From an uncultured Verrucomicrobia subdivision 3 bacterium (GTDB lineage: Bacteria > Verrucomicrobiota > Verrucomicrobiia > Limisphaerales > UBA11358), in NCBI GenBank assembly GCA_903878805.1, contig CAIRJF010000028.1, forward strand, positions 81,490-145,489: a DNA stretch of 64,000 nucleotides, written 5' to 3'. Under the pieces are notes generated by a model. It made no database searches. It saw only the letters and a program-made list of their open reading frames with translations, and was not told the DNA's origin. Positions 1-64,000 of the stretch are shown in pieces. The stretch's first letter is position 1, and each line of letters opens with the position of its first letter. A program made the position numbers and the translations under genes.

Positions 1-208
1 AGGCGCTGCTCAAATATTTGAAGGAACAGGGATCGCCGCTGCCGGGCGGGGCTTTGCCCGCGACCGGGAAAAAATCTTCGGGGCAATGAGCGGCGGTGAC
101 GGCGTATAATCGGCCGGTAGAGCATTACTCCAATTGAGGTATATCTTTGTTTATTTCCGGTGCTACATTATTAACCATTAACAACCCAAAAACAAAACAA
201 ACCCGTCC

Positions 209-3200
209 ATGAAAAATCCCATCCTTAAAAAGAACCTGACGGCCTTTGCAGCCGCCTGGTTAGCCGCGCATACCGGTTTCGCCGCAAATTTGCTGCTGAC
301 CAATTCCGACCTCTTAACCCCTGGATCGGGCGGTTACTGGCCGAACGGTGCCAACTGGGTTGGCGGCGTGGCTCCCGGCCCAAACGATGTGGTCGTTTTG
401 TCTAATTCAGTTCCTTCCATGGCAAGTTATACTGGCCCTGCCGGCGGCGATTACAGCGGCGTTCCTTTCCCCTTTCAATACATAAAAGGTCTGGCCACTG
501 ATCCTGGCTGGACCAATTCGTATGATGGATTGGTGCCGCCGACGTCCATTGTGGATTCCATGACCATTGCCGGGCTATGGGTGCCGCAGACGAATGCGTA
601 TAATAATTGGGCGATGGGCAATCAGTTCACCAACGGCTGCCATAATCTTTATATCACCAACCAGCTGAACATTGTCAGCAGCACTCCAAAAGATATCTTC
701 CATATCTTTTCCAACACGGTGGCTATCGGCACCGGCTTTGATGGTAATGGCACAGCTTCATCAGGTGCAACCGTGCTTGCTTATGCCACCATTCGCGGCC
801 CAGGAAGCTTGAATGTGACGAATCCCAATGGTTGCATGTGGGTGGGGCAGGGTTCGCAGGGTGCCGGCGTTGCTGCGGGAACGCATGCGGCCATTTTGGA
901 TATGAGCGGGCTGAATACGTTCAACTGTGTTCTAAACGGACTTTATACCGCTTGTGATTTTAACACCGTGAATTCCGGAACCGATCCGACCTTGACCGGC
1001 TATGCCCGTCCGCAAGGTGCAATCTTTTTTGCGTTAACCAACAACATCACGCTGCTGGATACAAACTTTCCGGCATTGATTGTGGGTTATGAGAATAACA
1101 ACAATGGCAGTTCCTTTTGCATCTCCAACTGTTTGGGCAAGCTAAACTATTTGAATTTCGACCAAATGTTGGTTGGCGGGCCAAAAATGTCCTCTTCGGT
1201 GGGCGGTATGTATTTTATGCCGGTTAACTACTACGCAGCCACGCTAGGAACCAACAGCGGGGTGCCGGCCCTGACCGATTGTTATGCGAAGTTTCGAAAC
1301 ATTGACGGTGTGAGCCGTCAAACTGCCTGGATTCTGGGCGATGACTTATTTTCGTTGGGAACGACCACGTCCACCTACGGTAACGTCAATTTTGCACGCG
1401 GTGGCGTGGATGCGTTGGTAGATACCATTTACTGCGGTCGCGGTGCATCCCCGCTGACAAATACGGCGCTGAACTCTACTGGCACTGCGGTCGGTGCGCT
1501 GACTTTTGGTTCGGGAACCACTAATTTGAGCGTTATTGACGTCAACCAGTTGGAACTTGGAGACATGTTAAACTTTACCGCGCCGTGCCAGGGATCCGTC
1601 ACGGTTTATAGCAATGGCACGCTCAATGTTAACAATTACATCCGTTTGATCAACACGCCGCCCGGTGCCAGCAGTTCGTTGGCTTCACGGGGTTTCTTGT
1701 TTGTTTACGGTGGACTGGTAAATGTATCGGGCAACATTTTGAACAACGGAAGTCCGGGCGGCGGTGCCGCTTGGTTGTATGTTCAATATGGCGGCACCTT
1801 GGATATGCAGCCCAACCTCTCTAAGCCGCCGGGCAACATTTCTTGCTCTCTACTCCAATTTGCCAAAGGCACCATCAAGAATTTTGCAACTTTGAGCGTC
1901 AGCAATCTTGTCGTCCTGCCCCCAAATACTAACTTCGCCCTGTTAAGCGGTCAGGCGTTGTCTCCCGGTGGCTTGGGCTACAGCGATGTATTGACGATTG
2001 GTGTTACCAACACGGTTCCCGGTGCCACCACGTTGCAATTGGACGGCACCTACGTCACCAACAACGGCAATGGTTTGGTGGGTCTCTCTCTCAACAACAG
2101 CGCGCTCGTGATGGACATCGGCACCGGCAGCGATAAGATCAATGTGAACGGCAACATCACGCTGGCTGGCGTCAACCAGATTTATGTCAATCCGGTAGCG
2201 GGATTTGGACCGGGCACCTATCCGATTCTAACTTACAACACGAACACCGCCTGGCTAGATGCCAATGGAAGCAGCAATTTTGGACTTACCGGAAACGTGG
2301 CCACGCAGTTGGTCGCCGGCGGACCGGTTACCAACAGCTCCTATGTTGTTACATTTGATGCCAGCAACCCCGGCGTGATTAACATGATTGTTTCCATCGC
2401 CACGCCAACGGCCTTGACCTGGGTCGGCGACGGAACCGCCAATGCCTGGGATGTCGTCGGGGCCAACAATTGGAGCAACGGCGGCGGCGCGTCCAAGTTC
2501 TATCAATTTGACTCGGTGACCTTCAGCGACAGCGGCTCAGCGAGCCCGTCGGTGAATTTGACCGCTGCGGTGTATCCTACTTCCGTGACTACCACCGCCA
2601 ACCAGAATTATACGATTACTGGATCCGGACAGATCGCGGGCGGCGCTTCGCTCACCAAGGGCGGCAATGGCGATTTGAACCTGCTGACCACTAATACCTA
2701 CATCGGCGGAACAGCGATTAACGCCGGCACCTTGCGGCTGGGTAACGGTGTTTCTACTTCCGGGTTTCCTGGCAGCGGTGCGGTGAACATTGGTGCCAGC
2801 GGCAACTTGGCAATCGACGTTCCCCTAAATCAAATCCAATACCTGACGAATGCTTTGACGGGGGCAGGCATGATGACCGTGGAAGGCCCCGGAACGGTGT
2901 TCCTCATCAGCACAAACCAAACCTACTCCGGCTCCTATAAAGTTACAAACGGCATCCTATCTTCCGCCTATTGGTTTTCGATTAGCTCCAATGCGACGCC
3001 TACAACCAAGCTGATTTACGCCACGAATTCCGGCACTTTCGACATTAACGGCCTCAACTTGGCGAATTACATAACTATTTCAGGCAGCGGTTACAATGGC
3101 ATTGGTGCTTTGGTGAACAATGGGGTGGCACAAGCGAACGCAACGATGCAGGTGTTTATGGCGGGTGACGCTGCTGTCGGCGGAAATTTCCGCATGGACT

Positions 3201-4477
3201 TGAACGGAATTAGCGCCACCCCGAGCGGCTTGACCGGCAACGGCTTTAACCTAACCAAGGTGGGCAGCAACTGCGTGTCTTTATACAATAACTCCACTAA
3301 CGTGTTCACCAATAACATCGGTAACATCACAGTGAGTGCCGGCGTCTTGCGCGTGCAAAACGGCAGCTTGCTGACAACGAACGCGGCCAAAACCATCACT
3401 GTGGCTGGCGGGGCAACTTTGGAGATGAACAACGTGTGGGTCCGGGCCGCAGTCACAAATTCCGCCATCTTGCAGAATGGTTCATGCATTTATGGAACCG
3501 GCGGAACGGGGACCAATATCACGAGCGGATTTACCAACGTCCAAGGTAACATCTATGGTGGAAACATCAGCTTGAATGGTTCTGACGTATTTGACGTCTC
3601 GCCCAATTCCATATTGAACATTTCTGGCCTCATTTCCGGCAGCGGAAGCCTGGTGAAAGGCATCGGCACTCATTCGGCCAGCGCCACGACTCCGGTCAGC
3701 ACGGGAACGGGAACCCTCATTTTGGCGGGCGCAAACACCTTCAATGGCAGCCTAGTGGTGCAAACCGGGACTGTGGTGCTCACTAACAGTGGTTCTGTGG
3801 CTCTCGCAACCAACATCGCTCTGGTCGGCGGCGTGCTGAACGCCGCCGCGCGGACGGATGGATCGTTGACCGTGGCCGCAAGTCAGACGTTGAGCGGTGT
3901 GGGCATGGTTGTGGGCACGCTGGTGGTGTTGACCAATGCCATCATTGCTCCCGGCAGCCCGTTCGGCACCATATCGAACGTTGGCAATGCGTTCTTGGCC
4001 GGCACCGCGAACATGAGCATCAACAAAACCAACGGTGTGCTATCCAACTCGCAATTAGGCGTTTCCGGCGGACTGCAACTAGGCGGCACGGTGAACGTGG
4101 TATTCTCCGGCAGCGGACTAACCAACGGCGACAAGTTCCAACTGTTTTCGTCAGCGGTCATTTCCAGCAATTTCACCACTGTCAATTTGCCATCGGGCTA
4201 CATTTGGACAAATAACTTGAGCGTGGATGGAAGCCTCATTTCGGGTGGCGCGGTGTCCGAGCCGACCAACCTACCTTCCCTGACCGCCAGTTCGACCGGC
4301 GGCAGCCTGACTTTGTCATGGCCGTTGGCTTACTACAGCTATGTGTTGCAGTCGCAGACAAACACATTGAATGTGGGATTAAGTTCAAACTGGGTGACGG
4401 TGCCGACCGTTAACAACACAATTACTGTTCCCATCAACCCGGCGAACGGCAGTGTGTTTTACCGGTTGAAACATTAA
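209..4477 (+). CDS. Giant secreted autotransporter-associated beta-strand-repeat protein (adhesin-like, 1422 aa)
   Basis: N-terminal signal peptide (MKNPILKKNLTAFAAAWLAAHTGFA). Gly/Asn/Thr-rich. Repeated motifs such as GGNGDLNLLTTNTYIGGTAINAGTLRLGNG and GTGTLILAGANTFNGSLVVQTGTVVLTN are typical of the autotransporter-associated beta strand repeat. C-terminal ~65-aa module ends in FYRLKH. Confidence 0.8.
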   Translation: MKNPILKKNLTAFAAAWLAAHTGFAANLLLTNSDLLTPGSGGYWPNGANWVGGVAPGPNDVVVLSNSVPSMASYTGPAGGDYSGVPFPFQYIKGLATDPGWTNSYDGLVPPTSIVDSMTIAGLWVPQTNAYNNWAMGNQFTNGCHNLYITNQLNIVSSTPKDIFHIFSNTVAIGTGFDGNGTASSGATVLAYATIRGPGSLNVTNPNGCMWVGQGSQGAGVAAGTHAAILDMSGLNTFNCVLNGLYTACDFNTVNSGTDPTLTGYARPQGAIFFALTNNITLLDTNFPALIVGYENNNNGSSFCISNCLGKLNYLNFDQMLVGGPKMSSSVGGMYFMPVNYYAATLGTNSGVPALTDCYAKFRNIDGVSRQTAWILGDDLFSLGTTTSTYGNVNFARGGVDALVDTIYCGRGASPLTNTALNSTGTAVGALTFGSGTTNLSVIDVNQLELGDMLNFTAPCQGSVTVYSNGTLNVNNYIRLINTPPGASSSLASRGFLFVYGGLVNVSGNILNNGSPGGGAAWLYVQYGGTLDMQPNLSKPPGNISCSLLQFAKGTIKNFATLSVSNLVVLPPNTNFALLSGQALSPGGLGYSDVLTIGVTNTVPGATTLQLDGTYVTNNGNGLVGLSLNNSALVMDIGTGSDKINVNGNITLAGVNQIYVNPVAGFGPGTYPILTYNTNTAWLDANGSSNFGLTGNVATQLVAGGPVTNSSYVVTFDASNPGVINMIVSIATPTALTWVGDGTANAWDVVGANNWSNGGGASKFYQFDSVTFSDSGSASPSVNLTAAVYPTSVTTTANQNYTITGSGQIAGGASLTKGGNGDLNLLTTNTYIGGTAINAGTLRLGNGVSTSGFPGSGAVNIGASGNLAIDVPLNQIQYLTNALTGAGMMTVEGPGTVFLISTNQTYSGSYKVTNGILSSAYWFSISSNATPTTKLIYATNSGTFDINGLNLANYITISGSGYNGIGALVNNGVAQANATMQVFMAGDAAVGGNFRMDLNGISATPSGLTGNGFNLTKVGSNCVSLYNNSTNVFTNNIGNITVSAGVLRVQNGSLLTTNAAKTITVAGGATLEMNNVWVRAAVTNSAILQNGSCIYGTGGTGTNITSGFTNVQGNIYGGNISLNGSDVFDVSPNSILNISGLISGSGSLVKGIGTHSASATTPVSTGTGTLILAGANTFNGSLVVQTGTVVLTNSGSVALATNIALVGGVLNAAARTDGSLTVAASQTLSGVGMVVGTLVVLTNAIIAPGSPFGTISNVGNAFLAGTANMSINKTNGVLSNSQLGVSGGLQLGGTVNVVFSGSGLTNGDKFQLFSSAVISSNFTTVNLPSGYIWTNNLSVDGSLISGGAVSEPTNLPSLTASSTGGSLTLSWPLAYYSYVLQSQTNTLNVGLSSNWVTVPTVNNTITVPINPANGSVFYRLKH

Positions 4478-4498
4478 TGTGTCTTTGCATTTATTGGT

Positions 4499-4528
4499 GC
4501 AGCACCCAGGTTCAACCTTGGGTGCTGC
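4499..4528 (+). promoter_or_regulatory. 12-bp stem-loop between the giant surface-protein gene and the pseudopilin-like gene
   Basis: GCAGCACCCAGG-TTCAAC-CTTGGGTGCTGC (one G-U pair). No following T-tract, so it is not a canonical intrinsic terminator. Confidence 0.3.
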
Positions 4529-4553
4529 CTCGGGCTGGTAGGAGTATTTGATT

Positions 4554-5378
4554 ATGAAGAATAAACGCGCGTTCACTTTGATAGAACTGCTGGTAGTGAT
4601 TGCCATCATCGCCATTTTGGCGGCGATGCTGCTGCCCGCCTTGTCCAAGGCCAAGGCCAAGGCACAGGGTGTGAAGTGCATGAGCAATATGAAAAACTGG
4701 GGCATGGCCTTGGTTATGTATCAGGGCGACAGCCAGGATTTGATCCCCTACTTTGCGGTCTGCGAGTATCCCTCCGACCCGACAACTAAGAATGTGATTT
4801 TTGATTTTTTATATCCATATATTAATCCAAGCAAAGTTAACAGCGCTGTCCAAGGAACAACTCTTTGGCTGGATGATCCGGTGCGCACTTGCCCGGGTGG
4901 ATCTTACGGTGCTCCGCCATTTTATTCGGTTGGAGGACGCGGAGCGGTATCGGCCTGGGGGCCTACCAATTGGAACTGTCATATCGGGGTCAACTTTGGG
5001 CTCTGGAATCCCGCCAAATACCCGAAACTAAACGCCCCGTTTTATTATGGCAAAATTAATGAGACGGATCCTATGAATCCGGCGGTGAAAGCCAGCATGA
5101 TTTCTCAGCCTTCGGCTGCGCTGATGTTCATGGATGTGGAGGCGTATTATGTCTATTCGCCTCTGTATATTCCGTGGAATGGCGATGCGAATGGGGACGG
5201 AATTCCTGACAGCAACACGAGTTATTCCCCATTTAACAACGGTCGTCCAACGGTTCATAATAATGCGGCGAATGTCAGCTGTCTGGATGGCCATGTGGAG
5301 CGGATGCCCTATAAAACGCTCTGGGCGGCCGATACCAGCGGCAATCCGCTTTGCAACTACTGGGTCATGCAGCCGTAA
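4554..5378 (+). CDS. Prepilin-type N-terminal cleavage/methylation domain protein, H-X9-DG (DUF1559-like) family
   Basis: [30 protein letters not shown] is a class III (type IV pilin-like) signal. C-terminal [12 protein letters not shown] fits H-X9-DG exactly. AGGAG lies ~9 nt upstream of the ATG at 4554 (the ORF track starts at TTG 4548). Confidence 0.85.
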
Positions 5379-5449
5379 CGGCAGTTGGTTTGTTCGCGGA
5401 TAATAAAATAATTTACCGTTGCGGAATCTGCTATGAATCCGGGGTCACT

Positions 5450-6208
5450 ATGAAAATACAAGTTTACCAGGAAAGAAATGAATTGGGCGTAGCCGCTGCG
5501 GCGACTGCGGCCGGGGTTTTAAAATCTTGCATCACGCAGCAAAGTCACGTGCGCATCATCGCTGCGACGGGGGCTTCGCAATTCAAATTTTTGGAATCGC
5601 TGACGTCCACGCCGGACATTGACTGGTCGAAGGTGGAGATGTTCCACCTGGATGAATACGTAGGCCTTCCGGTCACACATCCGGCGAGCTTCCGGAAATA
5701 TCTTTTGGAGCGACTCATTCACCGCGCCGGCATTGAAAATTATCATCTACTCGATGGCGAGCGCGATGTGGTCGGCGTCTGCGAACGCACCGGCACGCTC
5801 ATCTCCCAAGCACCGATTGACGTGGCGTTCGTGGGCATCGGCGAGAACGGGCATCTGGCGTTCAATGATCCGCCGGCAGATTTTCAGACGGAAAAACCTT
5901 ATTTGGTGGTCAACCTTGACGAAGCGTGTCGCTGTCAGCAGGTCGGCGAAGGCTGGTTCAAAAACATGGACGAGGTTCCGAAACAGGCGATTTCGATGTC
6001 CATCCGCCAGATCATGAAGACGAAAAAAATCCTCTGCATCGTTCCGGATTTACGCAAGGCGCTGGCAGTGAAAAATTGTTTGGAAGGTTCTGTGGTGCCA
6101 GATGCGCCAGCTTCGATTTTGCAACAGCATCCCGACGTGACGGTGTTCTTGGACACCGCCTCCGCATCGTTGTTGAACAACCGTCCGCCGATTACCCATG
6201 CGGATTGA
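5450..6208 (+). CDS. nagB: Glucosamine-6-phosphate deaminase (NagB / 6-phosphogluconolactonase superfamily)
   Basis: MKIQVY...[16 protein letters not shown]...FHLDEYVGL...[15 protein letters not shown] are the classic NagB motifs. The internal ATG at 5450 is chosen because the 5351 start would overlap the upstream gene. Confidence 0.85.
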
Positions 6209-7172
6209 CCTGCCAGGATTTTTTGATCTGCAGGTCAACGGCTTTGCGGGCGTTGATTTCAATGATCCTGACGCCGGGGATGACGAGATTTTGCGCGCCG
6301 CCAAAAAACTGCGCGACACTGGTGTCACTGTTTTTTTACCAGCATTGATTACCTCCTCGATCGAACGGTTCAGCCGATGTGCAAAAAAAATGTTGCGTGT
6401 AAAACCGGCAGGCTTCGCGGGTTTTCACATGGAAGGCCCTTATATTTCCCCCGAAGACGGGCCGCGCGGTGCGCATCCGCGTCCGTTTGTTTCCAACGCA
6501 AGCATCGAAGATTTTTCCCGGCGGCAGGAAGCGGCCGAGGGAAAAATTCTTTTGGTGACACTTGCTCCGGAAGTTCCTGGTGCATTGCCGCTCATTGAAC
6601 ATCTCGTCCAACTCGGTGTCAGCGTTGCCATCGGTCACACCGCCGCCACGCCAGATCAGATTGCCACTGCGGTGAAAGCCGGAGCCACGCTCTCAACGCA
6701 TCTCGGCAACGGTTGCCATTTGGAGATGCCGCGGCATCCAAATCTGATTTGGGAACAACTCGCGGATGATTGCTTGTTTGCGTCGCTGATCGTGGATGGC
6801 CATCATCTACCGCCAGCGACTGTGAAGGCGTTTGTGCGCGCAAAAGGTGTCGAGCGAATCATTCTTACCACGGACGCGATGGCGGCGGCGGGCTGTGGGC
6901 CGGGAAGTTTTCAATTGAACGGAACGACGGTGACGGTCAGTGCCGACGGACGCGTTTCGCCGCCGGGAAAACCGTGGCTGGCGGGATCATCGTTGACGAT
7001 GAATTGCGCCGTCGCCAACACGGTGAAGTTCACCGGCCTGCCTTTGGAAACCGTCTGGCAAATGGCCTCTTCCCGGCCGGCGAATTTTTTCGGTATGAAA
7101 CCAGCAGGGCACGTGACCGGCGAATGGGATGAAATAAATTTCCAGCTCACAATCCGAGAGGTGGTCACATGA
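6198..7172 (+). CDS. nagA: N-acetylglucosamine-6-phosphate deacetylase-like amidohydrolase (short form)
   Basis: [18 protein letters not shown] matches the E. coli-type NagA PGFIDVQLNGCGGVQFND region. AIGHTAAT and STHLGNG are amidohydrolase motifs. 11-nt overlap with nagB. It lacks ~50 N-terminal residues of canonical NagA. Confidence 0.75.
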
Positions 7173-8428
7173 TTGTCGCGACGATAAAAAATTTGCGTTG
7201 GTATATCGTGAGTCTGCTGTGCCTCGCGTCCGCGCTGAATTATCTCGACCGTCAGACGCTCTCGGTTCTGATCGGAACCATCAAAGAGGAACTACATTTG
7301 AACAACGCCAGCTATGGCAAAATCAATGCGTGGTTCTTGGCAAGCTACGGCGTGATGTATGCGGTGAGCGGACGTGTCATCGACGTGATCGGCACGCGGC
7401 GCGGGTTTGTGGTGTTTGTGACTGGCTGGTCGCTGGCGAACATGATGCATATGTTCGCGACTACGGTCGGACAATTTTCTTTTTTTCGTTTGCTGCTCGG
7501 TGTGTTCGAACCGGGTAGTTTTACCGGTGGCGTGCGCGCGGTGAGCGAATGGTTTCCGATGCAGGATCGCGCATTGGCGATTGGCATTTTCAATTCCGGC
7601 ACAGCCATCGGCTCGATGATTTCCGCGCCGGTGGTGTCGTTGATCGCGATGCATTACGGCTGGCGTGCGGCGTTTCTCACCACGGGTTTGCTGGGTTTGG
7701 TGTGGGTGACGGCCTGGTGGTTTCTCTACAAACTTCCCAGCCAACATCCGCGTCTCGGAGCGGACGAACGGAAATTAATCGAGGATGGCCGGCCGGCTTC
7801 GGCTCAAACTAAATCACCGCCACTGTCCCGCCTACTCAAGATGAAAGAAACCTGGGGCTGCGTGCTCGTCCGTGCATTAACCGATCCCATCAGTTATTTT
7901 TTGCTGTTCTGGATTCCGCTTTATTTTCAGAAGCGTCACGGCTTTGATCTTACGAAAATTGGATTGTTTGTCTGGATTCCGTTTGCCGCCGCCGCTTTGG
8001 GCAGCTTGATGAGCGGGGTGATTCCGCGTTATCTAATTTCGCTCGGTTGGTCGTTGGACAAGGCGCGCAAGACGACGATGTCTGTGATGACCGCCGGAAT
8101 TTTTTTTGGCGCAATCTGCGCCACGCAAGTGGCGCAGGCAGGACTGGCCTTGGCGCTCGTGGCCACGATGACTTTTTGCCACGCCGGCTGGAGCAACATC
8201 ACGCTGCCGGCAGAAATTTTTCCGACCTGCGCCGTCGCAACGGTGACGGGCTTGGGCGGAATGCTCGGCTCGTGGATGGGGGCGCTGTCGCAACTTTACA
8301 TTGGTCGCGTGGTGGATGCCTGGGGATTCACGCCAATTTTTATGGCGTGCGCCGGGCTTTATCCGCTCGCGCTGTTGCTGGTGTTTGTGCTCGTCGGACG
8401 ATTGGGCGTGGTGCGCTCGGTTGCTTAA
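7169..8428 (+). CDS. MFS transporter (anion:cation symporter / hexuronate-type)
   Basis: ~12 hydrophobic segments. The N-terminal LNYLDRQTLSV motif is typical of ACS-family MFS transporters. ATGA overlap with nagA. Confidence 0.8.
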   Translation: MIVATIKNLRWYIVSLLCLASALNYLDRQTLSVLIGTIKEELHLNNASYGKINAWFLASYGVMYAVSGRVIDVIGTRRGFVVFVTGWSLANMMHMFATTVGQFSFFRLLLGVFEPGSFTGGVRAVSEWFPMQDRALAIGIFNSGTAIGSMISAPVVSLIAMHYGWRAAFLTTGLLGLVWVTAWWFLYKLPSQHPRLGADERKLIEDGRPASAQTKSPPLSRLLKMKETWGCVLVRALTDPISYFLLFWIPLYFQKRHGFDLTKIGLFVWIPFAAAALGSLMSGVIPRYLISLGWSLDKARKTTMSVMTAGIFFGAICATQVAQAGLALALVATMTFCHAGWSNITLPAEIFPTCAVATVTGLGGMLGSWMGALSQLYIGRVVDAWGFTPIFMACAGLYPLALLLVFVLVGRLGVVRSVA

Positions 8429-8434
8429 AAAATT

Positions 8435-9478
8435 ATGAAAAGTGAACATTGGTTGAGAATTGGGAAACTCGTTTTGGTTGCCGGACTGTGGTTGACGCAA
8501 TCTGCTGTTGGGGCTGAACTACGCATTGGCATCATCGGCTGCGACACGTCGCATTGCGTGGCATTCACCGAGACGTTCAACAATCCGCAGGGCAAGTCGT
8601 ATGTGCCGGGCGGCAAAGTTGTCGCCGCTTACAAAGGCGGCAGCGCGGATTTGCCGCAGAGCATTTCGCGCGTCGAAAATATTGCTACGAATCTTCAATC
8701 GAAATACGGCGTGAAGATTTATGATACGATCGAGGAATTGTGCTCAAACGTGGACGTGATTTTGTTGGAAAGCGTGGATGGCCGGCCGCACCTCGCGCAA
8801 GTGAGGCCGGTGATCGCCGCGCGCAAGCCGGTGTTTGTGGACAAGCCGTGCACGGCGTCGTTGGAAGATGCGCTCGAAATGTTCCGACTGTCGAAGGCGG
8901 CGAACGTGCCGATTTTCAGTTCCTCAAGTCTGCGATTTGCGAAAGACACGCAGGCCGTGCATAGCGGCTCGATTGGCAAAGTTTTTTGCGCCGAGACTAC
9001 CAGCCCGCTCGAATTGGAACCGCACCATCCCGAACTCTTCTGGTATGGCGTGCATGGCGTGGAATCACTATTTACGGTGATGGGCACGGGCTGCGAAACC
9101 GTCCAACGTCGGATCGGCACAAACGGTTTGGTGGAAGTGGTTGGCACCTGGCATGGCGGGCGCACGGGAATTTATCGTGAGGAAAAACAAAAAAATTACA
9201 ACGCAAACTACCACGGCATCGCCAAGGGCGAGAAAGGCGAGGCGAAGATCGGTTCATTCGACGGCTACGCGCCCTTGGACGAGGCGATCATGAAATTTTT
9301 CCAAAATGGCGTCGCGCCGGTGCCGCCGGAGGAGACGATTGAAATCATGGCCTTCATGCAGGCCGCGCAGGAGAGCAAGGACAGAGACGGCGCGATAATT
9401 CGATTGGAAGATGTGATCACAAAAGTTCATCAACAGGTCAGGGCGGATTCCGGAAAAACACTAGCGCATGAGAATTGA
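8435..9478 (+). CDS. Secreted Gfo/Idh/MocA-family oxidoreductase
   Basis: Signal peptide followed by a Rossmann start LRIGIIGCDTSHC. VFVDKP motif. Confidence 0.7.
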   Translation: MKSEHWLRIGKLVLVAGLWLTQSAVGAELRIGIIGCDTSHCVAFTETFNNPQGKSYVPGGKVVAAYKGGSADLPQSISRVENIATNLQSKYGVKIYDTIEELCSNVDVILLESVDGRPHLAQVRPVIAARKPVFVDKPCTASLEDALEMFRLSKAANVPIFSSSSLRFAKDTQAVHSGSIGKVFCAETTSPLELEPHHPELFWYGVHGVESLFTVMGTGCETVQRRIGTNGLVEVVGTWHGGRTGIYREEKQKNYNANYHGIAKGEKGEAKIGSFDGYAPLDEAIMKFFQNGVAPVPPEETIEIMAFMQAAQESKDRDGAIIRLEDVITKVHQQVRADSGKTLAHEN

Positions 9479-10874
9479 CTGCCTCAAACCGATTTTTTTC
9501 CTCACGGTCTGCGCGCTGTTTTTGACGGCGTCCCCGGCGCGTGCGAAGGAGACGTGGAAAGCCGGCACCGCAAAAGCCGTCATCACGCCGACGGAAAAAA
9601 TGTGGCTCGCCGGATTTGCGAACCGCACCAATCCGGCGACCGGCAGTAAGCTGATGGATCTGTGGGTCAAGGCGATGGCGCTCGAAGATGCGTCAGGACA
9701 TCGCGCGGTCATACTCACGGCCGACCTGCTTGGCATTCCGCAAAGTGTTTATCAGCACGTCAGCGCCGCCATCGAAAAAAAATACGCGCTGCAACCGGAT
9801 CAAATTTTGCTCTGCGCGTCGCACACGCATTGCGGACCGGTGTTGCGCGATGCGCTCTACGACATTTATCCGCTCGACCAGACGCAGCGTGATTTGATTG
9901 AAAAATACACGACCCAGCTCGAATCACAGATGATTGATGTCGCGGGCGCGGCCATTGCCAATCTGGAACCGGTGCGAATCACTGCCGGTCAAGGCACGAC
10001 CGCGTTTGCGGTGAATCGTAGAAATAATCCAGAACCAAAAGTTTCCGACCTGATCGAGACTGGCGAACTTAAAGGGCCGGTGGATCATTCCGTGCCGGTG
10101 CTGGCGGTGTATTCGCCTGACGGAAAATTAAAGTCGGTTTTGTTCGGCTACGCGTGCCACAACACCACGTTGCAACTCAATGAATGGAGCGGTGATTACG
10201 CGGGCTTCGCGCAAAGCGCGCTCGAAAAAAATCATCCCGGCGCGCAGGCGATGTTTTTCATGGGCTGTGGCGGCGATCAAAATCCGTTGCCGCGTCATGA
10301 GATTTATTTGAGCCAGCGTTACGGCCACATGCTGGCGTCCGCAGTCGAAGAAGTTTTGCTCGCGCCACCGCACAATCTGCCGCCGGAACTCATCACCAAA
10401 ATGAAAACAATCACGCTGCCGTTCGGTGCGCCACTGATGATTGATGAATTGCAGACTCTGAAAAATGATTCACAGCCACCGACGCGCCGTTGGGCCGCAC
10501 GCTGGCTGGGTTTTTTGCAGTCGGGTAAAACGCCAGCGCACGATTATCCATTTCCCATTCAGGCTTGGCAGTTCGGCGGACAACAACTGCTGCTCACGCT
10601 GGGCGGCGAACCGGTGGTGGATTATGCGAATAAATTCAAGCAGTCATTCGGCGCACAGACATGGGTCGCTGGCTATTGCAACGACGTCATGACTTACATC
10701 CCGTCGCTGCGCGTGTTGCGCGAGGATGCAGTGACGAAACCCGGCGCGCGCTGGGGTTACGAGGGCAGCTATTGTTTTGTCGTCTATGGCTTGCCTGCCA
10801 AACGCTGGGGCGAAAACGTGGAAGACTTGATCACTGGCGGCGCAAAAGAACTCGTGGGGGAAATTCAAAAATGA
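9468..10874 (+). CDS. Neutral/alkaline non-lysosomal ceramidase-like amidohydrolase, exported copy
   Basis: Signal peptide (FFLTVCALFLTASPARA). AKAVITP...LAGF... and CASHTHCGP motifs. Paralog of 20300-21592. Confidence 0.7.
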   Translation: MRIDCLKPIFFLTVCALFLTASPARAKETWKAGTAKAVITPTEKMWLAGFANRTNPATGSKLMDLWVKAMALEDASGHRAVILTADLLGIPQSVYQHVSAAIEKKYALQPDQILLCASHTHCGPVLRDALYDIYPLDQTQRDLIEKYTTQLESQMIDVAGAAIANLEPVRITAGQGTTAFAVNRRNNPEPKVSDLIETGELKGPVDHSVPVLAVYSPDGKLKSVLFGYACHNTTLQLNEWSGDYAGFAQSALEKNHPGAQAMFFMGCGGDQNPLPRHEIYLSQRYGHMLASAVEEVLLAPPHNLPPELITKMKTITLPFGAPLMIDELQTLKNDSQPPTRRWAARWLGFLQSGKTPAHDYPFPIQAWQFGGQQLLLTLGGEPVVDYANKFKQSFGAQTWVAGYCNDVMTYIPSLRVLREDAVTKPGARWGYEGSYCFVVYGLPAKRWGENVEDLITGGAKELVGEIQK

Positions 10875-11791
10875 GAATACGCCGCGTGCCAAATTTGGTT
10901 TTGAATTTCGGCGTAATAGCCGCGTGCGCACTTTGTTATTGCGGTTGCGCGACACAGCACTCGAAAAATAAATCGGCGCAACGGAAGCGGATCGAACTAT
11001 TGTCCGGCACGTTCGGCACTTACGCCGCGGAACCGCGTTTAGCCGATCGACGCGTGGACACCGACCGTCTCGTCGCAGAACTCGTCAAGGTCAAGGCTAA
11101 CACCTACAACTTTCTGATTCACCACGCGTTGACCGACTGGGATGATTTGCAAATTTTTCTGCCATTAGCACGAGCGAATCACATCAAAGTTTGGGTGACG
11201 CTCGTGCCCCCGAGCGAACCGCCGTTCGCCGAACCTTTTCAGTTGGATTTTCATCGCTGGGCCATCGAGTTGGCAAAGCTGAGTTTGAAAGAACCTAATT
11301 TGGTTGCATGGAGCATTGATGATTTTTCCTATGACTCGAAAATTTTCACGAGCGAATACATCAAGGCGATGGTGGAAGTTTCGCACGCGATAAATTCCAA
11401 GCTAGCGTTCGTGCCGTGCCTTTACTTCAAGCAGATGAAGCCCGCGCTTGTGGAGAAATACCGGCCTTATGTTGACGGTATTTTGTTTCCTTATCGGCAC
11501 GAAATGGGGCAGAGGAATTTGACCGACTGGGACACGCTGGAAAAAGAAATCGCCGTCTTCCGTCAGGATTTCGGCCCGTCCGTGCCAGTGTTTGTGGATG
11601 TGTATGCCACGAAACATTCCCAGTTAAACGACTCGTCGCCCGAATATGTGCGGCAGGTAATGACGATTTCGCGGCGCTGTGCGGACGGTGTCTTAATCTT
11701 CTGCCATCAATACGAGGACAAAAGTCCTGAAAAATATCACGTCATCAAATCACTCTTTGAGCAATGGTCAGCGGAGAAAAAATCAAAGTGA
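10871..11791 (+). CDS. Uncharacterised lipoprotein-like protein (TIM-barrel glycosidase-like?), paralog of the N-terminal half of 26614-28248
   Basis: The ATG at 10871 overlaps the upstream stop (ATGA). Hydrophobic leader with Cys (ALCYCGCA). Shares blocks TY(N/A)FL(I/V)H...DWDD...PPSE...DDF...FPY with 26614-28248. Confidence 0.7.
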   Translation: MRIRRVPNLVLNFGVIAACALCYCGCATQHSKNKSAQRKRIELLSGTFGTYAAEPRLADRRVDTDRLVAELVKVKANTYNFLIHHALTDWDDLQIFLPLARANHIKVWVTLVPPSEPPFAEPFQLDFHRWAIELAKLSLKEPNLVAWSIDDFSYDSKIFTSEYIKAMVEVSHAINSKLAFVPCLYFKQMKPALVEKYRPYVDGILFPYRHEMGQRNLTDWDTLEKEIAVFRQDFGPSVPVFVDVYATKHSQLNDSSPEYVRQVMTISRRCADGVLIFCHQYEDKSPEKYHVIKSLFEQWSAEKKSK

Positions 11792-11792
11792 A

Positions 11793-13193
11793 ATGACCGC
11801 AACATTTTCACCCATGAAAAAAAATCTTAACCGAAGAAACTTTCTCAAATCCGCGACCCAAGCTGGCGCGGGCGCGGTGGCACTGCGTTACGCCGCCGTC
11901 GCAGGAATGTTCAGTGCTAACGTGCCGAATATTTTCGCCGCCGAAACCGACTTGCCCGTGAAGCTCGGCGGTAAGCCGGTTCGCACCACGCTTTTTCCGA
12001 CTTGGCCGGTTTACGATGAGACCGAGGAGAAGGCGTTACTCGACGTGTTACATAGCAAAAAATGGTTTCGCGGCGAGGGCCAGCACGTCAATCAGTTTGA
12101 GGACGCTTTCATGAAGCTTACCGGCGCGAAACATTGCGTCGCCACCGCCAACGGCACGAGCGCGGTGCTAGCCTCGCTCGGCGCGCTCGATGTTGGGCCG
12201 GGCGACGAGGTGATCCTGCCACCTTATACCTTTGTCGCGACCATTAACGCTGTGCTGATGCACCACGCATTGCCGGTGTTCGTGGACACCGACCCGGAGA
12301 CGTTTCAGATTGACGCCAAAAAAGTCGAAGCCGCCATCACCGACCGCACCGTGGCAATCATGCCCGTTCACGTCGGCGGTTCGCCCGCAGACCTCGACAC
12401 GATTTTGGAAATTGGCGCACGCCGTAAAATTCCGGTGGTCGAGGACGCGTGTCAGGCGCATCTCGCCGAGTGGCGCGGAAAGAAAGTCGGGACTTACGGC
12501 GTGACCGGTTGCTTCAGTTTTCAGGCGAGCAAAAACCTCACATCGGGCGAAGGTGGCGCGGTGATCACGAATGACGACGAACTGGCCGAGCGCCTTTACT
12601 CGTTCCACAACAACTGCCGCGCGCGCAAAACGGCGAGCTACAATTTCACCTATCGCGGCACGCGCGGCGCGAACTTGCGGCTCGCGGAATTTCAAGGTGC
12701 GTTGCTGCTCGCACAGATGGCGCGGCTGGAAACGCAGTCGCAGACGCGCGAAGCCAACGCGGCATATCTCGCGAAACAACTCGCGGGAATTCCCGGCCTC
12801 GTGCCCGCGAAAAATTACGACGGCTGCACGCGCAGTGCACATCACCTGTTCATGTTCCGTTACGACCCGGAAAAATTCTCCGGCCTGACGCGCGCGAGGT
12901 TTTTGGCCGCACTTACGGCGGAAGGCATTCCGTGTTCTGGCGGTTACTCTCCGTTGAACACGGAATCATTCATTCAAAACGCCTTCAAAACCCGGTCTTA
13001 TCAGCGGGTATATGCGGCGGACGTTTTGGTGGGCTGGGCCGACCGCACGCGCTGTCCCGCGAATGACCAGCTATGCGACGAGGCGGTGTGGTTCACGCAA
13101 AATATGTTGCTCGGTTCGCGCGCGGACATGGACGATATCGTGGCGGCGTTAAAGAAAATCCAAACGCACGCAGCTGAACTCGCGAAGGCTTGA
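11793..13193 (+). CDS. DegT/DnrJ/EryC1/StrS-family PLP aminotransferase with twin-arginine signal
   Basis: NRRNFLKSATQAGAGAVA is a near-consensus Tat motif. VILPPYTFVAT and FSFQASKNLTSGEGG (PLP lysine) are DegT hallmarks. The start may be 11793 or 11814. Confidence 0.8.
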   Translation: MTATFSPMKKNLNRRNFLKSATQAGAGAVALRYAAVAGMFSANVPNIFAAETDLPVKLGGKPVRTTLFPTWPVYDETEEKALLDVLHSKKWFRGEGQHVNQFEDAFMKLTGAKHCVATANGTSAVLASLGALDVGPGDEVILPPYTFVATINAVLMHHALPVFVDTDPETFQIDAKKVEAAITDRTVAIMPVHVGGSPADLDTILEIGARRKIPVVEDACQAHLAEWRGKKVGTYGVTGCFSFQASKNLTSGEGGAVITNDDELAERLYSFHNNCRARKTASYNFTYRGTRGANLRLAEFQGALLLAQMARLETQSQTREANAAYLAKQLAGIPGLVPAKNYDGCTRSAHHLFMFRYDPEKFSGLTRARFLAALTAEGIPCSGGYSPLNTESFIQNAFKTRSYQRVYAADVLVGWADRTRCPANDQLCDEAVWFTQNMLLGSRADMDDIVAALKKIQTHAAELAKA

Positions 13194-13206
13194 AGACCAT
13201 TGACTC

Positions 13207-14574
13207 ATGCGCTTCATCGTCACCGCCATTTTTGCCATGAGCTTCGGAGCATCCGCTGAGACGAACGCGCCTGTCCGTCTGATGACGTTTGAGCCGGCGC
13301 ACTTTCACGCGGCGCTCATCCAGAAGGAGATGCAGCCGGACGTTGCAGAGCGCGTAGATGTTTATGCCAAGGCTGGTGGCGCTCTGGACGCGCACCTCAA
13401 GCGGATTGAGCAGTTTAACACGCGCAAAGTAAATCCCACAGACTGGCAGGAAGTGGTCCACACGAATGATAATCCGCTCGCGCAAATGCTCACGGAAAAA
13501 CCTGGCAACGTCGTGATAGTGTCGGGAAAAAATCGCGGCAAGATTGATGCGCTAGAAAGAATGGTCGGTGCGAAGCTCAACGTGCTGGCGGATAAACCAT
13601 GGATCATTGAGGCGGAAGATTTTCCAAAACTCGCGACGACGCTCGACTCCGCAGATGAAAATGGCGTGATCGCTTATGACGGCATGACGCAGCGGTTTGA
13701 AGTGTCGTGCCAATTGCCGCGCGAACTGGTGAATGACGAAGCTGTGTTTGGTCAATTGGAGGTGGGCTCGGCGACGAAGCCCGCCGTGGAAATGGAGAGC
13801 GTTCACTATCTGCTGAAGGAAGTCGCAGGCGTGCCTTTGTTGCGACCTGCGTGGTATTTCGACATCACACAACAGGGCGAAGCGCTTGCGGACATTGGCA
13901 CGCATCTCGTGGACCTTGTGCAATGGACTTTATTTCCGGAGCAGGCGATTGATTTCAAAAAGGACATCCAACTGACGAGCGCGAGTCGCTGGCCGACGAA
14001 GATTTCGCTGGCACAATTTCAACGTGTCACCGGTGAGCCGAATTTCCCCTACTATTTGAAGCCATCTATCCCTAGCGGTTATTTGGAATATTTCGCCAAT
14101 GACACGCTGACGTATCAGCTGCGCGGCGTTTTTGTGAAGCTCACAGTGAAGTGGGGCTACGAAGCACCTGCTGGCAGCAAGGATTCGGAACTCGCCATTT
14201 TTCGCGGCTCGAAATCGCGCGTCGAGTTTCGTCAGGGCAAAGAGGAAAACTATCTACCGATGGTTTATGTCATCCCGACCGCGCCAGAGTTTAAGGCGGA
14301 AGTTGGTGCCGCGTTAAAAAATAAAATTGCTGCGCTCCAAAAGAATTATCCCGGCGTGTCGCTACAATCGCACGGCGATGAATTCCAACTCATGATTCCT
14401 GACGCGCTGCGCATCGGCCACGAAGCGCATTTCGCCTTGTTGACGCGCCGTTTTCTCGATTACGTGCATCATCCCAAGTCGCTGCCCGCCTGGGAAAAAC
14501 CGAACATGATCGCAAAATATTTCACCACCACCGAGGGCGTGAAACTCGCCCGTAAATCTTCAACCCAAAAATAA
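13207..14574 (+). CDS. Secreted putative oxidoreductase (Rossmann-like N-terminus + 'putative oxidoreductase C-terminal' type domain)
   Basis: Signal peptide. VRLMTFEPAHFHAALIQ and LADKPW blocks resemble Gfo/Idh/MocA-related proteins. The family assignment is from memory only. Confidence 0.5.
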   Translation: MRFIVTAIFAMSFGASAETNAPVRLMTFEPAHFHAALIQKEMQPDVAERVDVYAKAGGALDAHLKRIEQFNTRKVNPTDWQEVVHTNDNPLAQMLTEKPGNVVIVSGKNRGKIDALERMVGAKLNVLADKPWIIEAEDFPKLATTLDSADENGVIAYDGMTQRFEVSCQLPRELVNDEAVFGQLEVGSATKPAVEMESVHYLLKEVAGVPLLRPAWYFDITQQGEALADIGTHLVDLVQWTLFPEQAIDFKKDIQLTSASRWPTKISLAQFQRVTGEPNFPYYLKPSIPSGYLEYFANDTLTYQLRGVFVKLTVKWGYEAPAGSKDSELAIFRGSKSRVEFRQGKEENYLPMVYVIPTAPEFKAEVGAALKNKIAALQKNYPGVSLQSHGDEFQLMIPDALRIGHEAHFALLTRRFLDYVHHPKSLPAWEKPNMIAKYFTTTEGVKLARKSSTQK

Positions 14575-14577
14575 TTT

Positions 14578-15918
14578 ATGAAACGAACTGCCAAACTCAT
14601 CTGCACCCTCGCACTCACGGCTGCGTGTGCCGCGTTCGCCGCTGATCCGTTTCAGCCAGCGCACAAGCTCAGCGGCATCCCGCACGATTCCGGTTTTCCC
14701 GACGGTCACGATCCCTACAACAGCATGGGCTGCGCGAGCGACGGAAAAATTTATTACGTCCTAAGCGCGGATAAATATGACGTCGGCGCGCGGATGTTCT
14801 GTTACGACCCGGCTACGGACAAAGTGAAATTCATCTCCGACCTCACCGAGACGTGCGGCGAGAAGGACAAGAAATCCATCGTGCAGGGCAAGAGCCACGT
14901 CAATTTTGTTGAATCGGATGGTAAATTATTCTTCGCGTCGCATCTCGGATTCTACGGCAGCATAAACGGTAAAGAAGCGATGGGCACTCCGCCGGAGGGT
15001 TGGACCGCGTATCCCGGCGGCCATCTGCTCGCGTATGATCTGAAGAGTGGCAAATTTGAGGATTACGCTATTGCTCCGAATAAGGAAGGCATTCTGGCCT
15101 TCAATATAGACACAAAACGCGGACGCGGTTTCGGGCTGACGTGGCCGAGCGGAATTTTCTTCCGCTACGATTACGCAAAGCACGACCTGAAAAGTTTTGG
15201 TAAGATGTGCGCGCTCGGCGAAGACGGCGTGGGGGCGGACTATCGCACGATTTGTCGCTCCATTTGCGTGAACCCCGAAGATGGTTCGGCATATTTTACC
15301 ACCTCAGAAGGCGACATTTTTCGATACCGCGCTGATAGTGATACGGTGGAAAAAGTAAAGGGCGACAATCTCAAGAAAGATTATTTCGGCATCTACGATT
15401 ACACCTCGCCTGGTCACATGGGTTACAATTGGCGGCAGACATTTTATCGTCAAGCCGATGGCATGATCTACGGCGTGCACGGCAATTCCGGCTATCTCTT
15501 TCGCTTCAATCCCAAGACGGAACAGGTGCAGGTGCTCGACCGCATCACTTCGGATCCTTCCAAAGCAAGTGGTATGTTCGATCAATTCAGTTACGGCTAC
15601 CTCGGCTTCGGTCTCGCGCACGATGGCAAAACGATTTATTACCTGACCGGCGGCCCGATTTACGAAAACGGCAAGCGCCTCACAGGTAAATCCAAAACTG
15701 CGATGGGTGAAGCGAAGGGATTAGAAGATTTACATCTGGTCACCTACGACATTGAAGCCGGTGTGAGCAAAGATCGCGGCGCAATTTATTATCCGAATGG
15801 CCAGCGTCCGCTCTATGTGAATTCTCTCTGCATCGGCCTCGATGGCACGGCGTATTTCCTGGCACGTATTACCGAGAATGGCCAGACGCATTCCGATTTG
15901 ATCAGCGTCAAGCCGTGA
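14578..15918 (+). CDS. Uncharacterised secreted protein (possible beta-propeller)
   Basis: Signal peptide (LICTLALTAACAAFA). Recurrent DG(K/T)(I/L)Y(Y/F) strands. No recognisable catalytic motif. Confidence 0.6.
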   Translation: MKRTAKLICTLALTAACAAFAADPFQPAHKLSGIPHDSGFPDGHDPYNSMGCASDGKIYYVLSADKYDVGARMFCYDPATDKVKFISDLTETCGEKDKKSIVQGKSHVNFVESDGKLFFASHLGFYGSINGKEAMGTPPEGWTAYPGGHLLAYDLKSGKFEDYAIAPNKEGILAFNIDTKRGRGFGLTWPSGIFFRYDYAKHDLKSFGKMCALGEDGVGADYRTICRSICVNPEDGSAYFTTSEGDIFRYRADSDTVEKVKGDNLKKDYFGIYDYTSPGHMGYNWRQTFYRQADGMIYGVHGNSGYLFRFNPKTEQVQVLDRITSDPSKASGMFDQFSYGYLGFGLAHDGKTIYYLTGGPIYENGKRLTGKSKTAMGEAKGLEDLHLVTYDIEAGVSKDRGAIYYPNGQRPLYVNSLCIGLDGTAYFLARITENGQTHSDLISVKP

Positions 15919-15942
15919 GCCTGTGTTCGTAGCTGCAAAATC

Positions 15943-17730
15943 ATGAACTTCGTTGATTGGCTCGTCGTGGCGGCATCGTGCGGACTTGTCTTCACTGTCG
16001 GCCTGCTGTTTGCTCGGCGATCTTCGAAGAAAGGCGCGGCGGGTTACTTCGCTGGCGACCGCGACGTGCCTTGGTGGGCCATCGGACTCTCGAACACGGC
16101 GACTTACAGCTCTGGCACGGGCGCGTTCGTGATGCTCGTGCTCGTGTTCGGTCTGTCCGGCAACTGGCTGTGGTGGGCGAGCTGGATTGTGTGGATGCCG
16201 CTCGTTGCTATCGTTTGGGCGCGGCTGTGGCGGCGAATGCAAATCGTCACAACCGCGGAACTCATCTCGCTTCGTTACGGTGGAAAACCCGCTGTGGTTG
16301 CGCGGAAAATTTACGCGTTCGTTTGCTGCTTCGGGTTTGCGGTTCTCATCATCGCCTACATCACCGGATTTTTCGCAAAGACGATTGCGCCTCTCTGCCC
16401 GCTCACGACCTGGCAAGTCCTACTGATTTTTGGCGGCATCACAGTTTGTTACACGATGTTCGGGGGATTGCTGGGCGTCGTGTATGCGGATGTGGTGCAG
16501 TTTTGCATCATGATCACTGGCTGCACGGTGTTTCTCGTGCTGGCGATCTCGCACAATGGCGGTTGGCAAAACATATTATCGCACGTCCAACAGATTCGCC
16601 CGTCAGGTCTTGTGCAAACACCTCCGACACCCTCGATTGACGTGCTGACGTTGGTCGCGCTGTTTGTGCAGGGCTGGTTCTTCGCTGGTTCGCCAACTGC
16701 GGGCGAAGGCATGACCGCACAACGTTTCATGGCCGCGCGCGACGAACGTCATGCAGTTGGTGGACAATTATTCAATTCGTTTCTTGCGCTGTCGGTTCGG
16801 ACGTTGCCACTGATTGGCTTGGGAATAGTGGCCATGTCGATGTTCTGGACTTCTGATTTGGAGAAGAATCTCGGCTCGATGCCGGCTGGCTCGACCATGT
16901 TGAAAGACCCGGCGCACGCTTGGGGTGAACTCATCAAGGCGTCCAATCTCCCGCACGGTTTCATTGGCCTGCTCGTCGCGGCAGAAGTCGCAGCATTCAT
17001 GGGCTCGTTGAGTTCGCTCATCAACTGGGGCGGAAGTTTTGTGGTGAATGACTTGCTCCCAGCACGCTTCGCCAAAGAAGAAGGCAAAGTCTGGATTAGC
17101 CGGCTCACGACACTGGCCTTATTCCTCTTCGCCGCGACCGTCACGATTCTCTTTGTGGACAACATGGTGAGCTGGTTTCTCTTCATCAATTCGGCGATGG
17201 TCGTTTTCCTTTTGCCGCTGTCATGGTTCCGTTTTTTTTGGTGGCGCTTTAACGTCTGGGGCGAACTTGCCGCCGTCGTCCTCGGTCTGCCGCTCGCCAT
17301 CATCGTCTGGTTCACGCTAGATTTTCAAAGCAAACCAATGTGGCAGGGTCTTGGACTGTTGTTTGGTTTAAGCATAATGGTGCTCATCACGGTCACGCTG
17401 CTCACGCCGCCGGAATCGAAGGAAACTTTGAAAGTATTTTATGCACGTTGCCGTCCACCGGGATTTTGGAAACCAATCAGCGACGAAGTGCCTTTGCCTG
17501 ATATCGGCGAACCGACCACCGCTGAGATGTTTTGGGACTCGCTACTCGGCATCATCGCGTCGCTCGGTTTGGTGCTGGCGACGAACGCCATTTTTGTTGG
17601 CGATTGGCCGCGATTTTTTATGAGCATTACCGGTTGTGTTGTGACCGGGGCCTGGCTGCTGCGGCGAATTCTGCTGAAGTCCCGCGCGGCCAAGTTGATT
17701 GAAACCATCGAACCCGAGGCCGCGCGATGA
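15943..17730 (+). CDS. Sodium:solute symporter (SSF) family transporter
   Basis: 595 aa with >=13 hydrophobic segments. AGYFAGDRDVPWWAIGLS at the N-terminus is typical of the SSS family. Confidence 0.8.
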   Translation: MNFVDWLVVAASCGLVFTVGLLFARRSSKKGAAGYFAGDRDVPWWAIGLSNTATYSSGTGAFVMLVLVFGLSGNWLWWASWIVWMPLVAIVWARLWRRMQIVTTAELISLRYGGKPAVVARKIYAFVCCFGFAVLIIAYITGFFAKTIAPLCPLTTWQVLLIFGGITVCYTMFGGLLGVVYADVVQFCIMITGCTVFLVLAISHNGGWQNILSHVQQIRPSGLVQTPPTPSIDVLTLVALFVQGWFFAGSPTAGEGMTAQRFMAARDERHAVGGQLFNSFLALSVRTLPLIGLGIVAMSMFWTSDLEKNLGSMPAGSTMLKDPAHAWGELIKASNLPHGFIGLLVAAEVAAFMGSLSSLINWGGSFVVNDLLPARFAKEEGKVWISRLTTLALFLFAATVTILFVDNMVSWFLFINSAMVVFLLPLSWFRFFWWRFNVWGELAAVVLGLPLAIIVWFTLDFQSKPMWQGLGLLFGLSIMVLITVTLLTPPESKETLKVFYARCRPPGFWKPISDEVPLPDIGEPTTAEMFWDSLLGIIASLGLVLATNAIFVGDWPRFFMSITGCVVTGAWLLRRILLKSRAAKLIETIEPEAAR

Positions 17731-19061
17731 AACGCTTAGCCATCCTGCTACCGCTAATCGCTACCGCTGCGTTGCGCGTGTCGGCACTCGAACCGACTGC
17801 CGACATTCACACGAATTTTTCATTCACACTTCCCTCGGCCAAACGCGAGTTTCCCGAGCCACTGCCTGCTGGCGCGCAGCCCGGATTCAAAATTCGCGGC
17901 ACGAAAGGCTGGGCGTGGACGCCGGAGCAATATCTCGCCGAGATTCCGTTCATCGCGAAATACAAAATGAATTTCCTGATGAACTGCTATCTTTCGATGT
18001 TTGACATCGAGCATTACGCGAAGTGGAACGATCCCGACGCAAATCGCTGGTGGGAAGATTTACCGCCCGCGAAAAAGGCCGCTTACGAAAAAGTCGTGCA
18101 CTCCGCGCAGGCACACGGTTTGCAATTTTGTTTCAGCATGAATCCCAATTTGTTCAGCAAGCGCACGGTGAACGAGGAATCCTCGGAAAGCATTGATCTG
18201 CTATTCAAGCATTACGCGTGGATGCAAAGTCTAGGCGTGAAGTGGTTCAACCTTGCGCTCGACGACGCGACGAATGGCATTAACGCTGCCACGCAAGCCA
18301 AGGTCTGTAACGAGATTTTTCATCGCCTGCGCGCCAAAGACCCGGAGGCGCAGATGATTTTTTGCCCGACGTATTATTGGGGTGACGGCACGCGGCCCCA
18401 TCAGCAAGCATATCTCGAAGAACTCGCGCGTGGACTCGACAAAGCCATTTACGTTTTTTGGACCGGCGATGAGGTCGTCGGTAAAGTCACACGCGCGGCG
18501 GCGGAAAAATTTCACAGCTTCGTGCAGCACCGGATTTTTCTGTGGGACAATTATCCGGTGAACGATGGGCATCCCACGGCGCACCTCGGCCCGGTGACGG
18601 ATCGCGACGCGGACGTATGCGAAGTCGTTGACGGCTACGTGAGCAATCCGCTACGAGAGCAGAATGAAATCAACCGCATCCCGCTGGCGACGTGCGCGGA
18701 CTACGCCTACAACCCGCGTGCCTACGATGCGCAGCGCTCCATCGGTCAGGCAATTTTGTTGCAAGCCGATAAACCGTCGCAACGTGAAGTGTTGCGCGAT
18801 CTCGTCGAGGTTTATCCGGGAATGTTGCTGACGCCCGGCGGCGGCAAAAAGAAAACCGCCTACAACCCCGTGCGCGCGCAGATGGACAGCATCCTCGCGC
18901 TGACGCAACCACGTTTCGCGGCGCAGGCGTATCTCGATTCACTGGAAAATCTGGCCGCGCGTTTGCAAAAGGAATTTCCGCATCGCTATGACGCCGAAAA
19001 AAAGACGCTTGCCGCTGACATTGCGGAAGTGAAAAAGAAGTTCAACGCGAAATATCCTTAA
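17727..19061 (+). CDS. GH84-family beta-N-acetylglucosaminidase (O-GlcNAcase-like), secreted
   Basis: Signal peptide. KYKMNFLMNCY, the FNLALDDA catalytic Asp-Asp pair and WDNYPVND are all GH84 hallmarks. ATGA overlap with the upstream gene. Confidence 0.75.
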   Translation: MKRLAILLPLIATAALRVSALEPTADIHTNFSFTLPSAKREFPEPLPAGAQPGFKIRGTKGWAWTPEQYLAEIPFIAKYKMNFLMNCYLSMFDIEHYAKWNDPDANRWWEDLPPAKKAAYEKVVHSAQAHGLQFCFSMNPNLFSKRTVNEESSESIDLLFKHYAWMQSLGVKWFNLALDDATNGINAATQAKVCNEIFHRLRAKDPEAQMIFCPTYYWGDGTRPHQQAYLEELARGLDKAIYVFWTGDEVVGKVTRAAAEKFHSFVQHRIFLWDNYPVNDGHPTAHLGPVTDRDADVCEVVDGYVSNPLREQNEINRIPLATCADYAYNPRAYDAQRSIGQAILLQADKPSQREVLRDLVEVYPGMLLTPGGGKKKTAYNPVRAQMDSILALTQPRFAAQAYLDSLENLAARLQKEFPHRYDAEKKTLAADIAEVKKKFNAKYP

Positions 19062-19067
19062 GATTTT

Positions 19068-20303
19068 ATGACTGAAACTTTGGCTATCTTTGGCGGAAGT
19101 AAAACGCGCACCAAGCCATTTACGAGCTGGCCGGTTTTTGACGAGACCGATGAACAGCGGTTGCTTGGCGCGTTGCGTTCCGGCAAATGGGGCAAGCTCA
19201 ACGGCGAAGAAGTGTCGGAGTTCGAGCGCCGCTTTGCGGCGATGCATGATTGTAAACACGCCATCGGCGTGGTGAACGGCACGGTTTCGCTCCGCATTGC
19301 CTTGATGGCAGCGGGAATCAAAGCCGAGGAGGAAGTGATTGTTCCGCCTTACACATTTCTCGCAACGGCGACGGCGGTGGTCGAGGCAAATGCCGTCCCA
19401 GTGTTTGCCGACGTCAATCTGGAGACGTTCAACCTTGATCCCCAATCTGTCGAGGCAGCGATCACGCCGAAGACACGTGCGATCATTCCGGTTCACATGG
19501 CTGGCCAACCAGCGGATATGGATGCCATCCTGGCGATTGCAAAAAAACACAACCTTCTGGTCATTGAAGACGCGGCGCACGCACACGGTGCGTCCTACAA
19601 AAATCGCGGACTCGGTTCCATCGGACACATGGGCTCGTTCTCGTTTCAATCGTCAAAAAATCTCACGAGCGGCGAGGGCGGTATTATCACGACAAACGAC
19701 GACCAGCTTGCCGAGGCTTGTCGCTCCATCCATAACTGCGGCCGCATCACGGGTGGTTTGTGGTATGAGCATCACGTCATATCAGCGAACTATCGGCTTG
19801 GTGAATTTCAGGGTGCGATCCTGAACACGCAATTGAATCGTCTCGAAGCACAAACCGCGACCCGCGATCGCAATGGGCAATATCTGGCTGAGAAACTGAG
19901 CAAGATTCCCGGCATTTACCCGCAACGCCGAACCGCTGAAACCACGCGCCACGCGTATCATCTGTTTTTGTTCCGGATTGTGGCGGAAGAATTTGGTTCA
20001 TCGCGCGCGGTCATTCTTCAGGCGCTTGCGGCGGAAGGCGTTCCCGTTTCCGGCGGCTACGCTATTCCGTTATATCGCCAGCCGTTGTTCCTCAATAATG
20101 CCTTTGGACCATATCTACCGGATGCCAAGACCAGACTCGACTACGGCAAAGTCAGCTGCCCGAATTGTGAGAAAATTTGCGGCGAACAGGGCGCGTGGCT
20201 GGAGCAAAGTATTTTTCTCGGAGGTTTGTCCGACATGGATGACATCGCCTGCGCCTTTGAAAAAATCCACCAAAACCGCCACCTACTTGTCGAATTGAAA
20301 TGA
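19068..20303 (+). CDS. DegT/DnrJ/EryC1/StrS-family PLP aminotransferase, cytoplasmic copy
   Basis: No signal peptide. VIVPPYTFLAT and FSFQSSKNLTSGEGG motifs. Clear paralog of 11793-13193. Confidence 0.85.
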   Translation: MTETLAIFGGSKTRTKPFTSWPVFDETDEQRLLGALRSGKWGKLNGEEVSEFERRFAAMHDCKHAIGVVNGTVSLRIALMAAGIKAEEEVIVPPYTFLATATAVVEANAVPVFADVNLETFNLDPQSVEAAITPKTRAIIPVHMAGQPADMDAILAIAKKHNLLVIEDAAHAHGASYKNRGLGSIGHMGSFSFQSSKNLTSGEGGIITTNDDQLAEACRSIHNCGRITGGLWYEHHVISANYRLGEFQGAILNTQLNRLEAQTATRDRNGQYLAEKLSKIPGIYPQRRTAETTRHAYHLFLFRIVAEEFGSSRAVILQALAAEGVPVSGGYAIPLYRQPLFLNNAFGPYLPDAKTRLDYGKVSCPNCEKICGEQGAWLEQSIFLGGLSDMDDIACAFEKIHQNRHLLVELK

Positions 20304-21592
20304 TGAAACTCGGCACAGCCCAGATTGACATCACGCCCCAACCGGGCGTGGAGCTTTCTGGTTTTGCTGCCCGGGTTCAGCCTTCGACCGGCGTGCTAGA
20401 TAAGCTTTTTGCGAAGGTGCTTTTCATCGAAACCGAGCAAACCAAACTGCTGTGGATTCATTGCGATTTGATTGGATTCGATCGTGCGATCGTTTTGGAA
20501 TTCCGTCGCTGGGCGCATGAAAAACTCGGACTCGGCACGCATCAGGTGATGCTCTCCGCAACGCACACGCACTCGGGTCCGGCGACGATTCACCTGCGCG
20601 AGTGCGGCGAATACGACTCGGTCTACGTTGAGTTTTTGCAGAAAAGTTTTCGCCGGGCGGCGGAAATAGCGGTGGCACAAGGTGAAGTTGTCGACCTGAC
20701 GTGTGTGGAAGGTCAGCTTCCACTCGCCGTGGATCGCCGCCAAACGGTAACACCGCATACGGATCCGCGCGTTGCCGCGATTGGATTTCGTCGCAGCAAC
20801 GGCAGCTTTGTTGCGGTGCTGGTGAATTACGCCCTGCATCCGGTCGCGCTCGGGTCCAAGAACCGATACATCAGCGCGGACATTTTCGGCGAAGCGGCTA
20901 AACAACTTTCGCGCGAATTGCTCGGCCGTCCGCTGGTTTTGCTGACCAACGGTGCGTGTGGCAATTTAAATCCACCGGCAGAAAATGTTTCGTTTGAGCA
21001 GGTGAAGTTGTGGGGCCGGCAAATTGCCGAGGCGGTGCAACCGCTGTTGCTAGCTGGGAAAATAAATTTTCAGCCCACGCTCCAACTGCTGAACCGAAAC
21101 CTTAAATTGCCTTTGGAAACATTGGATGCGAATGGGATCAATCATTTCGCGGATGAAGCTCTACGCAACGCCGCAGCGCTCGCGGAATGGGGCGACAGAT
21201 ACCGACGTGTCGTCGGGCATTGGCGCACGACACTGTTAGAACAAATCGGAAAAAACGACGCGAGTCAGCACGAAGCCGAGTTGTTCGGCGTGCTTTTGGA
21301 TGAAGTGATTTTCGTCGGCGCGAATGCCGAGATGTTCTCGGAATTCACCGATTGGCTGCGCGAAAAATCCCGACGACAGATTTATCTCGTCGGCTATGCC
21401 AACGGCGATGTGGGCTACCTACCGACGCGCGCAGCTTATGCCGAGGGCGGCTACGAAGTGGATGTGGCGCATCTTTTTTACGGCGGCTTCCGTCTGCGCG
21501 CGGGCGGACTCGAACAACTTGCCGCCGCTGCGCAGGACTTGGTGCGCGAACTGGAGGCGAAATTTTCGAACGATATGGTGCAGAACAAATGA
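20300..21592 (+). CDS. Neutral ceramidase-like amidohydrolase, cytoplasmic copy
   Basis: MMKLGTAQIDITP...LSGF...SATHTHSGP. No signal peptide. Paralog of 9468-10874. ATGA overlaps on both sides. Confidence 0.7.
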   Translation: MMKLGTAQIDITPQPGVELSGFAARVQPSTGVLDKLFAKVLFIETEQTKLLWIHCDLIGFDRAIVLEFRRWAHEKLGLGTHQVMLSATHTHSGPATIHLRECGEYDSVYVEFLQKSFRRAAEIAVAQGEVVDLTCVEGQLPLAVDRRQTVTPHTDPRVAAIGFRRSNGSFVAVLVNYALHPVALGSKNRYISADIFGEAAKQLSRELLGRPLVLLTNGACGNLNPPAENVSFEQVKLWGRQIAEAVQPLLLAGKINFQPTLQLLNRNLKLPLETLDANGINHFADEALRNAAALAEWGDRYRRVVGHWRTTLLEQIGKNDASQHEAELFGVLLDEVIFVGANAEMFSEFTDWLREKSRRQIYLVGYANGDVGYLPTRAAYAEGGYEVDVAHLFYGGFRLRAGGLEQLAAAAQDLVRELEAKFSNDMVQNK

Positions 21593-23838
21593 ATTTCAAT
21601 AACTCTTCGCCGAAGCAAAATATTTTGCCGCTACTGCAGTCAACTAGCGACGGTTGGACGAGGCGTTCATTCGTGCAAACGCTCGGCGGCGCGGCGCTGA
21701 GTGCGGGTTTACTTTCCAATTTTCCGGTCGCGGTGTCTGCGATTGAAAATTCCGCTGCAAAAAGCTCCTCAGAAAAAAATGACCGTCCGCATTATCGCGC
21801 CATCGGCTGGTGGCTGACGTTTGACGATCTCACCTGGCCGAATCCAGAGTTGATGGACAAGATTCGCCGTCGCGCGGATCAGTGCGCCGCAAGCGGCGTG
21901 AATTGTTGCATCGTTTTCGGCGCGCACTTGCGCTGGGATTTCATGCCGTTGTGGGAGCGATTTCATGATGAGTTGCGGTTTGTCGCGGATGAATTGCATC
22001 AGCGCAAAATATTTTTGTTCGATCATCACTCTGCCACCATCGTGCATCGTCCGCGCAATCGCGACGAAGCGCTCGACATCTGGCGGCGCAACCGTCATCA
22101 CGTTCCCTTTTATCCATCGCGCGACATCGCGGCGACGTGGGAATTTGCCGGCTCGCATCTCAATGACTGGCGGATGCTCGACGTGGAAACCGGCGCACCG
22201 GTTTTTGTGCCGGCCTACACCGCCGAGCAATTTTGCATGAACCACCCCGGTTTCCGTAAAGGCTATGCCGCCTACGTCAAAAAACTGCTCGCGGACACGG
22301 GCATGGACGGGTTGATGAGCGATGACATGATTTTTTACGCGGACTGGCGAGCGTGCGGTTGCAAGTTTTGTCGCGACCGATTCAAGTGCGAATACGGCCA
22401 CGACCTGCCGCCGGTGAGTGACACTAGTTTCTGGGGCAACCGTCGCAGCCAGGCGTTTCGCGACTGGATCAAAATGCGTTTTCAAACGCCGGCAGATTTT
22501 CTCGCGGAAGTAAAAAACGCGCTGCCGAGAAATTTCCCACTGCTGACCTGCTGCTCCAGCAGCGACAATTTTTATCTGCCGAGCTTCGGCATGAGCTATC
22601 AGGATTTCATCCAAAGCTGCAATCACGTCATGCTCGAAATGGTCGGCCAGACGCCGGCCATCGAAGGCACTTGGGACGAGCGCGTGCCGAGCCAGTTGCT
22701 GCATCTGGACATCGCGGGCAAACACAACGCGCCGTGCTTTGGTCTCGGCTACGGATTTTTTCCCGACACGGCATTTTTCATCTGGGCAGTGAACAAATTT
22801 CTCGGTTCCGATTGCTGGTTCAGCACCGTGAAAGGCCGGCTGGACGCATCGCCAACAGAACTCGCCGCGCTTGCGGATGATTCTGAACTGGTCGGTGAAG
22901 GTTTCAATTGGGAGAAGACTAACTCGGAATTATTTCGTGGTGAGGCTGAAACCGATACCGCCATTTTTTTCTCTCGGGCCACGCGCGATTTTTACAGCGA
23001 AGTCATAGGTGATTATTGCGGCGACTACAATGCCAGCTGCTTAAATTTATCCCGTGAGAATCTTCCGTGCGAAGTGGTCACCGAAATTCCATCATTAGGA
23101 AAAACGCGTTGTCTGATCCTGAGCAGTGTCATGTGTCTCTCAATCGTCCAGCGGAAGCAACTGGCAGATTTTCTATACGTCGGCGGCATGGTCATTGCCA
23201 CCGGTCCAAACGGTTATTACGACGAGCAGGGCAATCCCGCAGCGAAACCGTGGCTGGAGGAATTTGGCGCGACGGTTGAATTGATCGAGCCGGATCGCCC
23301 TGGAAATTTTCCGCCGTATAAAAATTTCAAAACGCCGGTCGAGTTGACGAAGTGCCGCGTGCCGGAATCGTTTCAGAAAACATTTCAGAACGGCTGGTTT
23401 GATTTGCCCGTGAGCAAAGGACGTTTGCTGTGGCGACCGGAACGAATCTCCAACAAAAATACGCGCGCGGCCGTCGCGGCGCTGTTGCAGTCGCGCTATC
23501 AAAGCGGTGTCAAGATCAGCGGACTGCCCGATGGCTGGATGCTGCGGCAATACCGCGACGGCAATCGTCTGTTGATCCATGCGCTACCGGGCAAAGTCGT
23601 CACCTCGTTGCATCCGACTTTGAAGAATCAAATGACCAAGCAGCGCATTGTTGAGAAATTAGTTTTCACGCCGCTGGTTGGGACGGTGGCTCTGAACTCG
23701 CAGCTAAAATTCAAGAGCGTGAGATTGCACAGTCCTGATTTGATTCAGCCCCATGTTGGGAGCACGCGTTCTGCCAATGAGTGGATCGTCGAAACGGCCA
23801 ATGTCAGCCGGTATTTTATCGTCGAGTGCGAAGCTTGA
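21589..23838 (+). CDS. Tat-signal GH42-like (beta-galactosidase family-like) TIM-barrel protein
   Basis: The ATG at 21589 overlaps the upstream stop. TRRSFVQTLGGAALSAG is a Tat motif. ACGCKFCRDRFKCEYG resembles the GH42 CxCxxC zinc motif. LILSSVMCLSIVQRKQLADFLYVGGMVIATG resembles the GH42 trimerisation-domain block. Confidence 0.5.
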   Translation: MNFNNSSPKQNILPLLQSTSDGWTRRSFVQTLGGAALSAGLLSNFPVAVSAIENSAAKSSSEKNDRPHYRAIGWWLTFDDLTWPNPELMDKIRRRADQCAASGVNCCIVFGAHLRWDFMPLWERFHDELRFVADELHQRKIFLFDHHSATIVHRPRNRDEALDIWRRNRHHVPFYPSRDIAATWEFAGSHLNDWRMLDVETGAPVFVPAYTAEQFCMNHPGFRKGYAAYVKKLLADTGMDGLMSDDMIFYADWRACGCKFCRDRFKCEYGHDLPPVSDTSFWGNRRSQAFRDWIKMRFQTPADFLAEVKNALPRNFPLLTCCSSSDNFYLPSFGMSYQDFIQSCNHVMLEMVGQTPAIEGTWDERVPSQLLHLDIAGKHNAPCFGLGYGFFPDTAFFIWAVNKFLGSDCWFSTVKGRLDASPTELAALADDSELVGEGFNWEKTNSELFRGEAETDTAIFFSRATRDFYSEVIGDYCGDYNASCLNLSRENLPCEVVTEIPSLGKTRCLILSSVMCLSIVQRKQLADFLYVGGMVIATGPNGYYDEQGNPAAKPWLEEFGATVELIEPDRPGNFPPYKNFKTPVELTKCRVPESFQKTFQNGWFDLPVSKGRLLWRPERISNKNTRAAVAALLQSRYQSGVKISGLPDGWMLRQYRDGNRLLIHALPGKVVTSLHPTLKNQMTKQRIVEKLVFTPLVGTVALNSQLKFKSVRLHSPDLIQPHVGSTRSANEWIVETANVSRYFIVECEA

Positions 23839-23874
23839 CTGCGTTTCTACCTTGGATGTTTTAAACGAAATAAA

Positions 23875-24927
23875 ATGAAGCGCACCATGACAAATAGTTC
23901 CAGCCGGCGGCCCGTCAGCGTGGCGGTCGTCGGTCTTGGCTTGATGGGTGTGACGCATCTCAAAGCTTATCAACAAATCAAAGGCGTGAGGATTATCGCC
24001 CTGGCAGATCACCGACGCGTGCCGATTCGAGGTTTGCTGGTAGGAGCAAGCGGCAACACGGGCGGCGCGGATGCGATCTGGCTGGGACCGGAGGTCAAAG
24101 TATATCGCACCATTGAGGAATTGCTCGCGAACCCACAAGTTGAACTCGTCAGTTTATGCACCCCGACGGCGACTCATTCTTCCCACGCGCTGGCGGCATT
24201 GCGAGCGGGGAAACATGTTGTCTGTGAAAAACCGCTGGCACGAACCTCGGCGTTGGGGCGAAAAATTGTCGCCGCGGCCCGGAAGTCGCCGGGCTATTTT
24301 ATGCCGGCCATGTGCATGAGATTTTGGCCGGGTTGGGCTGGCCTCAAGACACTGGTGACGGGACAGAAATACGGAAAAGTTTTGACGGCAAGGTTTCGCC
24401 GTGTGTCTGCCCCGCCGACCTGGGGGCAAAAGCATTATTTCAATGGCGCGGAATCCGGTGGCGCTCTGCTCGACTTGCATATCCATGACACCGACTTCGT
24501 TCAATTTCTGTTTGGCCGCCCTGTAAGTGTTTTTTCGACAGGGCGCAGCGTATTCAGCGGCGCGATTGACCATGTGGTGACGCAGTATCGCGTGAACGGC
24601 GGCGCGGTGGTTCATGCGGAGGGCAGTTGGCTGAACGCGGGCGGTTTTTCGATGGCTTACACCATCCATTTTGAAAAGATGACTTTAGACTATGACAGCC
24701 GACGCGGTGTCGGTGCCATGGTTAAAACTGCACCAGGAAAATCGACTAAGGTCATGAAGCTCGGCTCCGCTGATGGCTATGTTTGGGAACTGCAGCACAT
24801 GATCCGCTCCATTCAAGCCGGGACACCGCCAACCATTGTGACCGCCGAGGATGCGTTACAGGCGGTCAAAATCTGCGAGGCCGAAGAGCAGTCTATCCGA
24901 ACCGGCAAAGCGGTTGCCATAACCTGA
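23875..24927 (+). CDS. Gfo/Idh/MocA-family oxidoreductase
   Basis: VSVAVVGLGLMGVTH Rossmann start. HVVCEKPLA motif. Confidence 0.8.
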   Translation: MKRTMTNSSSRRPVSVAVVGLGLMGVTHLKAYQQIKGVRIIALADHRRVPIRGLLVGASGNTGGADAIWLGPEVKVYRTIEELLANPQVELVSLCTPTATHSSHALAALRAGKHVVCEKPLARTSALGRKIVAAARKSPGYFMPAMCMRFWPGWAGLKTLVTGQKYGKVLTARFRRVSAPPTWGQKHYFNGAESGGALLDLHIHDTDFVQFLFGRPVSVFSTGRSVFSGAIDHVVTQYRVNGGAVVHAEGSWLNAGGFSMAYTIHFEKMTLDYDSRRGVGAMVKTAPGKSTKVMKLGSADGYVWELQHMIRSIQAGTPPTIVTAEDALQAVKICEAEEQSIRTGKAVAIT

Positions 24928-24947
24928 AACAAGCCAAAAAATTATCC

Positions 24948-26594
24948 ATGAAAACAAAACTTCATAATTTTCTGTTGATCGCTGCGTTCGCGACCAGCGG
25001 CATATCACAACCGGCCAGCGCGCAAAATCTCGGCATCATTCCCGCACCGACCGAAGTGGAATGGTTAGCCGGCAAGTTTTCTTTGAATGACGGACAACAA
25101 ATCTTTTCCCAGAACGGCGACGAAAAAAACGCGGCGAGTTTTTTACAGTCCGGGCTGAAGGCGCGAAAAGGACTAACCCTCAAACTGGTTCACGGTGGCA
25201 GAGCGGCGGATAGCGGAATTGTTTTTATGCAGGACTTGCGTGAAACATTTCCGAACGAAGGTTACTCGCTGACGGTTTCATCGAATCGCGTAACACTGCG
25301 GGCAGCCACCGATGCTGGATTCTTTTATGCGGCGCAATCGCTGTTGCAGATGGCTGCCGCGCAGTCATCGGCGACCACAAATTCCATCGCGTTGCCAGCG
25401 GTGAGTATCACGGATGCGCCGCGATTCGAGTGGCGCGGATTTCTCCTCGATGAATCGGATCATTTTTACGGCAAGCAGTCGGTGGAGGAAATTCTCGACC
25501 TGATGGCCGGCTTGAAGTTGAACCGCTTTCATTGGCATCTCACCGACGACTATGGCTGGCGCATTGAGATCAAACGTTATCCGAAGCTCACGCAGATTGG
25601 TGCGAGCCGCAACTTCGAGCACACCAACACCGCGCCGCAATTTTATTCGCAGAAAGATGTCCGCGAAATCGTGGACTACGCGCGGCAGCGGCACATCGTC
25701 ATCGTTCCCGAAATTGATATGCCCGGCCACGCGACGGCGGCGACGATGGCCTATCCAGAAATCGGCGAAGGCGGCATGGGCCACTGGACCGGCTACACGT
25801 TCCATCCCGCGAAGCCTGAGACGTATGAATTTTTGAAAAACATTCTGCGCGAAGTGCGTGATCTGTTTCCCGGTCAATACATCCATCTCGGCGGCGACGA
25901 AGTCTGGTTCGGCAACCGGCAGTGGACGAACGATCCGGCGATTGTGAAATTCACGCGTGATCTCGGCTATACGAACTCGGTGCAGCTTGAAGGTTATTTT
26001 AACCGTCGCATGGCCGCGATCGTTCATGAACTTGGTCGCACGCCGCTCGGCTGGGACGAACTGGTGGCCGCCGATGCTGATCCGAAATACACTGGCGTTT
26101 TCTGGTGGCGGCAGGACAAGACGAATATTTTGACGAAAGCGGCGGCGCGCGATTACCGTGTGGTGCTCTGCCCGCGCCTGCCGACTTATTTGAACTACGT
26201 CCAGGATGATTTCCAAAAAGTTGGCCGCCGCTGGAAGAAAATTTTCAACTCCATTGACCGGGTCTATGATTTTCCCGACAAGGTCATCACCGACAATGTG
26301 CCGCCGGGGAAAGAGAAAAACATCATCGGCATCGAGGGCTGCCTGTGGACGGAATTTGTGCCGGATCGCAGCCGCGCCGACTACATGATCTTCCCGCGCC
26401 TCGCCGCTATCGCCGAGGATGCGTGGACTCCGGCGGCGCGGAAGAACGAGGCAGATTTTATGAACCGCTTGCCAGCGTTTTTGAGCGAATTGGAGCGTCG
26501 CCAGATGCCGCATTACGATCCTTTCAATCCGCTGCCCGCGCCGGAACCCCCTGGCTGCACGAATCAGGATTACAAACTGCCGCCGACCGAGTGA
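24948..26594 (+). CDS. GH20 beta-N-acetylhexosaminidase, secreted
   Basis: Signal peptide from the ATG at 24948. RGFLLDESDHF, RFHWHLTDDYGWR, EIDMPGHA and GGDEV are GH20 catalytic-domain hallmarks. Confidence 0.85.
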   Translation: MKTKLHNFLLIAAFATSGISQPASAQNLGIIPAPTEVEWLAGKFSLNDGQQIFSQNGDEKNAASFLQSGLKARKGLTLKLVHGGRAADSGIVFMQDLRETFPNEGYSLTVSSNRVTLRAATDAGFFYAAQSLLQMAAAQSSATTNSIALPAVSITDAPRFEWRGFLLDESDHFYGKQSVEEILDLMAGLKLNRFHWHLTDDYGWRIEIKRYPKLTQIGASRNFEHTNTAPQFYSQKDVREIVDYARQRHIVIVPEIDMPGHATAATMAYPEIGEGGMGHWTGYTFHPAKPETYEFLKNILREVRDLFPGQYIHLGGDEVWFGNRQWTNDPAIVKFTRDLGYTNSVQLEGYFNRRMAAIVHELGRTPLGWDELVAADADPKYTGVFWWRQDKTNILTKAAARDYRVVLCPRLPTYLNYVQDDFQKVGRRWKKIFNSIDRVYDFPDKVITDNVPPGKEKNIIGIEGCLWTEFVPDRSRADYMIFPRLAAIAEDAWTPAARKNEADFMNRLPAFLSELERRQMPHYDPFNPLPAPEPPGCTNQDYKLPPTE

Positions 26595-26613
26595 GCGGAA
26601 GTGAGTTGTTTTG

Positions 26614-28248
26614 ATGAAATCTAGCAGGAAAAATTTATCGGCCGAACTGTTTCGCGCGGCGTTTGCGGCAATAAATATTTTTCTGTTTTCCGTCATCATC
26701 GGCACTGTCTCGCAGCCGGTAATGGCGGTGGTTCCGGCCCGGCTGACCGGCCCGATTTACGCCGATTACGCCGCGCCGTTGCGCGAGGCCACGACTCGCG
26801 CGGACGGTTACGATCACGTGGATACGCCCGCGCTCATCCAAAAGTTGCAGGCGGGCAACATCAAGACCTACGCGTTTCTCGTGCACAGCGTGCCGTCGGA
26901 TTGGGATGATTTTCGCCTCGAATTTCTCCCGGCGGCACAGGCGGCAAATCTGAATGTCTGGTTGTATCTCACGCCGCCGAGTGAGACGAGTCCCGTGCCA
27001 TACAGCAGCAATTATGTCGCGTGGGCGACCGCTGCCGCGCAACTCGGGAGGACTTATCCGGTGCTGAAAGGCCTCGCGATGGATGACTTCAATGGCAACG
27101 AAAGTTTTTTCACGCCGACCTATGTCAGCAACATGGTGGCCGCCGCCTATGCCATCAACACGAACATGGTTTTCCTGCCGGTGAATTATGACTTCACGCA
27201 CAACGGCATCACATCATTTCTCACCCAGGATATTTGCCCAGCCTTTGCCAGTGCCTACGGCCCATTTTGCGGCGGCGTCATTTTTCCCTACCTGAACTGG
27301 ACGAATAAAAACGACTACAGCGATGAACTGTTTCAGATTTCGAACAACGCCGCCATCATGAACGGCCAAATCTGCCAGTTCGTGGTGAACCTTCCGTCAA
27401 ACACCCGCTCGCTTGTCGGAGATTTTTCTGCGTTGAGCCAGACCATTAGCAATGCGTCGGGGTTTCCGAATGTGCCATACCCGTTTCCCGTCCGCGTGTT
27501 CGATGACTACAACGGTGCCACGACCGGATACCACCAGTTGCAGCTCCTCGTGGATGGCGTGGCCGTGTGGAGTCGGGACGTCAGCGGCACAAATGGCGTG
27601 CAGGATTTCACTCTCGATCTCGGATCACAGCTCGCGGGCAAAACCTCGGCCACACTGACCGCGCGGGTCTATGATGCGAAAGCGGTTTCCAATTTTCATG
27701 TGCTCGCCGCGCTGAATTTGCCTGCTGGCACTTGGACAAAAGTTGAGAGCGGTAGTTTTGTCGGCACTGGCACTTATTATCCCGGCACACCCGGCCTGAA
27801 TGTTCCGCTGATCACCATGATCTACGATGGCGGCTACGGCAGCGGCACGAATTATTGGGGGCCGACTACCAACTATGTCCGGGACTCGAACATTCTCGCC
27901 CAAACTGCGGTGTTGAACCATGTCACTCGCGGCATCATCCAATACAAAATGGATAAGTCCGCCGGCAGCGGACAATTTCCGATTGTGCAAAAATTGTATG
28001 GGCAGTGGGCCTACTGCCCGCAGTTCAATTCCATCAAGCGGCAATCAGATGGCAGCGTTTCTGTCAGCGGCACCGGCGGCGGCCCGGATATCAGCTACTC
28101 ACTCCAATCGGCGGACACGATTACCGCGCCGCTTGCTTCGTGGTTCTTGGCGGCTACGAATCGTTTTGATGCAAGTGGAAATTTCACCAACGCCGGTTTT
28201 CCAACTTTGGGAAAGCCAAGCCAGTTTTACCGGATTTCCGTTCCTTAA
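26614..28248 (+). CDS. Uncharacterised secreted protein (domain paralogous to 10871-11791 plus C-terminal beta-rich region ending FYRISVP)
   Basis: Hydrophobic leader. Shared blocks with 10871-11791. C-terminal module resembles the C-terminus of 209-4477. Confidence 0.7.
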   Translation: MKSSRKNLSAELFRAAFAAINIFLFSVIIGTVSQPVMAVVPARLTGPIYADYAAPLREATTRADGYDHVDTPALIQKLQAGNIKTYAFLVHSVPSDWDDFRLEFLPAAQAANLNVWLYLTPPSETSPVPYSSNYVAWATAAAQLGRTYPVLKGLAMDDFNGNESFFTPTYVSNMVAAAYAINTNMVFLPVNYDFTHNGITSFLTQDICPAFASAYGPFCGGVIFPYLNWTNKNDYSDELFQISNNAAIMNGQICQFVVNLPSNTRSLVGDFSALSQTISNASGFPNVPYPFPVRVFDDYNGATTGYHQLQLLVDGVAVWSRDVSGTNGVQDFTLDLGSQLAGKTSATLTARVYDAKAVSNFHVLAALNLPAGTWTKVESGSFVGTGTYYPGTPGLNVPLITMIYDGGYGSGTNYWGPTTNYVRDSNILAQTAVLNHVTRGIIQYKMDKSAGSGQFPIVQKLYGQWAYCPQFNSIKRQSDGSVSVSGTGGGPDISYSLQSADTITAPLASWFLAATNRFDASGNFTNAGFPTLGKPSQFYRISVP

Positions 28249-28362
28249 CGCAGGTGCGTTTGGACAAGGTTTCAAAGTCAGTTTGAAATAGTTTTTGAAA
28301 TGGCAAGGTTGCCGATTGCCGTGATTGTCACCCGCGATAATTTCCAAACGAGACAGCAGACT

Positions 28363-28492
28363 CCGAGCGTGCTTCCTAAGCGCAATCCGTTTTGGCGAAG
28401 CGAGGGCAGTCAATGTGGAGGCGGCGGGCGACAGGGCGCACGACATTGACGGCGCGAGCGAGCCATAAAATTAAAGCGCGAGGCACGCTCGG
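28363..28492. repeat. Nested inverted repeats (candidate structured RNA or recombination-site arms)
   Basis: Outer pair CCGAGCGTGC (28363-28372) / GCACGCTCGG (28483-28492), extendable with a bulge through TTC..GCGC. Inner pair GTCAATGT (28409-28416) / ACATTGAC (28443-28450). Confidence 0.45.
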
Positions 28493-28694
28493 TTTGGCTC
28501 AATTTCACAAATCACGTTGCAACTGTTGGAAGCTACGCAAAGTTCATGGATTTCGGCATGAGCAGCGTCTCAAACGAATCAATGAAGTGGCAACGCGGAA
28601 TGGCAAAAAAACCGGTGGGCGAAAATTTGCCGCGAGGTTTCCCCCGCTGATGAGCCAATCGCCATGTCGTTGCATCGGAAGGCCATTCAGCAAA

Positions 28695-30149
28695 TTAGTT
28701 TTCTTGAAAAATTTTCGACTTTAATTTTTCGACGATTGCCTCTCCCACGCGCTCCTGAAATTCTTCAAGCAACGTCTGTGGCTCGGCCAGTTCGTCTTCA
28801 AACACTTCGCGCCCCATTGCCTGCTTGGCCGATTCAAGATGCTTCGGCGGCGGCACGATTTGCACCGGCTCATTGGCCTGCCCCCAAAATATTTCCGCTG
28901 CATCCTTCGACGCCCACCATGGATAGGAATAGGCAGCTTTCGCTTGGGCTGCAGTTTTTTCAGTCTTTGGCGTTAATTTTAGATCGTTATTTTGCACCGG
29001 CGAAGCCTGGGCGGAGATTTGTGATGCTTGCGTAAACACAACTTTTTGCGCCATGTTTGCCGAATGTTGATTGCGTAAATGGCCATATACTTTCATTGCC
29101 AGCGCGCCGCCGTCTTTGTGTCCGAGCCAACGGCTGACGGTCGGGATGTCCACGCCCGATTCTATGCAACTTGTGGCAAATAAATGGCGCAGGTCGTGAT
29201 GGGTAAATCGGACTACCCCAAGCACCTTGCAAGCGCGTGTGATTCCGCCCTGACATTCGCTGACGCGCATAACCACTGCGGACGGGTTTTCATTCGCGCG
29301 CTTGGCACGGAGCCGCTCCAAAAGCAGTCTGCAATCAGGAATCATAGGGACGCGGCGGGATTCGCTGTTCTTGGTTCCCGTGTCTGGATTTCCCCGCACA
29401 ACGATCTCGCCGCGTTCAAAATCGCAGTCACCCCAGGTCACATACGCCGCCTCACTTTTCACTCGCAAGCCAGTGTAGGCGAGAAATTCGACTAAATCCG
29501 CGCTGGCGAGCCCCGGACCAAAAGGAACACGGCGAATTTCTTGAACCAGCTCTTGAAATTGTTTTTGAGAGGGCAACGTCAATTCTTTCTTGTTCACCCG
29601 CACCCGTTTTAGATTTTGCGCCGGATTTCCGTAGCGAATACCATGTTCCACAGCGATGGCGAGAATGGCGCGCAAGACGATCAATGTATTGTTGTAATTG
29701 GTCGGACTGGCGTGCTTTGAGTATTTGGCGGCCCATTGACGACAATCGTTCTCACTTAATTTCCGGACATCCGTGGCATTGAGTTCCGGCCAGCTTTTCT
29801 GCATCGCGGTCAGCCGCTCCTTGTAATACGCTTTGGTTCGTGGTTTGAGGTTTGGCATTCCATCCAGACGTTCCACATATTCTTTGGCCACATCACGAAA
29901 AAATGCCGTTCCTTCAACCAAACTTTGCTGTCCCTCCAGTTTTGATCGTTCCTGCTTTTCCAAATCCGCCAATTTCAGCTTGGCAACGCTCAACACTTTT
30001 GTCTTTAAGCTTTGACGAATTAGCTTGCCGCCAACCCTGATTCGAGCAAAGTATTTGCCTGATGGTGCATATCGGATCAAGTTCGCGTAGGACGTTTTCT
30101 GCCACGACAATTCGTTTTTGTCAGGCGGAGGTGATTTTTCGCTTTTCAC
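28695..30149 (-). CDS. Tyrosine-type site-specific recombinase/integrase with ~112-aa C-terminal extension
   Basis: TGLR...HHDLRHLFAT...LGHKD...KVYGHL are the R/HxxR/Y catalytic motifs. A GTG start at 30149 is proposed because the only upstream ATGs lie inside or beyond the antisense tRNA gene. Confidence 0.8.
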   Translation of the reverse strand: MKSEKSPPPDKNELSWQKTSYANLIRYAPSGKYFARIRVGGKLIRQSLKTKVLSVAKLKLADLEKQERSKLEGQQSLVEGTAFFRDVAKEYVERLDGMPNLKPRTKAYYKERLTAMQKSWPELNATDVRKLSENDCRQWAAKYSKHASPTNYNNTLIVLRAILAIAVEHGIRYGNPAQNLKRVRVNKKELTLPSQKQFQELVQEIRRVPFGPGLASADLVEFLAYTGLRVKSEAAYVTWGDCDFERGEIVVRGNPDTGTKNSESRRVPMIPDCRLLLERLRAKRANENPSAVVMRVSECQGGITRACKVLGVVRFTHHDLRHLFATSCIESGVDIPTVSRWLGHKDGGALAMKVYGHLRNQHSANMAQKVVFTQASQISAQASPVQNNDLKLTPKTEKTAAQAKAAYSYPWWASKDAAEIFWGQANEPVQIVPPPKHLESAKQAMGREVFEDELAEPQTLLEEFQERVGEAIVEKLKSKIFQEN

Positions 30150-30229
30150 GCAGGCAGTATCAGATTGCAGTATCAAAAAGTCAAATTGCGAAATGCAAAC
30201 ACGGTGTAAGTTGTTGATAATAAGCGGTT

Positions 30230-30319
<90 letters not shown>

Positions 30320-30343
30320 TGGTTTGTTTTATCTGCGAAAAAT

Positions 30344-30357
30344 TTTATGCCCGAAAC
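30344..30357 (+). repeat. Direct repeat copy 1 (TTTATGCCCGAAAC)
   Basis: Identical 14-mer at 31328-31341. Similarity continues imperfectly for ~25 more nt. Confidence 0.8.
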
Positions 30358-30517
30358 GCGCCGCATTATTCCCGAAGAAGAGTCTGTCACGTTTCGGACT
30401 TACGCGAGCATGGTGCGGCAGGCCACCTGCGCCGTGAAAAATCTCATCCTCGCGATGAACGGCGAAAAACCCATCGCGCAGGTGAATTCCGAAGTGCCGG
30501 TGAAGAAAGTGGTTTGA
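30347..30517 (+). CDS. Small ORF (56 aa) whose 5' end mimics the Ldh_2 gene start; possible gene fragment or partner of the HNH gene
   Basis: MPETRRIIPEEE... versus MPETYYIIPKEK... at 31331. GC looks host-like by eye (not counted). The stop lies 9 nt (30518-30526) before the HNH ATG. Confidence 0.35.
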   Translation: MPETRRIIPEEESVTFRTYASMVRQATCAVKNLILAMNGEKPIAQVNSEVPVKKVV

Positions 30518-30526
30518 GTAGAACCA

Positions 30527-31327
30527 ATGACTGTCATGCGTTGCATTTTTTGCAAACAAAATTCAGATTCATGTGTTTCTGTTGAACACATCGTTCCTGA
30601 ATCGCTTGGCAATACGGAACACATTTTGCCGAAAGGCTGGGTTTGTGATTCATGTAACAACTATCTTGCAAGCAAAGTTGAGCAGCCGTTTATGGAGTCA
30701 CTTTTTGGGCGTAATTCACGCTTTTGGATGCAAGTGCCAAATAAAAAAGGCCGCGTCCCATCTGTGATTGGTTTATATCCCAAATTAAGAACAAAAGTAG
30801 AATTGTTCCAAGCTGGTGCTGGCAAATTGCTAGTAGGTGCTACGAGCGTGGAAGACAGAACAAAATTGGATGATTCATTAGAGAAAAATCCGAATGGAAA
30901 TTTTTATGTGCCAGTGACTGATCTTCCAGATAGCGATTATGTGACTTCCCGTTTCATCGCAAAAATCGGTTTAGAAATTTTAGCTCACCGTTGCCTCATA
31001 AATCCTGATTGGAATAAAGATCTTGTTGAAATGCCTGAACTGGATGAGCTGAGAGCGTATGTTCGTCGAGGAAACCCCAATCTTATTTGGCCAATAAATA
31101 TCCGCCGAATTTACAAACAAGACTTTCTTTTTGCAGATGCAGAATGCAGTGGCTATGAGGTGCTACACGAATTTGATATTTTGGTTACTGAAAGAAATGA
31201 GTTTTACGCGGTTATAGCTATTTTTGGCGTTGAGTTTGTAATCAATTTAGGTGGGCCTGAACTTGACGGTTATCATAGTTGGTTCAAAAACAACAAAGGC
31301 CAAAGTCCGCTCTATAAAACAAATTAA
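30527..31327 (+). CDS. HNH endonuclease-domain protein with uncharacterised C-terminal domain (low GC)
   Basis: CIFCKQ...SVEHIVPESLGN...WVCDSCNN is a CxxC...EH..P...CxxCN HNH zinc-finger nuclease signature. ~40% GC on sample lines against ~60-65% in the flanks. Confidence 0.8.
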   Translation: MTVMRCIFCKQNSDSCVSVEHIVPESLGNTEHILPKGWVCDSCNNYLASKVEQPFMESLFGRNSRFWMQVPNKKGRVPSVIGLYPKLRTKVELFQAGAGKLLVGATSVEDRTKLDDSLEKNPNGNFYVPVTDLPDSDYVTSRFIAKIGLEILAHRCLINPDWNKDLVEMPELDELRAYVRRGNPNLIWPINIRRIYKQDFLFADAECSGYEVLHEFDILVTERNEFYAVIAIFGVEFVINLGGPELDGYHSWFKNNKGQSPLYKTN

Positions 31328-31341
31328 TTTATGCCCGAAAC
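31328..31341 (+). repeat. Direct repeat copy 2 (TTTATGCCCGAAAC)
   Basis: Identical to 30344-30357. It spans the start codon of the Ldh_2-family gene. Confidence 0.8.
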
Positions 31342-32428
31342 CTACTACATCATTCCCAAAGAAAAACACGATTCACTCGTCACGAAGGCTTATTTGAAAC
31401 GCGGTTACGATGCCGCCGAGGCCGCCGCCGGCGCGCGGTTCTGCGCCAGCGCTGCGTATTACGGCATCCGCACGCACAACGCCATCAAGGCGCTGCACCT
31501 CGACGAATTGTTCGGCAGCAAGGTCGGCCGCTGGACGCCCGGCGCCAAGATCGAGAAGCTGCCGTCGCGCTTCGCCGCCGCCGAAATCTGGAACGGCCAC
31601 AACAAGCTCGGTCAGGCCGTCGCCTACGAGGCGATGGACACCTGCATGAAGCTCGCCGACAAATTCGGCGTGGGCATGGTCAGCGTGGACAACGCGACGC
31701 ATTATCTCTGGGGCGGCGGTTACGTCATGGACGCCGCGCTCAAGGGCTATCTCGCCTACACGAACTGCACGTCGGCCACGTCCGAAGTCGTGCCGTTCGG
31801 CGGCAAGACGCCGACGATGGGCACGAACCCGCATTCGTGGGCGTTCCCGACGCAGGACGCGATCGGTTTTCCCATTGTGATTGATTGGGCGACCTCGACC
31901 ATCGCGATGGGCCGCGTGCAAGTGATGAAACGCGAGGGCAAACAACTCGCGCCCGGTTGCGCCGTGGATGCCGAGGGCAATCCAACGACCGATCCGAACA
32001 AAGCCGTCGCGTTGCTGCCGTTCGGCGCGCACAAAGGCTACGGACTTGGTTTGATTGACGAACTTTACGCGGGTTACATCGGCGGTTCGCTGCCGGAAAT
32101 CCGCGGCACATCGCGCGGCGGCGACGGCGAAAAGCGCGGCTCGACGTTTTATTTTCAAGTCATCCATCCCGACGCGATGCGCGGCAACGACTACGTCAAA
32201 GGCCGTTCGCAAATCCAGAACGTGAAGGCGATCATCGAAGACGTGCTGGGTCACGGCAACGAGAAGTGCATGTTGCCCGGCCAGCCAGAAGCGCGCTGGG
32301 GCGCGTTGTCGAAACAGCACAACGGTTTGCTTTTCACCAAAGCTGAGATTGAAGAACTGAATCACCTCGCGCACGAAGTCGGTGAAGCCGCGTGGAATTT
32401 GAGTGAATTCAAATCAGTGCAGGTTTGA
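31331..32428 (+). CDS. Ldh_2-family (malate/L-lactate/sulfolactate-type) NAD(P)-dependent dehydrogenase
   Basis: TNPHSWAFP and LPFGAHKGYGLGLIDELYAG are characteristic Ldh_2 motifs. Confidence 0.75.
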   Translation: MPETYYIIPKEKHDSLVTKAYLKRGYDAAEAAAGARFCASAAYYGIRTHNAIKALHLDELFGSKVGRWTPGAKIEKLPSRFAAAEIWNGHNKLGQAVAYEAMDTCMKLADKFGVGMVSVDNATHYLWGGGYVMDAALKGYLAYTNCTSATSEVVPFGGKTPTMGTNPHSWAFPTQDAIGFPIVIDWATSTIAMGRVQVMKREGKQLAPGCAVDAEGNPTTDPNKAVALLPFGAHKGYGLGLIDELYAGYIGGSLPEIRGTSRGGDGEKRGSTFYFQVIHPDAMRGNDYVKGRSQIQNVKAIIEDVLGHGNEKCMLPGQPEARWGALSKQHNGLLFTKAEIEELNHLAHEVGEAAWNLSEFKSVQV

Positions 32429-32461
32429 ATCTTGCCGATATTTTTTCTGAACTGAAATGCC

Positions 32462-32497
32462 AAGCGGCCTTCGGAAACGAAGGCCGCTTTTATGTTT
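32462..32497 (+). terminator. Rho-independent terminator
   Basis: Perfect 12-bp stem AAGCGGCCTTCG-GAAA-CGAAGGCCGCTT followed by TTATGTTT. It lies between convergent genes. Confidence 0.7.
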
Positions 32498-32604
32498 GCC
32501 GCCACAGCTGCGAGCTGCGGTCAGTTCAACATTTCCCATCTTGACGTTTGAATGGAATGCAAACAAGGCCGGACCCAAAATCTGACCAAGCACGCCGCGG
32601 GCTT

Positions 32605-33510
32605 TCAAGAAGCTGACCAAAGTTTTTTCGGATAATCGCCCTTGGCAATCAGCTTGCGGATGCTCTCGACGACTTGCGGGCGGTCTTCGCGGTAGGTGAC
32701 GCCGAACCACGAGTCGGCCGAGCGCAGCACTTTGCACTTGGCGCGGCCGCTGGTCACGAGGTCGCCCACGGTGGCAGGGATGTAGCACTCGGATTTCTGT
32801 TCGCCGCCAGCCTTCGCCAAAAACTTCTCGAACTCCACGCGAAGCTGCGGGAACAGCGCGGGCGTGAAACCCCAAAAATTCATGGAGACCGCCTCGTCGC
32901 CGGTGAGCTTGGTAATCTTGCCGTCGGCCTCGGTGTTCTTTGCGCCGCTGCCATCCGGCTCGATCTTCATCATCTCGACGATGTTTGTGAGATAATTGTT
33001 GGCGTCCACGCGGGAGACGCCGCGTGCCACGCTGCCGTGGGCGGACAGCGTGTTTTTCAAAATGAAACCAACCATCGCGTAGTCCGGCGTGCCGCTCGTG
33101 AGATGTTGCGTGAGAACTTTGTAGGCCTGCTGGCCGTAAAAATCGTCGGCGTTGATGGCGGCAAAATTTTCTTTGACCACGTTTTCAGCCATTAAAATCG
33201 CGTGCGTCGTGCCCCACGGCTTGGTGCGACCGGCGGGCAGCGTGTAGGGCGCGGGCAACTTGTCGAGTTCTTGAAAAACGTATTCGACGGCGATGCGCTG
33301 CTCGAAGCGCGCGCCGACGATTTCGCGGAACTGCTGTTCAATGTCCTTGCGGATGACGAACACGAGCTTGCCGAAACCGGCGCGCATGGCGTCAAAAATG
33401 GAGTAGTCAATAATGGTCTCGCCGTTCGGGCCAACGGGATCAATTTGTTTGAGTCCGCCATAGCGGCTGCCCATGCCGGCGGCGAGAACGAGCAAAGTCG
33501 GTTTAGTCAT
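32605..33510 (-). CDS. Sugar-phosphate nucleotidyltransferase (NTP_transferase superfamily)
   Basis: MTKPTLLVLAAGMGSRYGGLKQ is the G-x-G-(S/T)-R signature. The ATG at 33510 is chosen over the longer ORF. Confidence 0.7.
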   Translation of the reverse strand: MTKPTLLVLAAGMGSRYGGLKQIDPVGPNGETIIDYSIFDAMRAGFGKLVFVIRKDIEQQFREIVGARFEQRIAVEYVFQELDKLPAPYTLPAGRTKPWGTTHAILMAENVVKENFAAINADDFYGQQAYKVLTQHLTSGTPDYAMVGFILKNTLSAHGSVARGVSRVDANNYLTNIVEMMKIEPDGSGAKNTEADGKITKLTGDEAVSMNFWGFTPALFPQLRVEFEKFLAKAGGEQKSECYIPATVGDLVTSGRAKCKVLRSADSWFGVTYREDRPQVVESIRKLIAKGDYPKKLWSAS

Positions 33511-33677
33511 ACACCCGCATTTTAATTTTTCGCGCGCGGCTGTCGAGGAAATGTGCGCGGTGATTGGCGGCGGAATGGTGTCTTGAAATAAAGTCAGCAA
33601 TGGATATGCTTTGATCAAAAGTGGACATTCCCCTTTTTTGGAAATCAGTTAAACATATCTTTGAACATTCAAGCCAT

Positions 33678-33692
33678 CACGGGCGGCCCGTG
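33678..33692. promoter_or_regulatory. Perfect 15-nt palindrome CACGGGCGGCCCGTG in a divergent intergenic region
   Basis: Read directly from the sequence, 32 nt upstream of the epimerase start. Candidate operator. Confidence 0.25.
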
Positions 33693-33723
33693 CGGGTGAG
33701 TCGAGCCAAACAAAAATAATTTT

Positions 33724-34773
33724 ATGGAACATACCAAACGCGTCGTTGAAAAAGACGCTCCTCTGAAAAAGGACGACCTGATCGTCATCACCGGTGCCGG
33801 TGGCTTCATCGGCGGCAACCTCGCCCTTTACTTCAAGAAAAAGGGCTTTACCAACATCCGCGCGGTGGACAAGAAGCCGCTGTATGAATGGTATCTGCAT
33901 GTTCCCGGCGTTGAGAATTTGTGCCTCGACGTGAGCAACGAGGCGAATTGCCATCGCGTGTGCGAAGGCGCGGTGGAAGTTTACAACCTCGCCGCCGACA
34001 TGGGCGGTATGGGTTTCATCGAACGTTTTCGCGTCGAATGCCTGCGCTCGATTCTCATCAACACGAACATGGTTGAGGCCGCCTACAAGGCGGGCGCGCG
34101 CCGTTATTTCTTTTCATCGTCGGCCTGCGCTTACAACACGCTGCTGCAAAAAGATCCGAAGGTTCGCGCGCTCAAGGAGTCCGACGCGTATCCCGCGATG
34201 GCCGAACGCGGCTACGGCTGGGAGAAGCTGGTTTCCGAAATGTTCTGCGAGGAATATTGGCACGAGCGCGGCATGAAAACTTTCATTGCGCGTTTCCACA
34301 ACGTCTATGGTCCGAACGGAACGTGGGACGGTGGCCGCGAAAAAGCGCCCGCCGCGATGTGCCGCAAAATGATCGAGGCCATTGATAAGAAAGATTTGAG
34401 CATCAACATCTGGGGTAACGGCGAACAGACGCGCAGCTTCATGTATATTGACGATTGTGTGAAGGGCATCGACATGATTACGCATTGCGATGAACTCGTG
34501 GCGACGCCGATTAACCTTGGTTCGAGCGAACTCGTTTCCATCAACACGCTCGTGAGCAAGGTGGAAAAAATCGCGGGCAAGAAATTGAAACGCTCCTACA
34601 ACTTGAACGCGCCGCAAGGCGTCGCCGGGCGCAACTCGGACAACACGTTCATCAAAAAAGTTCTCAAGTGGGAACCCAGCACGCCCTTGGACAAAGGTCT
34701 GGCGATTACCTACAAGTGGATCAACGGCCAGTATCAGGCGCGCAAACAGGGCAAGCGCGTGGGCATCGGCTGA
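33724..34773 (+). CDS. NAD-dependent sugar-nucleotide epimerase/dehydratase (GDP-mannose 3,5-epimerase-like)
   Basis: ITGAGGFIGGNLA Rossmann motif. FFSSSACAY and the YGWEK catalytic region resemble the GME family. Confidence 0.65.
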   Translation: MEHTKRVVEKDAPLKKDDLIVITGAGGFIGGNLALYFKKKGFTNIRAVDKKPLYEWYLHVPGVENLCLDVSNEANCHRVCEGAVEVYNLAADMGGMGFIERFRVECLRSILINTNMVEAAYKAGARRYFFSSSACAYNTLLQKDPKVRALKESDAYPAMAERGYGWEKLVSEMFCEEYWHERGMKTFIARFHNVYGPNGTWDGGREKAPAAMCRKMIEAIDKKDLSINIWGNGEQTRSFMYIDDCVKGIDMITHCDELVATPINLGSSELVSINTLVSKVEKIAGKKLKRSYNLNAPQGVAGRNSDNTFIKKVLKWEPSTPLDKGLAITYKWINGQYQARKQGKRVGIG

Positions 34774-34855
34774 TAAACTTCCTGATTCCCCGGTCGGAAC
34801 TTCCGGCCGGGGAATTTTCTTTTGCGCAACGTTGTTTCTAGGTGGCGCGCTTTTC

Positions 34856-35650
34856 ATGAAACTTTCTCCGGTCCAAAAACTTCTCGGCTTCATTCCCAAC
34901 CGCCTGCAACTCGCGGGCGGCTGGATTGACCAGCCGTTCGTCTCGCGCCACAACCCCAAGCCGCCCGGTTCGATGGTCGTGGTGCAGATCGAACCGGATT
35001 TTCGCCCGATGGATCGCAGTGGCATCGCCAGCGGCACGCGCCACATCGCGATGAAATTGTGGAAAGGTAAATTACCCAATCGTCCCCTTGATGAATTGGT
35101 GCGCGAACTTTACGACGCGGAAAATCGCGGCAAAAAAAATCCCAGTGGCTCGCAGGACATGATTGGCCTGGTTTATCCGGGCGTGAATCGGCTGGATTAC
35201 GATTTCAAAATTCACGGCGGCGTTTTTACTTCGCATATCGAATCTTGCAATTCGCCGCGCGTGGCCAAATGGTTGAGCTACGTCTTGCATTTGATTCCAG
35301 TTGAGCCTCGGCCGAACGGCTATTCGCCGCTCGGCGTAAAAAATCTATCACCCGCTTGGGTTGCCAAACTTGGCCAATCTGGTCAGGACTGCTACCAAGC
35401 GATTGTGAAAATGGACGCTAAAAAACTGGGTGCGTCATTAAATCTCACGATGCAATGTTGGGAAAAATTGCTGCCGCACGTCGTCCGCCATCCGGCGTTG
35501 CGCGTGGATTTGCTGCCGATTTTACAGGCGTATCAAAAACAATATCTCGGCGCGATGTATTCCGGATGCGGCGGCGGTTACTTGATTGTAGTTTCTGAAA
35601 AACCAGTGCCGGGAGCTTTCCAAGTCAATGTCCGTGTCGCCCAAAAATAA
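34856..35650 (+). CDS. GHMP-family sugar kinase (fucokinase/heptose-kinase-like)
   Basis: RLQLAGGWIDQP, PSGSQDMIGLVYPG and SGCGGGYLIVV resemble the AGGW(T/S)D, GxQDQ and GAGGGG motifs of the fucokinase/HddA subfamily. Shorter than typical members. Confidence 0.55.
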   Translation: MKLSPVQKLLGFIPNRLQLAGGWIDQPFVSRHNPKPPGSMVVVQIEPDFRPMDRSGIASGTRHIAMKLWKGKLPNRPLDELVRELYDAENRGKKNPSGSQDMIGLVYPGVNRLDYDFKIHGGVFTSHIESCNSPRVAKWLSYVLHLIPVEPRPNGYSPLGVKNLSPAWVAKLGQSGQDCYQAIVKMDAKKLGASLNLTMQCWEKLLPHVVRHPALRVDLLPILQAYQKQYLGAMYSGCGGGYLIVVSEKPVPGAFQVNVRVAQK

Positions 35651-35652
35651 AT

Positions 35653-37287
35653 ATGAAACTGAATCAAATCAAATTCGCTGCACTACTGCTCGGTCTGTCA
35701 CTCGGCACGGTCACGGCACAAACTAATTCGTTGCAACTACCGCCGATTGCGAGTGGGCCGTTCAAGGCGGATTGGAATTCGCTGACGAATTATCAGACGC
35801 CAGAATGGTTTCGCGATGCAAAGTTCGGCATCTGGGCGCACTGGGGTCCGCAATGTGAACCAGAGCATGGCGATTGGTATGCGCGCAGTATGTATCAGCA
35901 GGGCAGCGCCGATTACAAATCGCACCTCGCAGAATACGGCCATCCGTCCACGAACGGTTTTAAGGATGTAATTCACGAATGGAAGGCGGCAAATTTTAAT
36001 CCCGACAAGCTGCTGAAATTTTACAAGGAAAACGGCGCGAAATATTTCATGGCGCTCGCGAACCACCACGACAATTTCGATTTGTTCGATTCTAAATACC
36101 AGCCGTGGAATTCCGTGGCGCTCGGCCCGCAAAAAGATTTGATCGGCGGCTGGGCGGCGGCGGCGCGGAAAAACGGACTACGCTTTGGCGTGAGCGTCCA
36201 CGCCTCGCATGCGTGGTCATGGTATGAACCGGCGCAGGGCGCGGATACCAACGGTCCGCTCGCTGGCGTGCCTTACGATGGCAAATTGACGAAGGCCGCC
36301 GGCAAGGGACTTTGGTGGGACGGGCTCGATCCGCAGGAACTTTACGCGCAGAGCCACCAGCCCGGCACCAAGCTGGAATTTCGCTGGGATCCCGCCAAGG
36401 GCAGCAGCACGCCGGACGCCGCCTATATGGAAAAATTTTTCAAGCGCACAAAGCAGCTTTGGGAGGATTATCATCCCGACCAGATTTATTTTGATGACAG
36501 CGTGCTGCCGTTTCACGGCGTCTCGGATGAAGTGGGGTTGAACCTCGCCGCGCATTTTTACAACTCCAGCATCAAGCTGCACGGCCAAAACGAAGCCGTG
36601 ATGAACAACAAAGGGCTGAACGAAACGCAGCGCGAGGCGATGGTCTATGACATCGAACGCGGCAAGGCCGAAAGCATTTTGCCGCAGCCGTGGCAGACGG
36701 ACACCTGCATCGGCTCGTGGCATTATGATCAGGCGATTTTCCAGCGGCACGGTTACAAATCCGCCGCGTCCGTTGTGCGGATGCTCGCGGACATCGTCAG
36801 CAAAAATGGCAATCTCATGTTGAGCGTGCCGCTGCAACGCGACGGCCAGCCGGACGCGGATGAAATCAAAATCGTCAGTGAAATCGGCGCGTGGTTGCGC
36901 GTGAATGGCGAGGCGATTTACGCGACGCGCCCGTGGAAAACTTTTGGCGAAGGGCCGTCCACGGTCGTCGCGGAAAAAGGTCATTTCGGCGGCCAGACCG
37001 ACGTGCAAAAAAAACCGTTCACGCCGGAAGATATTCGTTTTACGCAATCGAAAGACGGCAAAACTCTTTACGCCATCGTGCTGGAAATTCCGAAAGATGG
37101 CAAAGTCACCATCAAATCGCTCGCGAGCAATTCCGCGAACTGGCCGGGCCAAATCGGCAGCGTGCGTTTAGTAGGCGGCAGTTGGTGGAGCAAATTGAAA
37201 TTCACGCGCGATGAAAATGGACTCCACGTTTCGCTGCCGGAGAAATTCAGCGGCAAAATTGCCTTCGCTTTGAAAATTAAATCTTAA
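35653..37287 (+). CDS. GH29 alpha-L-fucosidase, secreted
   Basis: Signal peptide. WFRDAKFGIWAHWGP, YFMALANHHDNFDLFDS and PWQTDTCIG are GH29 hallmarks. Confidence 0.85.
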   Translation: MKLNQIKFAALLLGLSLGTVTAQTNSLQLPPIASGPFKADWNSLTNYQTPEWFRDAKFGIWAHWGPQCEPEHGDWYARSMYQQGSADYKSHLAEYGHPSTNGFKDVIHEWKAANFNPDKLLKFYKENGAKYFMALANHHDNFDLFDSKYQPWNSVALGPQKDLIGGWAAAARKNGLRFGVSVHASHAWSWYEPAQGADTNGPLAGVPYDGKLTKAAGKGLWWDGLDPQELYAQSHQPGTKLEFRWDPAKGSSTPDAAYMEKFFKRTKQLWEDYHPDQIYFDDSVLPFHGVSDEVGLNLAAHFYNSSIKLHGQNEAVMNNKGLNETQREAMVYDIERGKAESILPQPWQTDTCIGSWHYDQAIFQRHGYKSAASVVRMLADIVSKNGNLMLSVPLQRDGQPDADEIKIVSEIGAWLRVNGEAIYATRPWKTFGEGPSTVVAEKGHFGGQTDVQKKPFTPEDIRFTQSKDGKTLYAIVLEIPKDGKVTIKSLASNSANWPGQIGSVRLVGGSWWSKLKFTRDENGLHVSLPEKFSGKIAFALKIKS

Positions 37288-37288
37288 A

Positions 37289-38107
37289 ATGTCCGCGCCA
37301 AAACAAGTCATCGTCAGCGGCGGGTTTGACGACATCAAGTCGCGCGACCTGCGGTTTCTCGAAGAGGCCGCGAAGCTCGGCGAGTTGACCGTGCTGCTCT
37401 GGCCGGATGAAATTTTGCGGGAACAAACCGGCAAAGCGCCGAAGTTTCCGCTGGTAGAGCGGCTCTATTTTCTTGAAGCCGTTCGTTATGTCCGCCGCGT
37501 GACTCCCATCGGTGAAACGGCTAATCCAAACGAACTGCCGAAAGATTTGTGCGCGGACATTTGGGCGGATTACGAAATGACAACGAACGCCGCACGTAAA
37601 AATTTTGCCGAAGAAAATAAAATTACCTACCGCGTTTTCACAGCGGACGACTTGAAAGATTTCCCCGAGCCCCCTCCGATGCCATCCGCGCTCGGTAAAA
37701 AAAAGGTTATCGCCACCGGCTGCTACGACTGGTTTCACTCCGGCCATGTGCGTTTTACCGAGGAAGCTTCTGCTCACGGCGATCTTTATGTTTGCATTGG
37801 CAGCGACGCGAATGTGCGCTTATTGAAAGGCGAAGGTCATCCGCTGTTGTCCGAGCAGGAACGGCGTTACGTTCTTGGCTCAATCAAATTTGTGAAGCAG
37901 GCACTCGTCACCACTGGCTCCGGCTGGGTGGACGCCGATCCAGAAATTCGCCGGCTGAAACCGGACATTTACGTTGTCAACGAAGATGGCGACAAGGGCG
38001 GCAAGCGCGAATACTGCGCAGAACTTGGCATCGAATATCTCGTGCTCAAGCGCACACCCGCGCCGGGGTTGCCCAAGCGCAGCAGCACGGATTTGCGTGG
38101 GTTCTGA
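37289..38107 (+). CDS. Tandem cytidylyltransferase-like protein (degenerate N-domain + intact C-domain)
   Basis: Domain 1 has GGFDDIKSRD, so the HxGH histidines are lost. Domain 2 has GCYDWFHSGH, which is canonical. Confidence 0.7.
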   Translation: MSAPKQVIVSGGFDDIKSRDLRFLEEAAKLGELTVLLWPDEILREQTGKAPKFPLVERLYFLEAVRYVRRVTPIGETANPNELPKDLCADIWADYEMTTNAARKNFAEENKITYRVFTADDLKDFPEPPPMPSALGKKKVIATGCYDWFHSGHVRFTEEASAHGDLYVCIGSDANVRLLKGEGHPLLSEQERRYVLGSIKFVKQALVTTGSGWVDADPEIRRLKPDIYVVNEDGDKGGKREYCAELGIEYLVLKRTPAPGLPKRSSTDLRGF

Positions 38108-38108
38108 T

Positions 38109-38981
38109 TCAATTGGCGAATTTATTTTCCTTGAGCCAGAACAGGCAGTCGCCCGCCCACGGATGCGGATTTGCAAACGGAAATTTATCTTTCAGCCCCA
38201 TGCCGTGTCCGCCCTTCTGATAAACGTGCAAATCAAACGGCACCTGATTTTTCCGCAGCGCTTCGGCAAACAGCATCGTGTTTTCCATCGGCACCGACTT
38301 GTCCTCAAACGTCGTCCACAAAAAACACGGCGGCGTGTTCGAGGTGACCTGCAGTTCGTTAGAAAGCAGTTTCACCAAATCCGGCGGAGGATTTTTGCCG
38401 AGCAGATTTTCTTTTGAGCCTTTGTGCGTGAACTCGCCCATTGAAATCACGGCGTAACAGAGAATTCCTAAATCCGGCCGTGAACTTTGCTGTTCAATTT
38501 TGTCGGCGGAATTCGTATCGCCCAAATCAAAATGCGTCAGCAGCGTTGCCGCCAGATGTCCGCCCGCCGATGAGCCCATGATGCCGACGCGCTTCGTGTC
38601 AATCTGATAATCGTTCGCGTGCGCCCGCACCCAGCGCACCGCTCGCGCGGCGTCGTTGAGCATCGACGGATGATGATAACCGCCGGAGCCGAGGCGATAT
38701 TTCAAGACGAAACAGGTGACACCATGTTGGTTCAGCCAGAGCGCATAGTCGTTGCCCTCGTGCGGCGCGAGATGCGCGTAGCCGCCGCCAGGACAAATCA
38801 CCATTGCCGCGCCCGTGGCGTTGGATTTGCACAAATACGGCGTCAGCGTCGGAATGTCATTGGATGAAGTGCCCAGCGCGCCGGGCGCGCCGTTTGGCCA
38901 GAGTGGAATGGCAGTTTGCATTTGCGCGCGGCACAGAATGAGTGACGCGCAGAAAATTACCGAGGCGAAAAATATTTTCAT
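38109..38981 (-). CDS. Secreted alpha/beta-hydrolase (esterase/lipase fold)
   Basis: Signal peptide. ICPGGGY oxyanion region. GSSAGGH is the GxSxG nucleophile elbow. Confidence 0.75.
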   Translation of the reverse strand: MKIFFASVIFCASLILCRAQMQTAIPLWPNGAPGALGTSSNDIPTLTPYLCKSNATGAAMVICPGGGYAHLAPHEGNDYALWLNQHGVTCFVLKYRLGSGGYHHPSMLNDAARAVRWVRAHANDYQIDTKRVGIMGSSAGGHLAATLLTHFDLGDTNSADKIEQQSSRPDLGILCYAVISMGEFTHKGSKENLLGKNPPPDLVKLLSNELQVTSNTPPCFLWTTFEDKSVPMENTMLFAEALRKNQVPFDLHVYQKGGHGMGLKDKFPFANPHPWAGDCLFWLKENKFAN

Positions 38982-39076
38982 ATTGGGAGCAGCCAGATGC
39001 TTGCGGAAATCGAAGCCGGTTTCAACTTCTCTTTTGCCGCGTTTGACACGCGAGAATTCACGTCTATTTTCAAACC

Positions 39077-41098
39077 GTGTTTGAACTTGTTTCCGATTAC
39101 GCGCCCGCCGGCGACCAACCGCAGGCCATCGAAAAGCTGACCGCCGGAATTATTTCCGGCGCGAAGCATCAGACTTTACTCGGCGTCACTGGCTCGGGCA
39201 AGACGTTCACCATCGCGAACGTCATTAAGAACATCAACCGACCCACGCTCGTCATCTCGCACAACAAAACTCTGGCTGCGCAGCTTTACGCCGAGTTCAA
39301 AAGTTTTTTTCCGAACAACGCCGTCGAATACTTCGTCAGCTACTTTGATTTTTACCAGCCGGAAGCCTACATCCCGCGCACTGACACGTTCATCGAAAAA
39401 GATTCCAGCGTGAATGACGACATCGAGCGGATGCGCCTTTCAACGATGGCGTCGCTGTTCACACGGCGCGATGTCATCGTCGTCGCCAGCGTCTCGTGTA
39501 TTTACGGCATCGGTAGCAGGGAAGATTACGCGGCGATGGTGATTCCGATCCGCGTCGGACTAGAATTGTCGCGCGAACAATTTTTATCGCGCATGGTGGA
39601 TATGCAGTATTCGCGCAACGACATAGCGTTCGAGCGCGGCAATTTTCGCGTGCGCGGCGACACCGTGGAAGTCTGGCCGGCTGGCCGCGAAGACGGTTTG
39701 CGCGTGGAATTTTTCGGCGACACGATTGAGAAACTGACGCGCTTCGAGCCGTTGACGGGAAACAAAATTGAATCGTTGCAGGCCAACATGATTTTTCCGG
39801 CGAAGCAATTCGTAACGACCGGCGAGAAAATGAAAAGCGCTTTGCTCGCCATTCGCGAGGAACTCGGCACGCGCATCGCGGAGTTCGAACGCGATGGGAA
39901 ATTGCTTGAAGCGCAGCGCATCAAAATGCGGACGGAGTTTGATTTGGAAATGATGGAGGAAATGGGCTTCTGCTCTGGCATCGAAAATTATTCGCGGCAC
40001 ATAGCCAATCGTCCGCCCGGTTCGCGTCCGACGACGTTGTTTGATTTTTTCCCGAACGATTATCTGCTCGTGCTGGATGAGTCGCACGTCACCGTGCCGC
40101 AGATCGGCGGGATGTATGAAGGCGACCGCTCGCGCAAAACCGTTTTGGTGGATCATGGTTTTCGTCTGCCGAGCGCGCTGGACAACCGGCCGGTGAATTT
40201 TCTGGAATTTCAAGCGATGCAGAACCAGACGATTTACGTCAGCGCCACGCCCGCGCCGCGCGAAATTGGCTGGTCGCAAGGCCGAGTCACCGAATTGGTC
40301 GTGCGCCCGACGGGCTTGATTGATCCGAAAGTCACCATCAAGCCGCTCAAAGGCCAGATTGACGATTTGATGGAAGAAGTCCGCAAGCGCGGCGACAAAA
40401 AAGAACGCACGCTCGTCACGACCTTGACCAAACGCACGGCGGAGGAACTCACGGATTATCTGCGCGAGATCGGCATCCGCGTTCAATATTTGCACAGCGA
40501 CATTGACGCGATTGAGCGCGTAGAAATTTTGCGCTCGCTCCGCAAGGGCGAATTTGACGTGCTTGTCGGAATAAATCTTTTGCGCGAAGGTTTGGATTTG
40601 CCGGAAGTTTCGCTCGTGGCGATTCTCGACGCGGACAAGGAAGGTTTTCTCCGCAGCGAAACCAGTTTGATTCAGACCGCCGGTCGCGCCGCGCGGCATT
40701 TGAACGGCGAAGTTATTTTGTATGCCGACGTGATGACGCAGAGCATCCAGAAATTTCTCGCGGTGGCCGAAAAACGGCGCGCGCGGCAAATCGCTTACAA
40801 CACGGAACACAACATCACGCCGCGCAGCGTCGTGCGCGCGGTGGAAGAAAGTCTGGCGGTGCAGGAAGACCAACACGCGGCGGCCACCGGCCTGTTGCGC
40901 GAGACCACGACCGATTTGGATGTGACCGAAACCATCCGCGAACTCGAAGGCGAGATGTTAAAAGCTGCCGAGGATTTACAGTTCGAGAAAGCCGCGCTGC
41001 TCCGCGACCAAATCAAAGAACTCAAACACATGATTGACGGCACGAAATCCGAAGCGAAGCCGGTGAGTTATCGGAAATCAAAACGGGCGAGGAGGTAA
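39077..41098 (+). CDS. uvrB: Excinuclease ABC subunit B
   Basis: GDQPQAI, GVTGSGKT Walker A, a DESH box, and a C-terminal UVR domain (FEKAALLRDQIKELK). GTG start. Confidence 0.95.
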   Translation: MFELVSDYAPAGDQPQAIEKLTAGIISGAKHQTLLGVTGSGKTFTIANVIKNINRPTLVISHNKTLAAQLYAEFKSFFPNNAVEYFVSYFDFYQPEAYIPRTDTFIEKDSSVNDDIERMRLSTMASLFTRRDVIVVASVSCIYGIGSREDYAAMVIPIRVGLELSREQFLSRMVDMQYSRNDIAFERGNFRVRGDTVEVWPAGREDGLRVEFFGDTIEKLTRFEPLTGNKIESLQANMIFPAKQFVTTGEKMKSALLAIREELGTRIAEFERDGKLLEAQRIKMRTEFDLEMMEEMGFCSGIENYSRHIANRPPGSRPTTLFDFFPNDYLLVLDESHVTVPQIGGMYEGDRSRKTVLVDHGFRLPSALDNRPVNFLEFQAMQNQTIYVSATPAPREIGWSQGRVTELVVRPTGLIDPKVTIKPLKGQIDDLMEEVRKRGDKKERTLVTTLTKRTAEELTDYLREIGIRVQYLHSDIDAIERVEILRSLRKGEFDVLVGINLLREGLDLPEVSLVAILDADKEGFLRSETSLIQTAGRAARHLNGEVILYADVMTQSIQKFLAVAEKRRARQIAYNTEHNITPRSVVRAVEESLAVQEDQHAAATGLLRETTTDLDVTETIRELEGEMLKAAEDLQFEKAALLRDQIKELKHMIDGTKSEAKPVSYRKSKRARR

Positions 41099-41109
41099 TT
41101 TAATTGTGA

Positions 41110-41898
41110 TTGGCAAATCAGGCATCTCTTGCAAAGATTGCAAATATGCTGACACGGCGAATTCCAATTCGAAATCGAATTTTTACGACCAGTGATTTGG
41201 CCGTTTTGCTTAAGCAGTTGGCGGGATATTATCAAAAATCAAAGCGCGAATATCGTGAAAACACTTTTCGTTTGAGTATTTCAGAGGATGCGCATACCAC
41301 CACATCGGTTGATTCTCCTCCGAAATCATTTGAGCCGTTATTAAATTCTTCGATTCACCATTTGCGGCTTCGGATAAGTTGTGACGTTCCTGATCGCGAC
41401 GTGGAATTTACAATTAGTCCAGGCGCGAATTCTTGGACAAATTGTATTGAGCTTCAAAGCGAAGATGAAGATTGGGTAAATCTCGCCTACAATAATATTT
41501 CAAAACTGCTAACTAAAGTGAGACAGCAATCTACTTTTATTAAAAGGCATGGCATTTGGTTATCTCCTTTGCTAGCCGTTTTAATTGGATGGCCAATAGC
41601 ACAACTTTTCTATTTTTTATTGTTAAAATTCGGAGAGGCACATGAAGTTCATTGGAATTGGGCGACATTCGGTCAACACATTTTCTTTTCTGAAATTTTT
41701 GGTATCTTGCCGGCAAATATGCTGTTTTCATACGCGACTGAAAGAGGTTTTCCGGGAATTGAATTTCAAACCGGGCCGAGCCATACATGGAAAGAATTTG
41801 AACTGCGTCGCAAACTTAATTTTCTTTTTGGAGTGCTTATTTTAGGTCCGCTTGGCAGCTTGATTTACGAAATTTATAAAGGATTAGCAGACCATTGA
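41110..41898 (+). CDS. Low-GC orphan membrane protein (soluble N-domain + ~3 C-terminal TM segments)
   Basis: ~38% GC on a sample line. TM-like segments WLSPLLAVLIGWPIAQLFYFLLL, IFFSEIFGILPANMLF and LNFLFGVLILGPLGSLIY. The start may be TTG 41110 or ATG 41146. Confidence 0.6.
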   Translation: MANQASLAKIANMLTRRIPIRNRIFTTSDLAVLLKQLAGYYQKSKREYRENTFRLSISEDAHTTTSVDSPPKSFEPLLNSSIHHLRLRISCDVPDRDVEFTISPGANSWTNCIELQSEDEDWVNLAYNNISKLLTKVRQQSTFIKRHGIWLSPLLAVLIGWPIAQLFYFLLLKFGEAHEVHWNWATFGQHIFFSEIFGILPANMLFSYATERGFPGIEFQTGPSHTWKEFELRRKLNFLFGVLILGPLGSLIYEIYKGLADH

Positions 41899-41918
41899 TT
41901 TGCCGTCGGTGTGACATC

Positions 41919-42023
41919 TTTGTAGAACCAAACCCAAAGCAAATCAAGCTTCGTAGGAGCGCCATATTCTGACGATTTCGCTCTTAACGGAGCTTTGGAT
42001 TTTTTAATTCTGATTTCTACAAA
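41919..42023. repeat. Nested inverted repeats between convergent genes
   Basis: TTTGTAGAA (41919-41927) / TTCTACAAA (42015-42023). CCAAAGC (41934-41940) / GCTTTGG (41992-41998). Confidence 0.5.
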
Positions 42024-42055
42024 TATGCCAGCCCTGACGTGCTTTCGCGCAAAAA

Positions 42056-42943
42056 CTACTTCGCCGCGTTCGCGCCTTTGACCCGAAGCTGAATTGAATA
42101 AAGCGATTCCGTCGCGGTGATAAAAAGCGTTTTGTGGTCAGCGCCACCGAAGCAGACGTTGGCCGACCATTTTTCCGGCACATCAATGTGGTCAATCTGT
42201 TTTCCCATTTTATCGAAGACCGTCACGCCGTGGCCGGTGAGATACAGGTTTCCCTCCACATCAATCGTCATGCCGTCCGAGCCGAGCGCGCAGAAAAAAG
42301 TTTTATTCGTGAGCGAACCGTCCGGCTGGATGTCGTAGCGCCACGTCTGTCCGGCACGAATGTCCGAGACGAAAAGATTTTTGCCATCCGGCGTGCCGGT
42401 GATGCCGTTGGGCTTTTTCAAATCGCCCGTCACTTGCGCTAAAGTTTTTTTGTCGGGCGAAAGATAAAAAACTTCTTCATTCGTCAGCGCCATCAGCGTG
42501 TGATCCCACCATTTGCGGCGGTAAAACGGATCGCTCAAATACATCGCGCCATTGGGCGCAATCCACACGTCGTTCGGGCCATTCAGATATTTGCCGTTAA
42601 AATTCGTGACGAGCACGGTCACGGTTTTGTCCGGCGCGATGGACCAAAGTTGGTTGTGTTCGTCCGCGCAGGCGATGAGATTTCCCTGCGCGTCGAACAT
42701 CATGCCGTTCGCGCGTCCGGACGGCTGGAGAAAAGTGGAGAGTTTTCCGTCCGCGCTCCATTCCATGATGCGGTTGTTCGGCTGATCCACAAAAAACAAA
42801 TTGTCGTGCGCGTCGAGCGTCGGGCCTTCGGTGAACTGAAAGCCGCTAGAAAGTTTTTGTAGTTTTGCATCGGGCGCCACGACGCCTTCCGCAAACACGG
42901 TCACCGCCGAACCTAAAATAATTGCCAAAAAGATTGTTTTCAT
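42056..42943 (-). CDS. SMP-30/gluconolactonase/LRE-family protein, secreted
   Basis: Signal peptide from the ATG at 42943. GPNDVWIAPNGAMYLSDP and PNGITGTPDGKNLFVSD motifs. Confidence 0.8.
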   Translation of the reverse strand: MKTIFLAIILGSAVTVFAEGVVAPDAKLQKLSSGFQFTEGPTLDAHDNLFFVDQPNNRIMEWSADGKLSTFLQPSGRANGMMFDAQGNLIACADEHNQLWSIAPDKTVTVLVTNFNGKYLNGPNDVWIAPNGAMYLSDPFYRRKWWDHTLMALTNEEVFYLSPDKKTLAQVTGDLKKPNGITGTPDGKNLFVSDIRAGQTWRYDIQPDGSLTNKTFFCALGSDGMTIDVEGNLYLTGHGVTVFDKMGKQIDHIDVPEKWSANVCFGGADHKTLFITATESLYSIQLRVKGANAAK

Positions 42944-43040
42944 ACCCGCCAAAAATCTGGCGGGAATCGGCGCGGGACGCCAACAAAATCGTTCCTTGTT
43001 TTTACGCCTCCCGTGCCGCATCTTGCGGGCGTATTTGACG

Positions 43041-43487
43041 ATGAATCCCCAAACGCAAAAGGCGCTGCGGTTTTTGCAGAGCTGGGTCATCAACACCCTC
43101 GCGGTCGCGCTGGCGGTGATGATTCTGTCGCCCCACATCCGCTATCAGGAGCCAAAAGACCTCGTGTTCGCGGCATTATTGCTGGGCATCCTCAACGCTT
43201 TTGTCCGTCCCATCCTGATGCTCGTCGCGTTGCCGCTGCTGATTTTCACGCTGGGACTGTTCACGCTCGTCATCAACGCGCTGCTGCTGTATTTCGTCGG
43301 CCAGTTGCTGCAGCCGAGCTTTCAGGTGGACAGCTTTCGTTACGCTTTTATCGGCGCGCTGATTGTCAGCATCATCTCCATCGCGCTGAACGTGCTGACG
43401 GGCAACGCGCGCGTCTCCGTCCAGCGCCGCCCGCCGCCCGGCCCGCCGAAAAATCCCGGCGGCGACGGTCCGGTGATTGACGTTTGA
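43041..43487 (+). CDS. Phage-holin-family-4 / DUF360-type small membrane protein
   Basis: WVINTLAVALAVMIL...LLGILNAFVRPILMLVALPLLIFTLGLFTLVINALLLYFV is typical of this family. No other phage genes are nearby. Confidence 0.65.
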   Translation: MNPQTQKALRFLQSWVINTLAVALAVMILSPHIRYQEPKDLVFAALLLGILNAFVRPILMLVALPLLIFTLGLFTLVINALLLYFVGQLLQPSFQVDSFRYAFIGALIVSIISIALNVLTGNARVSVQRRPPPGPPKNPGGDGPVIDV

Positions 43488-43534
43488 ATGGAGAATGCAG
43501 AAAGAAGCCCGGCGGCGCGCAAACGTAAATTTCT

Positions 43535-44149
43535 TTATTCTGCATTCTCAATTTTGCCTTCGAGCTGATAGGCCGCGCGCAACGTCGGGATTCCCTGCGC
43601 ATTGAAACTCCGCTCGAAGTCGGTGGTGATTTCCGCCAGTCCCAACGGCGTTTCCGCCTGTTTAAATTCTTTCGCGGCGTCGAAAACTTCTCGCATCTGC
43701 GCAAAATAATCCGGGTCGTCCGTGCGCAAATAAACCATGCCGCCTAGCGACAGCGTGCGGCGCGCGAGCGCGGGAAATTCTTCGTTGATGAGACGATGCC
43801 GACGGTGTTTCTTCTTCGGCCACGGGTCGGGAAAATAAATATGCAGCGCGACGGCGATATGCGGCGGCAGCAGGTATTGGAGAAAATACGCGGACTCAAT
43901 CCGCACTCCGCGCAGATTCGGCAGTCCAAGCTGGCTGCCTTTGCGATGCAATTTCTGGATGCGCCCCAGCAGCCGCTCGACACCAAGGAAATTTATCGCC
44001 GGATTACGCCGCGCGTATTCGACGAGAAACGAGGCGTCGCCGCAGCCGAGTTCGATTTCCAACGGTTGCGGTTGCGGAAAAAGCGACGGCAAGTTCAGCG
44101 GCTCAACGATGGATGCCAGTTGAACCAGAAGATTCTTTGAATCAGCCAT
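43535..44149 (-). CDS. trmB: tRNA (guanine-N7)-methyltransferase
   Basis: EIELGCGDASFL SAM motif. YFPDPWPKKKHRRHRL signature. Confidence 0.85.
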   Translation of the reverse strand: MADSKNLLVQLASIVEPLNLPSLFPQPQPLEIELGCGDASFLVEYARRNPAINFLGVERLLGRIQKLHRKGSQLGLPNLRGVRIESAYFLQYLLPPHIAVALHIYFPDPWPKKKHRRHRLINEEFPALARRTLSLGGMVYLRTDDPDYFAQMREVFDAAKEFKQAETPLGLAEITTDFERSFNAQGIPTLRAAYQLEGKIENAE

Positions 44150-44184
44150 CGCGAAAAATTTTTTCTGGAAATTGTGCGGCCAGA

Positions 44185-44958
44185 TCAAATGCTCATCGCG
44201 TCGAAGCCGCCGTCCACCACGATTTCCGTGCCGGTAATGAAGCTGCCCGCGTCCGACGCCAGCAACAACGTCGCGCCCACGAGTTCATGCGCCTCGCCAA
44301 AACGTTTCATTGGCGTCTTGCCCATGATTTGCGCCACGCGCTCGGGATTGAGCACCTTGCGGTTTTGTTCCGCCGGAAAAAATCCGGGCACCAAAATGTT
44401 CACGCGCACGCCGCTCGTCGCCCACTCGCGCGCGAGATTTTTGGAAAGATTGTGAACCGCCGCCTTCGACGCCGAGTAAGTGAACACGCGCGACAACGGC
44501 GTGAGGCCGGAGGCCGAACCGAGATTAATGATGCTGCCTGATTTTTGTTCGACCAGATGCTTGCCAAAAACCTGGCACGCCAGCATGACGCCCTTCAAAT
44601 TCACCGTGATAATGCGGTCAAACTCATCTTCGGGAATGTCGAAAAACGGCGTCGGCGAATTGATGCCCGCGCCGTTCACCAAGATGTCCACGCGACCAAA
44701 TTTCTTCAAAACATCCGCGAGCAATTGCTGCAACGCGGTTTTGGAAGTCGCTTCGCACGGGAAAAATTCCGCCGTGCCACCGCCCTTGGTGATTTTGTCG
44801 AGGCGATCTTTGGCTTTCGCTGCGTCGCGTCCAACAAGCGCGACCATTGCGCCCGCGATGGCGATGCCTTCCGCCATCTCGCCACACAATACTCCCGTGC
44901 CGCCAATGACAACCGCCACTTTGCCTTTGAGTGAAAAAAGTTCCGCTGGTGTTTTCAT
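44185..44958 (-). CDS. SDR-family oxidoreductase (KduD/gluconate-5-dehydrogenase-like)
   Basis: [10 protein letters not shown] cofactor motif. YSASKAAV is the catalytic YxxxK. Confidence 0.8.
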
Positions 44959-45037
44959 AAATTTATTTTGGTGGTAGGGTTGACCTGCGGGTCAGCCAAG
45001 GCGTCGCGGTAGCGCCGTCTTGCTGAGCGATTTTGAT

Positions 45038-46132
45038 TTACCGCACCACACGGGCGCCGCCGCCGCCGAAGGTTTTTTCCACTTCCTTGCGCGTGGCCAT
45101 GCTCGTGTCGCCGGGCGTGGTCGAGGCCAGCGCGCCGTGCGCTGCGCCGTATTCTACGGCTTTTTGCGCGTCGTTGAATTCGAGGAAACCGAATTGCAGG
45201 CCGCTTGCGAAACTGTCGCCACCGCCGACGCGATCGAGAATTTCAAGGCCGGGATACTGGCGGCTCTCGTGAAATTTTCCTTCGTGCCAGAGAATCGCGC
45301 TCCAGTCGTTCTTCGTCGCGGTGATGACGTGACGCAGCGTGGTTGCAGCGACTTTGAAATTCGGGAATTCTTTCACCGCAGTCTCAATCATCGCCTTGAA
45401 CGCATCCGTTTCGATGTGTTTGAGATCTTCCGCGCCTTTGACGGCGAAACCGAGCGACGCGGTGAAGTCTTCTTCGTTGCCGATCATTACGTCCACATAC
45501 TTAGCGATCTCGCGATTCACTTCCTGCGCCTTCTTGAGACCGCCAATCGTTTTCCAGAGCGACGGACGATAATTCAAATCGTAGCTCACAACGACGCCAT
45601 GCTTCTTCGCAGCCTTCACGGCTTCAATCGTGAGTTCAGCCGTTGTCGCGGAAAGCGCGGCGAAAATGCCACCGGTGTGCAGCCAGCGCGTGCCAACTTT
45701 TCCAAAAATATGATCCCAATCGAAATCGCCCGGCTTGAGTTGCGACGCCGCGGAATTGCCGCGATCCGGCACGCCGACCGCGCCGCGAATGCCGAAGCCA
45801 CGTTCGGTGAAATTCAAACCGTTGCGCACGCTGCGTCCGATGCCGTCGTCTTCGCGCCACTTGATGAAGTCCGTGTCCACGCCGCCCTGCATGATGAAGT
45901 CTTCGATGAGATGTCCGACCTCGTTGTCCACGAACGCGGTGGCCACGGCGGTTTTGTAGCCGAAACATTTGCGGAGACCGCGCGAGGTGTTGTATTCGCC
46001 GCCGCCCTCCCACGCGGTGAAATGCCGCGCGGTGCGGATGCGGCCTTCGCCAGGGTCAAGGCGGAGCATGACTTCGCCAAGCGAGATTTGGTCGTATTTG
46101 CAGGTGGATTGTTCGCGAAGCTTGATGGCCAT
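45038..46132 (-). CDS. kdgK: PfkB-family sugar kinase (2-dehydro-3-deoxygluconokinase-like)
   Basis: SLGEVMLRLDPGEGR at the N-terminus. DRVGGGDSFASG is the PfkB signature 2. Confidence 0.75.
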   Translation of the reverse strand: MAIKLREQSTCKYDQISLGEVMLRLDPGEGRIRTARHFTAWEGGGEYNTSRGLRKCFGYKTAVATAFVDNEVGHLIEDFIMQGGVDTDFIKWREDDGIGRSVRNGLNFTERGFGIRGAVGVPDRGNSAASQLKPGDFDWDHIFGKVGTRWLHTGGIFAALSATTAELTIEAVKAAKKHGVVVSYDLNYRPSLWKTIGGLKKAQEVNREIAKYVDVMIGNEEDFTASLGFAVKGAEDLKHIETDAFKAMIETAVKEFPNFKVAATTLRHVITATKNDWSAILWHEGKFHESRQYPGLEILDRVGGGDSFASGLQFGFLEFNDAQKAVEYGAAHGALASTTPGDTSMATRKEVEKTFGGGGARVVR

Positions 46133-46288
46133 AAAGTGTTTCTGATTTTAGCGAAAAATCGCGAACAAACTCAAATACAATTCCTTGGTTGACGCCGGGC
46201 ATTTGGCAATCTGATTGCCGTGCCAAAGCTCGTGCAAAAACATTTCGGCACAGCGTGATTTCGGTGGGATTGAATTTCCAACGGCGTT

Positions 46289-47890
46289 TCAATTTCCCCG
46301 CCGCACCACGCTGTCGCGCTGCGACCATTCGGGATTCAAATCGGGAAAATCCAAATTGTAATTCAGCCCGCGGCTCTCCGGCCGCAAGAGCGCGCAGCGC
46401 ACAATCAATTCCGCCACGGTGGCGATGTTGCGTAGTTCCAGCAAATCGGCGGTCACATTGAAATTCCAGTAGTAGTCGTGAATCTCCTCCTGCAAATTCG
46501 CGATGCGCTTTTGCGCGCGTTGCAGCCGCTTGTTCGTGCGCACGATGCCGACATAATCCCACATCAAGCGACGGATTTCATCCCAGTTGTGCGACACCAC
46601 GACCAGTTCATCCGCATTCGTCGCGTTGCCGGATTGCCAGAACGGGATTTTCAAATCCGATTTCTGGCGCGGATTTGAAATGATTTTTTCCGCCGCGCGA
46701 TGCGCACACACCAGTGCTTCCAAAAGCGAATTGCTCGCCAGCCGGTTCGCGCCATGCAAGCCCGTGCAAGCCGCCTCGCCGACCGCAAAAAGTCCCGCGA
46801 TGTCCGTCTCGCCGTCCACGTTCGTCACCACGCCGCCGCATTGATAATGCGCCGCCGGCACAACCGGAATCGCCTCCTTCGTGATGTCAATGCCGTAGCG
46901 CAGGCACGTTTCGTAAATGTTCGGAAAACGTTCGATGATGAATTTCGCGGGCTTGCTCGTGATGTCCAGCAGCACGCAATCCGCGCCGGATTTTTTCATC
47001 TCGCTGTCAATCGCGCGCGCCACGATGTCGCGCGGCGCCAGCGATTTCATTGGGTGAACGCCATCCATGAATTCTTTTCCATCGAGTGATTTTAGAATTC
47101 CACCTTCACCGCGCACCGCTTCGGAAATCAAAAACGATTTCGCCTTCGGATGATACAGACACGTCGGATGAAACTGCACGAACTCCATGTTCGCGATGCT
47201 CGCGCCCGCGCGATACGCCATCGCCACGCCGTCGCCCGTCGCGATGTCGGGATTCGTCGTGTAGAGATAAACCTTGCCGCAACCGCCCGTCGCCAGCACC
47301 GTCACCGGCGCGGAAAAAGTGGCGACGTGATTATTTTTTTTATCAAAAACGTAAGCGCCGAGACAACGATTCTCGCCGACATAACCCAACTTCTGGCTCG
47401 TGATCAAATCAATCGCGATGTGGTTCTCGAAAATTTCGATGTTCGGCTGGCGCGAAACCGCGTCCAGCAACGCGCGTTCAATCTCGCGCCCCGTCACATC
47501 TTTCGCGTGCAGAATCCGGCGTTTGGAATGCCCGCCTTCCTTGCCCAAATCGAGTTCGTGCGCGCCGTGCGAAGCCGGAATTTCGCGCTCGGAAAATTTC
47601 ATGCCGAGTTCGATCAATTCCTGAATCCGCGCCGGCCCTTCCTCGACAATTGTGCGCACAACATTTTCCTTGCACAAGCCCGCGCCCGCCACGAGCGTGT
47701 CGCGGACGTGCGACTCGAAGGAATCTTCTTGGCTCGTCACCGACGCGATGCCGCCCTGCGCGTAATTCGTGTTCGACTCCGCGCGATTTTTTTTCGTGAC
47801 GATGGCCACGCGCCCGCGCGGCGCGACTTGCAACGCGAACGTTAAACCGGCGATGCCGCTGCCGAGAACAAGAAAATCAAATTGTTTCAT
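46289..47890 (-). CDS. nadB: L-aspartate oxidase
   Basis: FDFLVLGSGIAGL FAD motif. YAQGGIA, HPT and GLHGANRLASNSLLE motifs. Confidence 0.9.
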   Translation of the reverse strand: MKQFDFLVLGSGIAGLTFALQVAPRGRVAIVTKKNRAESNTNYAQGGIASVTSQEDSFESHVRDTLVAGAGLCKENVVRTIVEEGPARIQELIELGMKFSEREIPASHGAHELDLGKEGGHSKRRILHAKDVTGREIERALLDAVSRQPNIEIFENHIAIDLITSQKLGYVGENRCLGAYVFDKKNNHVATFSAPVTVLATGGCGKVYLYTTNPDIATGDGVAMAYRAGASIANMEFVQFHPTCLYHPKAKSFLISEAVRGEGGILKSLDGKEFMDGVHPMKSLAPRDIVARAIDSEMKKSGADCVLLDITSKPAKFIIERFPNIYETCLRYGIDITKEAIPVVPAAHYQCGGVVTNVDGETDIAGLFAVGEAACTGLHGANRLASNSLLEALVCAHRAAEKIISNPRQKSDLKIPFWQSGNATNADELVVVSHNWDEIRRLMWDYVGIVRTNKRLQRAQKRIANLQEEIHDYYWNFNVTADLLELRNIATVAELIVRCALLRPESRGLNYNLDFPDLNPEWSQRDSVVRRGN

Positions 47891-48489
47891 TTTATTCTTT
47901 CGCCAACCCAGAGATTGCCTTTGTTCACGAAATAAATTGTATCTCCATCTTTTTGTTCGGTCAAAACCGAACGAGTTTTACAAAACTCAACGCTCTTCTT
48001 ATCCAGTTCATCCTCTTTTTCGGCTAACGTTTCAGTGTCAAAGCAACTTTGCCATTGAAACATTCCCGTTTTGAAATAGTTTGAATTGTATTCACTCGGC
48101 GGCTTGTTCTGTAATTTTTCATTTACCAGAAACAAATTTTCGTAGTAGCTGATTCTTTCTCCAATGGCCGCCACAATTTGGGTTCGATGAAATCTTGGGT
48201 CGAAAACCCAAATCTTCAAATAGTATTTAGAACCTATTTCTTTTAACTGCCTGTCCCAATTTTCATAAATTTCGACGAGCGCATCCAAAAATAATCGGCG
48301 ATACCAGAATGGTGGATTTCTTGGTGTCAAATTGCTCCACGGTGAAATTGCGAGTTTAACGTAATCTCGGCCGTATTTTCCTAAAAGTTCTCGATTGATT
48401 TCGAGGTGAGCATTTTTCAAATAGTTGATTTTGTCTGCCAGCCTTATCCAGCCGCGAATTCTTTTTCGATTTGAAAATGGATAAGGCAT
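47887..48489 (-). CDS. Low-GC orphan protein of unknown function
   Basis: ~37% GC on a sample line against ~55% in nadB. ATGA overlap with the nadB start. No recognisable motif. Confidence 0.6.
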   Translation of the reverse strand: MPYPFSNRKRIRGWIRLADKINYLKNAHLEINRELLGKYGRDYVKLAISPWSNLTPRNPPFWYRRLFLDALVEIYENWDRQLKEIGSKYYLKIWVFDPRFHRTQIVAAIGERISYYENLFLVNEKLQNKPPSEYNSNYFKTGMFQWQSCFDTETLAEKEDELDKKSVEFCKTRSVLTEQKDGDTIYFVNKGNLWVGERIK

Positions 48490-48500
48490 ATCGGATCAAT

Positions 48501-49364
48501 TCAAAGCCGTGCATTATCAATCAACCGCGTCTTGCCGACGAAAACCGCCAGCGCCATCTGCGTGCCGCGTTTGACCTGCGCCACGGGCTGCAAAGTTTCA
48601 GGATTAAAAAATTCAACGTAATCCAGTTTTGCGTCCGGCTCGATTTCAATCAACTTTTTCAAATCCGATTTCAAGTCCGCCGCCAAAACTGATTTTGATT
48701 TTTGGACGGCAAACTTGGCGATTTGAATCGCGCACCAAAGCACCGTCGCCTGCCGCCGCAAATCGCCCACGAGATATTTGTTCCGCGAACTCATCGCCAG
48801 TCCGTCGCGTTCCCGCAAGGTCGGTGCGACGATTATTTTTACCGGAAAATTCAAATCGCGCGTCATGCGCTGGATGATGGCCGCCTGCTGAAAATCTTTT
48901 TGACCGAACACGGAAATATCCGGTAACACGATATTAAAAAGTTTGGCGACAATCGTCGTCACGCCGCGAAAATGCGTGGGCCGCGACGCGCCTTCCATCG
49001 CGCGCCCCAAATTTTCCTCGATGACGTATGTGCTATAATTTCCTTCCGCTTTGCGCGGATACATTTCCGCGTCGTTCGGCGTGAATACCACGTCCGCGCC
49101 GGCTTCACGGCACAATTTCAAATCACGTTTCAAGTCGCGCGGGTATTTGGATAAATCTTCCGTCGGCGCAAACTGCGTCGGGTTGACATAAATGCTCACG
49201 ACCACTTTTCCTTTTTTGCCGACGCGTTTGCGCGCCGCGCGCACGAGGCTCAAATGGCCGGCGTGCAGATAACCCATCGTCGGCACAAAGCCGATTTTGA
49301 CGCCGGCGCGTTTCCACTGCAGCGCAAGTTTCTGCATGGCGGTGACGCGGGAGACGATTCGCAT
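48501..49364 (-). CDS. panC: Pantoate--beta-alanine ligase
   Basis: GFVPTMGYLHAGHLSL (HxGH), and FGQKDFQQ motifs. Confidence 0.9.
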   Translation of the reverse strand: MRIVSRVTAMQKLALQWKRAGVKIGFVPTMGYLHAGHLSLVRAARKRVGKKGKVVVSIYVNPTQFAPTEDLSKYPRDLKRDLKLCREAGADVVFTPNDAEMYPRKAEGNYSTYVIEENLGRAMEGASRPTHFRGVTTIVAKLFNIVLPDISVFGQKDFQQAAIIQRMTRDLNFPVKIIVAPTLRERDGLAMSSRNKYLVGDLRRQATVLWCAIQIAKFAVQKSKSVLAADLKSDLKKLIEIEPDAKLDYVEFFNPETLQPVAQVKRGTQMALAVFVGKTRLIDNARL

Positions 49365-49400
49365 GGAAAAGGTTTAACTTAATTTTGAAGTGATTTCACG

Positions 49401-49434
49401 AAAGAAAAAGCCGCACCGGGGTTTCCGATGCGGC
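49401..49434 (-). terminator. Rho-independent terminator downstream of the glutaredoxin-like gene
   Basis: On the minus strand: GCCGCATCGG-AAACC-CCGGTGCGGC (10-bp stem including one G-U pair) followed by TTTTTCTTT. Confidence 0.75.
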
Positions 49435-49456
49435 GTTTGTTCCCCACCCTAAAATT

Positions 49457-49783
49457 TTAAGCCTGCGCGTAAAGGTGTTTGTGCTTGGCGCACGCTTCAT
49501 TGGTCGGCGCGTCCGGCACGATTTCATTCGGCGTCACGATTTTGTTCGCGAGCATCCACGCTTCAACTTCGTCGCCGCTGATGTCGGGCAACATGTGGCC
49601 GTTGATTTCGACGCACGGGCTGAGCATCTGGCCGCTGCGCTCAACCATTTCCGCGCGCTGCGCGGGGTCATTGATGATGTCGCGGTCTTCAAACGGCAAA
49701 TCATATTTCTTGAGAATGGCGCGAACGCCAGCACTCCAACCACAGGACGGTTTCAAATAGGCGATGATTTTTGGTTTGCTCAT
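49457..49783 (-). CDS. Glutaredoxin-family protein
   Basis: MSKPKIIAYLKPSCGWSAGVRAILKKYDLPFEDRDI is a thioredoxin-fold CxxS active site. The ATG at 49783 is chosen. Confidence 0.7.
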   Translation of the reverse strand: MSKPKIIAYLKPSCGWSAGVRAILKKYDLPFEDRDIINDPAQRAEMVERSGQMLSPCVEINGHMLPDISGDEVEAWMLANKIVTPNEIVPDAPTNEACAKHKHLYAQA

Positions 49784-49843
49784 AGTTTTACAAAAATTGT
49801 TGTTTCGACGACAAAATAGTGCCACATCCAAGGCAGACCTGCA

Positions 49844-49901
49844 AATTTTCTTTAGACACAGATTGCACGGATGAACACGGATTTAATCTGTGATAATCCG
49901 T
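49844..49901. repeat. Composite palindromic REP-like element
   Basis: CACAGATT/AATCTGTG (49847-54 / 49875-82). ACACGGATT/AATCCGTGT (49865-73 / 49885-93). CACGGAT/ATCCGT (49856-62 / 49895-900). Starts with the AGACACAGA core. Confidence 0.6.
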
Positions 49902-49911
49902 GTGATCCGTA

Positions 49912-51078
<1,167 letters not shown>

Positions 51079-51095
51079 TTAAAATTTAGAAAATT

Positions 51096-51163
51096 GCCAC
51101 CGAGACACAGAGGCGCAGAGAAATGCTAAAAATAAAAACTCGGTATCTCTGTGCCTCGGTGGC
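51096..51163. repeat. 17-nt-arm palindromic REP-like element (possible terminator of the upstream minus-strand gene)
   Basis: GCCACCGAGACACAGAG (51096-51112) pairs with CTCTGTGCCTCGGTGGC (51147-51163) with one mismatch. 34-nt loop. A T-rich tract follows on the minus strand. Confidence 0.6.
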
Positions 51164-51169
51164 GAAAAA

Positions 51170-51694
51170 TTACTTGCCGGACAATTCAACGAACGAAACA
51201 TCCACTAATAAATCGGCGGCGATTTTTTCCAAATCTTTTTTCAGCGCGGCGAGGTCGCAATGTTCCGGCAACCGCAAACGTGCGCTGGCTTTAAACAAGG
51301 TTTCGCCGGACATCGGCGCGCTGACGAGTTCGCTAAAAAATTCCTCGACGTTCACATTCGCCCGCGCAAGCGCAGCAGTGATTTCACGGACGATGCCCGG
51401 ACGGTCGCTGCCGACGATTTCTAGTTTGGTCTGACGGCCGGAAGATGCGGCCACCGCCGATTGCGTTGGCTGAATGACAACGTTCAGGCCGGAAATTTTT
51501 TGCAGCGCAGCAAGCAGCGCAGATTTTTTCTCCGCTGGAATTTCCACGCGTAAAATACCCGCGAACTCGCCGCCGAGCCGGCACATACGACTTTCCAGCC
51601 AGTTACCTTCGTGTTCCGCCACGACGCGCGCGACGGATTCCACGAGGCCAGTGCGATCCGCGCCGACAAGGGTGATGACCAATGGAATCGGCAT
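51170..51694 (-). CDS. GcvR-like tandem ACT-domain protein
   Basis: VITLVGADRTGLVESVARVVAEH and LEIVGSDRPGIVREITAALA are two ACT-type repeats as in GcvR. Confidence 0.65.
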   Translation of the reverse strand: MPIPLVITLVGADRTGLVESVARVVAEHEGNWLESRMCRLGGEFAGILRVEIPAEKKSALLAALQKISGLNVVIQPTQSAVAASSGRQTKLEIVGSDRPGIVREITAALARANVNVEEFFSELVSAPMSGETLFKASARLRLPEHCDLAALKKDLEKIAADLLVDVSFVELSGK

Positions 51695-51709
51695 GATGAT
51701 GAAATGGAA

Positions 51710-52114
51710 TCAAGCTTGGCTGGTGATTTTGCGCCAGTCCACGCCTTGTTTGCCCGCGTAAATGGCAAAAGCTTTTTCGTTCTGAATCAGCACGGCGCGC
51801 ACGACGCTGGAATCGTCCGCGCGACCGAGATTCAAAACGCCGGCGGGAATGATACCGTCTTTTTTATGCGCGTAGATGAGCGCGAAAACCGCTTGCGCTA
51901 CGGCCACAAACGGAAGTTCCTTGTAAGCGCCTTCCATGACGTCTTCGACGGCGTCAGCGAGAAATTCAAGTTGATCCACAAGGTGCGGAAATTTCGGCGC
52001 GTTGATTTGCGTGAACTCCAGTTTCCACTGGGGCAGGTGGCGCAAAACTTTTTCCGCGAGGGCGGGCGTGATGGCGGCGGCGCCGTTATTAACGAAGTTG
52101 GCAATCTCTGGCAT
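51710..52114 (-). CDS. Hypothetical protein
   Basis: Good coding appearance (by-eye impression), and 15-nt spacing to the downstream gene. No motif recognised. Confidence 0.55.
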   Translation of the reverse strand: MPEIANFVNNGAAAITPALAEKVLRHLPQWKLEFTQINAPKFPHLVDQLEFLADAVEDVMEGAYKELPFVAVAQAVFALIYAHKKDGIIPAGVLNLGRADDSSVVRAVLIQNEKAFAIYAGKQGVDWRKITSQA

Positions 52115-52158
52115 GGCGGCAATCTAGTGAATGCCGCGCCTGCGTAAAGGGAAAATTG

Positions 52159-53556
52159 TCAGGCGATGCCCGCGCGTTTCAGCACGAGTTCAAAATCGTA
52201 TTCCGATTTGCGCGCTTTGCGACTACGCAATGCATTGGCTGCGGCGTCGCCGACGAAAGATTCTGTCGCAACATCCCACGTCAATTTGCGTTTCAATTTC
52301 ATGCTAATCCACGCGGCGGCGCAGGCTTCCAGACTGCGTGCAGATTGCTGTATCGGCGCAATCGGTTGGCGGTTGGCGACAATACTTGCCAGCCAGTTGC
52401 CGTGATGCGATTTACTGGGTTGCCAGCGGACGGCATCTGTGCCGAGCGGAGAAAGAATTTTTTTATCACTCGCGCGCAAGGGCGGCAGCGCTTCGTCGCC
52501 ATCTTCGCTGCGGGTGCAGAACACCCAGCCGTCATCGCCTTCGAATCGGATGCCGTTCGGAAATTTGTTGTCGATGATCACCTTCACGTTTTGGGGATAC
52601 GACATCTCCACATGATACGCACCGTGCACCGTCACTAAATCATCCGGATAAAATTTGGCGTGCGCTTCGACGGTCTTAGGTCCGCCGAGTTCCTGCGCCA
52701 TCGCCCATTGCGCGATATCCACATGATGTGCGCCCCAATTTGTGATCATGCCCAAACCAAAATCTTCCGTGGTGATCCAGCCTGGGCGGTCGTCCAAACT
52801 ATCCTGTGGATGCACGCGGCCCTCCATGTAAGGTTGCTCCGGCGCGCAGCCAAGCCAATGTTCGTAATCCAGATTTTCCGGGACAGGCATGGCTGCCGGG
52901 GATTTTCCGCTGGGCTTGTCGAGGCCGATGCCAATTTTAATTGTCCGTAACTGGCCGATGCGACCGTTGCGAACGGCTTCGCTCGCTTTGCGGAAACTTC
53001 CCCACGGCCGTTCGGAACGCTGTTGCGATCCGGTCTGCAAAATAATTTTCTTTGCCTCAACTGTTTTACGCAACGCGATGGCCTCGGCGATGGAATACGT
53101 CACCGGCTTCTGGACGTAAACGTGTTTGCCGGCGATTGCGGCCTCGATGGCGACGAGCGCGTGCGAATGATCGGGCACGCTGATGATAACCGCGTCAATC
53201 TCCGGCGACGCCAGCACGTCGTGGTAATCGTGAAACGTCTTCACGGTCGCGCTAGTTTCGCCGCGTTCGGAATAATATTCCTCCGCCATCTGCTTCGCAG
53301 CGGCCAGCCGTTTGGCGTCAAGATCGCAAACGGCCACGATGCGTGCCAGCGGCTCGGACAAGATGTTCCCCATGTCGCTGCGCCCCATGCGACCACAACC
53401 GATCTGGGCGACCTGAATTTTTTTGGATGGCGCGTCCGCCCCGAAAAGTCGGGCGGGAACAATGCTCGGCAAGACCATTAAGCCGAAACCGCCGCCGACA
53501 GCGGATCTCAAAAAACTGCGGCGCGACCAAGGCTTCACTTGAACATTTGGGTTCAA
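52159..53556 (-). CDS. Tat-exported Gfo/Idh/MocA-family oxidoreductase
   Basis: WSRRSFLRSAVGGG Tat motif. IQVAQIGCGRMG Rossmann start. HVYVQKP motif. Confidence 0.8.
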   Translation of the reverse strand: MNPNVQVKPWSRRSFLRSAVGGGFGLMVLPSIVPARLFGADAPSKKIQVAQIGCGRMGRSDMGNILSEPLARIVAVCDLDAKRLAAAKQMAEEYYSERGETSATVKTFHDYHDVLASPEIDAVIISVPDHSHALVAIEAAIAGKHVYVQKPVTYSIAEAIALRKTVEAKKIILQTGSQQRSERPWGSFRKASEAVRNGRIGQLRTIKIGIGLDKPSGKSPAAMPVPENLDYEHWLGCAPEQPYMEGRVHPQDSLDDRPGWITTEDFGLGMITNWGAHHVDIAQWAMAQELGGPKTVEAHAKFYPDDLVTVHGAYHVEMSYPQNVKVIIDNKFPNGIRFEGDDGWVFCTRSEDGDEALPPLRASDKKILSPLGTDAVRWQPSKSHHGNWLASIVANRQPIAPIQQSARSLEACAAAWISMKLKRKLTWDVATESFVGDAAANALRSRKARKSEYDFELVLKRAGIA

Positions 53557-53575
53557 TTATTTTTCGCCGTGCAAT

Positions 53576-55000
53576 TCACAAATTATAATACTGCTCCCAA
53601 TCCTTGCGCGGCGGCACGCCGGCGAGCAAACCGTTGGCAATCTTGTGATTCGTGATTTGCTTGGTCACCGGATCAAATTCCAGCTTGGCGTTCACGCGCT
53701 GCGCGATGACGCCGATGGCCATCACTTGGCATAGCGGGCCAGCCACGGCGAAGTTGGAACGTGTCTTTTCTTCGCCTTTGACGGCGCGGAGAAAATTGAC
53801 GTAATGATTCGATGGGCTTTTCGGCACCGTCGGCAGCTTGGGCGCCATTTCCTTGGCCTTCTCTGACGGAATAATTTGCAGCGTCGCGCCGTGCGAGCCG
53901 CCTTTGAAGGTCAAACCTTCGCCGTAAATTACCTTGCCCGGCGGGCGTTTTGTGTTGTCAATGCTGCCGACCGACGGCGGCGGAATGTTCGGATCCACTA
54001 CGGCAGCGCCGATGTTGTCGGGCAATGGCGGCAGATTTTCTTGGCCGTCATACCAGTCGAGTTCACACGGCGGCTGCGCGCCGCGCGCCGGGAAACGGAA
54101 CGCCAGCGTCGAGGCCTGCGGAAAAATGAACGGGCTGTAGCCTTCGAGCTTCACGGCCTCGACTTCGGTCGGCAAACCGAGTTGTAAAAATTCGTGCGCC
54201 GTGTCGAAGATATGCGCGCCCCAATCGCCGAGCGCACCATTGCCGAAGTCGAACCACGAGCGCCAGTCGCCGTTGACATAACCGTGGTTGTAAGCGTGTT
54301 GCTGCGCGGTCGTCAGCCAGACATCCCAATCGAGGCTCGCAGGAATCGGTTCTTCCGGCAGCAGTCCATTCACTTTCATGCCGTGCCAGCGGCGTTTGCT
54401 GATCATGTAAGCGGTGATTTTGGTGACGTTCTTGATGATGCCTGCCTCGGTCCACGCCTTGAATTGAAAATAATTCGCCTCGGAATGGCCCTGATTGCCC
54501 ATCTGCGCGGCGACGTTATATTTTTTCTCCGCTGCCATCATCAACTCGATTTGCCGGAAGCTGTGGCCCATCGGTTTTTCGCAGTAGACGTGCTTGCCGA
54601 GCGACATCGCCAACATCGCGATGGGAAAATGCGAGAAGTCAGGCGTGCCGATGCACACGGCATCTATGTCCTTGCCCATTTTGTCAAACATCTGCCGAAA
54701 ATCCTGAAAGCGCGGTGCCTTCGGGATGAGCTTCAAAGTTTTTTGCGTGTGCGGCGCGCCCATGTCCGTGTCGCACAGCGCAACAAAATTCACCATGCCG
54801 GTCTTGTGAAAAGCGGCAATGTCCTCGCCGCCGCGATTGCCGATGCCAATGCAGGCAAGGTTGACCTTGTTCGTCGTCGAAGCGCCGAACACCAGTCTTG
54901 GCGCGAACATCGAAGCTGCACCCGTCACGAGAACACCTTTGAGGAACGAACGGCGACGCATCTGCCCCACGGCCGCTTTTTTAATCTGATTTGATTTCAT
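53576..55000 (-). CDS. Tat-exported Gfo/Idh/MocA-family oxidoreductase
   Basis: MRRRSFLKGVLVTGAAS Tat motif. LACIGIGNRG Rossmann start. HVYCEKP motif. Confidence 0.8.
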   Translation of the reverse strand: MKSNQIKKAAVGQMRRRSFLKGVLVTGAASMFAPRLVFGASTTNKVNLACIGIGNRGGEDIAAFHKTGMVNFVALCDTDMGAPHTQKTLKLIPKAPRFQDFRQMFDKMGKDIDAVCIGTPDFSHFPIAMLAMSLGKHVYCEKPMGHSFRQIELMMAAEKKYNVAAQMGNQGHSEANYFQFKAWTEAGIIKNVTKITAYMISKRRWHGMKVNGLLPEEPIPASLDWDVWLTTAQQHAYNHGYVNGDWRSWFDFGNGALGDWGAHIFDTAHEFLQLGLPTEVEAVKLEGYSPFIFPQASTLAFRFPARGAQPPCELDWYDGQENLPPLPDNIGAAVVDPNIPPPSVGSIDNTKRPPGKVIYGEGLTFKGGSHGATLQIIPSEKAKEMAPKLPTVPKSPSNHYVNFLRAVKGEEKTRSNFAVAGPLCQVMAIGVIAQRVNAKLEFDPVTKQITNHKIANGLLAGVPPRKDWEQYYNL

Positions 55001-55021
55001 GTCGTTGGAATTTTTGAAGGT

Positions 55022-56698
55022 TCAGTTGGCCGGTAGTTCGCGGATTTTCACGTTGCGGAAGGAAACTTCGCTGCCATGTTCCTGCAACAAAATGTGGCCG
55101 TCCACCCATTCACCGAAATTCGGAATGTCGTGATATTTGCTGGCGGCAACGGCCGCGCGGAATTCCGGCGAGCCGCGCTCAAATTCCACCGTCTTCTCGC
55201 CGTTCAGCCAGAACTCGACATGTTTGCCCTGTGACAAAATGCGCGCGTGGTTCCACTCGCCGATGGGCAGGACTTTTTTTCCTTTCGGTGCGGGAATCAA
55301 ATCGTAAAGCGAACCGATGGTGCGGTCGCCGTTCACGCCACGTTTAGCATCGGGGTGTTTGGCATCGTCCAGGATCTGAAATTCCATGCCGATGGCCGAG
55401 CCTTTGGCGGTCGGTTTGCCGGTGACTTTGTCAATCGGTGAAATGTCCGGCTGCACAAAAATTTTGATACCGCTGTTGCAGCCCGGCGAGCATTTGAAAT
55501 CGGCGACTAGTTCAAAATTGGCGTGGCGTTTTTTTGTGATAATGTCGCCGCCGGATTGCGCTTCAGCTTCGCCGTTGGTCCAGCCGGCGTCCACCGTCAG
55601 CACGCCGTCGTGAATCGTCCAGCCATCCTTAGGAAACTGCTCCGACTTGGCGCTGCGCCAGCCGTCCGTGTTTTTACCGTTCCACAAGAGTATCCAGCCG
55701 TCGGCTTTTTCCTGCGCGCTCAAGGTGTTGACCGCGGCACCGGCTTTTTTCTCGTCTGCGACAATTTTTTTCAACGGAACATAGCACGGATTCGTGTAGG
55801 CACCGGGCGCGGCAGTCGCGAGATTGGGCGTCACATCCGCCGAAACTTCACCGAGCGCCCATTTGATGCCGCCGACGAGGATTTGCTGGAAGGTCGGATT
55901 CGTCCAAACGTCTTCGCGATGGCCCAGCGCGGTATACCAGACGCGGCCTTTGCCTTCGGCGCGTGCCCAAGTGTTTGGATATGCTGGGCGGTCATACATC
56001 GGACCTTTCATGTGCGGCGCATCTATCACCGTCAACACATGATCATCTGGTGCGAAATCTTTGAGCGAATACCATTCTTCTTGAAACGCAAAAGTGTCGC
56101 CGAGATTTTCAAAGCCGGGAAATTTAGAATCGATCACTCTATTCGTCGCGACCTGCTGCGCACCGTGGATGATGAATTCACCGCCGAGAAAACACGCATA
56201 CGGATCGGCATTCGTGCCGTGGTTGACGTAGCGGTCCGGACCTTTTTGCGATTCGTTGCCAGTATGAAAAGTGTCTGCTGCCGCGTGCGTCCCGATAAAA
56301 CCTTTGCCGCTGCGGACGTAATCAAACAACGCCTGCTTACCCGCCGGCGTCATCGGCGGATTTTTATCCGTGCCTTCGCTGCACAAATCGCCGGTCGTAT
56401 AAAAAAACACCGCGTCAAACTGATTCAAATAATCCGGACTAAATTTCGAGCCATCCTTGGAGAAGGTGAACTCCCAGCCGTTTTTCGCGCCAAGTTCAAG
56501 TAGAACTTTTTCCGCAAAACTCGGCTGGCCGTTCTTCCACGAGATGACCGGATGCTCAAAGCTACTGGATTTGGTAAAGAATAAAATTTTCTTCGGTGCG
56601 GCAGCGGCGCTAAACGCGACGGTGATAAAAAGGATGGCAAAGGCGAAAACGAAATGGCGGAATTCGTGGGCTTTCATTGGTTGCGCAGTTGGACGCAT
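55022..56698 (-). CDS. Secreted ThuA-like domain + DUF1080 (3-keto-disaccharide hydrolase-like) fusion protein
   Basis: The N-half has KKILFFTKSSSFEHP...FIGTHAAADTF (ThuA-like). The C-half has GWILLWNGKNTDGWR...EFQILDD...GSLYDLIP...GHILLQEHGSEVSFRNVKIREL (DUF1080). Confidence 0.75.
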   Translation of the reverse strand: MRPTAQPMKAHEFRHFVFAFAILFITVAFSAAAAPKKILFFTKSSSFEHPVISWKNGQPSFAEKVLLELGAKNGWEFTFSKDGSKFSPDYLNQFDAVFFYTTGDLCSEGTDKNPPMTPAGKQALFDYVRSGKGFIGTHAAADTFHTGNESQKGPDRYVNHGTNADPYACFLGGEFIIHGAQQVATNRVIDSKFPGFENLGDTFAFQEEWYSLKDFAPDDHVLTVIDAPHMKGPMYDRPAYPNTWARAEGKGRVWYTALGHREDVWTNPTFQQILVGGIKWALGEVSADVTPNLATAAPGAYTNPCYVPLKKIVADEKKAGAAVNTLSAQEKADGWILLWNGKNTDGWRSAKSEQFPKDGWTIHDGVLTVDAGWTNGEAEAQSGGDIITKKRHANFELVADFKCSPGCNSGIKIFVQPDISPIDKVTGKPTAKGSAIGMEFQILDDAKHPDAKRGVNGDRTIGSLYDLIPAPKGKKVLPIGEWNHARILSQGKHVEFWLNGEKTVEFERGSPEFRAAVAASKYHDIPNFGEWVDGHILLQEHGSEVSFRNVKIRELPAN

Positions 56699-56792
56699 TA
56701 TCGCCGGAATTGGTTACGACTCAAATCTTTCTTTGATTTTCGAAAAACGGTGTTTCATCTGCGTTCCATCTGTGGCTAAATCTTTGGCGAAC

Positions 56793-57674
56793 ATGCAAGA
56801 CCTGATTACCAAAGCCGCTACGTTGCTCGAAGCACTGCCCTACATCCAGAAATTCAGCGGCGAAACCTTCGTCGTGAAATACGGCGGCAGTTTCATGGAC
56901 TCGCCCGACGCCAGCATCCGCAACGGCGTCGCGCGCGACATCGTTTTTCTCGAAGCGGTGGAAATCAATCCCGTCGTCGTCCACGGCGGCGGCAAGGCCA
57001 TCACCCGCGCAATGGAAAAAGCCGGGCTGAAGGCGAATTTCATCCAAGGCCAGCGTGTCACCGACGAAGCCACAGTGAAAATTGTGGACGACGTTTTGTC
57101 CCGCGAAATCAATCCTGAAGTCGTCGCCACGATCAATTCATTGGGCGGACAAGCCGTTGGTTTTTCCGGCGCGGACATTTTTAAATGCAAAAAAATGTTC
57201 CTCGACGACAAAGAAAATCCCGGCCAGAAAATTGACATCGGCTACGTCGGCGAAGTGATTGAGGTGAACGTCGCACCGCTCAAGGAATCCATCTGGTGCG
57301 GCCACACGCCGGTCATCAGCCCGACCGCGCGCGGCGAAGATGGGAAAATTTATAACTGCAACGCCGACGTCGCCGCTGCCATGTGCGCAATCGCGCTCAA
57401 CGCCAAGCGGCTCGTCTTCATGTCGGACGTGCCCGGCTTGATGCGCGATTTCAAAGACCCGTCCACGCTCATCACGCATCTGCAAATCAGCGAAGTGCCC
57501 GCGCTCAAAGCTGCGGGCATCGTGGACAAAGGCATGATTCCGAAAGTAGATAGCGCCGTTGCCGCCATCAAATCCGGCGTGGAAAAAGTTTCCTTCGTGG
57601 ACGGCCGGTTGCCGCATTCCGTGCTGCTGGAAATTTTCACCGACAAAGGCAACGGCACGGAAATCGTTTTGTGA
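56793..57674 (+). CDS. argB: Acetylglutamate kinase
   Basis: LPYIQKFSGETFVVKYGGS, VVVHGGG and NADVAA motifs. The internal ATG at 56793 is chosen because the longer ORF overlaps the divergent gene. Confidence 0.9.
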   Translation: MQDLITKAATLLEALPYIQKFSGETFVVKYGGSFMDSPDASIRNGVARDIVFLEAVEINPVVVHGGGKAITRAMEKAGLKANFIQGQRVTDEATVKIVDDVLSREINPEVVATINSLGGQAVGFSGADIFKCKKMFLDDKENPGQKIDIGYVGEVIEVNVAPLKESIWCGHTPVISPTARGEDGKIYNCNADVAAAMCAIALNAKRLVFMSDVPGLMRDFKDPSTLITHLQISEVPALKAAGIVDKGMIPKVDSAVAAIKSGVEKVSFVDGRLPHSVLLEIFTDKGNGTEIVL

Positions 57675-57710
57675 TTGTGTCCTGACGTGATTGCGATTTA
57701 ATCCGCACCG

Positions 57711-58994
57711 ATGAAAGAAATTGTTCCAGCGCCGCCAGCGATTGTGCGCAACGACTACGAAAGCATCCGCGAGCTGTTCACGAAAAATGTCGTGCCCAGC
57801 TACGGCCGTTTTGAACTCGTGTTGAGCCATGGTGCGGGCAGCTACGTGTTTGATGTCGGCGGCAAACGCTACCTCGATCTGGGCAGCGGCATCGCCGTGT
57901 GCTGTCTCGGCCACGCGCATCCGGCCATCACCGAAGCGCTTGTCGAGCAGTCCCAAAAACTCATTCACGTTTCCAATCTCTATTTCACTGAACCGCAGGG
58001 CCGACTTGCCGCTGAACTCGTCAAGCGTATCGGCGATGGCAAAGTGTTTTTCTGCAACAGCGGCGCGGAGGCTAACGAAGGTTTGTTTAAACTCACACGG
58101 AAATTCGGCCACGACGAAGGCCGGTTTGAAATTCTGACCGCGACAAATTCTTTTCACGGACGGACGCTCGCCGGCATTGCTGCAACTGGTCAAGACAAGG
58201 TCAAAAAAGGTTTTGAACCGATGACGCCGGGCTTCCGGCATATTCCATTCAACGACCTCGAAGCCGCGCGGAATGCGATTTCACCGGCGACGATTGCTAT
58301 AATGATTGAAGGTGTGCAGGGCGAAGGCGGCGTCACGCCGGCCACGCCGAAATATCTGCTCGGCCTGCGCGCGTTGTGCGACGAGAAGAAAATGCTTTTG
58401 CTCATGGACGGCGTCCAGTGCGGTCATTACCGGACGGGAAAATTCCAGAGCTTTCAGAAAATTCTCGAAGGTGTTCCGGGCGGCGAAAAGTTTCTGCCCG
58501 ACGGCCTTTCGATGGCAAAGTCGCTCGGCGGCGGCTTTCCCGTCGGCGCCTTCTGGGTGCGCGCACCGTATGCAGATTTGCTCAGCGCTGGCACGCACGG
58601 CACGACTTACGGCGGCACGCCGCTCGCCTGCGCCGTGGCGTTGGCAATTCTCGAGGTAATCGAAAAAGAAAATCTCGCCGAGCAAGCCCGGAAACTAGGT
58701 GCGTGGCTGAAATCAGAAATTGAACGGCTGGCGAAAACTTATCCGACGGTCGTGAAAACCGCGCGCGGCATGGGATTTATTCTCGGCATTGAACTCGCGG
58801 AAAAAATTCCCGCGTTCGCCGCCAGCGACAAGACGGAGGCGTTGCAATTCGTCAACCGTCTGCACGCGGCGGGCGTGCTGACCGTGCCGGCGGGAACTCA
58901 AATCGTCCGGTTGCTGCCGCCGCTGAATCTCAAGTCGCAGGAAGCTGGCGAGGGCATTCACATAATCGAGGAAGTTGTCCAATCGCTCGTGTGA
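57711..58994 (+). CDS. argD: Acetylornithine aminotransferase
   Basis: Class III aminotransferase motifs: FCNSGAEANE, MDGVQCG and LSMAKSLGGGFP (PLP lysine). Confidence 0.9.
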   Translation: MKEIVPAPPAIVRNDYESIRELFTKNVVPSYGRFELVLSHGAGSYVFDVGGKRYLDLGSGIAVCCLGHAHPAITEALVEQSQKLIHVSNLYFTEPQGRLAAELVKRIGDGKVFFCNSGAEANEGLFKLTRKFGHDEGRFEILTATNSFHGRTLAGIAATGQDKVKKGFEPMTPGFRHIPFNDLEAARNAISPATIAIMIEGVQGEGGVTPATPKYLLGLRALCDEKKMLLLMDGVQCGHYRTGKFQSFQKILEGVPGGEKFLPDGLSMAKSLGGGFPVGAFWVRAPYADLLSAGTHGTTYGGTPLACAVALAILEVIEKENLAEQARKLGAWLKSEIERLAKTYPTVVKTARGMGFILGIELAEKIPAFAASDKTEALQFVNRLHAAGVLTVPAGTQIVRLLPPLNLKSQEAGEGIHIIEEVVQSLV

Positions 58995-59623
58995 ACGTCG
59001 CCGCTCAGAAACATCTTGCCGCGGTTGATCCGGTGATGAAGAAACTCATCGCGGAAATTGGCGCGTGCAAGCTGGAGCATGAGCCGTGGCGTTCGCCGTT
59101 TCAATCGCTCGTGCAGGCGGTGGCACACCAGCAACTCAACGGCACAGCGGCGAACACGATTCTCACGCGGTTCGAAAAACTGTTTCCAAAACGCCGTTTT
59201 CCCAAGCCGGAAGATTTGGCAAATGTCACCGACGAACAAATCCGCGCCTGCGGATTTTCATTTTCCAAAATCGCCGCCATCCGCGATATCGCGGCAAAAA
59301 CTTTGGACGGGACGATTCCTTCATCGCAGCAGATTGAAAAGTTGACCGACGAGGAAATTATTCAACGGCTCACCAAGGCACGCGGCGTCGGGCGCTGGAC
59401 GGTGGAGATGCTGTTGATTTTCCAGCTTGGACGCACGGATGTTTTGCCGGTGGATGATTTTGGCGTGCGCAACGGCTTCCGCATCGCCTACAAAAAACGT
59501 GAAATGCCGAAGCCGAAAGCGCTGCTGGCATTTGGCAAAAAGTGGCGTCCGCACGCGACGACTGCAGCGTGGTATCTCTGGCGCGCGGCGGACGCGGCGA
59601 AGGATGCGAAGAAAAAGAAGTGA
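58991..59623 (+). CDS. HhH-GPD DNA glycosylase (AlkA / 3-methyladenine glycosylase II-like)
   Basis: FSFSKIAAIRDIA...LTKARGVGRWTVEMLLIFQLGRTDVLPVDD is the HhH-GPD motif with its catalytic Asp. GTGA overlap with the argD stop. Confidence 0.8.
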   Translation: MNVAAQKHLAAVDPVMKKLIAEIGACKLEHEPWRSPFQSLVQAVAHQQLNGTAANTILTRFEKLFPKRRFPKPEDLANVTDEQIRACGFSFSKIAAIRDIAAKTLDGTIPSSQQIEKLTDEEIIQRLTKARGVGRWTVEMLLIFQLGRTDVLPVDDFGVRNGFRIAYKKREMPKPKALLAFGKKWRPHATTAAWYLWRAADAAKDAKKKK

Positions 59624-59680
59624 CGCGGCGATTCCGTTCGGTTATAAAATTTTCTTTGGACGTAAATTCCCAAATCGGAA

Positions 59681-60610
59681 ATGAAACACTTATTGTCATT
59701 GGAAAAATTGCCGCTCGTGGATTTTGAAACGATTTTGCGCGACGCAAAAGTTTTCAAAAAGGAACGCGGCGCGCACAAAACGCAGCCGTTAAAAGGCCAG
59801 ACGTGGGCGATGATGTTCTCGAAATCGTCAACGCGGACGCGGGTTTCGTTTGAGGTAGGAATTTCCGAACTTGGCGGCAACGCGATGTTTCTCAACGCGA
59901 ACGATATTCAGCTCGGACGCGGCGAACCGATTCAGGACACGGCGCGCGTCATCGGGCGGATGGCACACGGCGCAGTCATCCGCACCTATGCACAGAGCGA
60001 TGTGGAGACGTTCGCGGAGTATTCAAAAATCCCGACAATCAACGCGTTGACGGACGACGAGCATCCGTGTCAGGTGCTGACGGATATTTTTACGTTTGAA
60101 GAAATGCGCGGTTCCATCGCGGGAAAAGTTGTGACATTCATTGGCGACGGCGCGTGTAACATGCCGGTGTCGTGGATTTTTGCGGCGGCTAAATTAGGTT
60201 TTGAGTTGCGAATTGCCGCGCCGAAAGAATTTCAACCGAGCGCGGAAATTTTGAAACGCGCCAGCCTTTGTGCTGATGCTTCGGCTCGGCAAGCGGGTGG
60301 AAAAATTATTGTCACGGAAGATTTGAAATCCGCCGCCAGCGGCGCGGACATGCTTTACACGGATGTCTGGGTTTCGATGGGCAAGGAAGCGGAAGCGGCG
60401 GAGCGAATCAGAATTTTCAACGGTTATCAAATCAACGCGCCGCTCGTGAATCTCGCGAAACCGGGCGCGCTGGTGATGCATTGTCTGCCGGCATATCGCG
60501 GCAAGGAGATTGATGCGGAAACGTTCGAGGCGAATGCGGACACGATTTTTACGCAGGCGGAAAATCGGCTCCATGTGCAGAAATCGATTTTGAACTGGGC
60601 AGTTTCTTAA
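59681..60610 (+). CDS. argF: Ornithine carbamoyltransferase
   Basis: FSKSSTRTRVSFE (STRTR), HPCQ, and HCLPAYRGKE motifs. Confidence 0.9.
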   Translation: MKHLLSLEKLPLVDFETILRDAKVFKKERGAHKTQPLKGQTWAMMFSKSSTRTRVSFEVGISELGGNAMFLNANDIQLGRGEPIQDTARVIGRMAHGAVIRTYAQSDVETFAEYSKIPTINALTDDEHPCQVLTDIFTFEEMRGSIAGKVVTFIGDGACNMPVSWIFAAAKLGFELRIAAPKEFQPSAEILKRASLCADASARQAGGKIIVTEDLKSAASGADMLYTDVWVSMGKEAEAAERIRIFNGYQINAPLVNLAKPGALVMHCLPAYRGKEIDAETFEANADTIFTQAENRLHVQKSILNWAVS

Positions 60611-60616
60611 ATCTGC

Positions 60617-60634
60617 CACAGAGGCATAGAGCGG
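60617..60634. repeat. Half-copy of the CACAGAGGC..AGAG repeat motif
   Basis: CACAGAGGCATAGAG here versus CACAGAGGCGCAGAG at 51106-51120. No inverted partner was seen nearby. Confidence 0.4.
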
Positions 60635-60637
60635 AAA

Positions 60638-61486
60638 TTATTCCTGCTCCAATTCCGGTTCGTCATCTTGCTGGCCGCGACGGCTGGGGCCGGTCGCGTA
60701 TTGGCGGAGATACTTCACGGCGACTTTCAAATCTTTCGGCCATTCGCTCACGATGGTGATTGGCTCGTTCGTGACGGGATGCGGCAAACTTAATTCCTCG
60801 GCGTGGAGCGCGGCGCGCGAAATCAGCGGGCGTTCTTCGCGACCCGGTTTTAGGCGAAAATCTCTTTTCAAACGCGAGAGCCAAAGTTTTTTGCCGCCGT
60901 AAAGTTCATCGGCAACCACAGGGAAACCAGCGTGTTTCAAGTGAACACGGATCTGGTGGGTGCGGTCGGTGAACGGCGCGGCGCGCAGCAGCGTCCAGTC
61001 GGAAAATTGTTCGAGCACTTCAAATTCCGTCCGCGATTTTTTACCTTCGAAGGAATTCACGCACATCTGGCCAGGCTTGACGGGATGCGGCGCAAGTTTA
61101 GCGTCGACTTCAAATTTGGCATCCAGCGGATGGCCCCACGCGAGCACGATGTATTTACGCAACGGTTTTTCCGCGCCAAAAAAATCGGCCAGCGTTATGA
61201 GCGCTGGCTTGTTTTTCGCTAACAAAATCACGCCGCTGGATTCGTAGTCGAGGCGGTGGGCATTGCTGAGGAAAGTGAGATTACGTTCACGCGCCCACGG
61301 TTTGCTGGCGGCGAGACCGTCGAGCAAGAGCTTCATCAGGCTCGGACGATTCTCGTCGTGCGCGTCGGGCAAAGTGAGCAGGCCAGCGGGCTTGTCGAGC
61401 GCGAGTAGATGTTCGTCCTCAAAAAGGACGGGGATTTCCCAAAATTCTTTCGTGGCGGGCGACGAGAGTTTGATGGTGGCGCTCAC
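60638..61486 (-). CDS. RluA-family pseudouridine synthase
   Basis: HRLDYESSGVILLAK catalytic motif. RTHQIRVH motif. GTG start. Confidence 0.85.
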   Translation of the reverse strand: MSATIKLSSPATKEFWEIPVLFEDEHLLALDKPAGLLTLPDAHDENRPSLMKLLLDGLAASKPWARERNLTFLSNAHRLDYESSGVILLAKNKPALITLADFFGAEKPLRKYIVLAWGHPLDAKFEVDAKLAPHPVKPGQMCVNSFEGKKSRTEFEVLEQFSDWTLLRAAPFTDRTHQIRVHLKHAGFPVVADELYGGKKLWLSRLKRDFRLKPGREERPLISRAALHAEELSLPHPVTNEPITIVSEWPKDLKVAVKYLRQYATGPSRRGQQDDEPELEQE

Positions 61487-61488
61487 GG

Positions 61489-63150
61489 CTATTTCGCCGC
61501 GCCCGCCGCCATTTTTTGATAGAACGGTGTGTCGCGCAGCTCGCGGTTGGCCTCGGCTTGCAGCCAGAGATTAAACGCTTCGTTCTGCCGCGCACGGCGG
61601 ACTTGTGAAAGGAATTGCGGCAACTCCTGGTTCTTTCTGGCTTCATCCACGGGCAGCATCTGCTGAACGAAGAGGACGAAGCCGCCGTCGCGGGTCGGCT
61701 GAAAACTGCTGATGTGGCCGGGCTGCGTGGTGAATGCGGCCTGCTTGAACTGGCCTACGGGCGCGCGTTCGCTGAAGCCGGGCAGCTCGCTGGTGCTCAA
61801 TGAAAATTCGGGCAATACCTGTGGCGCGAGGCCGGCCGCCACGGCGGCTTTGCCAAACGAACCGCCGGCCGCCAACTGCACCATCGCGGTAAAATAAAAA
61901 TTCGTCCCGGCGCGTTGGGCGAATTCCACGGCCTCGCTGTTTTGGAAATCCTGCGTCACGCGACTGCGGATTTCGGCGAGCGGTGGAATGGAACTGGGCA
62001 ACTGGTTCGCGAGCGCGATGACGTAGAGGCCATCCGCAGCGAGAATCGGGCCAGCGAAGGGCTGGTCGGCGCCGAGTTCAAATGCGGATTTCACGAACGC
62101 GGGCGACGCATCAAATTCCTGCGGTCCGAGTTTGGCCGAGAATGGCGCGGTGATGCCATACGGCAGATTTTTTTGCTTGGCGGCGGCAACGAGGTTGTCT
62201 CGGCTGGCCGGCTGCATCGCGAAAACGGAGTTGGCAAAATCATTGGCCACCGCGCGGGCGTCGCTGGTGGCGCGCTGGCGGATGAGGAGGTCGCGGATTT
62301 TGGCCTTGGCGTCGTCCGGCGTCTTGGCGTCGGGGAACTGGCTCTGGCCGTATTGCTGGTAAACGGCGTTGACGTATTCGGTAAAATTCGTCTTGGCCCA
62401 TTCCGCCTGCGCTTGCGCGAAGAAGTTGGTGACGTTGAAGAAAACGTAGCTGACCTGCACGCGGTCGGGCTGGCGATAGACGGCGAGGTTGTTCGTGTAA
62501 AACTGCGCGACGGCGTCCGGCGCGACGGAAACTTGCGCGAGATAATTCGTAGCGTCAAAAAACACTGCCTGCGCGGAAACTTCCTGATGTTCGCGGTCAT
62601 AAAGCTGACCGGCTTCCTGCGGCGTGACGAGCGCGCCGGACAGGCCGAGCGTCTGGATCATTTGCTGGACGACGAGTTCATCGCGCAGAAAATTTTGCAG
62701 GTCGGCCACGCCGAGACCTTCCGGCGTCAAAACCTGTTGGATGAATTTGTCCATCGCGACGGGCTGGCCATTGCGACCGAGGGAGCGCAGAAATTCGCTC
62801 GCGGCGGTGACCAGCGCGGGTTCACTGACTTGGATTCCAAGCTGCCGGGCTTTCTCCGTGATCAGTAGGCGCACATAGACTTCACGTTCCGCCTCGTCGC
62901 GGCTGAAGCTCGCGGACTTGTCCGGCCACTGGCCGTAGTGCATCCAGTAATAGATGTAAAATTCCGCCTGCGCTTTTTGAAAATCCTGCGCCGTGATTTG
63001 GCGGCCGTAAATGCGGCCGAAATCGCCGGCGTCGCGCGGGCCGCCGCCGTTGCGCGCCGGGCCGGAGCCCATGAAAACCACGAAGGAAACACAAACTATC
63101 GCCATGGATAGAGTCAGTATCCAACGATGTTTTCGAAATAAGTTAAACAT
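61489..63150 (-). CDS. PpiD/SurA-like periplasmic chaperone (membrane-anchored)
   Basis: N-terminal anchor MFNLFRKHRWILTLSMAIVCVSFVVF. SurA-N-like region. The long Ala/Gln-rich body is typical of PpiD-like proteins. Confidence 0.7.
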   Translation of the reverse strand: MFNLFRKHRWILTLSMAIVCVSFVVFMGSGPARNGGGPRDAGDFGRIYGRQITAQDFQKAQAEFYIYYWMHYGQWPDKSASFSRDEAEREVYVRLLITEKARQLGIQVSEPALVTAASEFLRSLGRNGQPVAMDKFIQQVLTPEGLGVADLQNFLRDELVVQQMIQTLGLSGALVTPQEAGQLYDREHQEVSAQAVFFDATNYLAQVSVAPDAVAQFYTNNLAVYRQPDRVQVSYVFFNVTNFFAQAQAEWAKTNFTEYVNAVYQQYGQSQFPDAKTPDDAKAKIRDLLIRQRATSDARAVANDFANSVFAMQPASRDNLVAAAKQKNLPYGITAPFSAKLGPQEFDASPAFVKSAFELGADQPFAGPILAADGLYVIALANQLPSSIPPLAEIRSRVTQDFQNSEAVEFAQRAGTNFYFTAMVQLAAGGSFGKAAVAAGLAPQVLPEFSLSTSELPGFSERAPVGQFKQAAFTTQPGHISSFQPTRDGGFVLFVQQMLPVDEARKNQELPQFLSQVRRARQNEAFNLWLQAEANRELRDTPFYQKMAAGAAK

Positions 63151-63222
63151 AAATTTGAGAACGCGAAGGCTAACTTGCTTGCAGGAACAAGGCAAACGCA
63201 AACTAAATCAATTGGTTCACAG

Positions 63223-63280
63223 TTCAGGGTTCAGGATTTGTTGTTCACGATGGTTGGCGCGCAAAAACGTGAACCCTGAA
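63223..63280 (-). terminator. Long hairpin downstream of hemB (possible bidirectional terminator)
   Basis: TTCAGGGTTCA (63223-33) pairs with TGAACCCTGAA (63270-80). TTTTTT follows on the + strand and a moderately T-rich tract on the minus strand. An alternative inner pairing is GTTCACG/CGTGAAC. Confidence 0.4.
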
Positions 63281-63285
63281 TTTTT

Positions 63286-64000
63286 TCAACGAAGCCACTT
63301 CGCCACATCCATCGCGGCGTAAGTAATTAAAATGTCCGCGCCCGCGCGGCGCATCGCCAGCAGACTTTCGAGCGTGACCGCGCGCTCATCAATCCAGCCA
63401 TTCGCCGCCGCGGCCTTGATCATCGCGTGTTCGCCGCTCACGGCATAAACCGCCGTGGGCAGACCAAATTCCCGTTTCACGCGATGCACGATGTCGAGAT
63501 ACGCGATGCCCGGCTTGACCATCACCATGTCCGCGCCTTCCTGCACGTCCAGCGCCACTTCGCGCAACGCCTCGTTGCCGTTCGCCGCGTCCATTTGATA
63601 ACTGCGGCGGTCGCCAAAGCTCGGTGCGGATTCGGCGACTTCGCGGAACGGGCCGTAAAACGCCGACGCAAATTTCGCCGCGTAACTCATGATCGGTGTG
63701 TCAAAAAATCCTTCGTTATCCAGCTCCGCGCGAATGGCGCGCACACGACCATCCATCATGTCGCTCGGCGCCACGATGTCCGCGCCCGCCTCTGCGTGAC
63801 TCGCCGCCGTGCGCGCGAGTAATTTCAAAGTCGGGTCGTTTAGGATTTTTCCGCCGTGCACGATGCCGCAATGACCGTGGCTCATGTATTCGCACAGGCA
63901 CACATCCGTGATGACCAGCAGCGACGGCAATTCCTTTTTCAACAGCCGCACGGTTTGCTGGACAATGCCGTTTTTTGCGTAAGCGCCGCTCGCCTTCGCA
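63286..64000 (-). CDS. hemB: Porphobilinogen synthase (delta-aminolevulinate dehydratase), 5'-truncated by the window edge
   Basis: [14 protein letters not shown] zinc-Cys motif. [10 protein letters not shown], and VMVKPG (active-site Lys). The ORF stays open to position 64000. Confidence 0.9.

Follow-up and report, generated by a model that had tools for sequence, protein, structure and literature searches.

PtaA, which takes part in pyoverdine tailoring in Pseudomonas, is a Tat-exported PLP transaminase that is truly periplasmic, and PtaA and PvdN are folded with their cofactor in the cytoplasm before Tat export (PMC6206403). Its substrate is the glutamate side chain of a siderophore and not a sugar, its role is one of biosynthetic tailoring, and it has no amidase or oxidoreductase partners. 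PtaA belongs to a different aminotransferase family from DegT. DegT enzymes are paired with Gfo/Idh/MocA dehydrogenases in the biosynthesis of amino sugars and aminocyclitols (RifL/RifK, NtdC/NtdA, GnnA/GnnB, and inositol dehydrogenase with BtrR/StsC-type inosose aminotransferases), where they are cytoplasmic and directed towards the amine. Periplasmic keto-sugar systems (Tat-exported Gfo/Idh/MocA glycoside 3-dehydrogenases with a 3-keto-disaccharide hydrolase or ThuA, and Zymomonas GFOR) export cofactor-loaded oxidoreductases onto unphosphorylated sugars; we know of no aminotransferase or amidase that belongs to these systems, and literature searches found none as part of them. The oxidative chitin (GlcNAc1A) pathway of Pseudoalteromonas, with OngB and OngC, is catabolic: an N-acetyl amino-sugar derivative that carries no phosphate is first deacetylated and then loses its amino group, both steps being cytoplasmic, and the genes form a dedicated cluster with those of transporters (PMC9537276, PMC12017989); the abstract mentions no ceramidase-fold or DegT protein.

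The window analysed here, i.e., the whole stretch of 64,000 nucleotides from a freshwater Verrucomicrobium, contains a single tightly packed operon on the plus strand (approximately 4.5–28.2 kb), in which genes overlap or nearly abut (Table 1). The ORFs were found where an earlier note on this DNA had placed them. That note had claimed two paralogous gene pairs in one operon, a DegT and a ceramidase-like pair, each with one leader-bearing and one leaderless member, and the present analysis agrees. The PtaA precedent was missed by the note. A keto-sugar module of the periplasmic type was also seen in the window (52159–56698).

Table 1. Features of the operon (positions in the window).
Feature	Position	Strand	Evidence
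NagB-like glucosamine-6-phosphate deaminase family protein (context gene)	5450..6208	+	PF01182 57 bits
NagA-like N-acetylglucosamine-6-phosphate deacetylase relative (context gene)	6198..7172	+	TIGR00221 212.8 bits (cut-off 225.65)
MFS transporter	7169..8428	+	PF07690
Exported Gfo/Idh/MocA oxidoreductase, Sec-type leader	8435..9478	+	PF01408 35.9 bits (cut-off 24); hydrophobic N-terminal region
Exported ceramidase-fold Zn amidohydrolase (CER_exp)	9468..10874	+	PF04734 Ceramidase_alk 49.9 bits; Sec leader
Exported lipoprotein-like protein	10871..11791	+	Paralogue of 26611–28248
Tat-signal DegT/DnrJ/EryC1-family PLP aminotransferase (Tat-DegT)	11814..13193 (alternative start 11793)	+	PF01041 334 bits
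Exported oxidoreductase, PF16490 C-terminal domain	13207..14574	+	PF16490 345.6 bits
Exported beta-propeller, uncharacterised family	14578..15918	+	AF2 model
Sodium:solute symporter (SSF)	15943..17730	+	PF00474 120.8 bits
Exported GH84 beta-N-acetylglucosaminidase	17727..19061	+	PF07555 183 bits; Sec leader
Leaderless (cytoplasmic) DegT-family aminotransferase	19068..20303	+	PF01041 349.5 bits
Leaderless (cytoplasmic) ceramidase-fold amidohydrolase	20300..21592	+	PF04734 61.1 bits
749-aa protein, Tat-like TRRSFVQ leader	21589..23838	+	Leader read from sequence
Leaderless Gfo/Idh/MocA oxidoreductase	23875..24927	+	PF01408, PF22725, PF02894
Exported GH20 beta-N-acetylhexosaminidase	24948..26594	+	PF00728 350 bits; PF02838
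Exported protein	26611..28248	+	Paralogue of 10871–11791

The two DegTs showed 45% identity over 411 columns (E 2e-115; 333 bits) and both contain the blocks PPYTF(V/L)AT and FSFQ(A/S)SKNLTSGEGG quoted in the earlier note; the catalytic Lys of SxK and the Asp of EDA are invariant. The leader of Tat-DegT (MKKNLNRRNFLK...IFA-AE) includes the motif NRRNFLK. Both possible starts lie 5′ of the twin arginines, and gene callers placed the start of an identical database protein (P0001) at 11814. RRxF(L/I) was kept in 116 of the 120 closest homologues (60–90% identity; records labelled Verrucomicrobia, Pirellulales, Chloroflexi, and Sumerlaeota), and thus the Tat motif is not a chance occurrence; it is translated and conserved, and the protein is predicted to be exported via Tat in a folded state. 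The leaderless DegT aligns onto the mature part of the Tat copy and has no hydrophobic N-terminus. A tree of 163 sequences grouped the leader-bearing DegTs into a single clade and placed the leaderless copy in a leaderless sister group, its nearest representatives being leaderless proteins of 400–425 aa.

Both DegTs remained far under the cut-off of every curated NCBIfam equivalog for NDP-sugar aminotransferases, the best being PseC (217–228 bits compared to 423.5), and the solved structures nearest to both are those of enzymes with non-nucleotide substrates, namely RifK-type AHBA synthase and 2-deoxy-scyllo-inosose aminotransferases. These results speak against NDP-sugar biosynthesis, as does the unavailability of nucleotide sugars in the periplasm. 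That neither DegT belongs to any of those equivalogs supports the interpretation in the earlier note. The small margin between AHBA synthase (226 bits) and GDP-perosamine synthase (191 bits) in phmmer searches of PDB counts against the non-nucleotide reading, and nucleotide sugars could still be the substrates of the leaderless DegT.

The ceramidase-like proteins showed 26% identity over 458 columns (E 2e-24), with PF04734 scores above the cut-off of 32.1 bits, and contain the motifs CASHTHCGP (exported copy) and SATHTHSGP (leaderless copy), as the note had quoted. The exported copy starts with a Sec-type leader (MRIDCLKPIFFLTVCALFLTASPARA-KE). The leaderless copy lacks a hydrophobic N-terminus and aligns from residue 3 onto the mature exported protein; for the leaderless DegT and ceramidase-like proteins together, alignment to the exported counterparts begins at residue 3–8. 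The start of the leaderless ceramidase-like gene overlaps the stop of the leaderless DegT gene by 4 nt. The family profile aligns to residues 5–230 of the Pseudomonas aeruginosa neutral ceramidase 2zws, including HTHxGP and a second His motif; the H-x-H and second His motifs of the window proteins, which are Zn ligands, align with those of 2zws. Neutral ceramidases were the only PDB matches of an AF2 model of the exported copy in Foldseek (E 2.9e-20, TMq 0.59–0.62), and the catalytic-domain fold is common to the window proteins and neutral/alkaline ceramidases (2zws, human 4wgk; E 3e-20 to 5e-16, TMq 0.56–0.62). The window proteins differ from these in their low identity (13–19%), in one copy being cytoplasmic, and in being about 180–260 residues shorter with 230 of 509 PF04734 positions covered, so that the region of true ceramidases beyond the catalytic domain appears to be missing. 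On the neutral-ceramidase equivalog they scored 17.9 bits or nothing against a cut-off of 1200.

The members of the exported pair belong to the same operon but are not adjacent, since the lipoprotein-like gene lies between them. This gene had no Pfam or NCBIfam match and is a paralogue of the last gene of Table 1 (33% identity, E 3e-31), for which no Pfam or PDB match was found. The exported neighbours pointed out earlier (Gfo/Idh/MocA, PF16490, GH84, and GH20 proteins) were all identified by Pfam; the exported Gfo/Idh/MocA gene overlaps the exported ceramidase-like gene by 11 nt. The PF16490 protein matches PDB 4oo3, deposited as a hypothetical protein (E 3e-120). The propeller had no Pfam match at the default threshold and approximately 3,700 homologues, the named ones being called hypothetical; its AF2 model (pLDDT 82.5) gave only generic propeller matches. 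The leaderless Gfo/Idh/MocA protein was closest in NCBIfam to IolG and UDP-GlcNAc 3-dehydrogenase, both under cut-off. The NagB-like protein scored 135–145 bits with the NCBIfam nagB models, under their cut-offs, and the NagA-like protein covers positions 55–355 of TIGR00221, the first approximately 50 being absent. The 749-aa protein had no Pfam, NCBIfam, or PDB match, and weak relatives (20–23% identity) were found in five Tat-DegT loci.

Of the Tat-DegT loci outside this lineage that span 10 kb or more (n = 36), 20 contained at least one ceramidase-like, propeller, or PF16490 gene (exported ceramidase-like in 11, propeller in 10, PF16490 oxidoreductase in 7), and the immediate neighbour of Tat-DegT was one of these in 28 of 67 assessable loci. 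The propeller adjoins Tat-DegT in 16/80 loci, the PF16490 gene recurs immediately 3′ of it at other loci, and nearly all ceramidase-like genes adjoining it carry Sec or Tat leaders. The linkage to the propeller and PF16490 genes, about as frequent as that to the amidase, had been missed in the earlier note. Direct adjacency of DegT and ceramidase-like genes was found in many unrelated contigs (L030, L044, L084, L091, L094, L096, L098, L101, L115, L116, L146, and others), and the triad of Tat-DegT, ceramidase-like, and propeller genes in Bacteroidota, i.e., Pedobacter (L030) and the isolate Arundinibacter roseus (L044). Tat-DegT together with the leaderless DegT and ceramidase-like genes recurs in L127, where the leaderless genes are adjacent, and in L155, where they neighbour each other on opposite strands. 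The pairing of the two families thus recurs across unrelated lineages for exported and leaderless forms, but the reverse linkage is weak, with a DegT near only 9 of 80 ceramidase-like loci, which the earlier note had also missed. Ceramidase-like and propeller genes were rarely found together (2/36), and Tat-DegT may therefore serve more than one pathway. Wider neighbourhoods were heterogeneous and not consistently glycan-related. The gene neighbourhoods support a functional link of Tat-DegT with the three partner genes.

We tentatively propose, at somewhat less than even chances, that the operon encodes exported and cytoplasmic versions of one two-enzyme module for N-acyl amino sugars or cyclitols, with N-deacylation, transamination, and ketone reduction; substrate class, direction, step order, and amino acceptor are those that we infer. 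The ceramidase-fold Zn amidohydrolase would act on an N-acylated amino sugar, amino-sugar acid, or aminocyclitol and take off the acyl group, which is most likely acetyl, the DegT would turn the freed amine on a secondary carbon into a ketone, and NAD(P)-dependent oxidoreductases (candidates being both Gfo/Idh/MocA proteins and the PF16490 protein) would reduce this to an ordinary sugar. The exported DegT would acquire both its fold and its PLP in the cytoplasm, as PtaA does its cofactor, and the periplasmic set would work on material released by GH84, GH20, and the exported proteins without family assignment, while the leaderless pair would perform the same chemistry on substrates imported by the MFS and SSF transporters. 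The partner types suit this chemistry, since an amidase precedes the amine and an oxidoreductase follows the ketone, and the NagA-like and NagB-like genes, both glycoside hydrolases, and two transporters support it. PtaA shows that a periplasmic aminotransferase is feasible, and regeneration of PLP from PMP outside the cytoplasm is an issue for both enzymes. The biosynthetic pairs use the same two families for alcohol, ketone, and amine chemistry; the window differs from them in having one set exported, an N-deacylase attached, and glycoside hydrolases and importers around. The catabolic periplasmic route suggested earlier gains partial support from the arginine motif, the non-NDP affiliation, and the recurring pairing. 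Counting against the proposal are the many ceramidase-like loci without DegT, the heterogeneous wider neighbourhoods, and the stoichiometric 2-oxo-acid acceptor that periplasmic transamination needs, none being evident.

It is unlikely that amino-sugar acids are the intermediates. In such a route, an exported dehydrogenase would oxidise C1 of GlcNAc or GalNAc, and the N-acetyl-hexosaminate so formed would lose its acetyl group to the ceramidase-like enzyme. The 2-amino-aldonate, in chemical terms an alpha-amino acid, would then be transaminated by the DegT to a 2-keto-aldonate for import by an anion-type MFS. This would parallel the Ong pathway with different, partly periplasmic enzymes; OngB is reportedly related to amino-acid deacetylases and OngC is said to be a deaminase releasing ammonia. 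It agrees with the exported Gfo/Idh/MocA and PF16490 oxidoreductases (GFOR, the founding member of the Gfo/Idh/MocA family, is a periplasmic enzyme that oxidises C1 of aldoses), with a DUF7133 + cupredoxin protein 5′ of the L044 triad, the DUF7133 protein presumably being a dehydrogenase by our own reading of the domain, and with the top NCBIfam match of the MFS transporter, the D-galactonate transporter subfamily (TIGR00893, 233.6 bits), though this is below the cut-off of 395. Deacetylation followed by deamination is established for GlcNAc1A (PMC9537276). Against it, the NagA-like and NagB-like genes suggest the ordinary phosphorylated route, the operon lacks KDG or 2-ketogluconate enzymes, and hhalign found the propeller and SGL lactonase to have no relation (probability 1%). 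Besides, we know of no DegT enzyme that acts on aldonic acids. We consider it quite unlikely that the exported DegT-like enzyme is a PLP-dependent eliminase or dehydratase in vivo, like AHBA synthase or the ColD/E1 dehydrases, by which for example amino-glycosides would be deaminated or cleaved without an amino acceptor. This would remove the periplasmic co-substrate problem, and the best PDB relative, AHBA synthase, is a bifunctional dehydratase/aminotransferase, with Pfam also reporting weak Beta_elim_lyase similarity; but the catalytic Lys, replaced by His in ColD/E1 dehydrases, is kept, the recurrent oxidoreductase partner suits a ketone product, and the AHBA synthase match is well below the score between the window copies.

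That amidases and DegTs act on different substrates and merely share a large glycan-utilisation operon seems no more probable. The 71 of 80 ceramidase-like loci without a DegT, the gene splitting the exported pair, and the heterogeneous surroundings favour such co-location, against which stand the direct adjacency on many unrelated contigs, the overlapping and recurring leaderless pair, and the ceramidase-like gene in 11/36 long Tat-DegT loci, which looks far above chance for a family with few copies per genome, as judged without a computed background rate. An anabolic or remodelling role, in which exported dehydrogenases make keto groups on glycans of the envelope or outside the cell, the exported DegT aminates these groups, and N-acyl groups are trimmed by the amidase, is distinctly improbable: DegT enzymes are otherwise biosynthetic, the very high conservation across phyla (DegT 60–65%, propeller 60–79%) suggests a housekeeping-like function, and glycosyltransferases adjoin some loci (e.g., L081, L111), but the window operon has no acyltransferase or glycosyltransferase, its context is that of GH84, GH20, NagA/NagB-like genes, and importers, and an amidase argues for removal and not installation of N-acyl groups. 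Least probable of all is a lipid route with true ceramidases or aminolipid amidases, DegT deaminating the sphingoid base and GH20 and GH84 removing glycosphingolipid head groups. Neutral ceramidases are the only significant structural relatives, and ceramide and GlcNAc have a 2-acylamino-1,3-diol in common; the equivalog scores, short length, and low identity given above speak against it, the characterised or solved DegT relatives found have sugars, cyclitols, or shikimate-type intermediates as their substrates, and a membrane lipid would hardly call for a cytoplasmic copy.

A literature search found no paper on an exported DegT. Judged by its sequence relatives, the exported DegT is a member of a large, multi-phylum, undescribed clade, which looks like part of an extracytoplasmic pathway for the removal of N-acyl-amino groups from sugars.

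Eighteen genes on the forward strand between approximately 4548 and 28248 were found to overlap by 4–11 nt or to be separated by at most about 70 nt, with no gap reaching 40 nt from position 6198 on. Predicted promoters and terminators in the region 4300–24000 were as numerous as in shuffled sequence and none fell within the short intergenic gaps, so the operon was called from gene spacing. The cluster is bounded by an integrase gene on the opposite strand. This tyrosine-recombinase gene (phage integrase family) and an HNH endonuclease gene lie directly past the operon end and could be a mobile-element boundary; upstream of the operon, the gene for a 1,422-aa protein containing motifs of the passenger-associated transport repeat (PATR) precedes the prepilin/DUF1559 gene. 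The closest genome record among the matches listed was a boreal-lake Verrucomicrobia subdivision 3 MAG (L001), which was fully syntenic with 88–95% protein identity. Among the loci compared, the large operon was confined to this Verrucomicrobia subdivision 3 lineage (L001–L003, L086).

Genes of the operon and other features of the window
Feature	Position	Strand	Product
PATR protein	209-4477		1,422-aa protein with PATR motifs
Gene 1	4548-5378	+	Prepilin/DUF1559 protein
Gene 2		+	NagB-like protein, score below equivalog cut-off
Gene 3	6198-7172	+	NagA-like protein, score below equivalog cut-off
Gene 4		+	MFS transporter; top match D-galactonate transporter subfamily, sub-threshold
Gene 5	8435-9478	+	Exported Gfo/Idh/MocA oxidoreductase
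Gene 6	9468-10874	+	Exported ceramidase-like protein
Gene 7	10871-11791	+	Exported protein, no assigned family
Gene 8	11793 or 11814 to 13193	+	Tat-signal DegT aminotransferase
Gene 9	13207-14574	+	Exported PF16490 oxidoreductase
Gene 10	14578-15918	+	Exported protein without any Pfam domain (propeller)
Gene 11		+	SSF symporter
Gene 12		+	Exported GH84
Gene 13	19068-20303	+	Leaderless DegT aminotransferase
Gene 14	20300-21592	+	Leaderless ceramidase-like protein
Gene 15	21589-23838	+	749-aa protein with TRRSFVQ leader, no assigned family
Gene 16	23875-24927	+	Leaderless Gfo/Idh/MocA protein
Gene 17	start 24948	+	Exported GH20
Gene 18	26611-28248	+	Second exported protein without assigned family
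Integrase	28695-30320	-	Tyrosine recombinase, phage integrase family
HNH endonuclease	30527-31327	+	HNH endonuclease
SGL	42056-43138		SGL gluconolactonase
SDR	44185-44958		SDR
PfkB	45038-46132		PfkB kinase
3-Keto-sugar genes	52159-56698	-	Two Gfo/Idh/MocA proteins with C2 domain; ThuA + 3-keto-disaccharide-hydrolase fusion

The earlier note had described two paralogous pairs of a ceramidase-like amidohydrolase and a DegT aminotransferase, one pair exported and one cytoplasmic, and this description held. The DegTs were 45% identical (E 2e-115) and the ceramidase-like proteins 26% (E 2e-24), all motifs quoted were found in the window proteins, and the leaderless copies aligned from their first few residues to the mature portions of their exported counterparts. 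The exported and leaderless proteins of the operon could also be told apart by a simple test of hydrophobicity. The twin-arginine (RR) motif of gene 8 is translated, both candidate starts (11793 and 11814) being located upstream of it; 11814, with its MKK, is the start used in an identical database protein and in close homologues. In addition, a third paralogous pair was detected, consisting of genes 7 and 18, whose products are 33% identical over 190 aa (E 3e-31). Both of these products are exported, with a conserved DDF motif in common. Sequence searches of Pfam, NCBIfam and PDB gave no match for these two paralogues or for the 749-aa Tat-like protein of gene 15, and weak relatives of the 749-aa protein (20–23% identity) were present in 5 of the 80 loci surveyed around the exported DegT.

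Among the other products, the exported Gfo/Idh/MocA protein of gene 5 matched the family's Rossmann-domain HMM with 35.9 bits (cut-off 24), the leaderless one of gene 16 matched the NAD-binding Rossmann HMM with 75.3 bits together with C-terminal domains, and gene 9 matched PF16490 with 345.6 bits, with no PF01408 match for its N-terminal half. The NagA-like protein lacked the first approximately 50 positions of model TIGR00221 and scored 212.8 bits, just below the cut-off of 225.65. Elsewhere in the window, the two reverse-strand Gfo/Idh/MocA proteins with C2 domain adjoin the ThuA + 3-keto-disaccharide-hydrolase fusion in an arrangement that resembles a periplasmic 3-keto-sugar module of its own, near which the SGL gluconolactonase, SDR and PfkB kinase genes are located.

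In the exported DegT, the stretch from N-R-R-N-F-L-K to IFA|AE precedes the start of homology to the leaderless paralogue, and it fits the make-up expected of a Tat leader, in which (S/T)-R-R-x-F-L-K is followed by an h-region of weak hydrophobicity and, before the mature domain, a cleavage site of the A-x-A type. Within the first 45 residues, RRxF(L/I/V) was present in 116 of the 120 best homologues (60–100% identity), the remaining four being mis-started or truncated; named records in this set were from Verrucomicrobia, Limisphaerales, Opitutaceae, Pirellulales, Chloroflexi and Sumerlaeota. Motifs of the SRREFI type were also found in more distant exported DegT relatives (40–47% identity). 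The Tat signal is a conserved character of the family, and export itself is predicted from sequence. When 163 DegTs were placed in a neighbour-joining tree, every protein with a real N-terminal extension of 29–57 residues fell into one contiguous clade, and the leaderless window DegT grouped apart from it, with leaderless proteins of 400–425 aa. These separate positions show that the two window DegTs represent two old sister clades and not a recent duplication.

Both DegTs matched PF01041 well above its cut-off of 19.8 (334.3 and 349.5 bits; profile positions 4–331 and 4–323 of 360). In an alignment of 25 sequences including both window copies, S239-K240 (FSFQxSKN, with the Schiff-base lysine in S-x-K) and E210-D211-A212, the Asp of which pairs with the PLP pyridine nitrogen, were invariant. 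Comparison with NDP-sugar enzymes was made by scores to NCBIfam models and PDB relatives. Neither DegT reached the NCBIfam trusted cut-off of a curated NDP-sugar aminotransferase equivalog (PseC, LegC, ArnB, WecE, DesI, RfbH); the top scores were 216.7 and 227.5 bits for PseC (cut-off 423.5) and approximately 212 for ArnB (cut-off 631), with the others lower. The best solved relatives of both were AHBA synthase and 2-deoxy-scyllo-inosose or scyllo-inositol aminotransferases, a placement that is only suggestive because GDP-perosamine synthase followed closely (191 vs. 226 bits). The window DegTs scored 333 bits against each other and at most 256 bits against any solved enzyme.

Near-invariant cysteines were observed in the Tat clade (alignment A2) within HC(V/I)ATANG, EDACQ, GCFSFQ, NNCR and GCTR. 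A CPxxxxLC cysteine pair, invariant in the Tat-DegT alignment and retained in the leaderless copy, might be joined as a disulfide or bind a metal. Long relatives of the cytoplasmic DegT (777–878 aa) were considered as Rosetta-stone DegT–ceramidase fusions and turned out to be DegT–DegT tandem fusions; in the two-domain proteins P0363, P0375, P0449 and P0491, each domain was 30–39% identical to the window copies.

The exported and leaderless ceramidase-like proteins matched PF04734 (cut-off 32.1) with 49.9 and 61.1 bits, covering positions 3–233 of 509 in the exported copy and 2–103 as the best stretch in the leaderless copy. Against the neutral-ceramidase equivalog NF041649 (cut-off 1200), the cytoplasmic copy scored 17.9 bits and the exported copy had no match. 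With 430–468 aa they are approximately 180–260 residues shorter than the solved ceramidases 2zws and 4wgk (646–688 aa); beyond the catalytic domain they thus fall short of full ceramidase length, and PF04734 was the sole Pfam family reported. A family-profile alignment to 2zws (Pseudomonas aeruginosa neutral ceramidase), which covers the Zn-site and catalytic histidines (H-x-H and the second His motif) but not the Glu and Tyr ligands, placed SHTHCGP on THTHSGP and YACHNT on FPVHST. Significant Foldseek matches of the AF2 model (pLDDT 72.5) were restricted to 2zws, 2zxc and 4wgk (E 3e-20 to 5e-16, TMq 0.56–0.62). The most apt description of both proteins is ceramidase-fold Zn amidohydrolase. 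Nearly all ceramidase-like proteins encoded next to a Tat-DegT had Sec or even Tat leaders, and in L101, L113, L115, L125 and L146 their own leaders were of the twin-arginine type, e.g., MDEKINRRRFLVTTAGAG and MHRRDFLAGLAA, and not Sec.

The propeller protein of gene 10 belongs to a family of approximately 3,700 proteins (P0241–P0360), 63–93% conserved across lineages, with no Pfam domain in any member and with all named members annotated as hypothetical. Its AF2 model was a confident beta-propeller (pLDDT 82.5, pTM 0.85), for which the Foldseek matches in the PDB were all generic (Kelch, WD40, GH74 and sensor-domain; TM 0.4–0.5); sub-threshold Pfam matches were to Kelch_6, DUF6923 and SSL_N. 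His, Asp and Glu are invariant at many positions, which suggests that it is an enzyme. A lactonase function was considered and found unsupported, since hhalign gave a probability of 1% against the SGL lactonase of the window.

Gene linkage was surveyed from both sides. Of 80 metagenome loci centred on Tat-DegT, 35 contained a partner (ceramidase-like gene in 22, propeller in 16, PF16490 in 9); for loci of 10 kb or longer from other lineages this was 20 of 36 (11, 10, and 7, respectively), and one of the three was the immediate neighbour in 28 of 67 assessable loci. The propeller and the ceramidase-like gene were linked to Tat-DegT with similar frequency, the propeller frequently alongside PF16490: within the 36 long loci, propeller and PF16490 were found together in five and ceramidase-like gene and propeller in two, which suggests that the window combines two sub-modules. 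The reverse survey comprised 80 genome loci around homologues of the exported ceramidase-like protein, among at least 587 confirmed stretches; these loci bear labels of Verrucomicrobiota, Planctomycetota, Bacteroidota, Acidobacteriota and Hydrogenedentes. A DegT was located within 10 kb in only nine of these, and all nine DegTs carried the RR motif. A link between amidase and DegT was recovered when starting from Tat-DegT; the reverse does not hold for the ceramidase-like family.

Individual loci showed several arrangements. Two contigs (L127, L155) repeated the design of Tat-DegT with leaderless DegT and leaderless ceramidase-like protein, and a compact triad of Tat-DegT, ceramidase-like gene and propeller was present in two Bacteroidota, a Pedobacter and the isolate Arundinibacter roseus; in the latter, a 945-aa DUF7133 + cupredoxin + HEAT-repeat protein (L044:5646-8483) directly precedes the triad. 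L081 contained DegT and propeller (79% identity), L084 DegT and Ceramidase_alk, and L083 a DegT with Gfo/Idh/MocA and Glucosamine_iso genes nearby. Beyond the three partners the neighbourhoods were heterogeneous, no Pfam family occurring more than four times among 139 genes flanking Tat-DegT loci. A PF04909 Amidohydro_2 gene was found immediately upstream on the same strand in three Tat-DegT loci (L138:9077-9955, L147:8991-9863, L154:2351-3235), and its product may be an alternative hydrolase partner. A TonB-dependent receptor (OMP_b-brl_4) adjoins Tat-DegT in four other loci.

The partner types fit a linear conversion in which an N-acyl-amine would be hydrolyzed to the amine by the amidase, the amine converted to the ketone by the PLP aminotransferase and the ketone reduced to the alcohol by an NAD(P) oxidoreductase, the reverse of the dehydrogenase/aminotransferase logic in amino-sugar and aminocyclitol biosynthesis. 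Nucleotide sugars are cytoplasmic and would therefore be ruled out as substrates of the DegT copy predicted to be exported. The GH84, GH20 and NagA/B-like genes and two importers in the window suggest N-acetylated amino sugars or their derivatives from glycans as substrates. The substrate, the direction, a periplasmic keto-acid acceptor and PMP recycling there are four points that we infer. We tentatively propose, as a possible though on balance doubtful reading, that the monophyletic Tat-exported DegT clade is the core of an extracytoplasmic pathway with exported ceramidase-fold N-deacylases, PF16490 oxidoreductases and the propeller family, in which N-acyl amino sugars, their acids or cyclitol analogues would be converted to neutral keto/hydroxy sugars before uptake. 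Records with these genes were labelled Verrucomicrobiota, Planctomycetota, Bacteroidota, Acidobacteriota and Chloroflexota.

To our knowledge, PF04734 and PF01041 are not the families of the deacetylase OngB and the deaminase OngC of the Ong (GlcNAc1A) pathway. A variant in which the substrates would be C1-oxidised N-acetyl-hexosaminates, by analogy to the Ong pathway (PMC9537276), gains appeal from the exported dehydrogenases and from the top match of the MFS transporter, and we regard it as rather improbable. Returning to the wider proposal of an extracytoplasmic N-acyl amino-sugar pathway, an exported aminotransferase has a precedent in PtaA of Pseudomonas, a Tat-exported PLP transaminase able to work in the periplasm (PMC6206403); its likeness to Tat-DegT is one of localisation and cofactor only. 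A search of literature on exported or periplasmic aminotransferases, DegT, ceramidase, PF16490 and GlcNAc1A found no description of an exported DegT or of such a gene set, and PtaA/PvdN and the Ong pathway were the sole analogues to emerge.

The anatomy and conservation of the locus are firm. The component protein families are already known; the large exported DegT clade, its conserved link to ceramidase-fold amidases, PF16490 oxidoreductases and the unannotated propeller, and the doubling of the module, with one version on each side of the membrane, appear to be undescribed. DegT-family enzymes are textbook cytoplasmic biosynthetic enzymes. If the exported, cofactor-loaded clade, with thousands of members and conserved amidase and oxidoreductase partners, is real, sugar transamination would also take place in the periplasm, with a periplasmic 2-oxo-acid/amino-acid couple or another PMP-recycling system. 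Thousands of automatic annotations as "perosamine synthetase", "dTDP-4-amino-4,6-dideoxygalactose transaminase", "neutral ceramidase" or "hypothetical protein" would then probably be wrong. The linkage to Tat-DegT would provide a first functional handle on the propeller family without domain annotation. Amino sugars are a major organic nitrogen pool in soils and waters, and the bacterial routes known to us are intracellular, acting once the sugar has been phosphorylated (NagA/NagB) or, in the case of oxidised chitin, using the Ong enzymes. If true, the proposed pathway would be a new route by which the carbon and nitrogen of amino sugars are turned over in soils and fresh water.

Follow-up and report, generated by a model that had tools for sequence, protein, structure and literature searches.

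The left copy of the 14-nt direct repeat found between tRNA-Ser and the Ldh_2-family dehydrogenase gene in this 64,000-nt stretch of DNA (the window) is probably part of an old recombination scar and not a footprint left by the arrival of the HNH gene that now lies between the two copies. The 56-aa open reading frame (ORF) that starts in the left copy is, by sequence comparison, a chimera: the leader and codons 1 to 13 of Ldh_2 run directly into the final 43 codons of 2Hacid, a D-2-hydroxyacid dehydrogenase gene that is the usual upstream neighbor of Ldh_2. Comparison with related loci establishes the composition of this joint and its recurrence with other cargo, as well as the existence of a hotspot for accessory genes at this position and its lack of association with an integrase. 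On balance, we favor a model in which the joint arose through a single illegitimate recombination, after which cargo was replaced by homologous recombination in the conserved flanks. Homologs of Ldh_2 were found in 587 relatives, and the loci of 80 of these 587 were retrieved for comparison of gene neighborhoods. Features of the region are listed in Table 1.

Table 1. Positions of the chimeric joint and its neighbors in the window
Feature	Position	Strand	Basis
Tyrosine recombinase (integrase), neighbor not part of the feature	28695..30152	-	Pfam Phage_integrase, 1.1e-20; Phage_int_SAM_1
tRNA-Ser (anticodon CGA), left neighbor of the joint in this species only	30230..30319	+	ARAGORN
Native Ldh_2 leader copy TTTTATCTGCGAAAAATTTT, just 5′ of the left ATG	30326..30346	+	Matches leaders kept by relatives
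Left 14-mer copy TTTATGCCCGAAAC	30344..30357	+	Exact sequence match
56-aa chimeric ORF (joint), Ldh_2 codons 1 to 13 plus 2Hacid codons -43 to stop	30347..30517	+	Sequence comparison
Decaying relic of Ldh_2 codons 1 to 13, MPETRRIIPEEES (native MPETYYIIPKEKH)	30347..30385	+	28/40 nt as in the canonical Ldh_2 start
Relic 2Hacid 3′ end (last 43 codons and stop)	30386..30517	+	94% nt identity to L001 5196-5327
HNH_5 endonuclease-family gene, 266 aa, ~40% GC, present cargo of the slot	30527..31327	+	Pfam HNH_5, 1.5e-11
Right 14-mer copy, native Ldh_2 start region	31328..31341	+	TTTATGCCCGAAAC kept at the Ldh_2 start in most close relatives
Ldh_2-family dehydrogenase gene, 365 aa, right hotspot flank	31331..32428	+	Pfam Ldh_2, 8e-67
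SDR (adh_short) and PfkB kinase genes	44185..46132	-	93 to 97% aa identity to relatives

The left repeat copy opens a chimeric reading frame

The 14-mer occurs nowhere else in the window, even with one mismatch tolerated, and a chance origin of the repeat was ruled out by dinucleotide-preserving shuffles of the sequence, none of which (0/100) contained two or more copies. Similarity between the two copies extends without gaps over 36 nt at 81% identity (30344-30379 versus 31328-31363). Both the perfect repeat and its diverged extension, as described in the original prediction, were thus confirmed, and the left ATG does lie 27 nt 3′ of tRNA-Ser. Since the order of integrase, 56-aa ORF, HNH, and Ldh_2 was found in at least five independent assemblies, the arrangement is not an assembly artifact.

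A BLASTP comparison aligned residues 1 to 24 of the 56-aa ORF with Ldh_2 (11/24 identities, E = 2e-4). The further weak similarity that had been read into SVTFRTY versus SLVTKAY reflects no Ldh_2 homology, since the ORF from 30386 on is the 3′ end of another gene, and the source of that sequence is VASRTYESVV... of 2-hydroxyacid dehydrogenase. Upstream of the left 14-mer copy, ~20 to 24 nt of native Ldh_2 leader are retained; the counterpart of this leader in L001 is TTTTATTTCCGAAAATTTTT, and it is likewise matched in L004, L008, L011, and L218. Altogether, positions 30327-30379 of the window are 81% identical to L001 5981-6033. At the right copy, the leader has been lost and is replaced by the 3′ end of the HNH gene. 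The 132 nt that come after the Ldh_2-derived codons on the left side are left over from the usual chromosomal neighbor, and the segment of L001 that they match is the end of an intact 2-Hacid_dh gene. The remainder of the 2Hacid gene is absent from the window, as judged by tblastn.

The two parts of the ORF meet at a 4-nt microhomology, CACG, which is common to codons 13/14 of Ldh_2 and codons -44/-43 of 2Hacid. With a slash marking the junction, native Ldh_2 reads ...AAACACG/ATTCA and native 2Hacid reads ...CCGCACG/TCGCG, while joints with less decay read KEKH/VASRTY. Homology of the donor type begins at 30386, spans the tail, and is picked up again at Ldh_2. Searched as a protein, the 56-aa ORF returned no significant match in Pfam, PADLOC, or PDB, and the idea that it is a known protein was dropped. 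The possibility, raised with the original prediction, that the ORF would prove to be an unrelated conserved gene was borne out in part: three quarters of it come from such a gene, but the N-terminal part derives from Ldh_2.

The spacer between 2Hacid and Ldh_2 is an accessory-gene hotspot

Intact 2Hacid is the upstream neighbor of Ldh_2 in ~60 related Verrucomicrobia loci, where the normal gene order is plsX-fabH-PilZ-[2Hacid]-[Ldh_2]-PfkB-SDR. The spacer between 2Hacid and Ldh_2 is 6 to 30 nt long (empty) in at least 10 relatives and 100 to 3563 nt long in others, in which it holds diverse cargo, including VapBC, HicAB, HigBA, a restriction-modification system, a methyltransferase, HNH, and unknown genes. 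REP-associated transposase-like genes are occasionally among this cargo, and most occupied sites have no integrase or mobile-element machinery. With its fixed core flanks, variable content, and empty sites, the spacer is a core-gene-flanked hotspot of horizontal gene transfer in which small accessory genes are gained and lost. A hotspot 5′ of Ldh_2 had been predicted, together with the suggestion that relatives be searched for empty sites or sites with different cargo. Both kinds of site exist in relatives; however, they are located between 2Hacid and Ldh_2 and not between tRNA-Ser and Ldh_2.

The present cargo in the window, the HNH gene, is low in GC and has 913 homologs. In L092-L097, HNH homologs (72% and 66% amino acid identity) lie between intact 2Hacid and Ldh_2 without any duplication of the Ldh_2 start. 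The left junction of the L092 HNH gene is identical to that in the window, and the two HNH genes are 71% identical at the nucleotide level, whereas their flanks are ~96% identical. Since these homologs fill the slot beside an intact 2Hacid without a duplication, the HNH gene does not appear to have made the repeat. A second copy of the Ldh_2 start was likewise not found in the 80 loci of canonical relatives, even when as many as 11 of 43 nt were allowed to mismatch. HNH as a known defense protein was rejected, as PADLOC gave no match and NCBIfam gave a weak HNH-domain match to IscB only. Neither HNH nor integrase homologs were found elsewhere in the 80 genome loci.

In the right flank of the hotspot, the first 600 nt of Ldh_2 are 96 to 99% identical to relatives, versus 70 to 85% for its 3′ half, a mosaic pattern. 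Further downstream, the SDR and PfkB genes, which in relatives are directly 3′ of Ldh_2 on the same strand, are displaced by 11.7 kb and inverted in the window. At the other flank, third-codon-position diversity in the tail of intact 2Hacid genes is 0.2 to 0.4, modestly below the gene average; this is near normal, and strong DNA-level constraint on the tail of intact genes is not evident. When the 2Hacid tail was assessed for DNA or RNA structure, only a weak hairpin emerged (z ~ -2), and no sigma-70-like promoter was found on its plus strand. We infer that recombination is the cause of flank homogeneity, although DNA-level selection could be responsible instead.

The joint recurs with different cargo and predates it

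About 12 56-aa ORFs of identical design were found. In L081, L082, L218, and L219, for which the DNA is at hand, the junction is identical, and the relic of codons 1 to 13 has equal length and junction in these four loci and in ~12 further 56-aa ORFs. The joints also share derived changes: codon 6 has changed from Tyr to Cys or Arg in most of them, and a change of codon 13 from His to Ser is common to the joints of the window, L081, and L218. The cargo behind the joint is HicAB in L081, a 70-aa or 173-aa gene in L082/L083, a NotI-type restriction-modification system in L218, and HNH in the window, and the left flank also differs between joint-bearing loci. Given the same junction and the shared derived changes, the joint would seem to have a single origin and to be older than its cargo. 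The proposal that the two repeat copies mark the exact edges of one acquired segment does not survive these comparisons, as 132 nt of the segment are a neighbor's relic, HNH homologs occur without the duplication, and the joint carries other cargo elsewhere.

Conservation along the joint is uneven. The last 87 nt of the relic tail in the window are 98 to 99% identical to the relics in L081, L082, and L084. This identity, given as 98.8% for the relic tails, extends to L082, whose joint is otherwise decayed and whose Ldh_2 is only 85.6% identical. L082 and L084 have a 61-nt block in common upstream of their joints. A decayed tRNA-Ser 5′ of the joints in L082 and L084 was considered and rejected, since its alignment was no better than that of shuffles (P = 0.46 and 0.91) and Rfam detected no tRNA there.

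The body of 2Hacid was absent within 2 to 30 kb of the joint in all six joint-bearing loci with enough flanking sequence: neither it nor fabH was found in the 30 kb left of the joint in the window, and 2Hacid was not found within 2 to 8 kb in L081, L082, L084, L218, and L219; in each case, a copy may lie further off. Likewise, an intact 2Hacid followed by cargo, then the standard joint, again cargo, and finally Ldh_2 was found in no single genome. Because the 2Hacid body is missing and left flanks vary at the joint loci, the favored model needs additional rearrangements, which counts against it. Partial duplicates of the 2Hacid end are found beyond the joint as well. Extra tails of 33 to 133 nt follow the cargo in L004, L007, L014, L015, L032, L049, L080, and L081, and the array in L081 contains three tail copies. 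An independent tail relic of 153 nt is present in L220, and P0083 carries an independent fusion of Ldh_2 and 2Hacid at a different position.

tRNA-Ser and the integrase are probably neighbors by rearrangement

The integrase ORF, when extended mechanically, runs over the tRNA to 30320, but its true start is probably near 30152, and its NCBIfam matches are Xer-like. Integrase homologs (45 to 89% amino acid identity) are located divergently upstream of tRNA-Ser in at least ~25 of the 80 metagenome loci listed, and among these matches the hotspot is never found downstream of the integrase/tRNA-Ser pair. Conversely, no integrase homolog was present at more than 90 other hotspot loci (87 hotspot loci, as well as L092-L097 and L218-L222). 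A tRNA was upstream of Ldh_2 in 0 of 80 Ldh_2 loci, and Ldh_2 was downstream of tRNA-Ser in 0 of 80 loci among the matches listed. The predicted hotspot between tRNA-Ser and Ldh_2, with a corresponding empty site, accordingly found no counterpart in either set of loci, and the adjacent integrase, a candidate agent of insertion, is not associated with the hotspot from either side.

No second copy of the tRNA-Ser 3′ end, or of any tRNA part, was found in the 64-kb window, and no att-like direct repeats were found around 28.2 to 32.7 kb; an island at tRNA-Ser with att repeats was rejected on these grounds. The left-hand 28 kb was also considered as a mobile island and rejected, as it is a chromosomal glycan-degradation operon whose gene order matches that of relatives as far as 28248, where synteny breaks off. 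Together, these comparisons place both tRNA-Ser and the integrase outside the repeat feature.

Origin of the joint

We propose that, in one ancestor, illegitimate recombination at the 4-nt CACG would have joined codon 13 of Ldh_2, with its leader, to codon -43 of 2Hacid. The product would have been the 56-codon chimeric ORF, with a cargo slot and then a full Ldh_2 behind it. Later exchange of cargo may have proceeded by homologous recombination in which the 2Hacid tail and the 5′ portion of Ldh_2 served as arms, and exchange mediated by these arms would keep them nearly identical between genomes. The 39 nt derived from Ldh_2 lie outside the arms and would have been left to decay, such that the perfect 14-mer would be the stretch still unmutated. 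HNH would then be the current cargo in this species, and a separate rearrangement would have made tRNA-Ser and the integrase its left neighbors. The second option of the original prediction, recombination with a similarly arranged donor locus, comes close to this model.

As for the route by which the joint formed, homology-facilitated illegitimate recombination during natural transformation is known from Acinetobacter, Pseudomonas stutzeri, and Streptococcus pneumoniae. One end of the incoming DNA is anchored by homology while the other joins at 3 to 10 nt of GC-rich microhomology, and duplications or deletions are left at the illegitimate end. At the present locus, a donor consisting of 2Hacid tail, cargo, and Ldh_2 would have been anchored in Ldh_2 by homology, and its other end would have been joined illegitimately inside the recipient Ldh_2 start. 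The scar has the form that this process leaves, namely, a joint at a short microhomology beside continuous donor-type homology. The likeness lies in the CACG joint and the single homologous side; the event, however, is read here from a scar old enough to have diverged. We favor this route tentatively, at somewhat less than even confidence.

Alternatively, the joint could stem from a tandem duplication of ~200 bp plus cargo, or from a circularized unit of 2Hacid tail, cargo, and Ldh_2 start that was reinserted by a single homologous crossover, with the upstream 2Hacid removed later. Such events would join the start of the downstream gene to the end of the upstream gene, which is exactly the novel joint observed, and arrays with several tail copies do exist, as in L081. 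However, the intact 2Hacid upstream of a joint that this history predicts was not seen in 80 canonical and 6 joint-bearing loci, and we regard it as rather unlikely.

Two further readings assign a function to parts of the joint, and we consider each of them improbable. In one, the 56-aa ORF is a small gene under selection, for example, a leader or coupling ORF for cargo and Ldh_2 after the loss of 2Hacid, so that the repeat is maintained and not decaying. The start codon, leader, and full 56-codon frame are indeed kept in many genomes, including the heavily diverged L082. On the other hand, the N-terminal 13 to 17 residues are almost free to vary, the window copy has nonconservative changes in its 2Hacid part (E to A, V to M, and P to S), shortened or start-less versions occur (P0072, P0007, P0011, and P0081), and no promoter-like site was found. 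Moreover, a protein-database search returns intact ORFs only, and the open frame in decayed copies such as L082 may reflect this ascertainment bias of an ORF-based search or, alternatively, weak selection. In the other reading, the last ~90 to 150 nt of 2Hacid are a preferred break or recombination site for a putative host or cargo enzyme and not only a passive arm. This would explain the clustering of breakpoints (tails of 33 to 153 nt and several different fusion joints), the near-identical tails in relics whose neighboring sequence has decayed, and the presence of tail-cargo-Ldh_2 units beside at least six different left flanks.

Homing is a still weaker candidate. Here, HNH would be a free-standing homing endonuclease that cuts the HNH-less allele near the 2Hacid/Ldh_2 junction and is copied in by repair, with co-conversion homogenizing the flanks and occasionally leaving duplications. 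In three lineages, the HNH gene fits closely between two conserved genes, and it has diverged far more than its flanks. However, equal flank homogeneity and the same joint accompany nuclease-free cargoes, an HNH homolog at 61% amino acid identity sits in an unrelated context (L223), HNH has neither a PADLOC match nor another functional assignment, and homing needs both alleles in one cell; we therefore think it very unlikely.

Least probable, and largely refuted, is the site-specific insertion put forward in the original prediction, in which the 56-aa ORF and HNH entered the 5′ end of Ldh_2 as a cassette at the 14-nt core, bringing a surrogate, diverged 5′ end and perhaps catalyzed by the adjacent integrase: the perfect repeat does bracket a low-GC segment, with an integrase and a tRNA immediately upstream, but that segment is not one unit, its HNH and its joint each occur without the other, a tRNA-Ser/Ldh_2 empty site is found in 0 of 160 loci among the matches listed, no att-like repeat of the tRNA 3′ end was found, and the integrase and the hotspot do not travel together.

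Comparison with known systems

The locus resembles several known systems and differs from each in some respects. Hotspots without mobile elements, whose content is replaced through recombination in the core genes on either side, are well established (Oliveira, Touchon & Rocha 2017, PMC5635113). The present locus shares with these hotspots its fixed conserved flanks, its empty sites and many small cargoes, the usual lack of integrase or mobile-element genes, and flank segments that are unusually similar. It differs in that a fossil joint is preserved, along with several incomplete copies of the end of the upstream gene, none of which would arise from a clean double crossover, and in that the left core flank has been lost in joint-bearing genomes.

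Islands that target gene ends (tRNA, tmRNA, or other gene 3′ ends) by means of tyrosine integrases are similar in that partial gene-end duplicates flank the insert and an integrase and a tRNA lie nearby. In contrast to such islands, the duplicates described here vary from 33 to 153 nt, the cargoes are 0.3 to 3.5 kb long and without recombinases, and the integrase is absent from the hotspot elsewhere. Integron arrays offer a third parallel, with a divergent tyrosine recombinase beside small promoter-less genes and, in some relatives, the 2Hacid tail as a repeated separator. However, the recombinase in the window is not IntI, as integron-integrase models match ~60 C-terminal residues at scores far below cutoff and the best NCBIfam matches are of the Xer type. 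It is also absent from all other arrays, and the repeat is a gene fragment with a weak hairpin and not an attC site.

Implications

The locus is of an ordinary kind, well documented here, and reveals no new mechanism. For uncultured Verrucomicrobia of soil and peat, it provides a clean example, at the level of sequence, of the working of an accessory-gene hotspot flanked by two core genes and of its scars. One of these is a datable fusion joint that different species have inherited with different cargo, namely, toxin-antitoxin, restriction-modification, and HNH genes. It also illustrates that a direct repeat can be deceptive when a tRNA and an integrase lie next to it, as comparative data shift the reading from site-specific integration to a combination of illegitimate and homologous recombination. 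If the 2Hacid tail were after all a preferred site for an enzyme, the locus would represent a recombinase-poor system resembling cassette arrays in Verrucomicrobia. The hotspot itself is useful for finding new small defense or selfish genes in this phylum.

The repeat beside Ldh_2 and the chimeric ORF

The original prediction rested on a 14-nt perfect direct repeat, which proved to be real. TTTATGCCCGAAAC has exactly two copies in the 64-kb window and still only two sites when one mismatch is permitted, while none of 100 shuffled controls contained two matches. The observation is also upheld because the order integrase, tRNA-Ser, 56-aa ORF, HNH_5, and Ldh_2 recurs in at least five independent assemblies. 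Around the 14-mer, ungapped similarity of the copies extends over 36 nt at 81%, and the frames at the left and right copies encode MPETRRIIPEEE and MPETYYIIPKEK, respectively.

Features of the window around the repeat
Feature	Position	Strand	Remark
Tyrosine integrase	28695 to ~30152	minus	
tRNA-Ser(CGA)	30230-30319		
Similarity to Ldh_2 leader and start	30327-30379		~81% identity
14-mer, left copy	30344-30357		
56-aa ORF	30347-30517		
Similarity to 2Hacid 3′ end	30386-30517		80-95% identity
HNH_5 gene	30527-31327		~40% GC
14-mer, right copy	31328-31341		
Ldh_2	31331-32428		
Hairpin	32462-32489		perfect, 12 bp
SDR gene	44185-44958		inverted
PfkB kinase gene	45038-46132		inverted

We compared the 56-aa ORF with 80 loci around close Ldh_2 homologues in Verrucomicrobia MAGs. 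Three-quarters of it corresponds to the 3′ end of the gene preceding Ldh_2 in relatives, which encodes a 325-aa D-2-hydroxyacid dehydrogenase of the PGDH/glyoxylate-reductase type (here, 2Hacid) with a C-terminal end reading ...HVASRTYESVVRQATCAVKNLILAMNGEKPIAQVNPEVPVKKVV. No other part of 2Hacid was found in the window, nor were its usual neighbors fabH and PilZ. Because the 5′ part matches instead the Ldh_2 leader and start of relatives, the ORF is a chimera (here, the joint) of the Ldh_2 leader and codons 1 to 13 fused to the last 43 codons of 2Hacid (the tail). The left copy keeps ~20 nt of the Ldh_2 leader; in front of the window's real Ldh_2, the end of the HNH gene has taken their place. 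The weak similarity noted past the 14-mer (SVTFRTY versus SLVTKAY) belongs to the 2Hacid-derived portion and does not reflect homology to Ldh_2. The junction falls within CACG, found in both parents (Ldh_2, ...AAA CAC G/AT TCA; 2Hacid, ...CCG CAC G/TC GCG), and the two were fused illegitimately at this 4-nt microhomology.

Recurrence and age of the joint

When proteins were searched with the 56-aa ORF, about a dozen ORFs of equal length and design were recovered (e.g., MPETYCIISKEKSVASRTY..., MIETCRIISKEKHVASRTY..., and MTETCRIIPQEKHDASRIY...), together with many shorter 2Hacid-tail relics. Where DNA context exists in these related genomes or metagenomes (loci numbered L), the same joint is found while the cargo after it and the DNA before it differ between loci; the joint is older than its present cargo.

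Surroundings of the joint in other loci
Locus	Left of joint	Cargo	Right of cargo
L081	Aldehyde-dehydrogenase fragments	HicAB, then two further partial tails	Ldh_2, then canonical flank to yidC
L082/L083	AddA-like helicase	70-aa or 173-aa gene	Ldh_2-PfkB-SDR
L218	Peptidase_C1	NotI-type restriction-modification system	Ldh_2
L219	ThuA fragment	VapB-like gene	Non-canonical flank
L084-L087	DUF748 gene	NHL-repeat protein and 254-aa gene	Ldh_2, then non-canonical flank

Most joints have in common a derived substitution at codon 6 (Tyr to Cys/Arg), and those of the window, L081, and L218 have Ser in place of His at codon 13; these common derived substitutions indicate a single origin followed by divergence. 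The joint of L084 to L087 has been shortened internally to 36 aa. The 40 nt derived from Ldh_2 match the canonical start at 34 positions in L081 and L219, 28 in the window, and 23 in L082, and the longest perfect run against the genome's own Ldh_2 is 14 nt in the window and L081, 11 nt in L218, and 7 nt in L082. Rather than a recombination core, the window's perfect 14-mer is what is still identical as the duplicate decays. A 61-nt block is common to L082 and L084 (7905-7966 in both), ~35 to 95 nt upstream of the joint, although the genes farther upstream are not the same in the two genomes (score 72, against 16 for shuffled sequences).

A cargo slot between 2Hacid and Ldh_2

The 2Hacid-Ldh_2 pair is kept across the group, distant Opitutaceae included. 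Empty sites with a spacer of 6 to 30 nt occur in at least 10 loci, and several others have spacers of ~100 to 120 nt with REP-like hairpin repeats. In L034, L040, L041, L046, L047, and L062, a hairpin-forming repeat of GAATGTTGAA / TTCAACATTC units takes up the spacer of 100 to 122 nt and looks like a REP- or MITE-like element, a minimal occupant of the hotspot. In the closest clade, the spacer reaches 300 to 3,563 nt and holds diverse, often low-GC cargo, including VapBC, HicAB, HigBA, REP-associated transposase-like genes, a methyltransferase, and many unknown small genes. Cargo takes over the entire spacer, from just past the 2Hacid stop codon to a few nucleotides before the Ldh_2 ATG; the slot is bounded by conserved arms. 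The predicted hotspot thus exists, with both empty and alternative-cargo sites, but its flanks are 2Hacid and Ldh_2 rather than tRNA-Ser and Ldh_2.

The slot gathers defense and addiction modules, namely a NotI-type restriction enzyme with its methyltransferase, HicAB, HigBA, and a recurrent VapBC pair (L218 2451-4303; L081 4996-5429; L004, L007, L015, L017, L049, L056, and L059). At several hotspot copies, sequences encoding ...NPGLNDCNPF(G/R)IA... adjoin tail relics and REP-associated transposase-like genes (L220 6930-7000; protein-search entry P0023; L039 4214-4396), which suggests REP/RAYT activity at the locus.

The present cargo, the HNH protein, is a member of a large family of stand-alone proteins of ~265 aa (913 matches). 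Its closest non-identical relatives with usable contigs (72% and 66% amino acid identity; L092 to L097) occupy exactly the same slot, in the order plsX-fabH-PilZ-2Hacid(intact)-HNH-Ldh_2, and the left junction of L092 is the same as the window's (TGA xTAGAACCx ATG...). A homologue at 61% lies in an unrelated context (L223). In L092 to L097, where the HNH gene sits beside an intact 2Hacid, no duplicated Ldh_2 start was found; the repeat was not created by the HNH gene.

The integrase, tRNA-Ser, and local rearrangement

No tRNA lies upstream of Ldh_2 in any of the 80 Verrucomicrobia MAG loci. When metagenomes were scanned for the 3′ 34 nt of tRNA-Ser, at least 80 loci were found, and in ~25 of the 80 matches listed an integrase homologue (45 to 89% amino acid identity) has the same divergent position upstream of the tRNA. 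Pairs like the window's (28695-30319) occur in L100, L106, L111, L114 to L117, L125, L127, L134, L139, L143, and L144 and further in L147, L157, L159, L161, L162, L167, L168, L171, L172, L176, and L177. Downstream of the tRNA these loci are highly variable, often with short direct repeats (e.g., GTGCCAGTGAAAGTGCCAGTGA and GGGGACAGATTGGGGACA) that look like arm-type sites; among the matches listed, none has Ldh_2, the tail, or HNH there. Since the pairs occur in metagenomes without the hotspot, they form a recurrent module of their own, and their position adjoining the joint is peculiar to the window's species. Elements that target a tRNA do not usually have their integrase on the tRNA's 5′ side.

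To the left, synteny with relatives extends through a chromosomal glycan-degradation operon and ends at 28248. This same-strand cluster of ~19 genes (209-28248; compared with L225 to L227) includes a sodium:solute symporter, NAGidase, aminotransferase, ceramidase-like gene, and GH20, syntenic in relatives at 77 to 96% amino acid identity; a GFO_IDH_MocA oxidoreductase gene lies before GH20 in the window and after a 544-aa gene in relatives. To the right, the canonical neighbors PfkB and SDR are 11.7 kb from Ldh_2, consistent with an inversion of ~13.7 kb (32430-46135) starting directly after the Ldh_2 stop codon. The lost synteny on one side and displaced, inverted genes on the other place the joint-HNH-Ldh_2 block at a local rearrangement breakpoint. 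Between the convergent Ldh_2 and nucleotidyl-transferase genes, the hairpin AAGCGGCCTTCG AAAC CGAAGGCCGCTT is probably a bidirectional terminator.

Origin of the joint and turnover of the slot

Other scars are present at the locus. Partial 2Hacid tails of 33 to 133 nt follow the cargo in L004, L007, L014, L015, L032, L049, L080, and L081, and all of them reach the stop codon; L220 to L222 carry an independent 153-nt tail relic beside yet another left flank; and protein-search entry P0083 is an independent fusion of Ldh_2 (33 aa) and 2Hacid (22 aa). One-sided, imprecise joins therefore recur here.

We tentatively favor homology-facilitated illegitimate recombination as the origin of the joint, in which incoming DNA (tail-cargo-Ldh_2) would have anchored in Ldh_2 while the free end was joined to a point within the Ldh_2 start of the recipient. 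Genomes with both arms could swap cargo cleanly and a genome without the left arm could not, which would explain why the joint is seen solely at loci that lack the 2Hacid body. The same joint would result from a small tandem duplication or from re-integration of a circle, a somewhat less likely origin; it predicts an intact 2Hacid upstream, which was never seen in the window, the canonical loci, or the joint-bearing loci examined. Neither route explains the different left flank in every joint-bearing genome, and both call for additional rearrangements in a region prone to them. In a minority reading, which we consider improbable, the 2Hacid tail would itself be an active site of breakage or recombination; this would be the more interesting reading if true. 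Site-specific insertion by the integrase, with the 14-mer as its edges, does not hold: no integrase homologue occurs at any 2Hacid/Ldh_2 hotspot locus examined, neither the unit nor its ends are constant, no att-like repeat bounding the region was found, and the predicted empty site, tRNA-Ser directly before Ldh_2, is absent from the 80 Ldh_2 loci and the tRNA-Ser matches listed. Nor does the locus qualify as an integron.

The flanks of the slot are homogeneous. Over its last 87 nt, the tail in the window matches the relics of L081, L082, and L084 at 98.8% identity, in L082 despite decay in the rest of the joint and an Ldh_2 that is just 85.6% identical. The first 600 nt of Ldh_2 are 96 to 99% identical to those of relatives whose 3′ halves are 70 to 85% identical, and the HNH gene shares 71% nucleotide identity with that of L092, while the flanks share ~96%. 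Ldh_2 is a mosaic against L020, L036, L082, and L096 (first 600 nt, 96 to 99%; last 500 nt, 68 to 89%). Third-codon diversity in the tail of intact 2Hacid genes is roughly normal (0.2 to 0.4), which gives no indication that the tail itself is strongly constrained at the DNA level. From these identities, the simplest reading would be that homologous exchange has occurred repeatedly through crossovers in the tail and proximal Ldh_2, a match to the published pattern of hotspots without mobile elements (PMC5635113).

Altogether, the repeat is a scar of the type left by one-sided illegitimate recombination or duplication. The locus works like core-gene-flanked hotspots of horizontal gene transfer with recombination-driven turnover, and it is a well-documented further example of this already known type.
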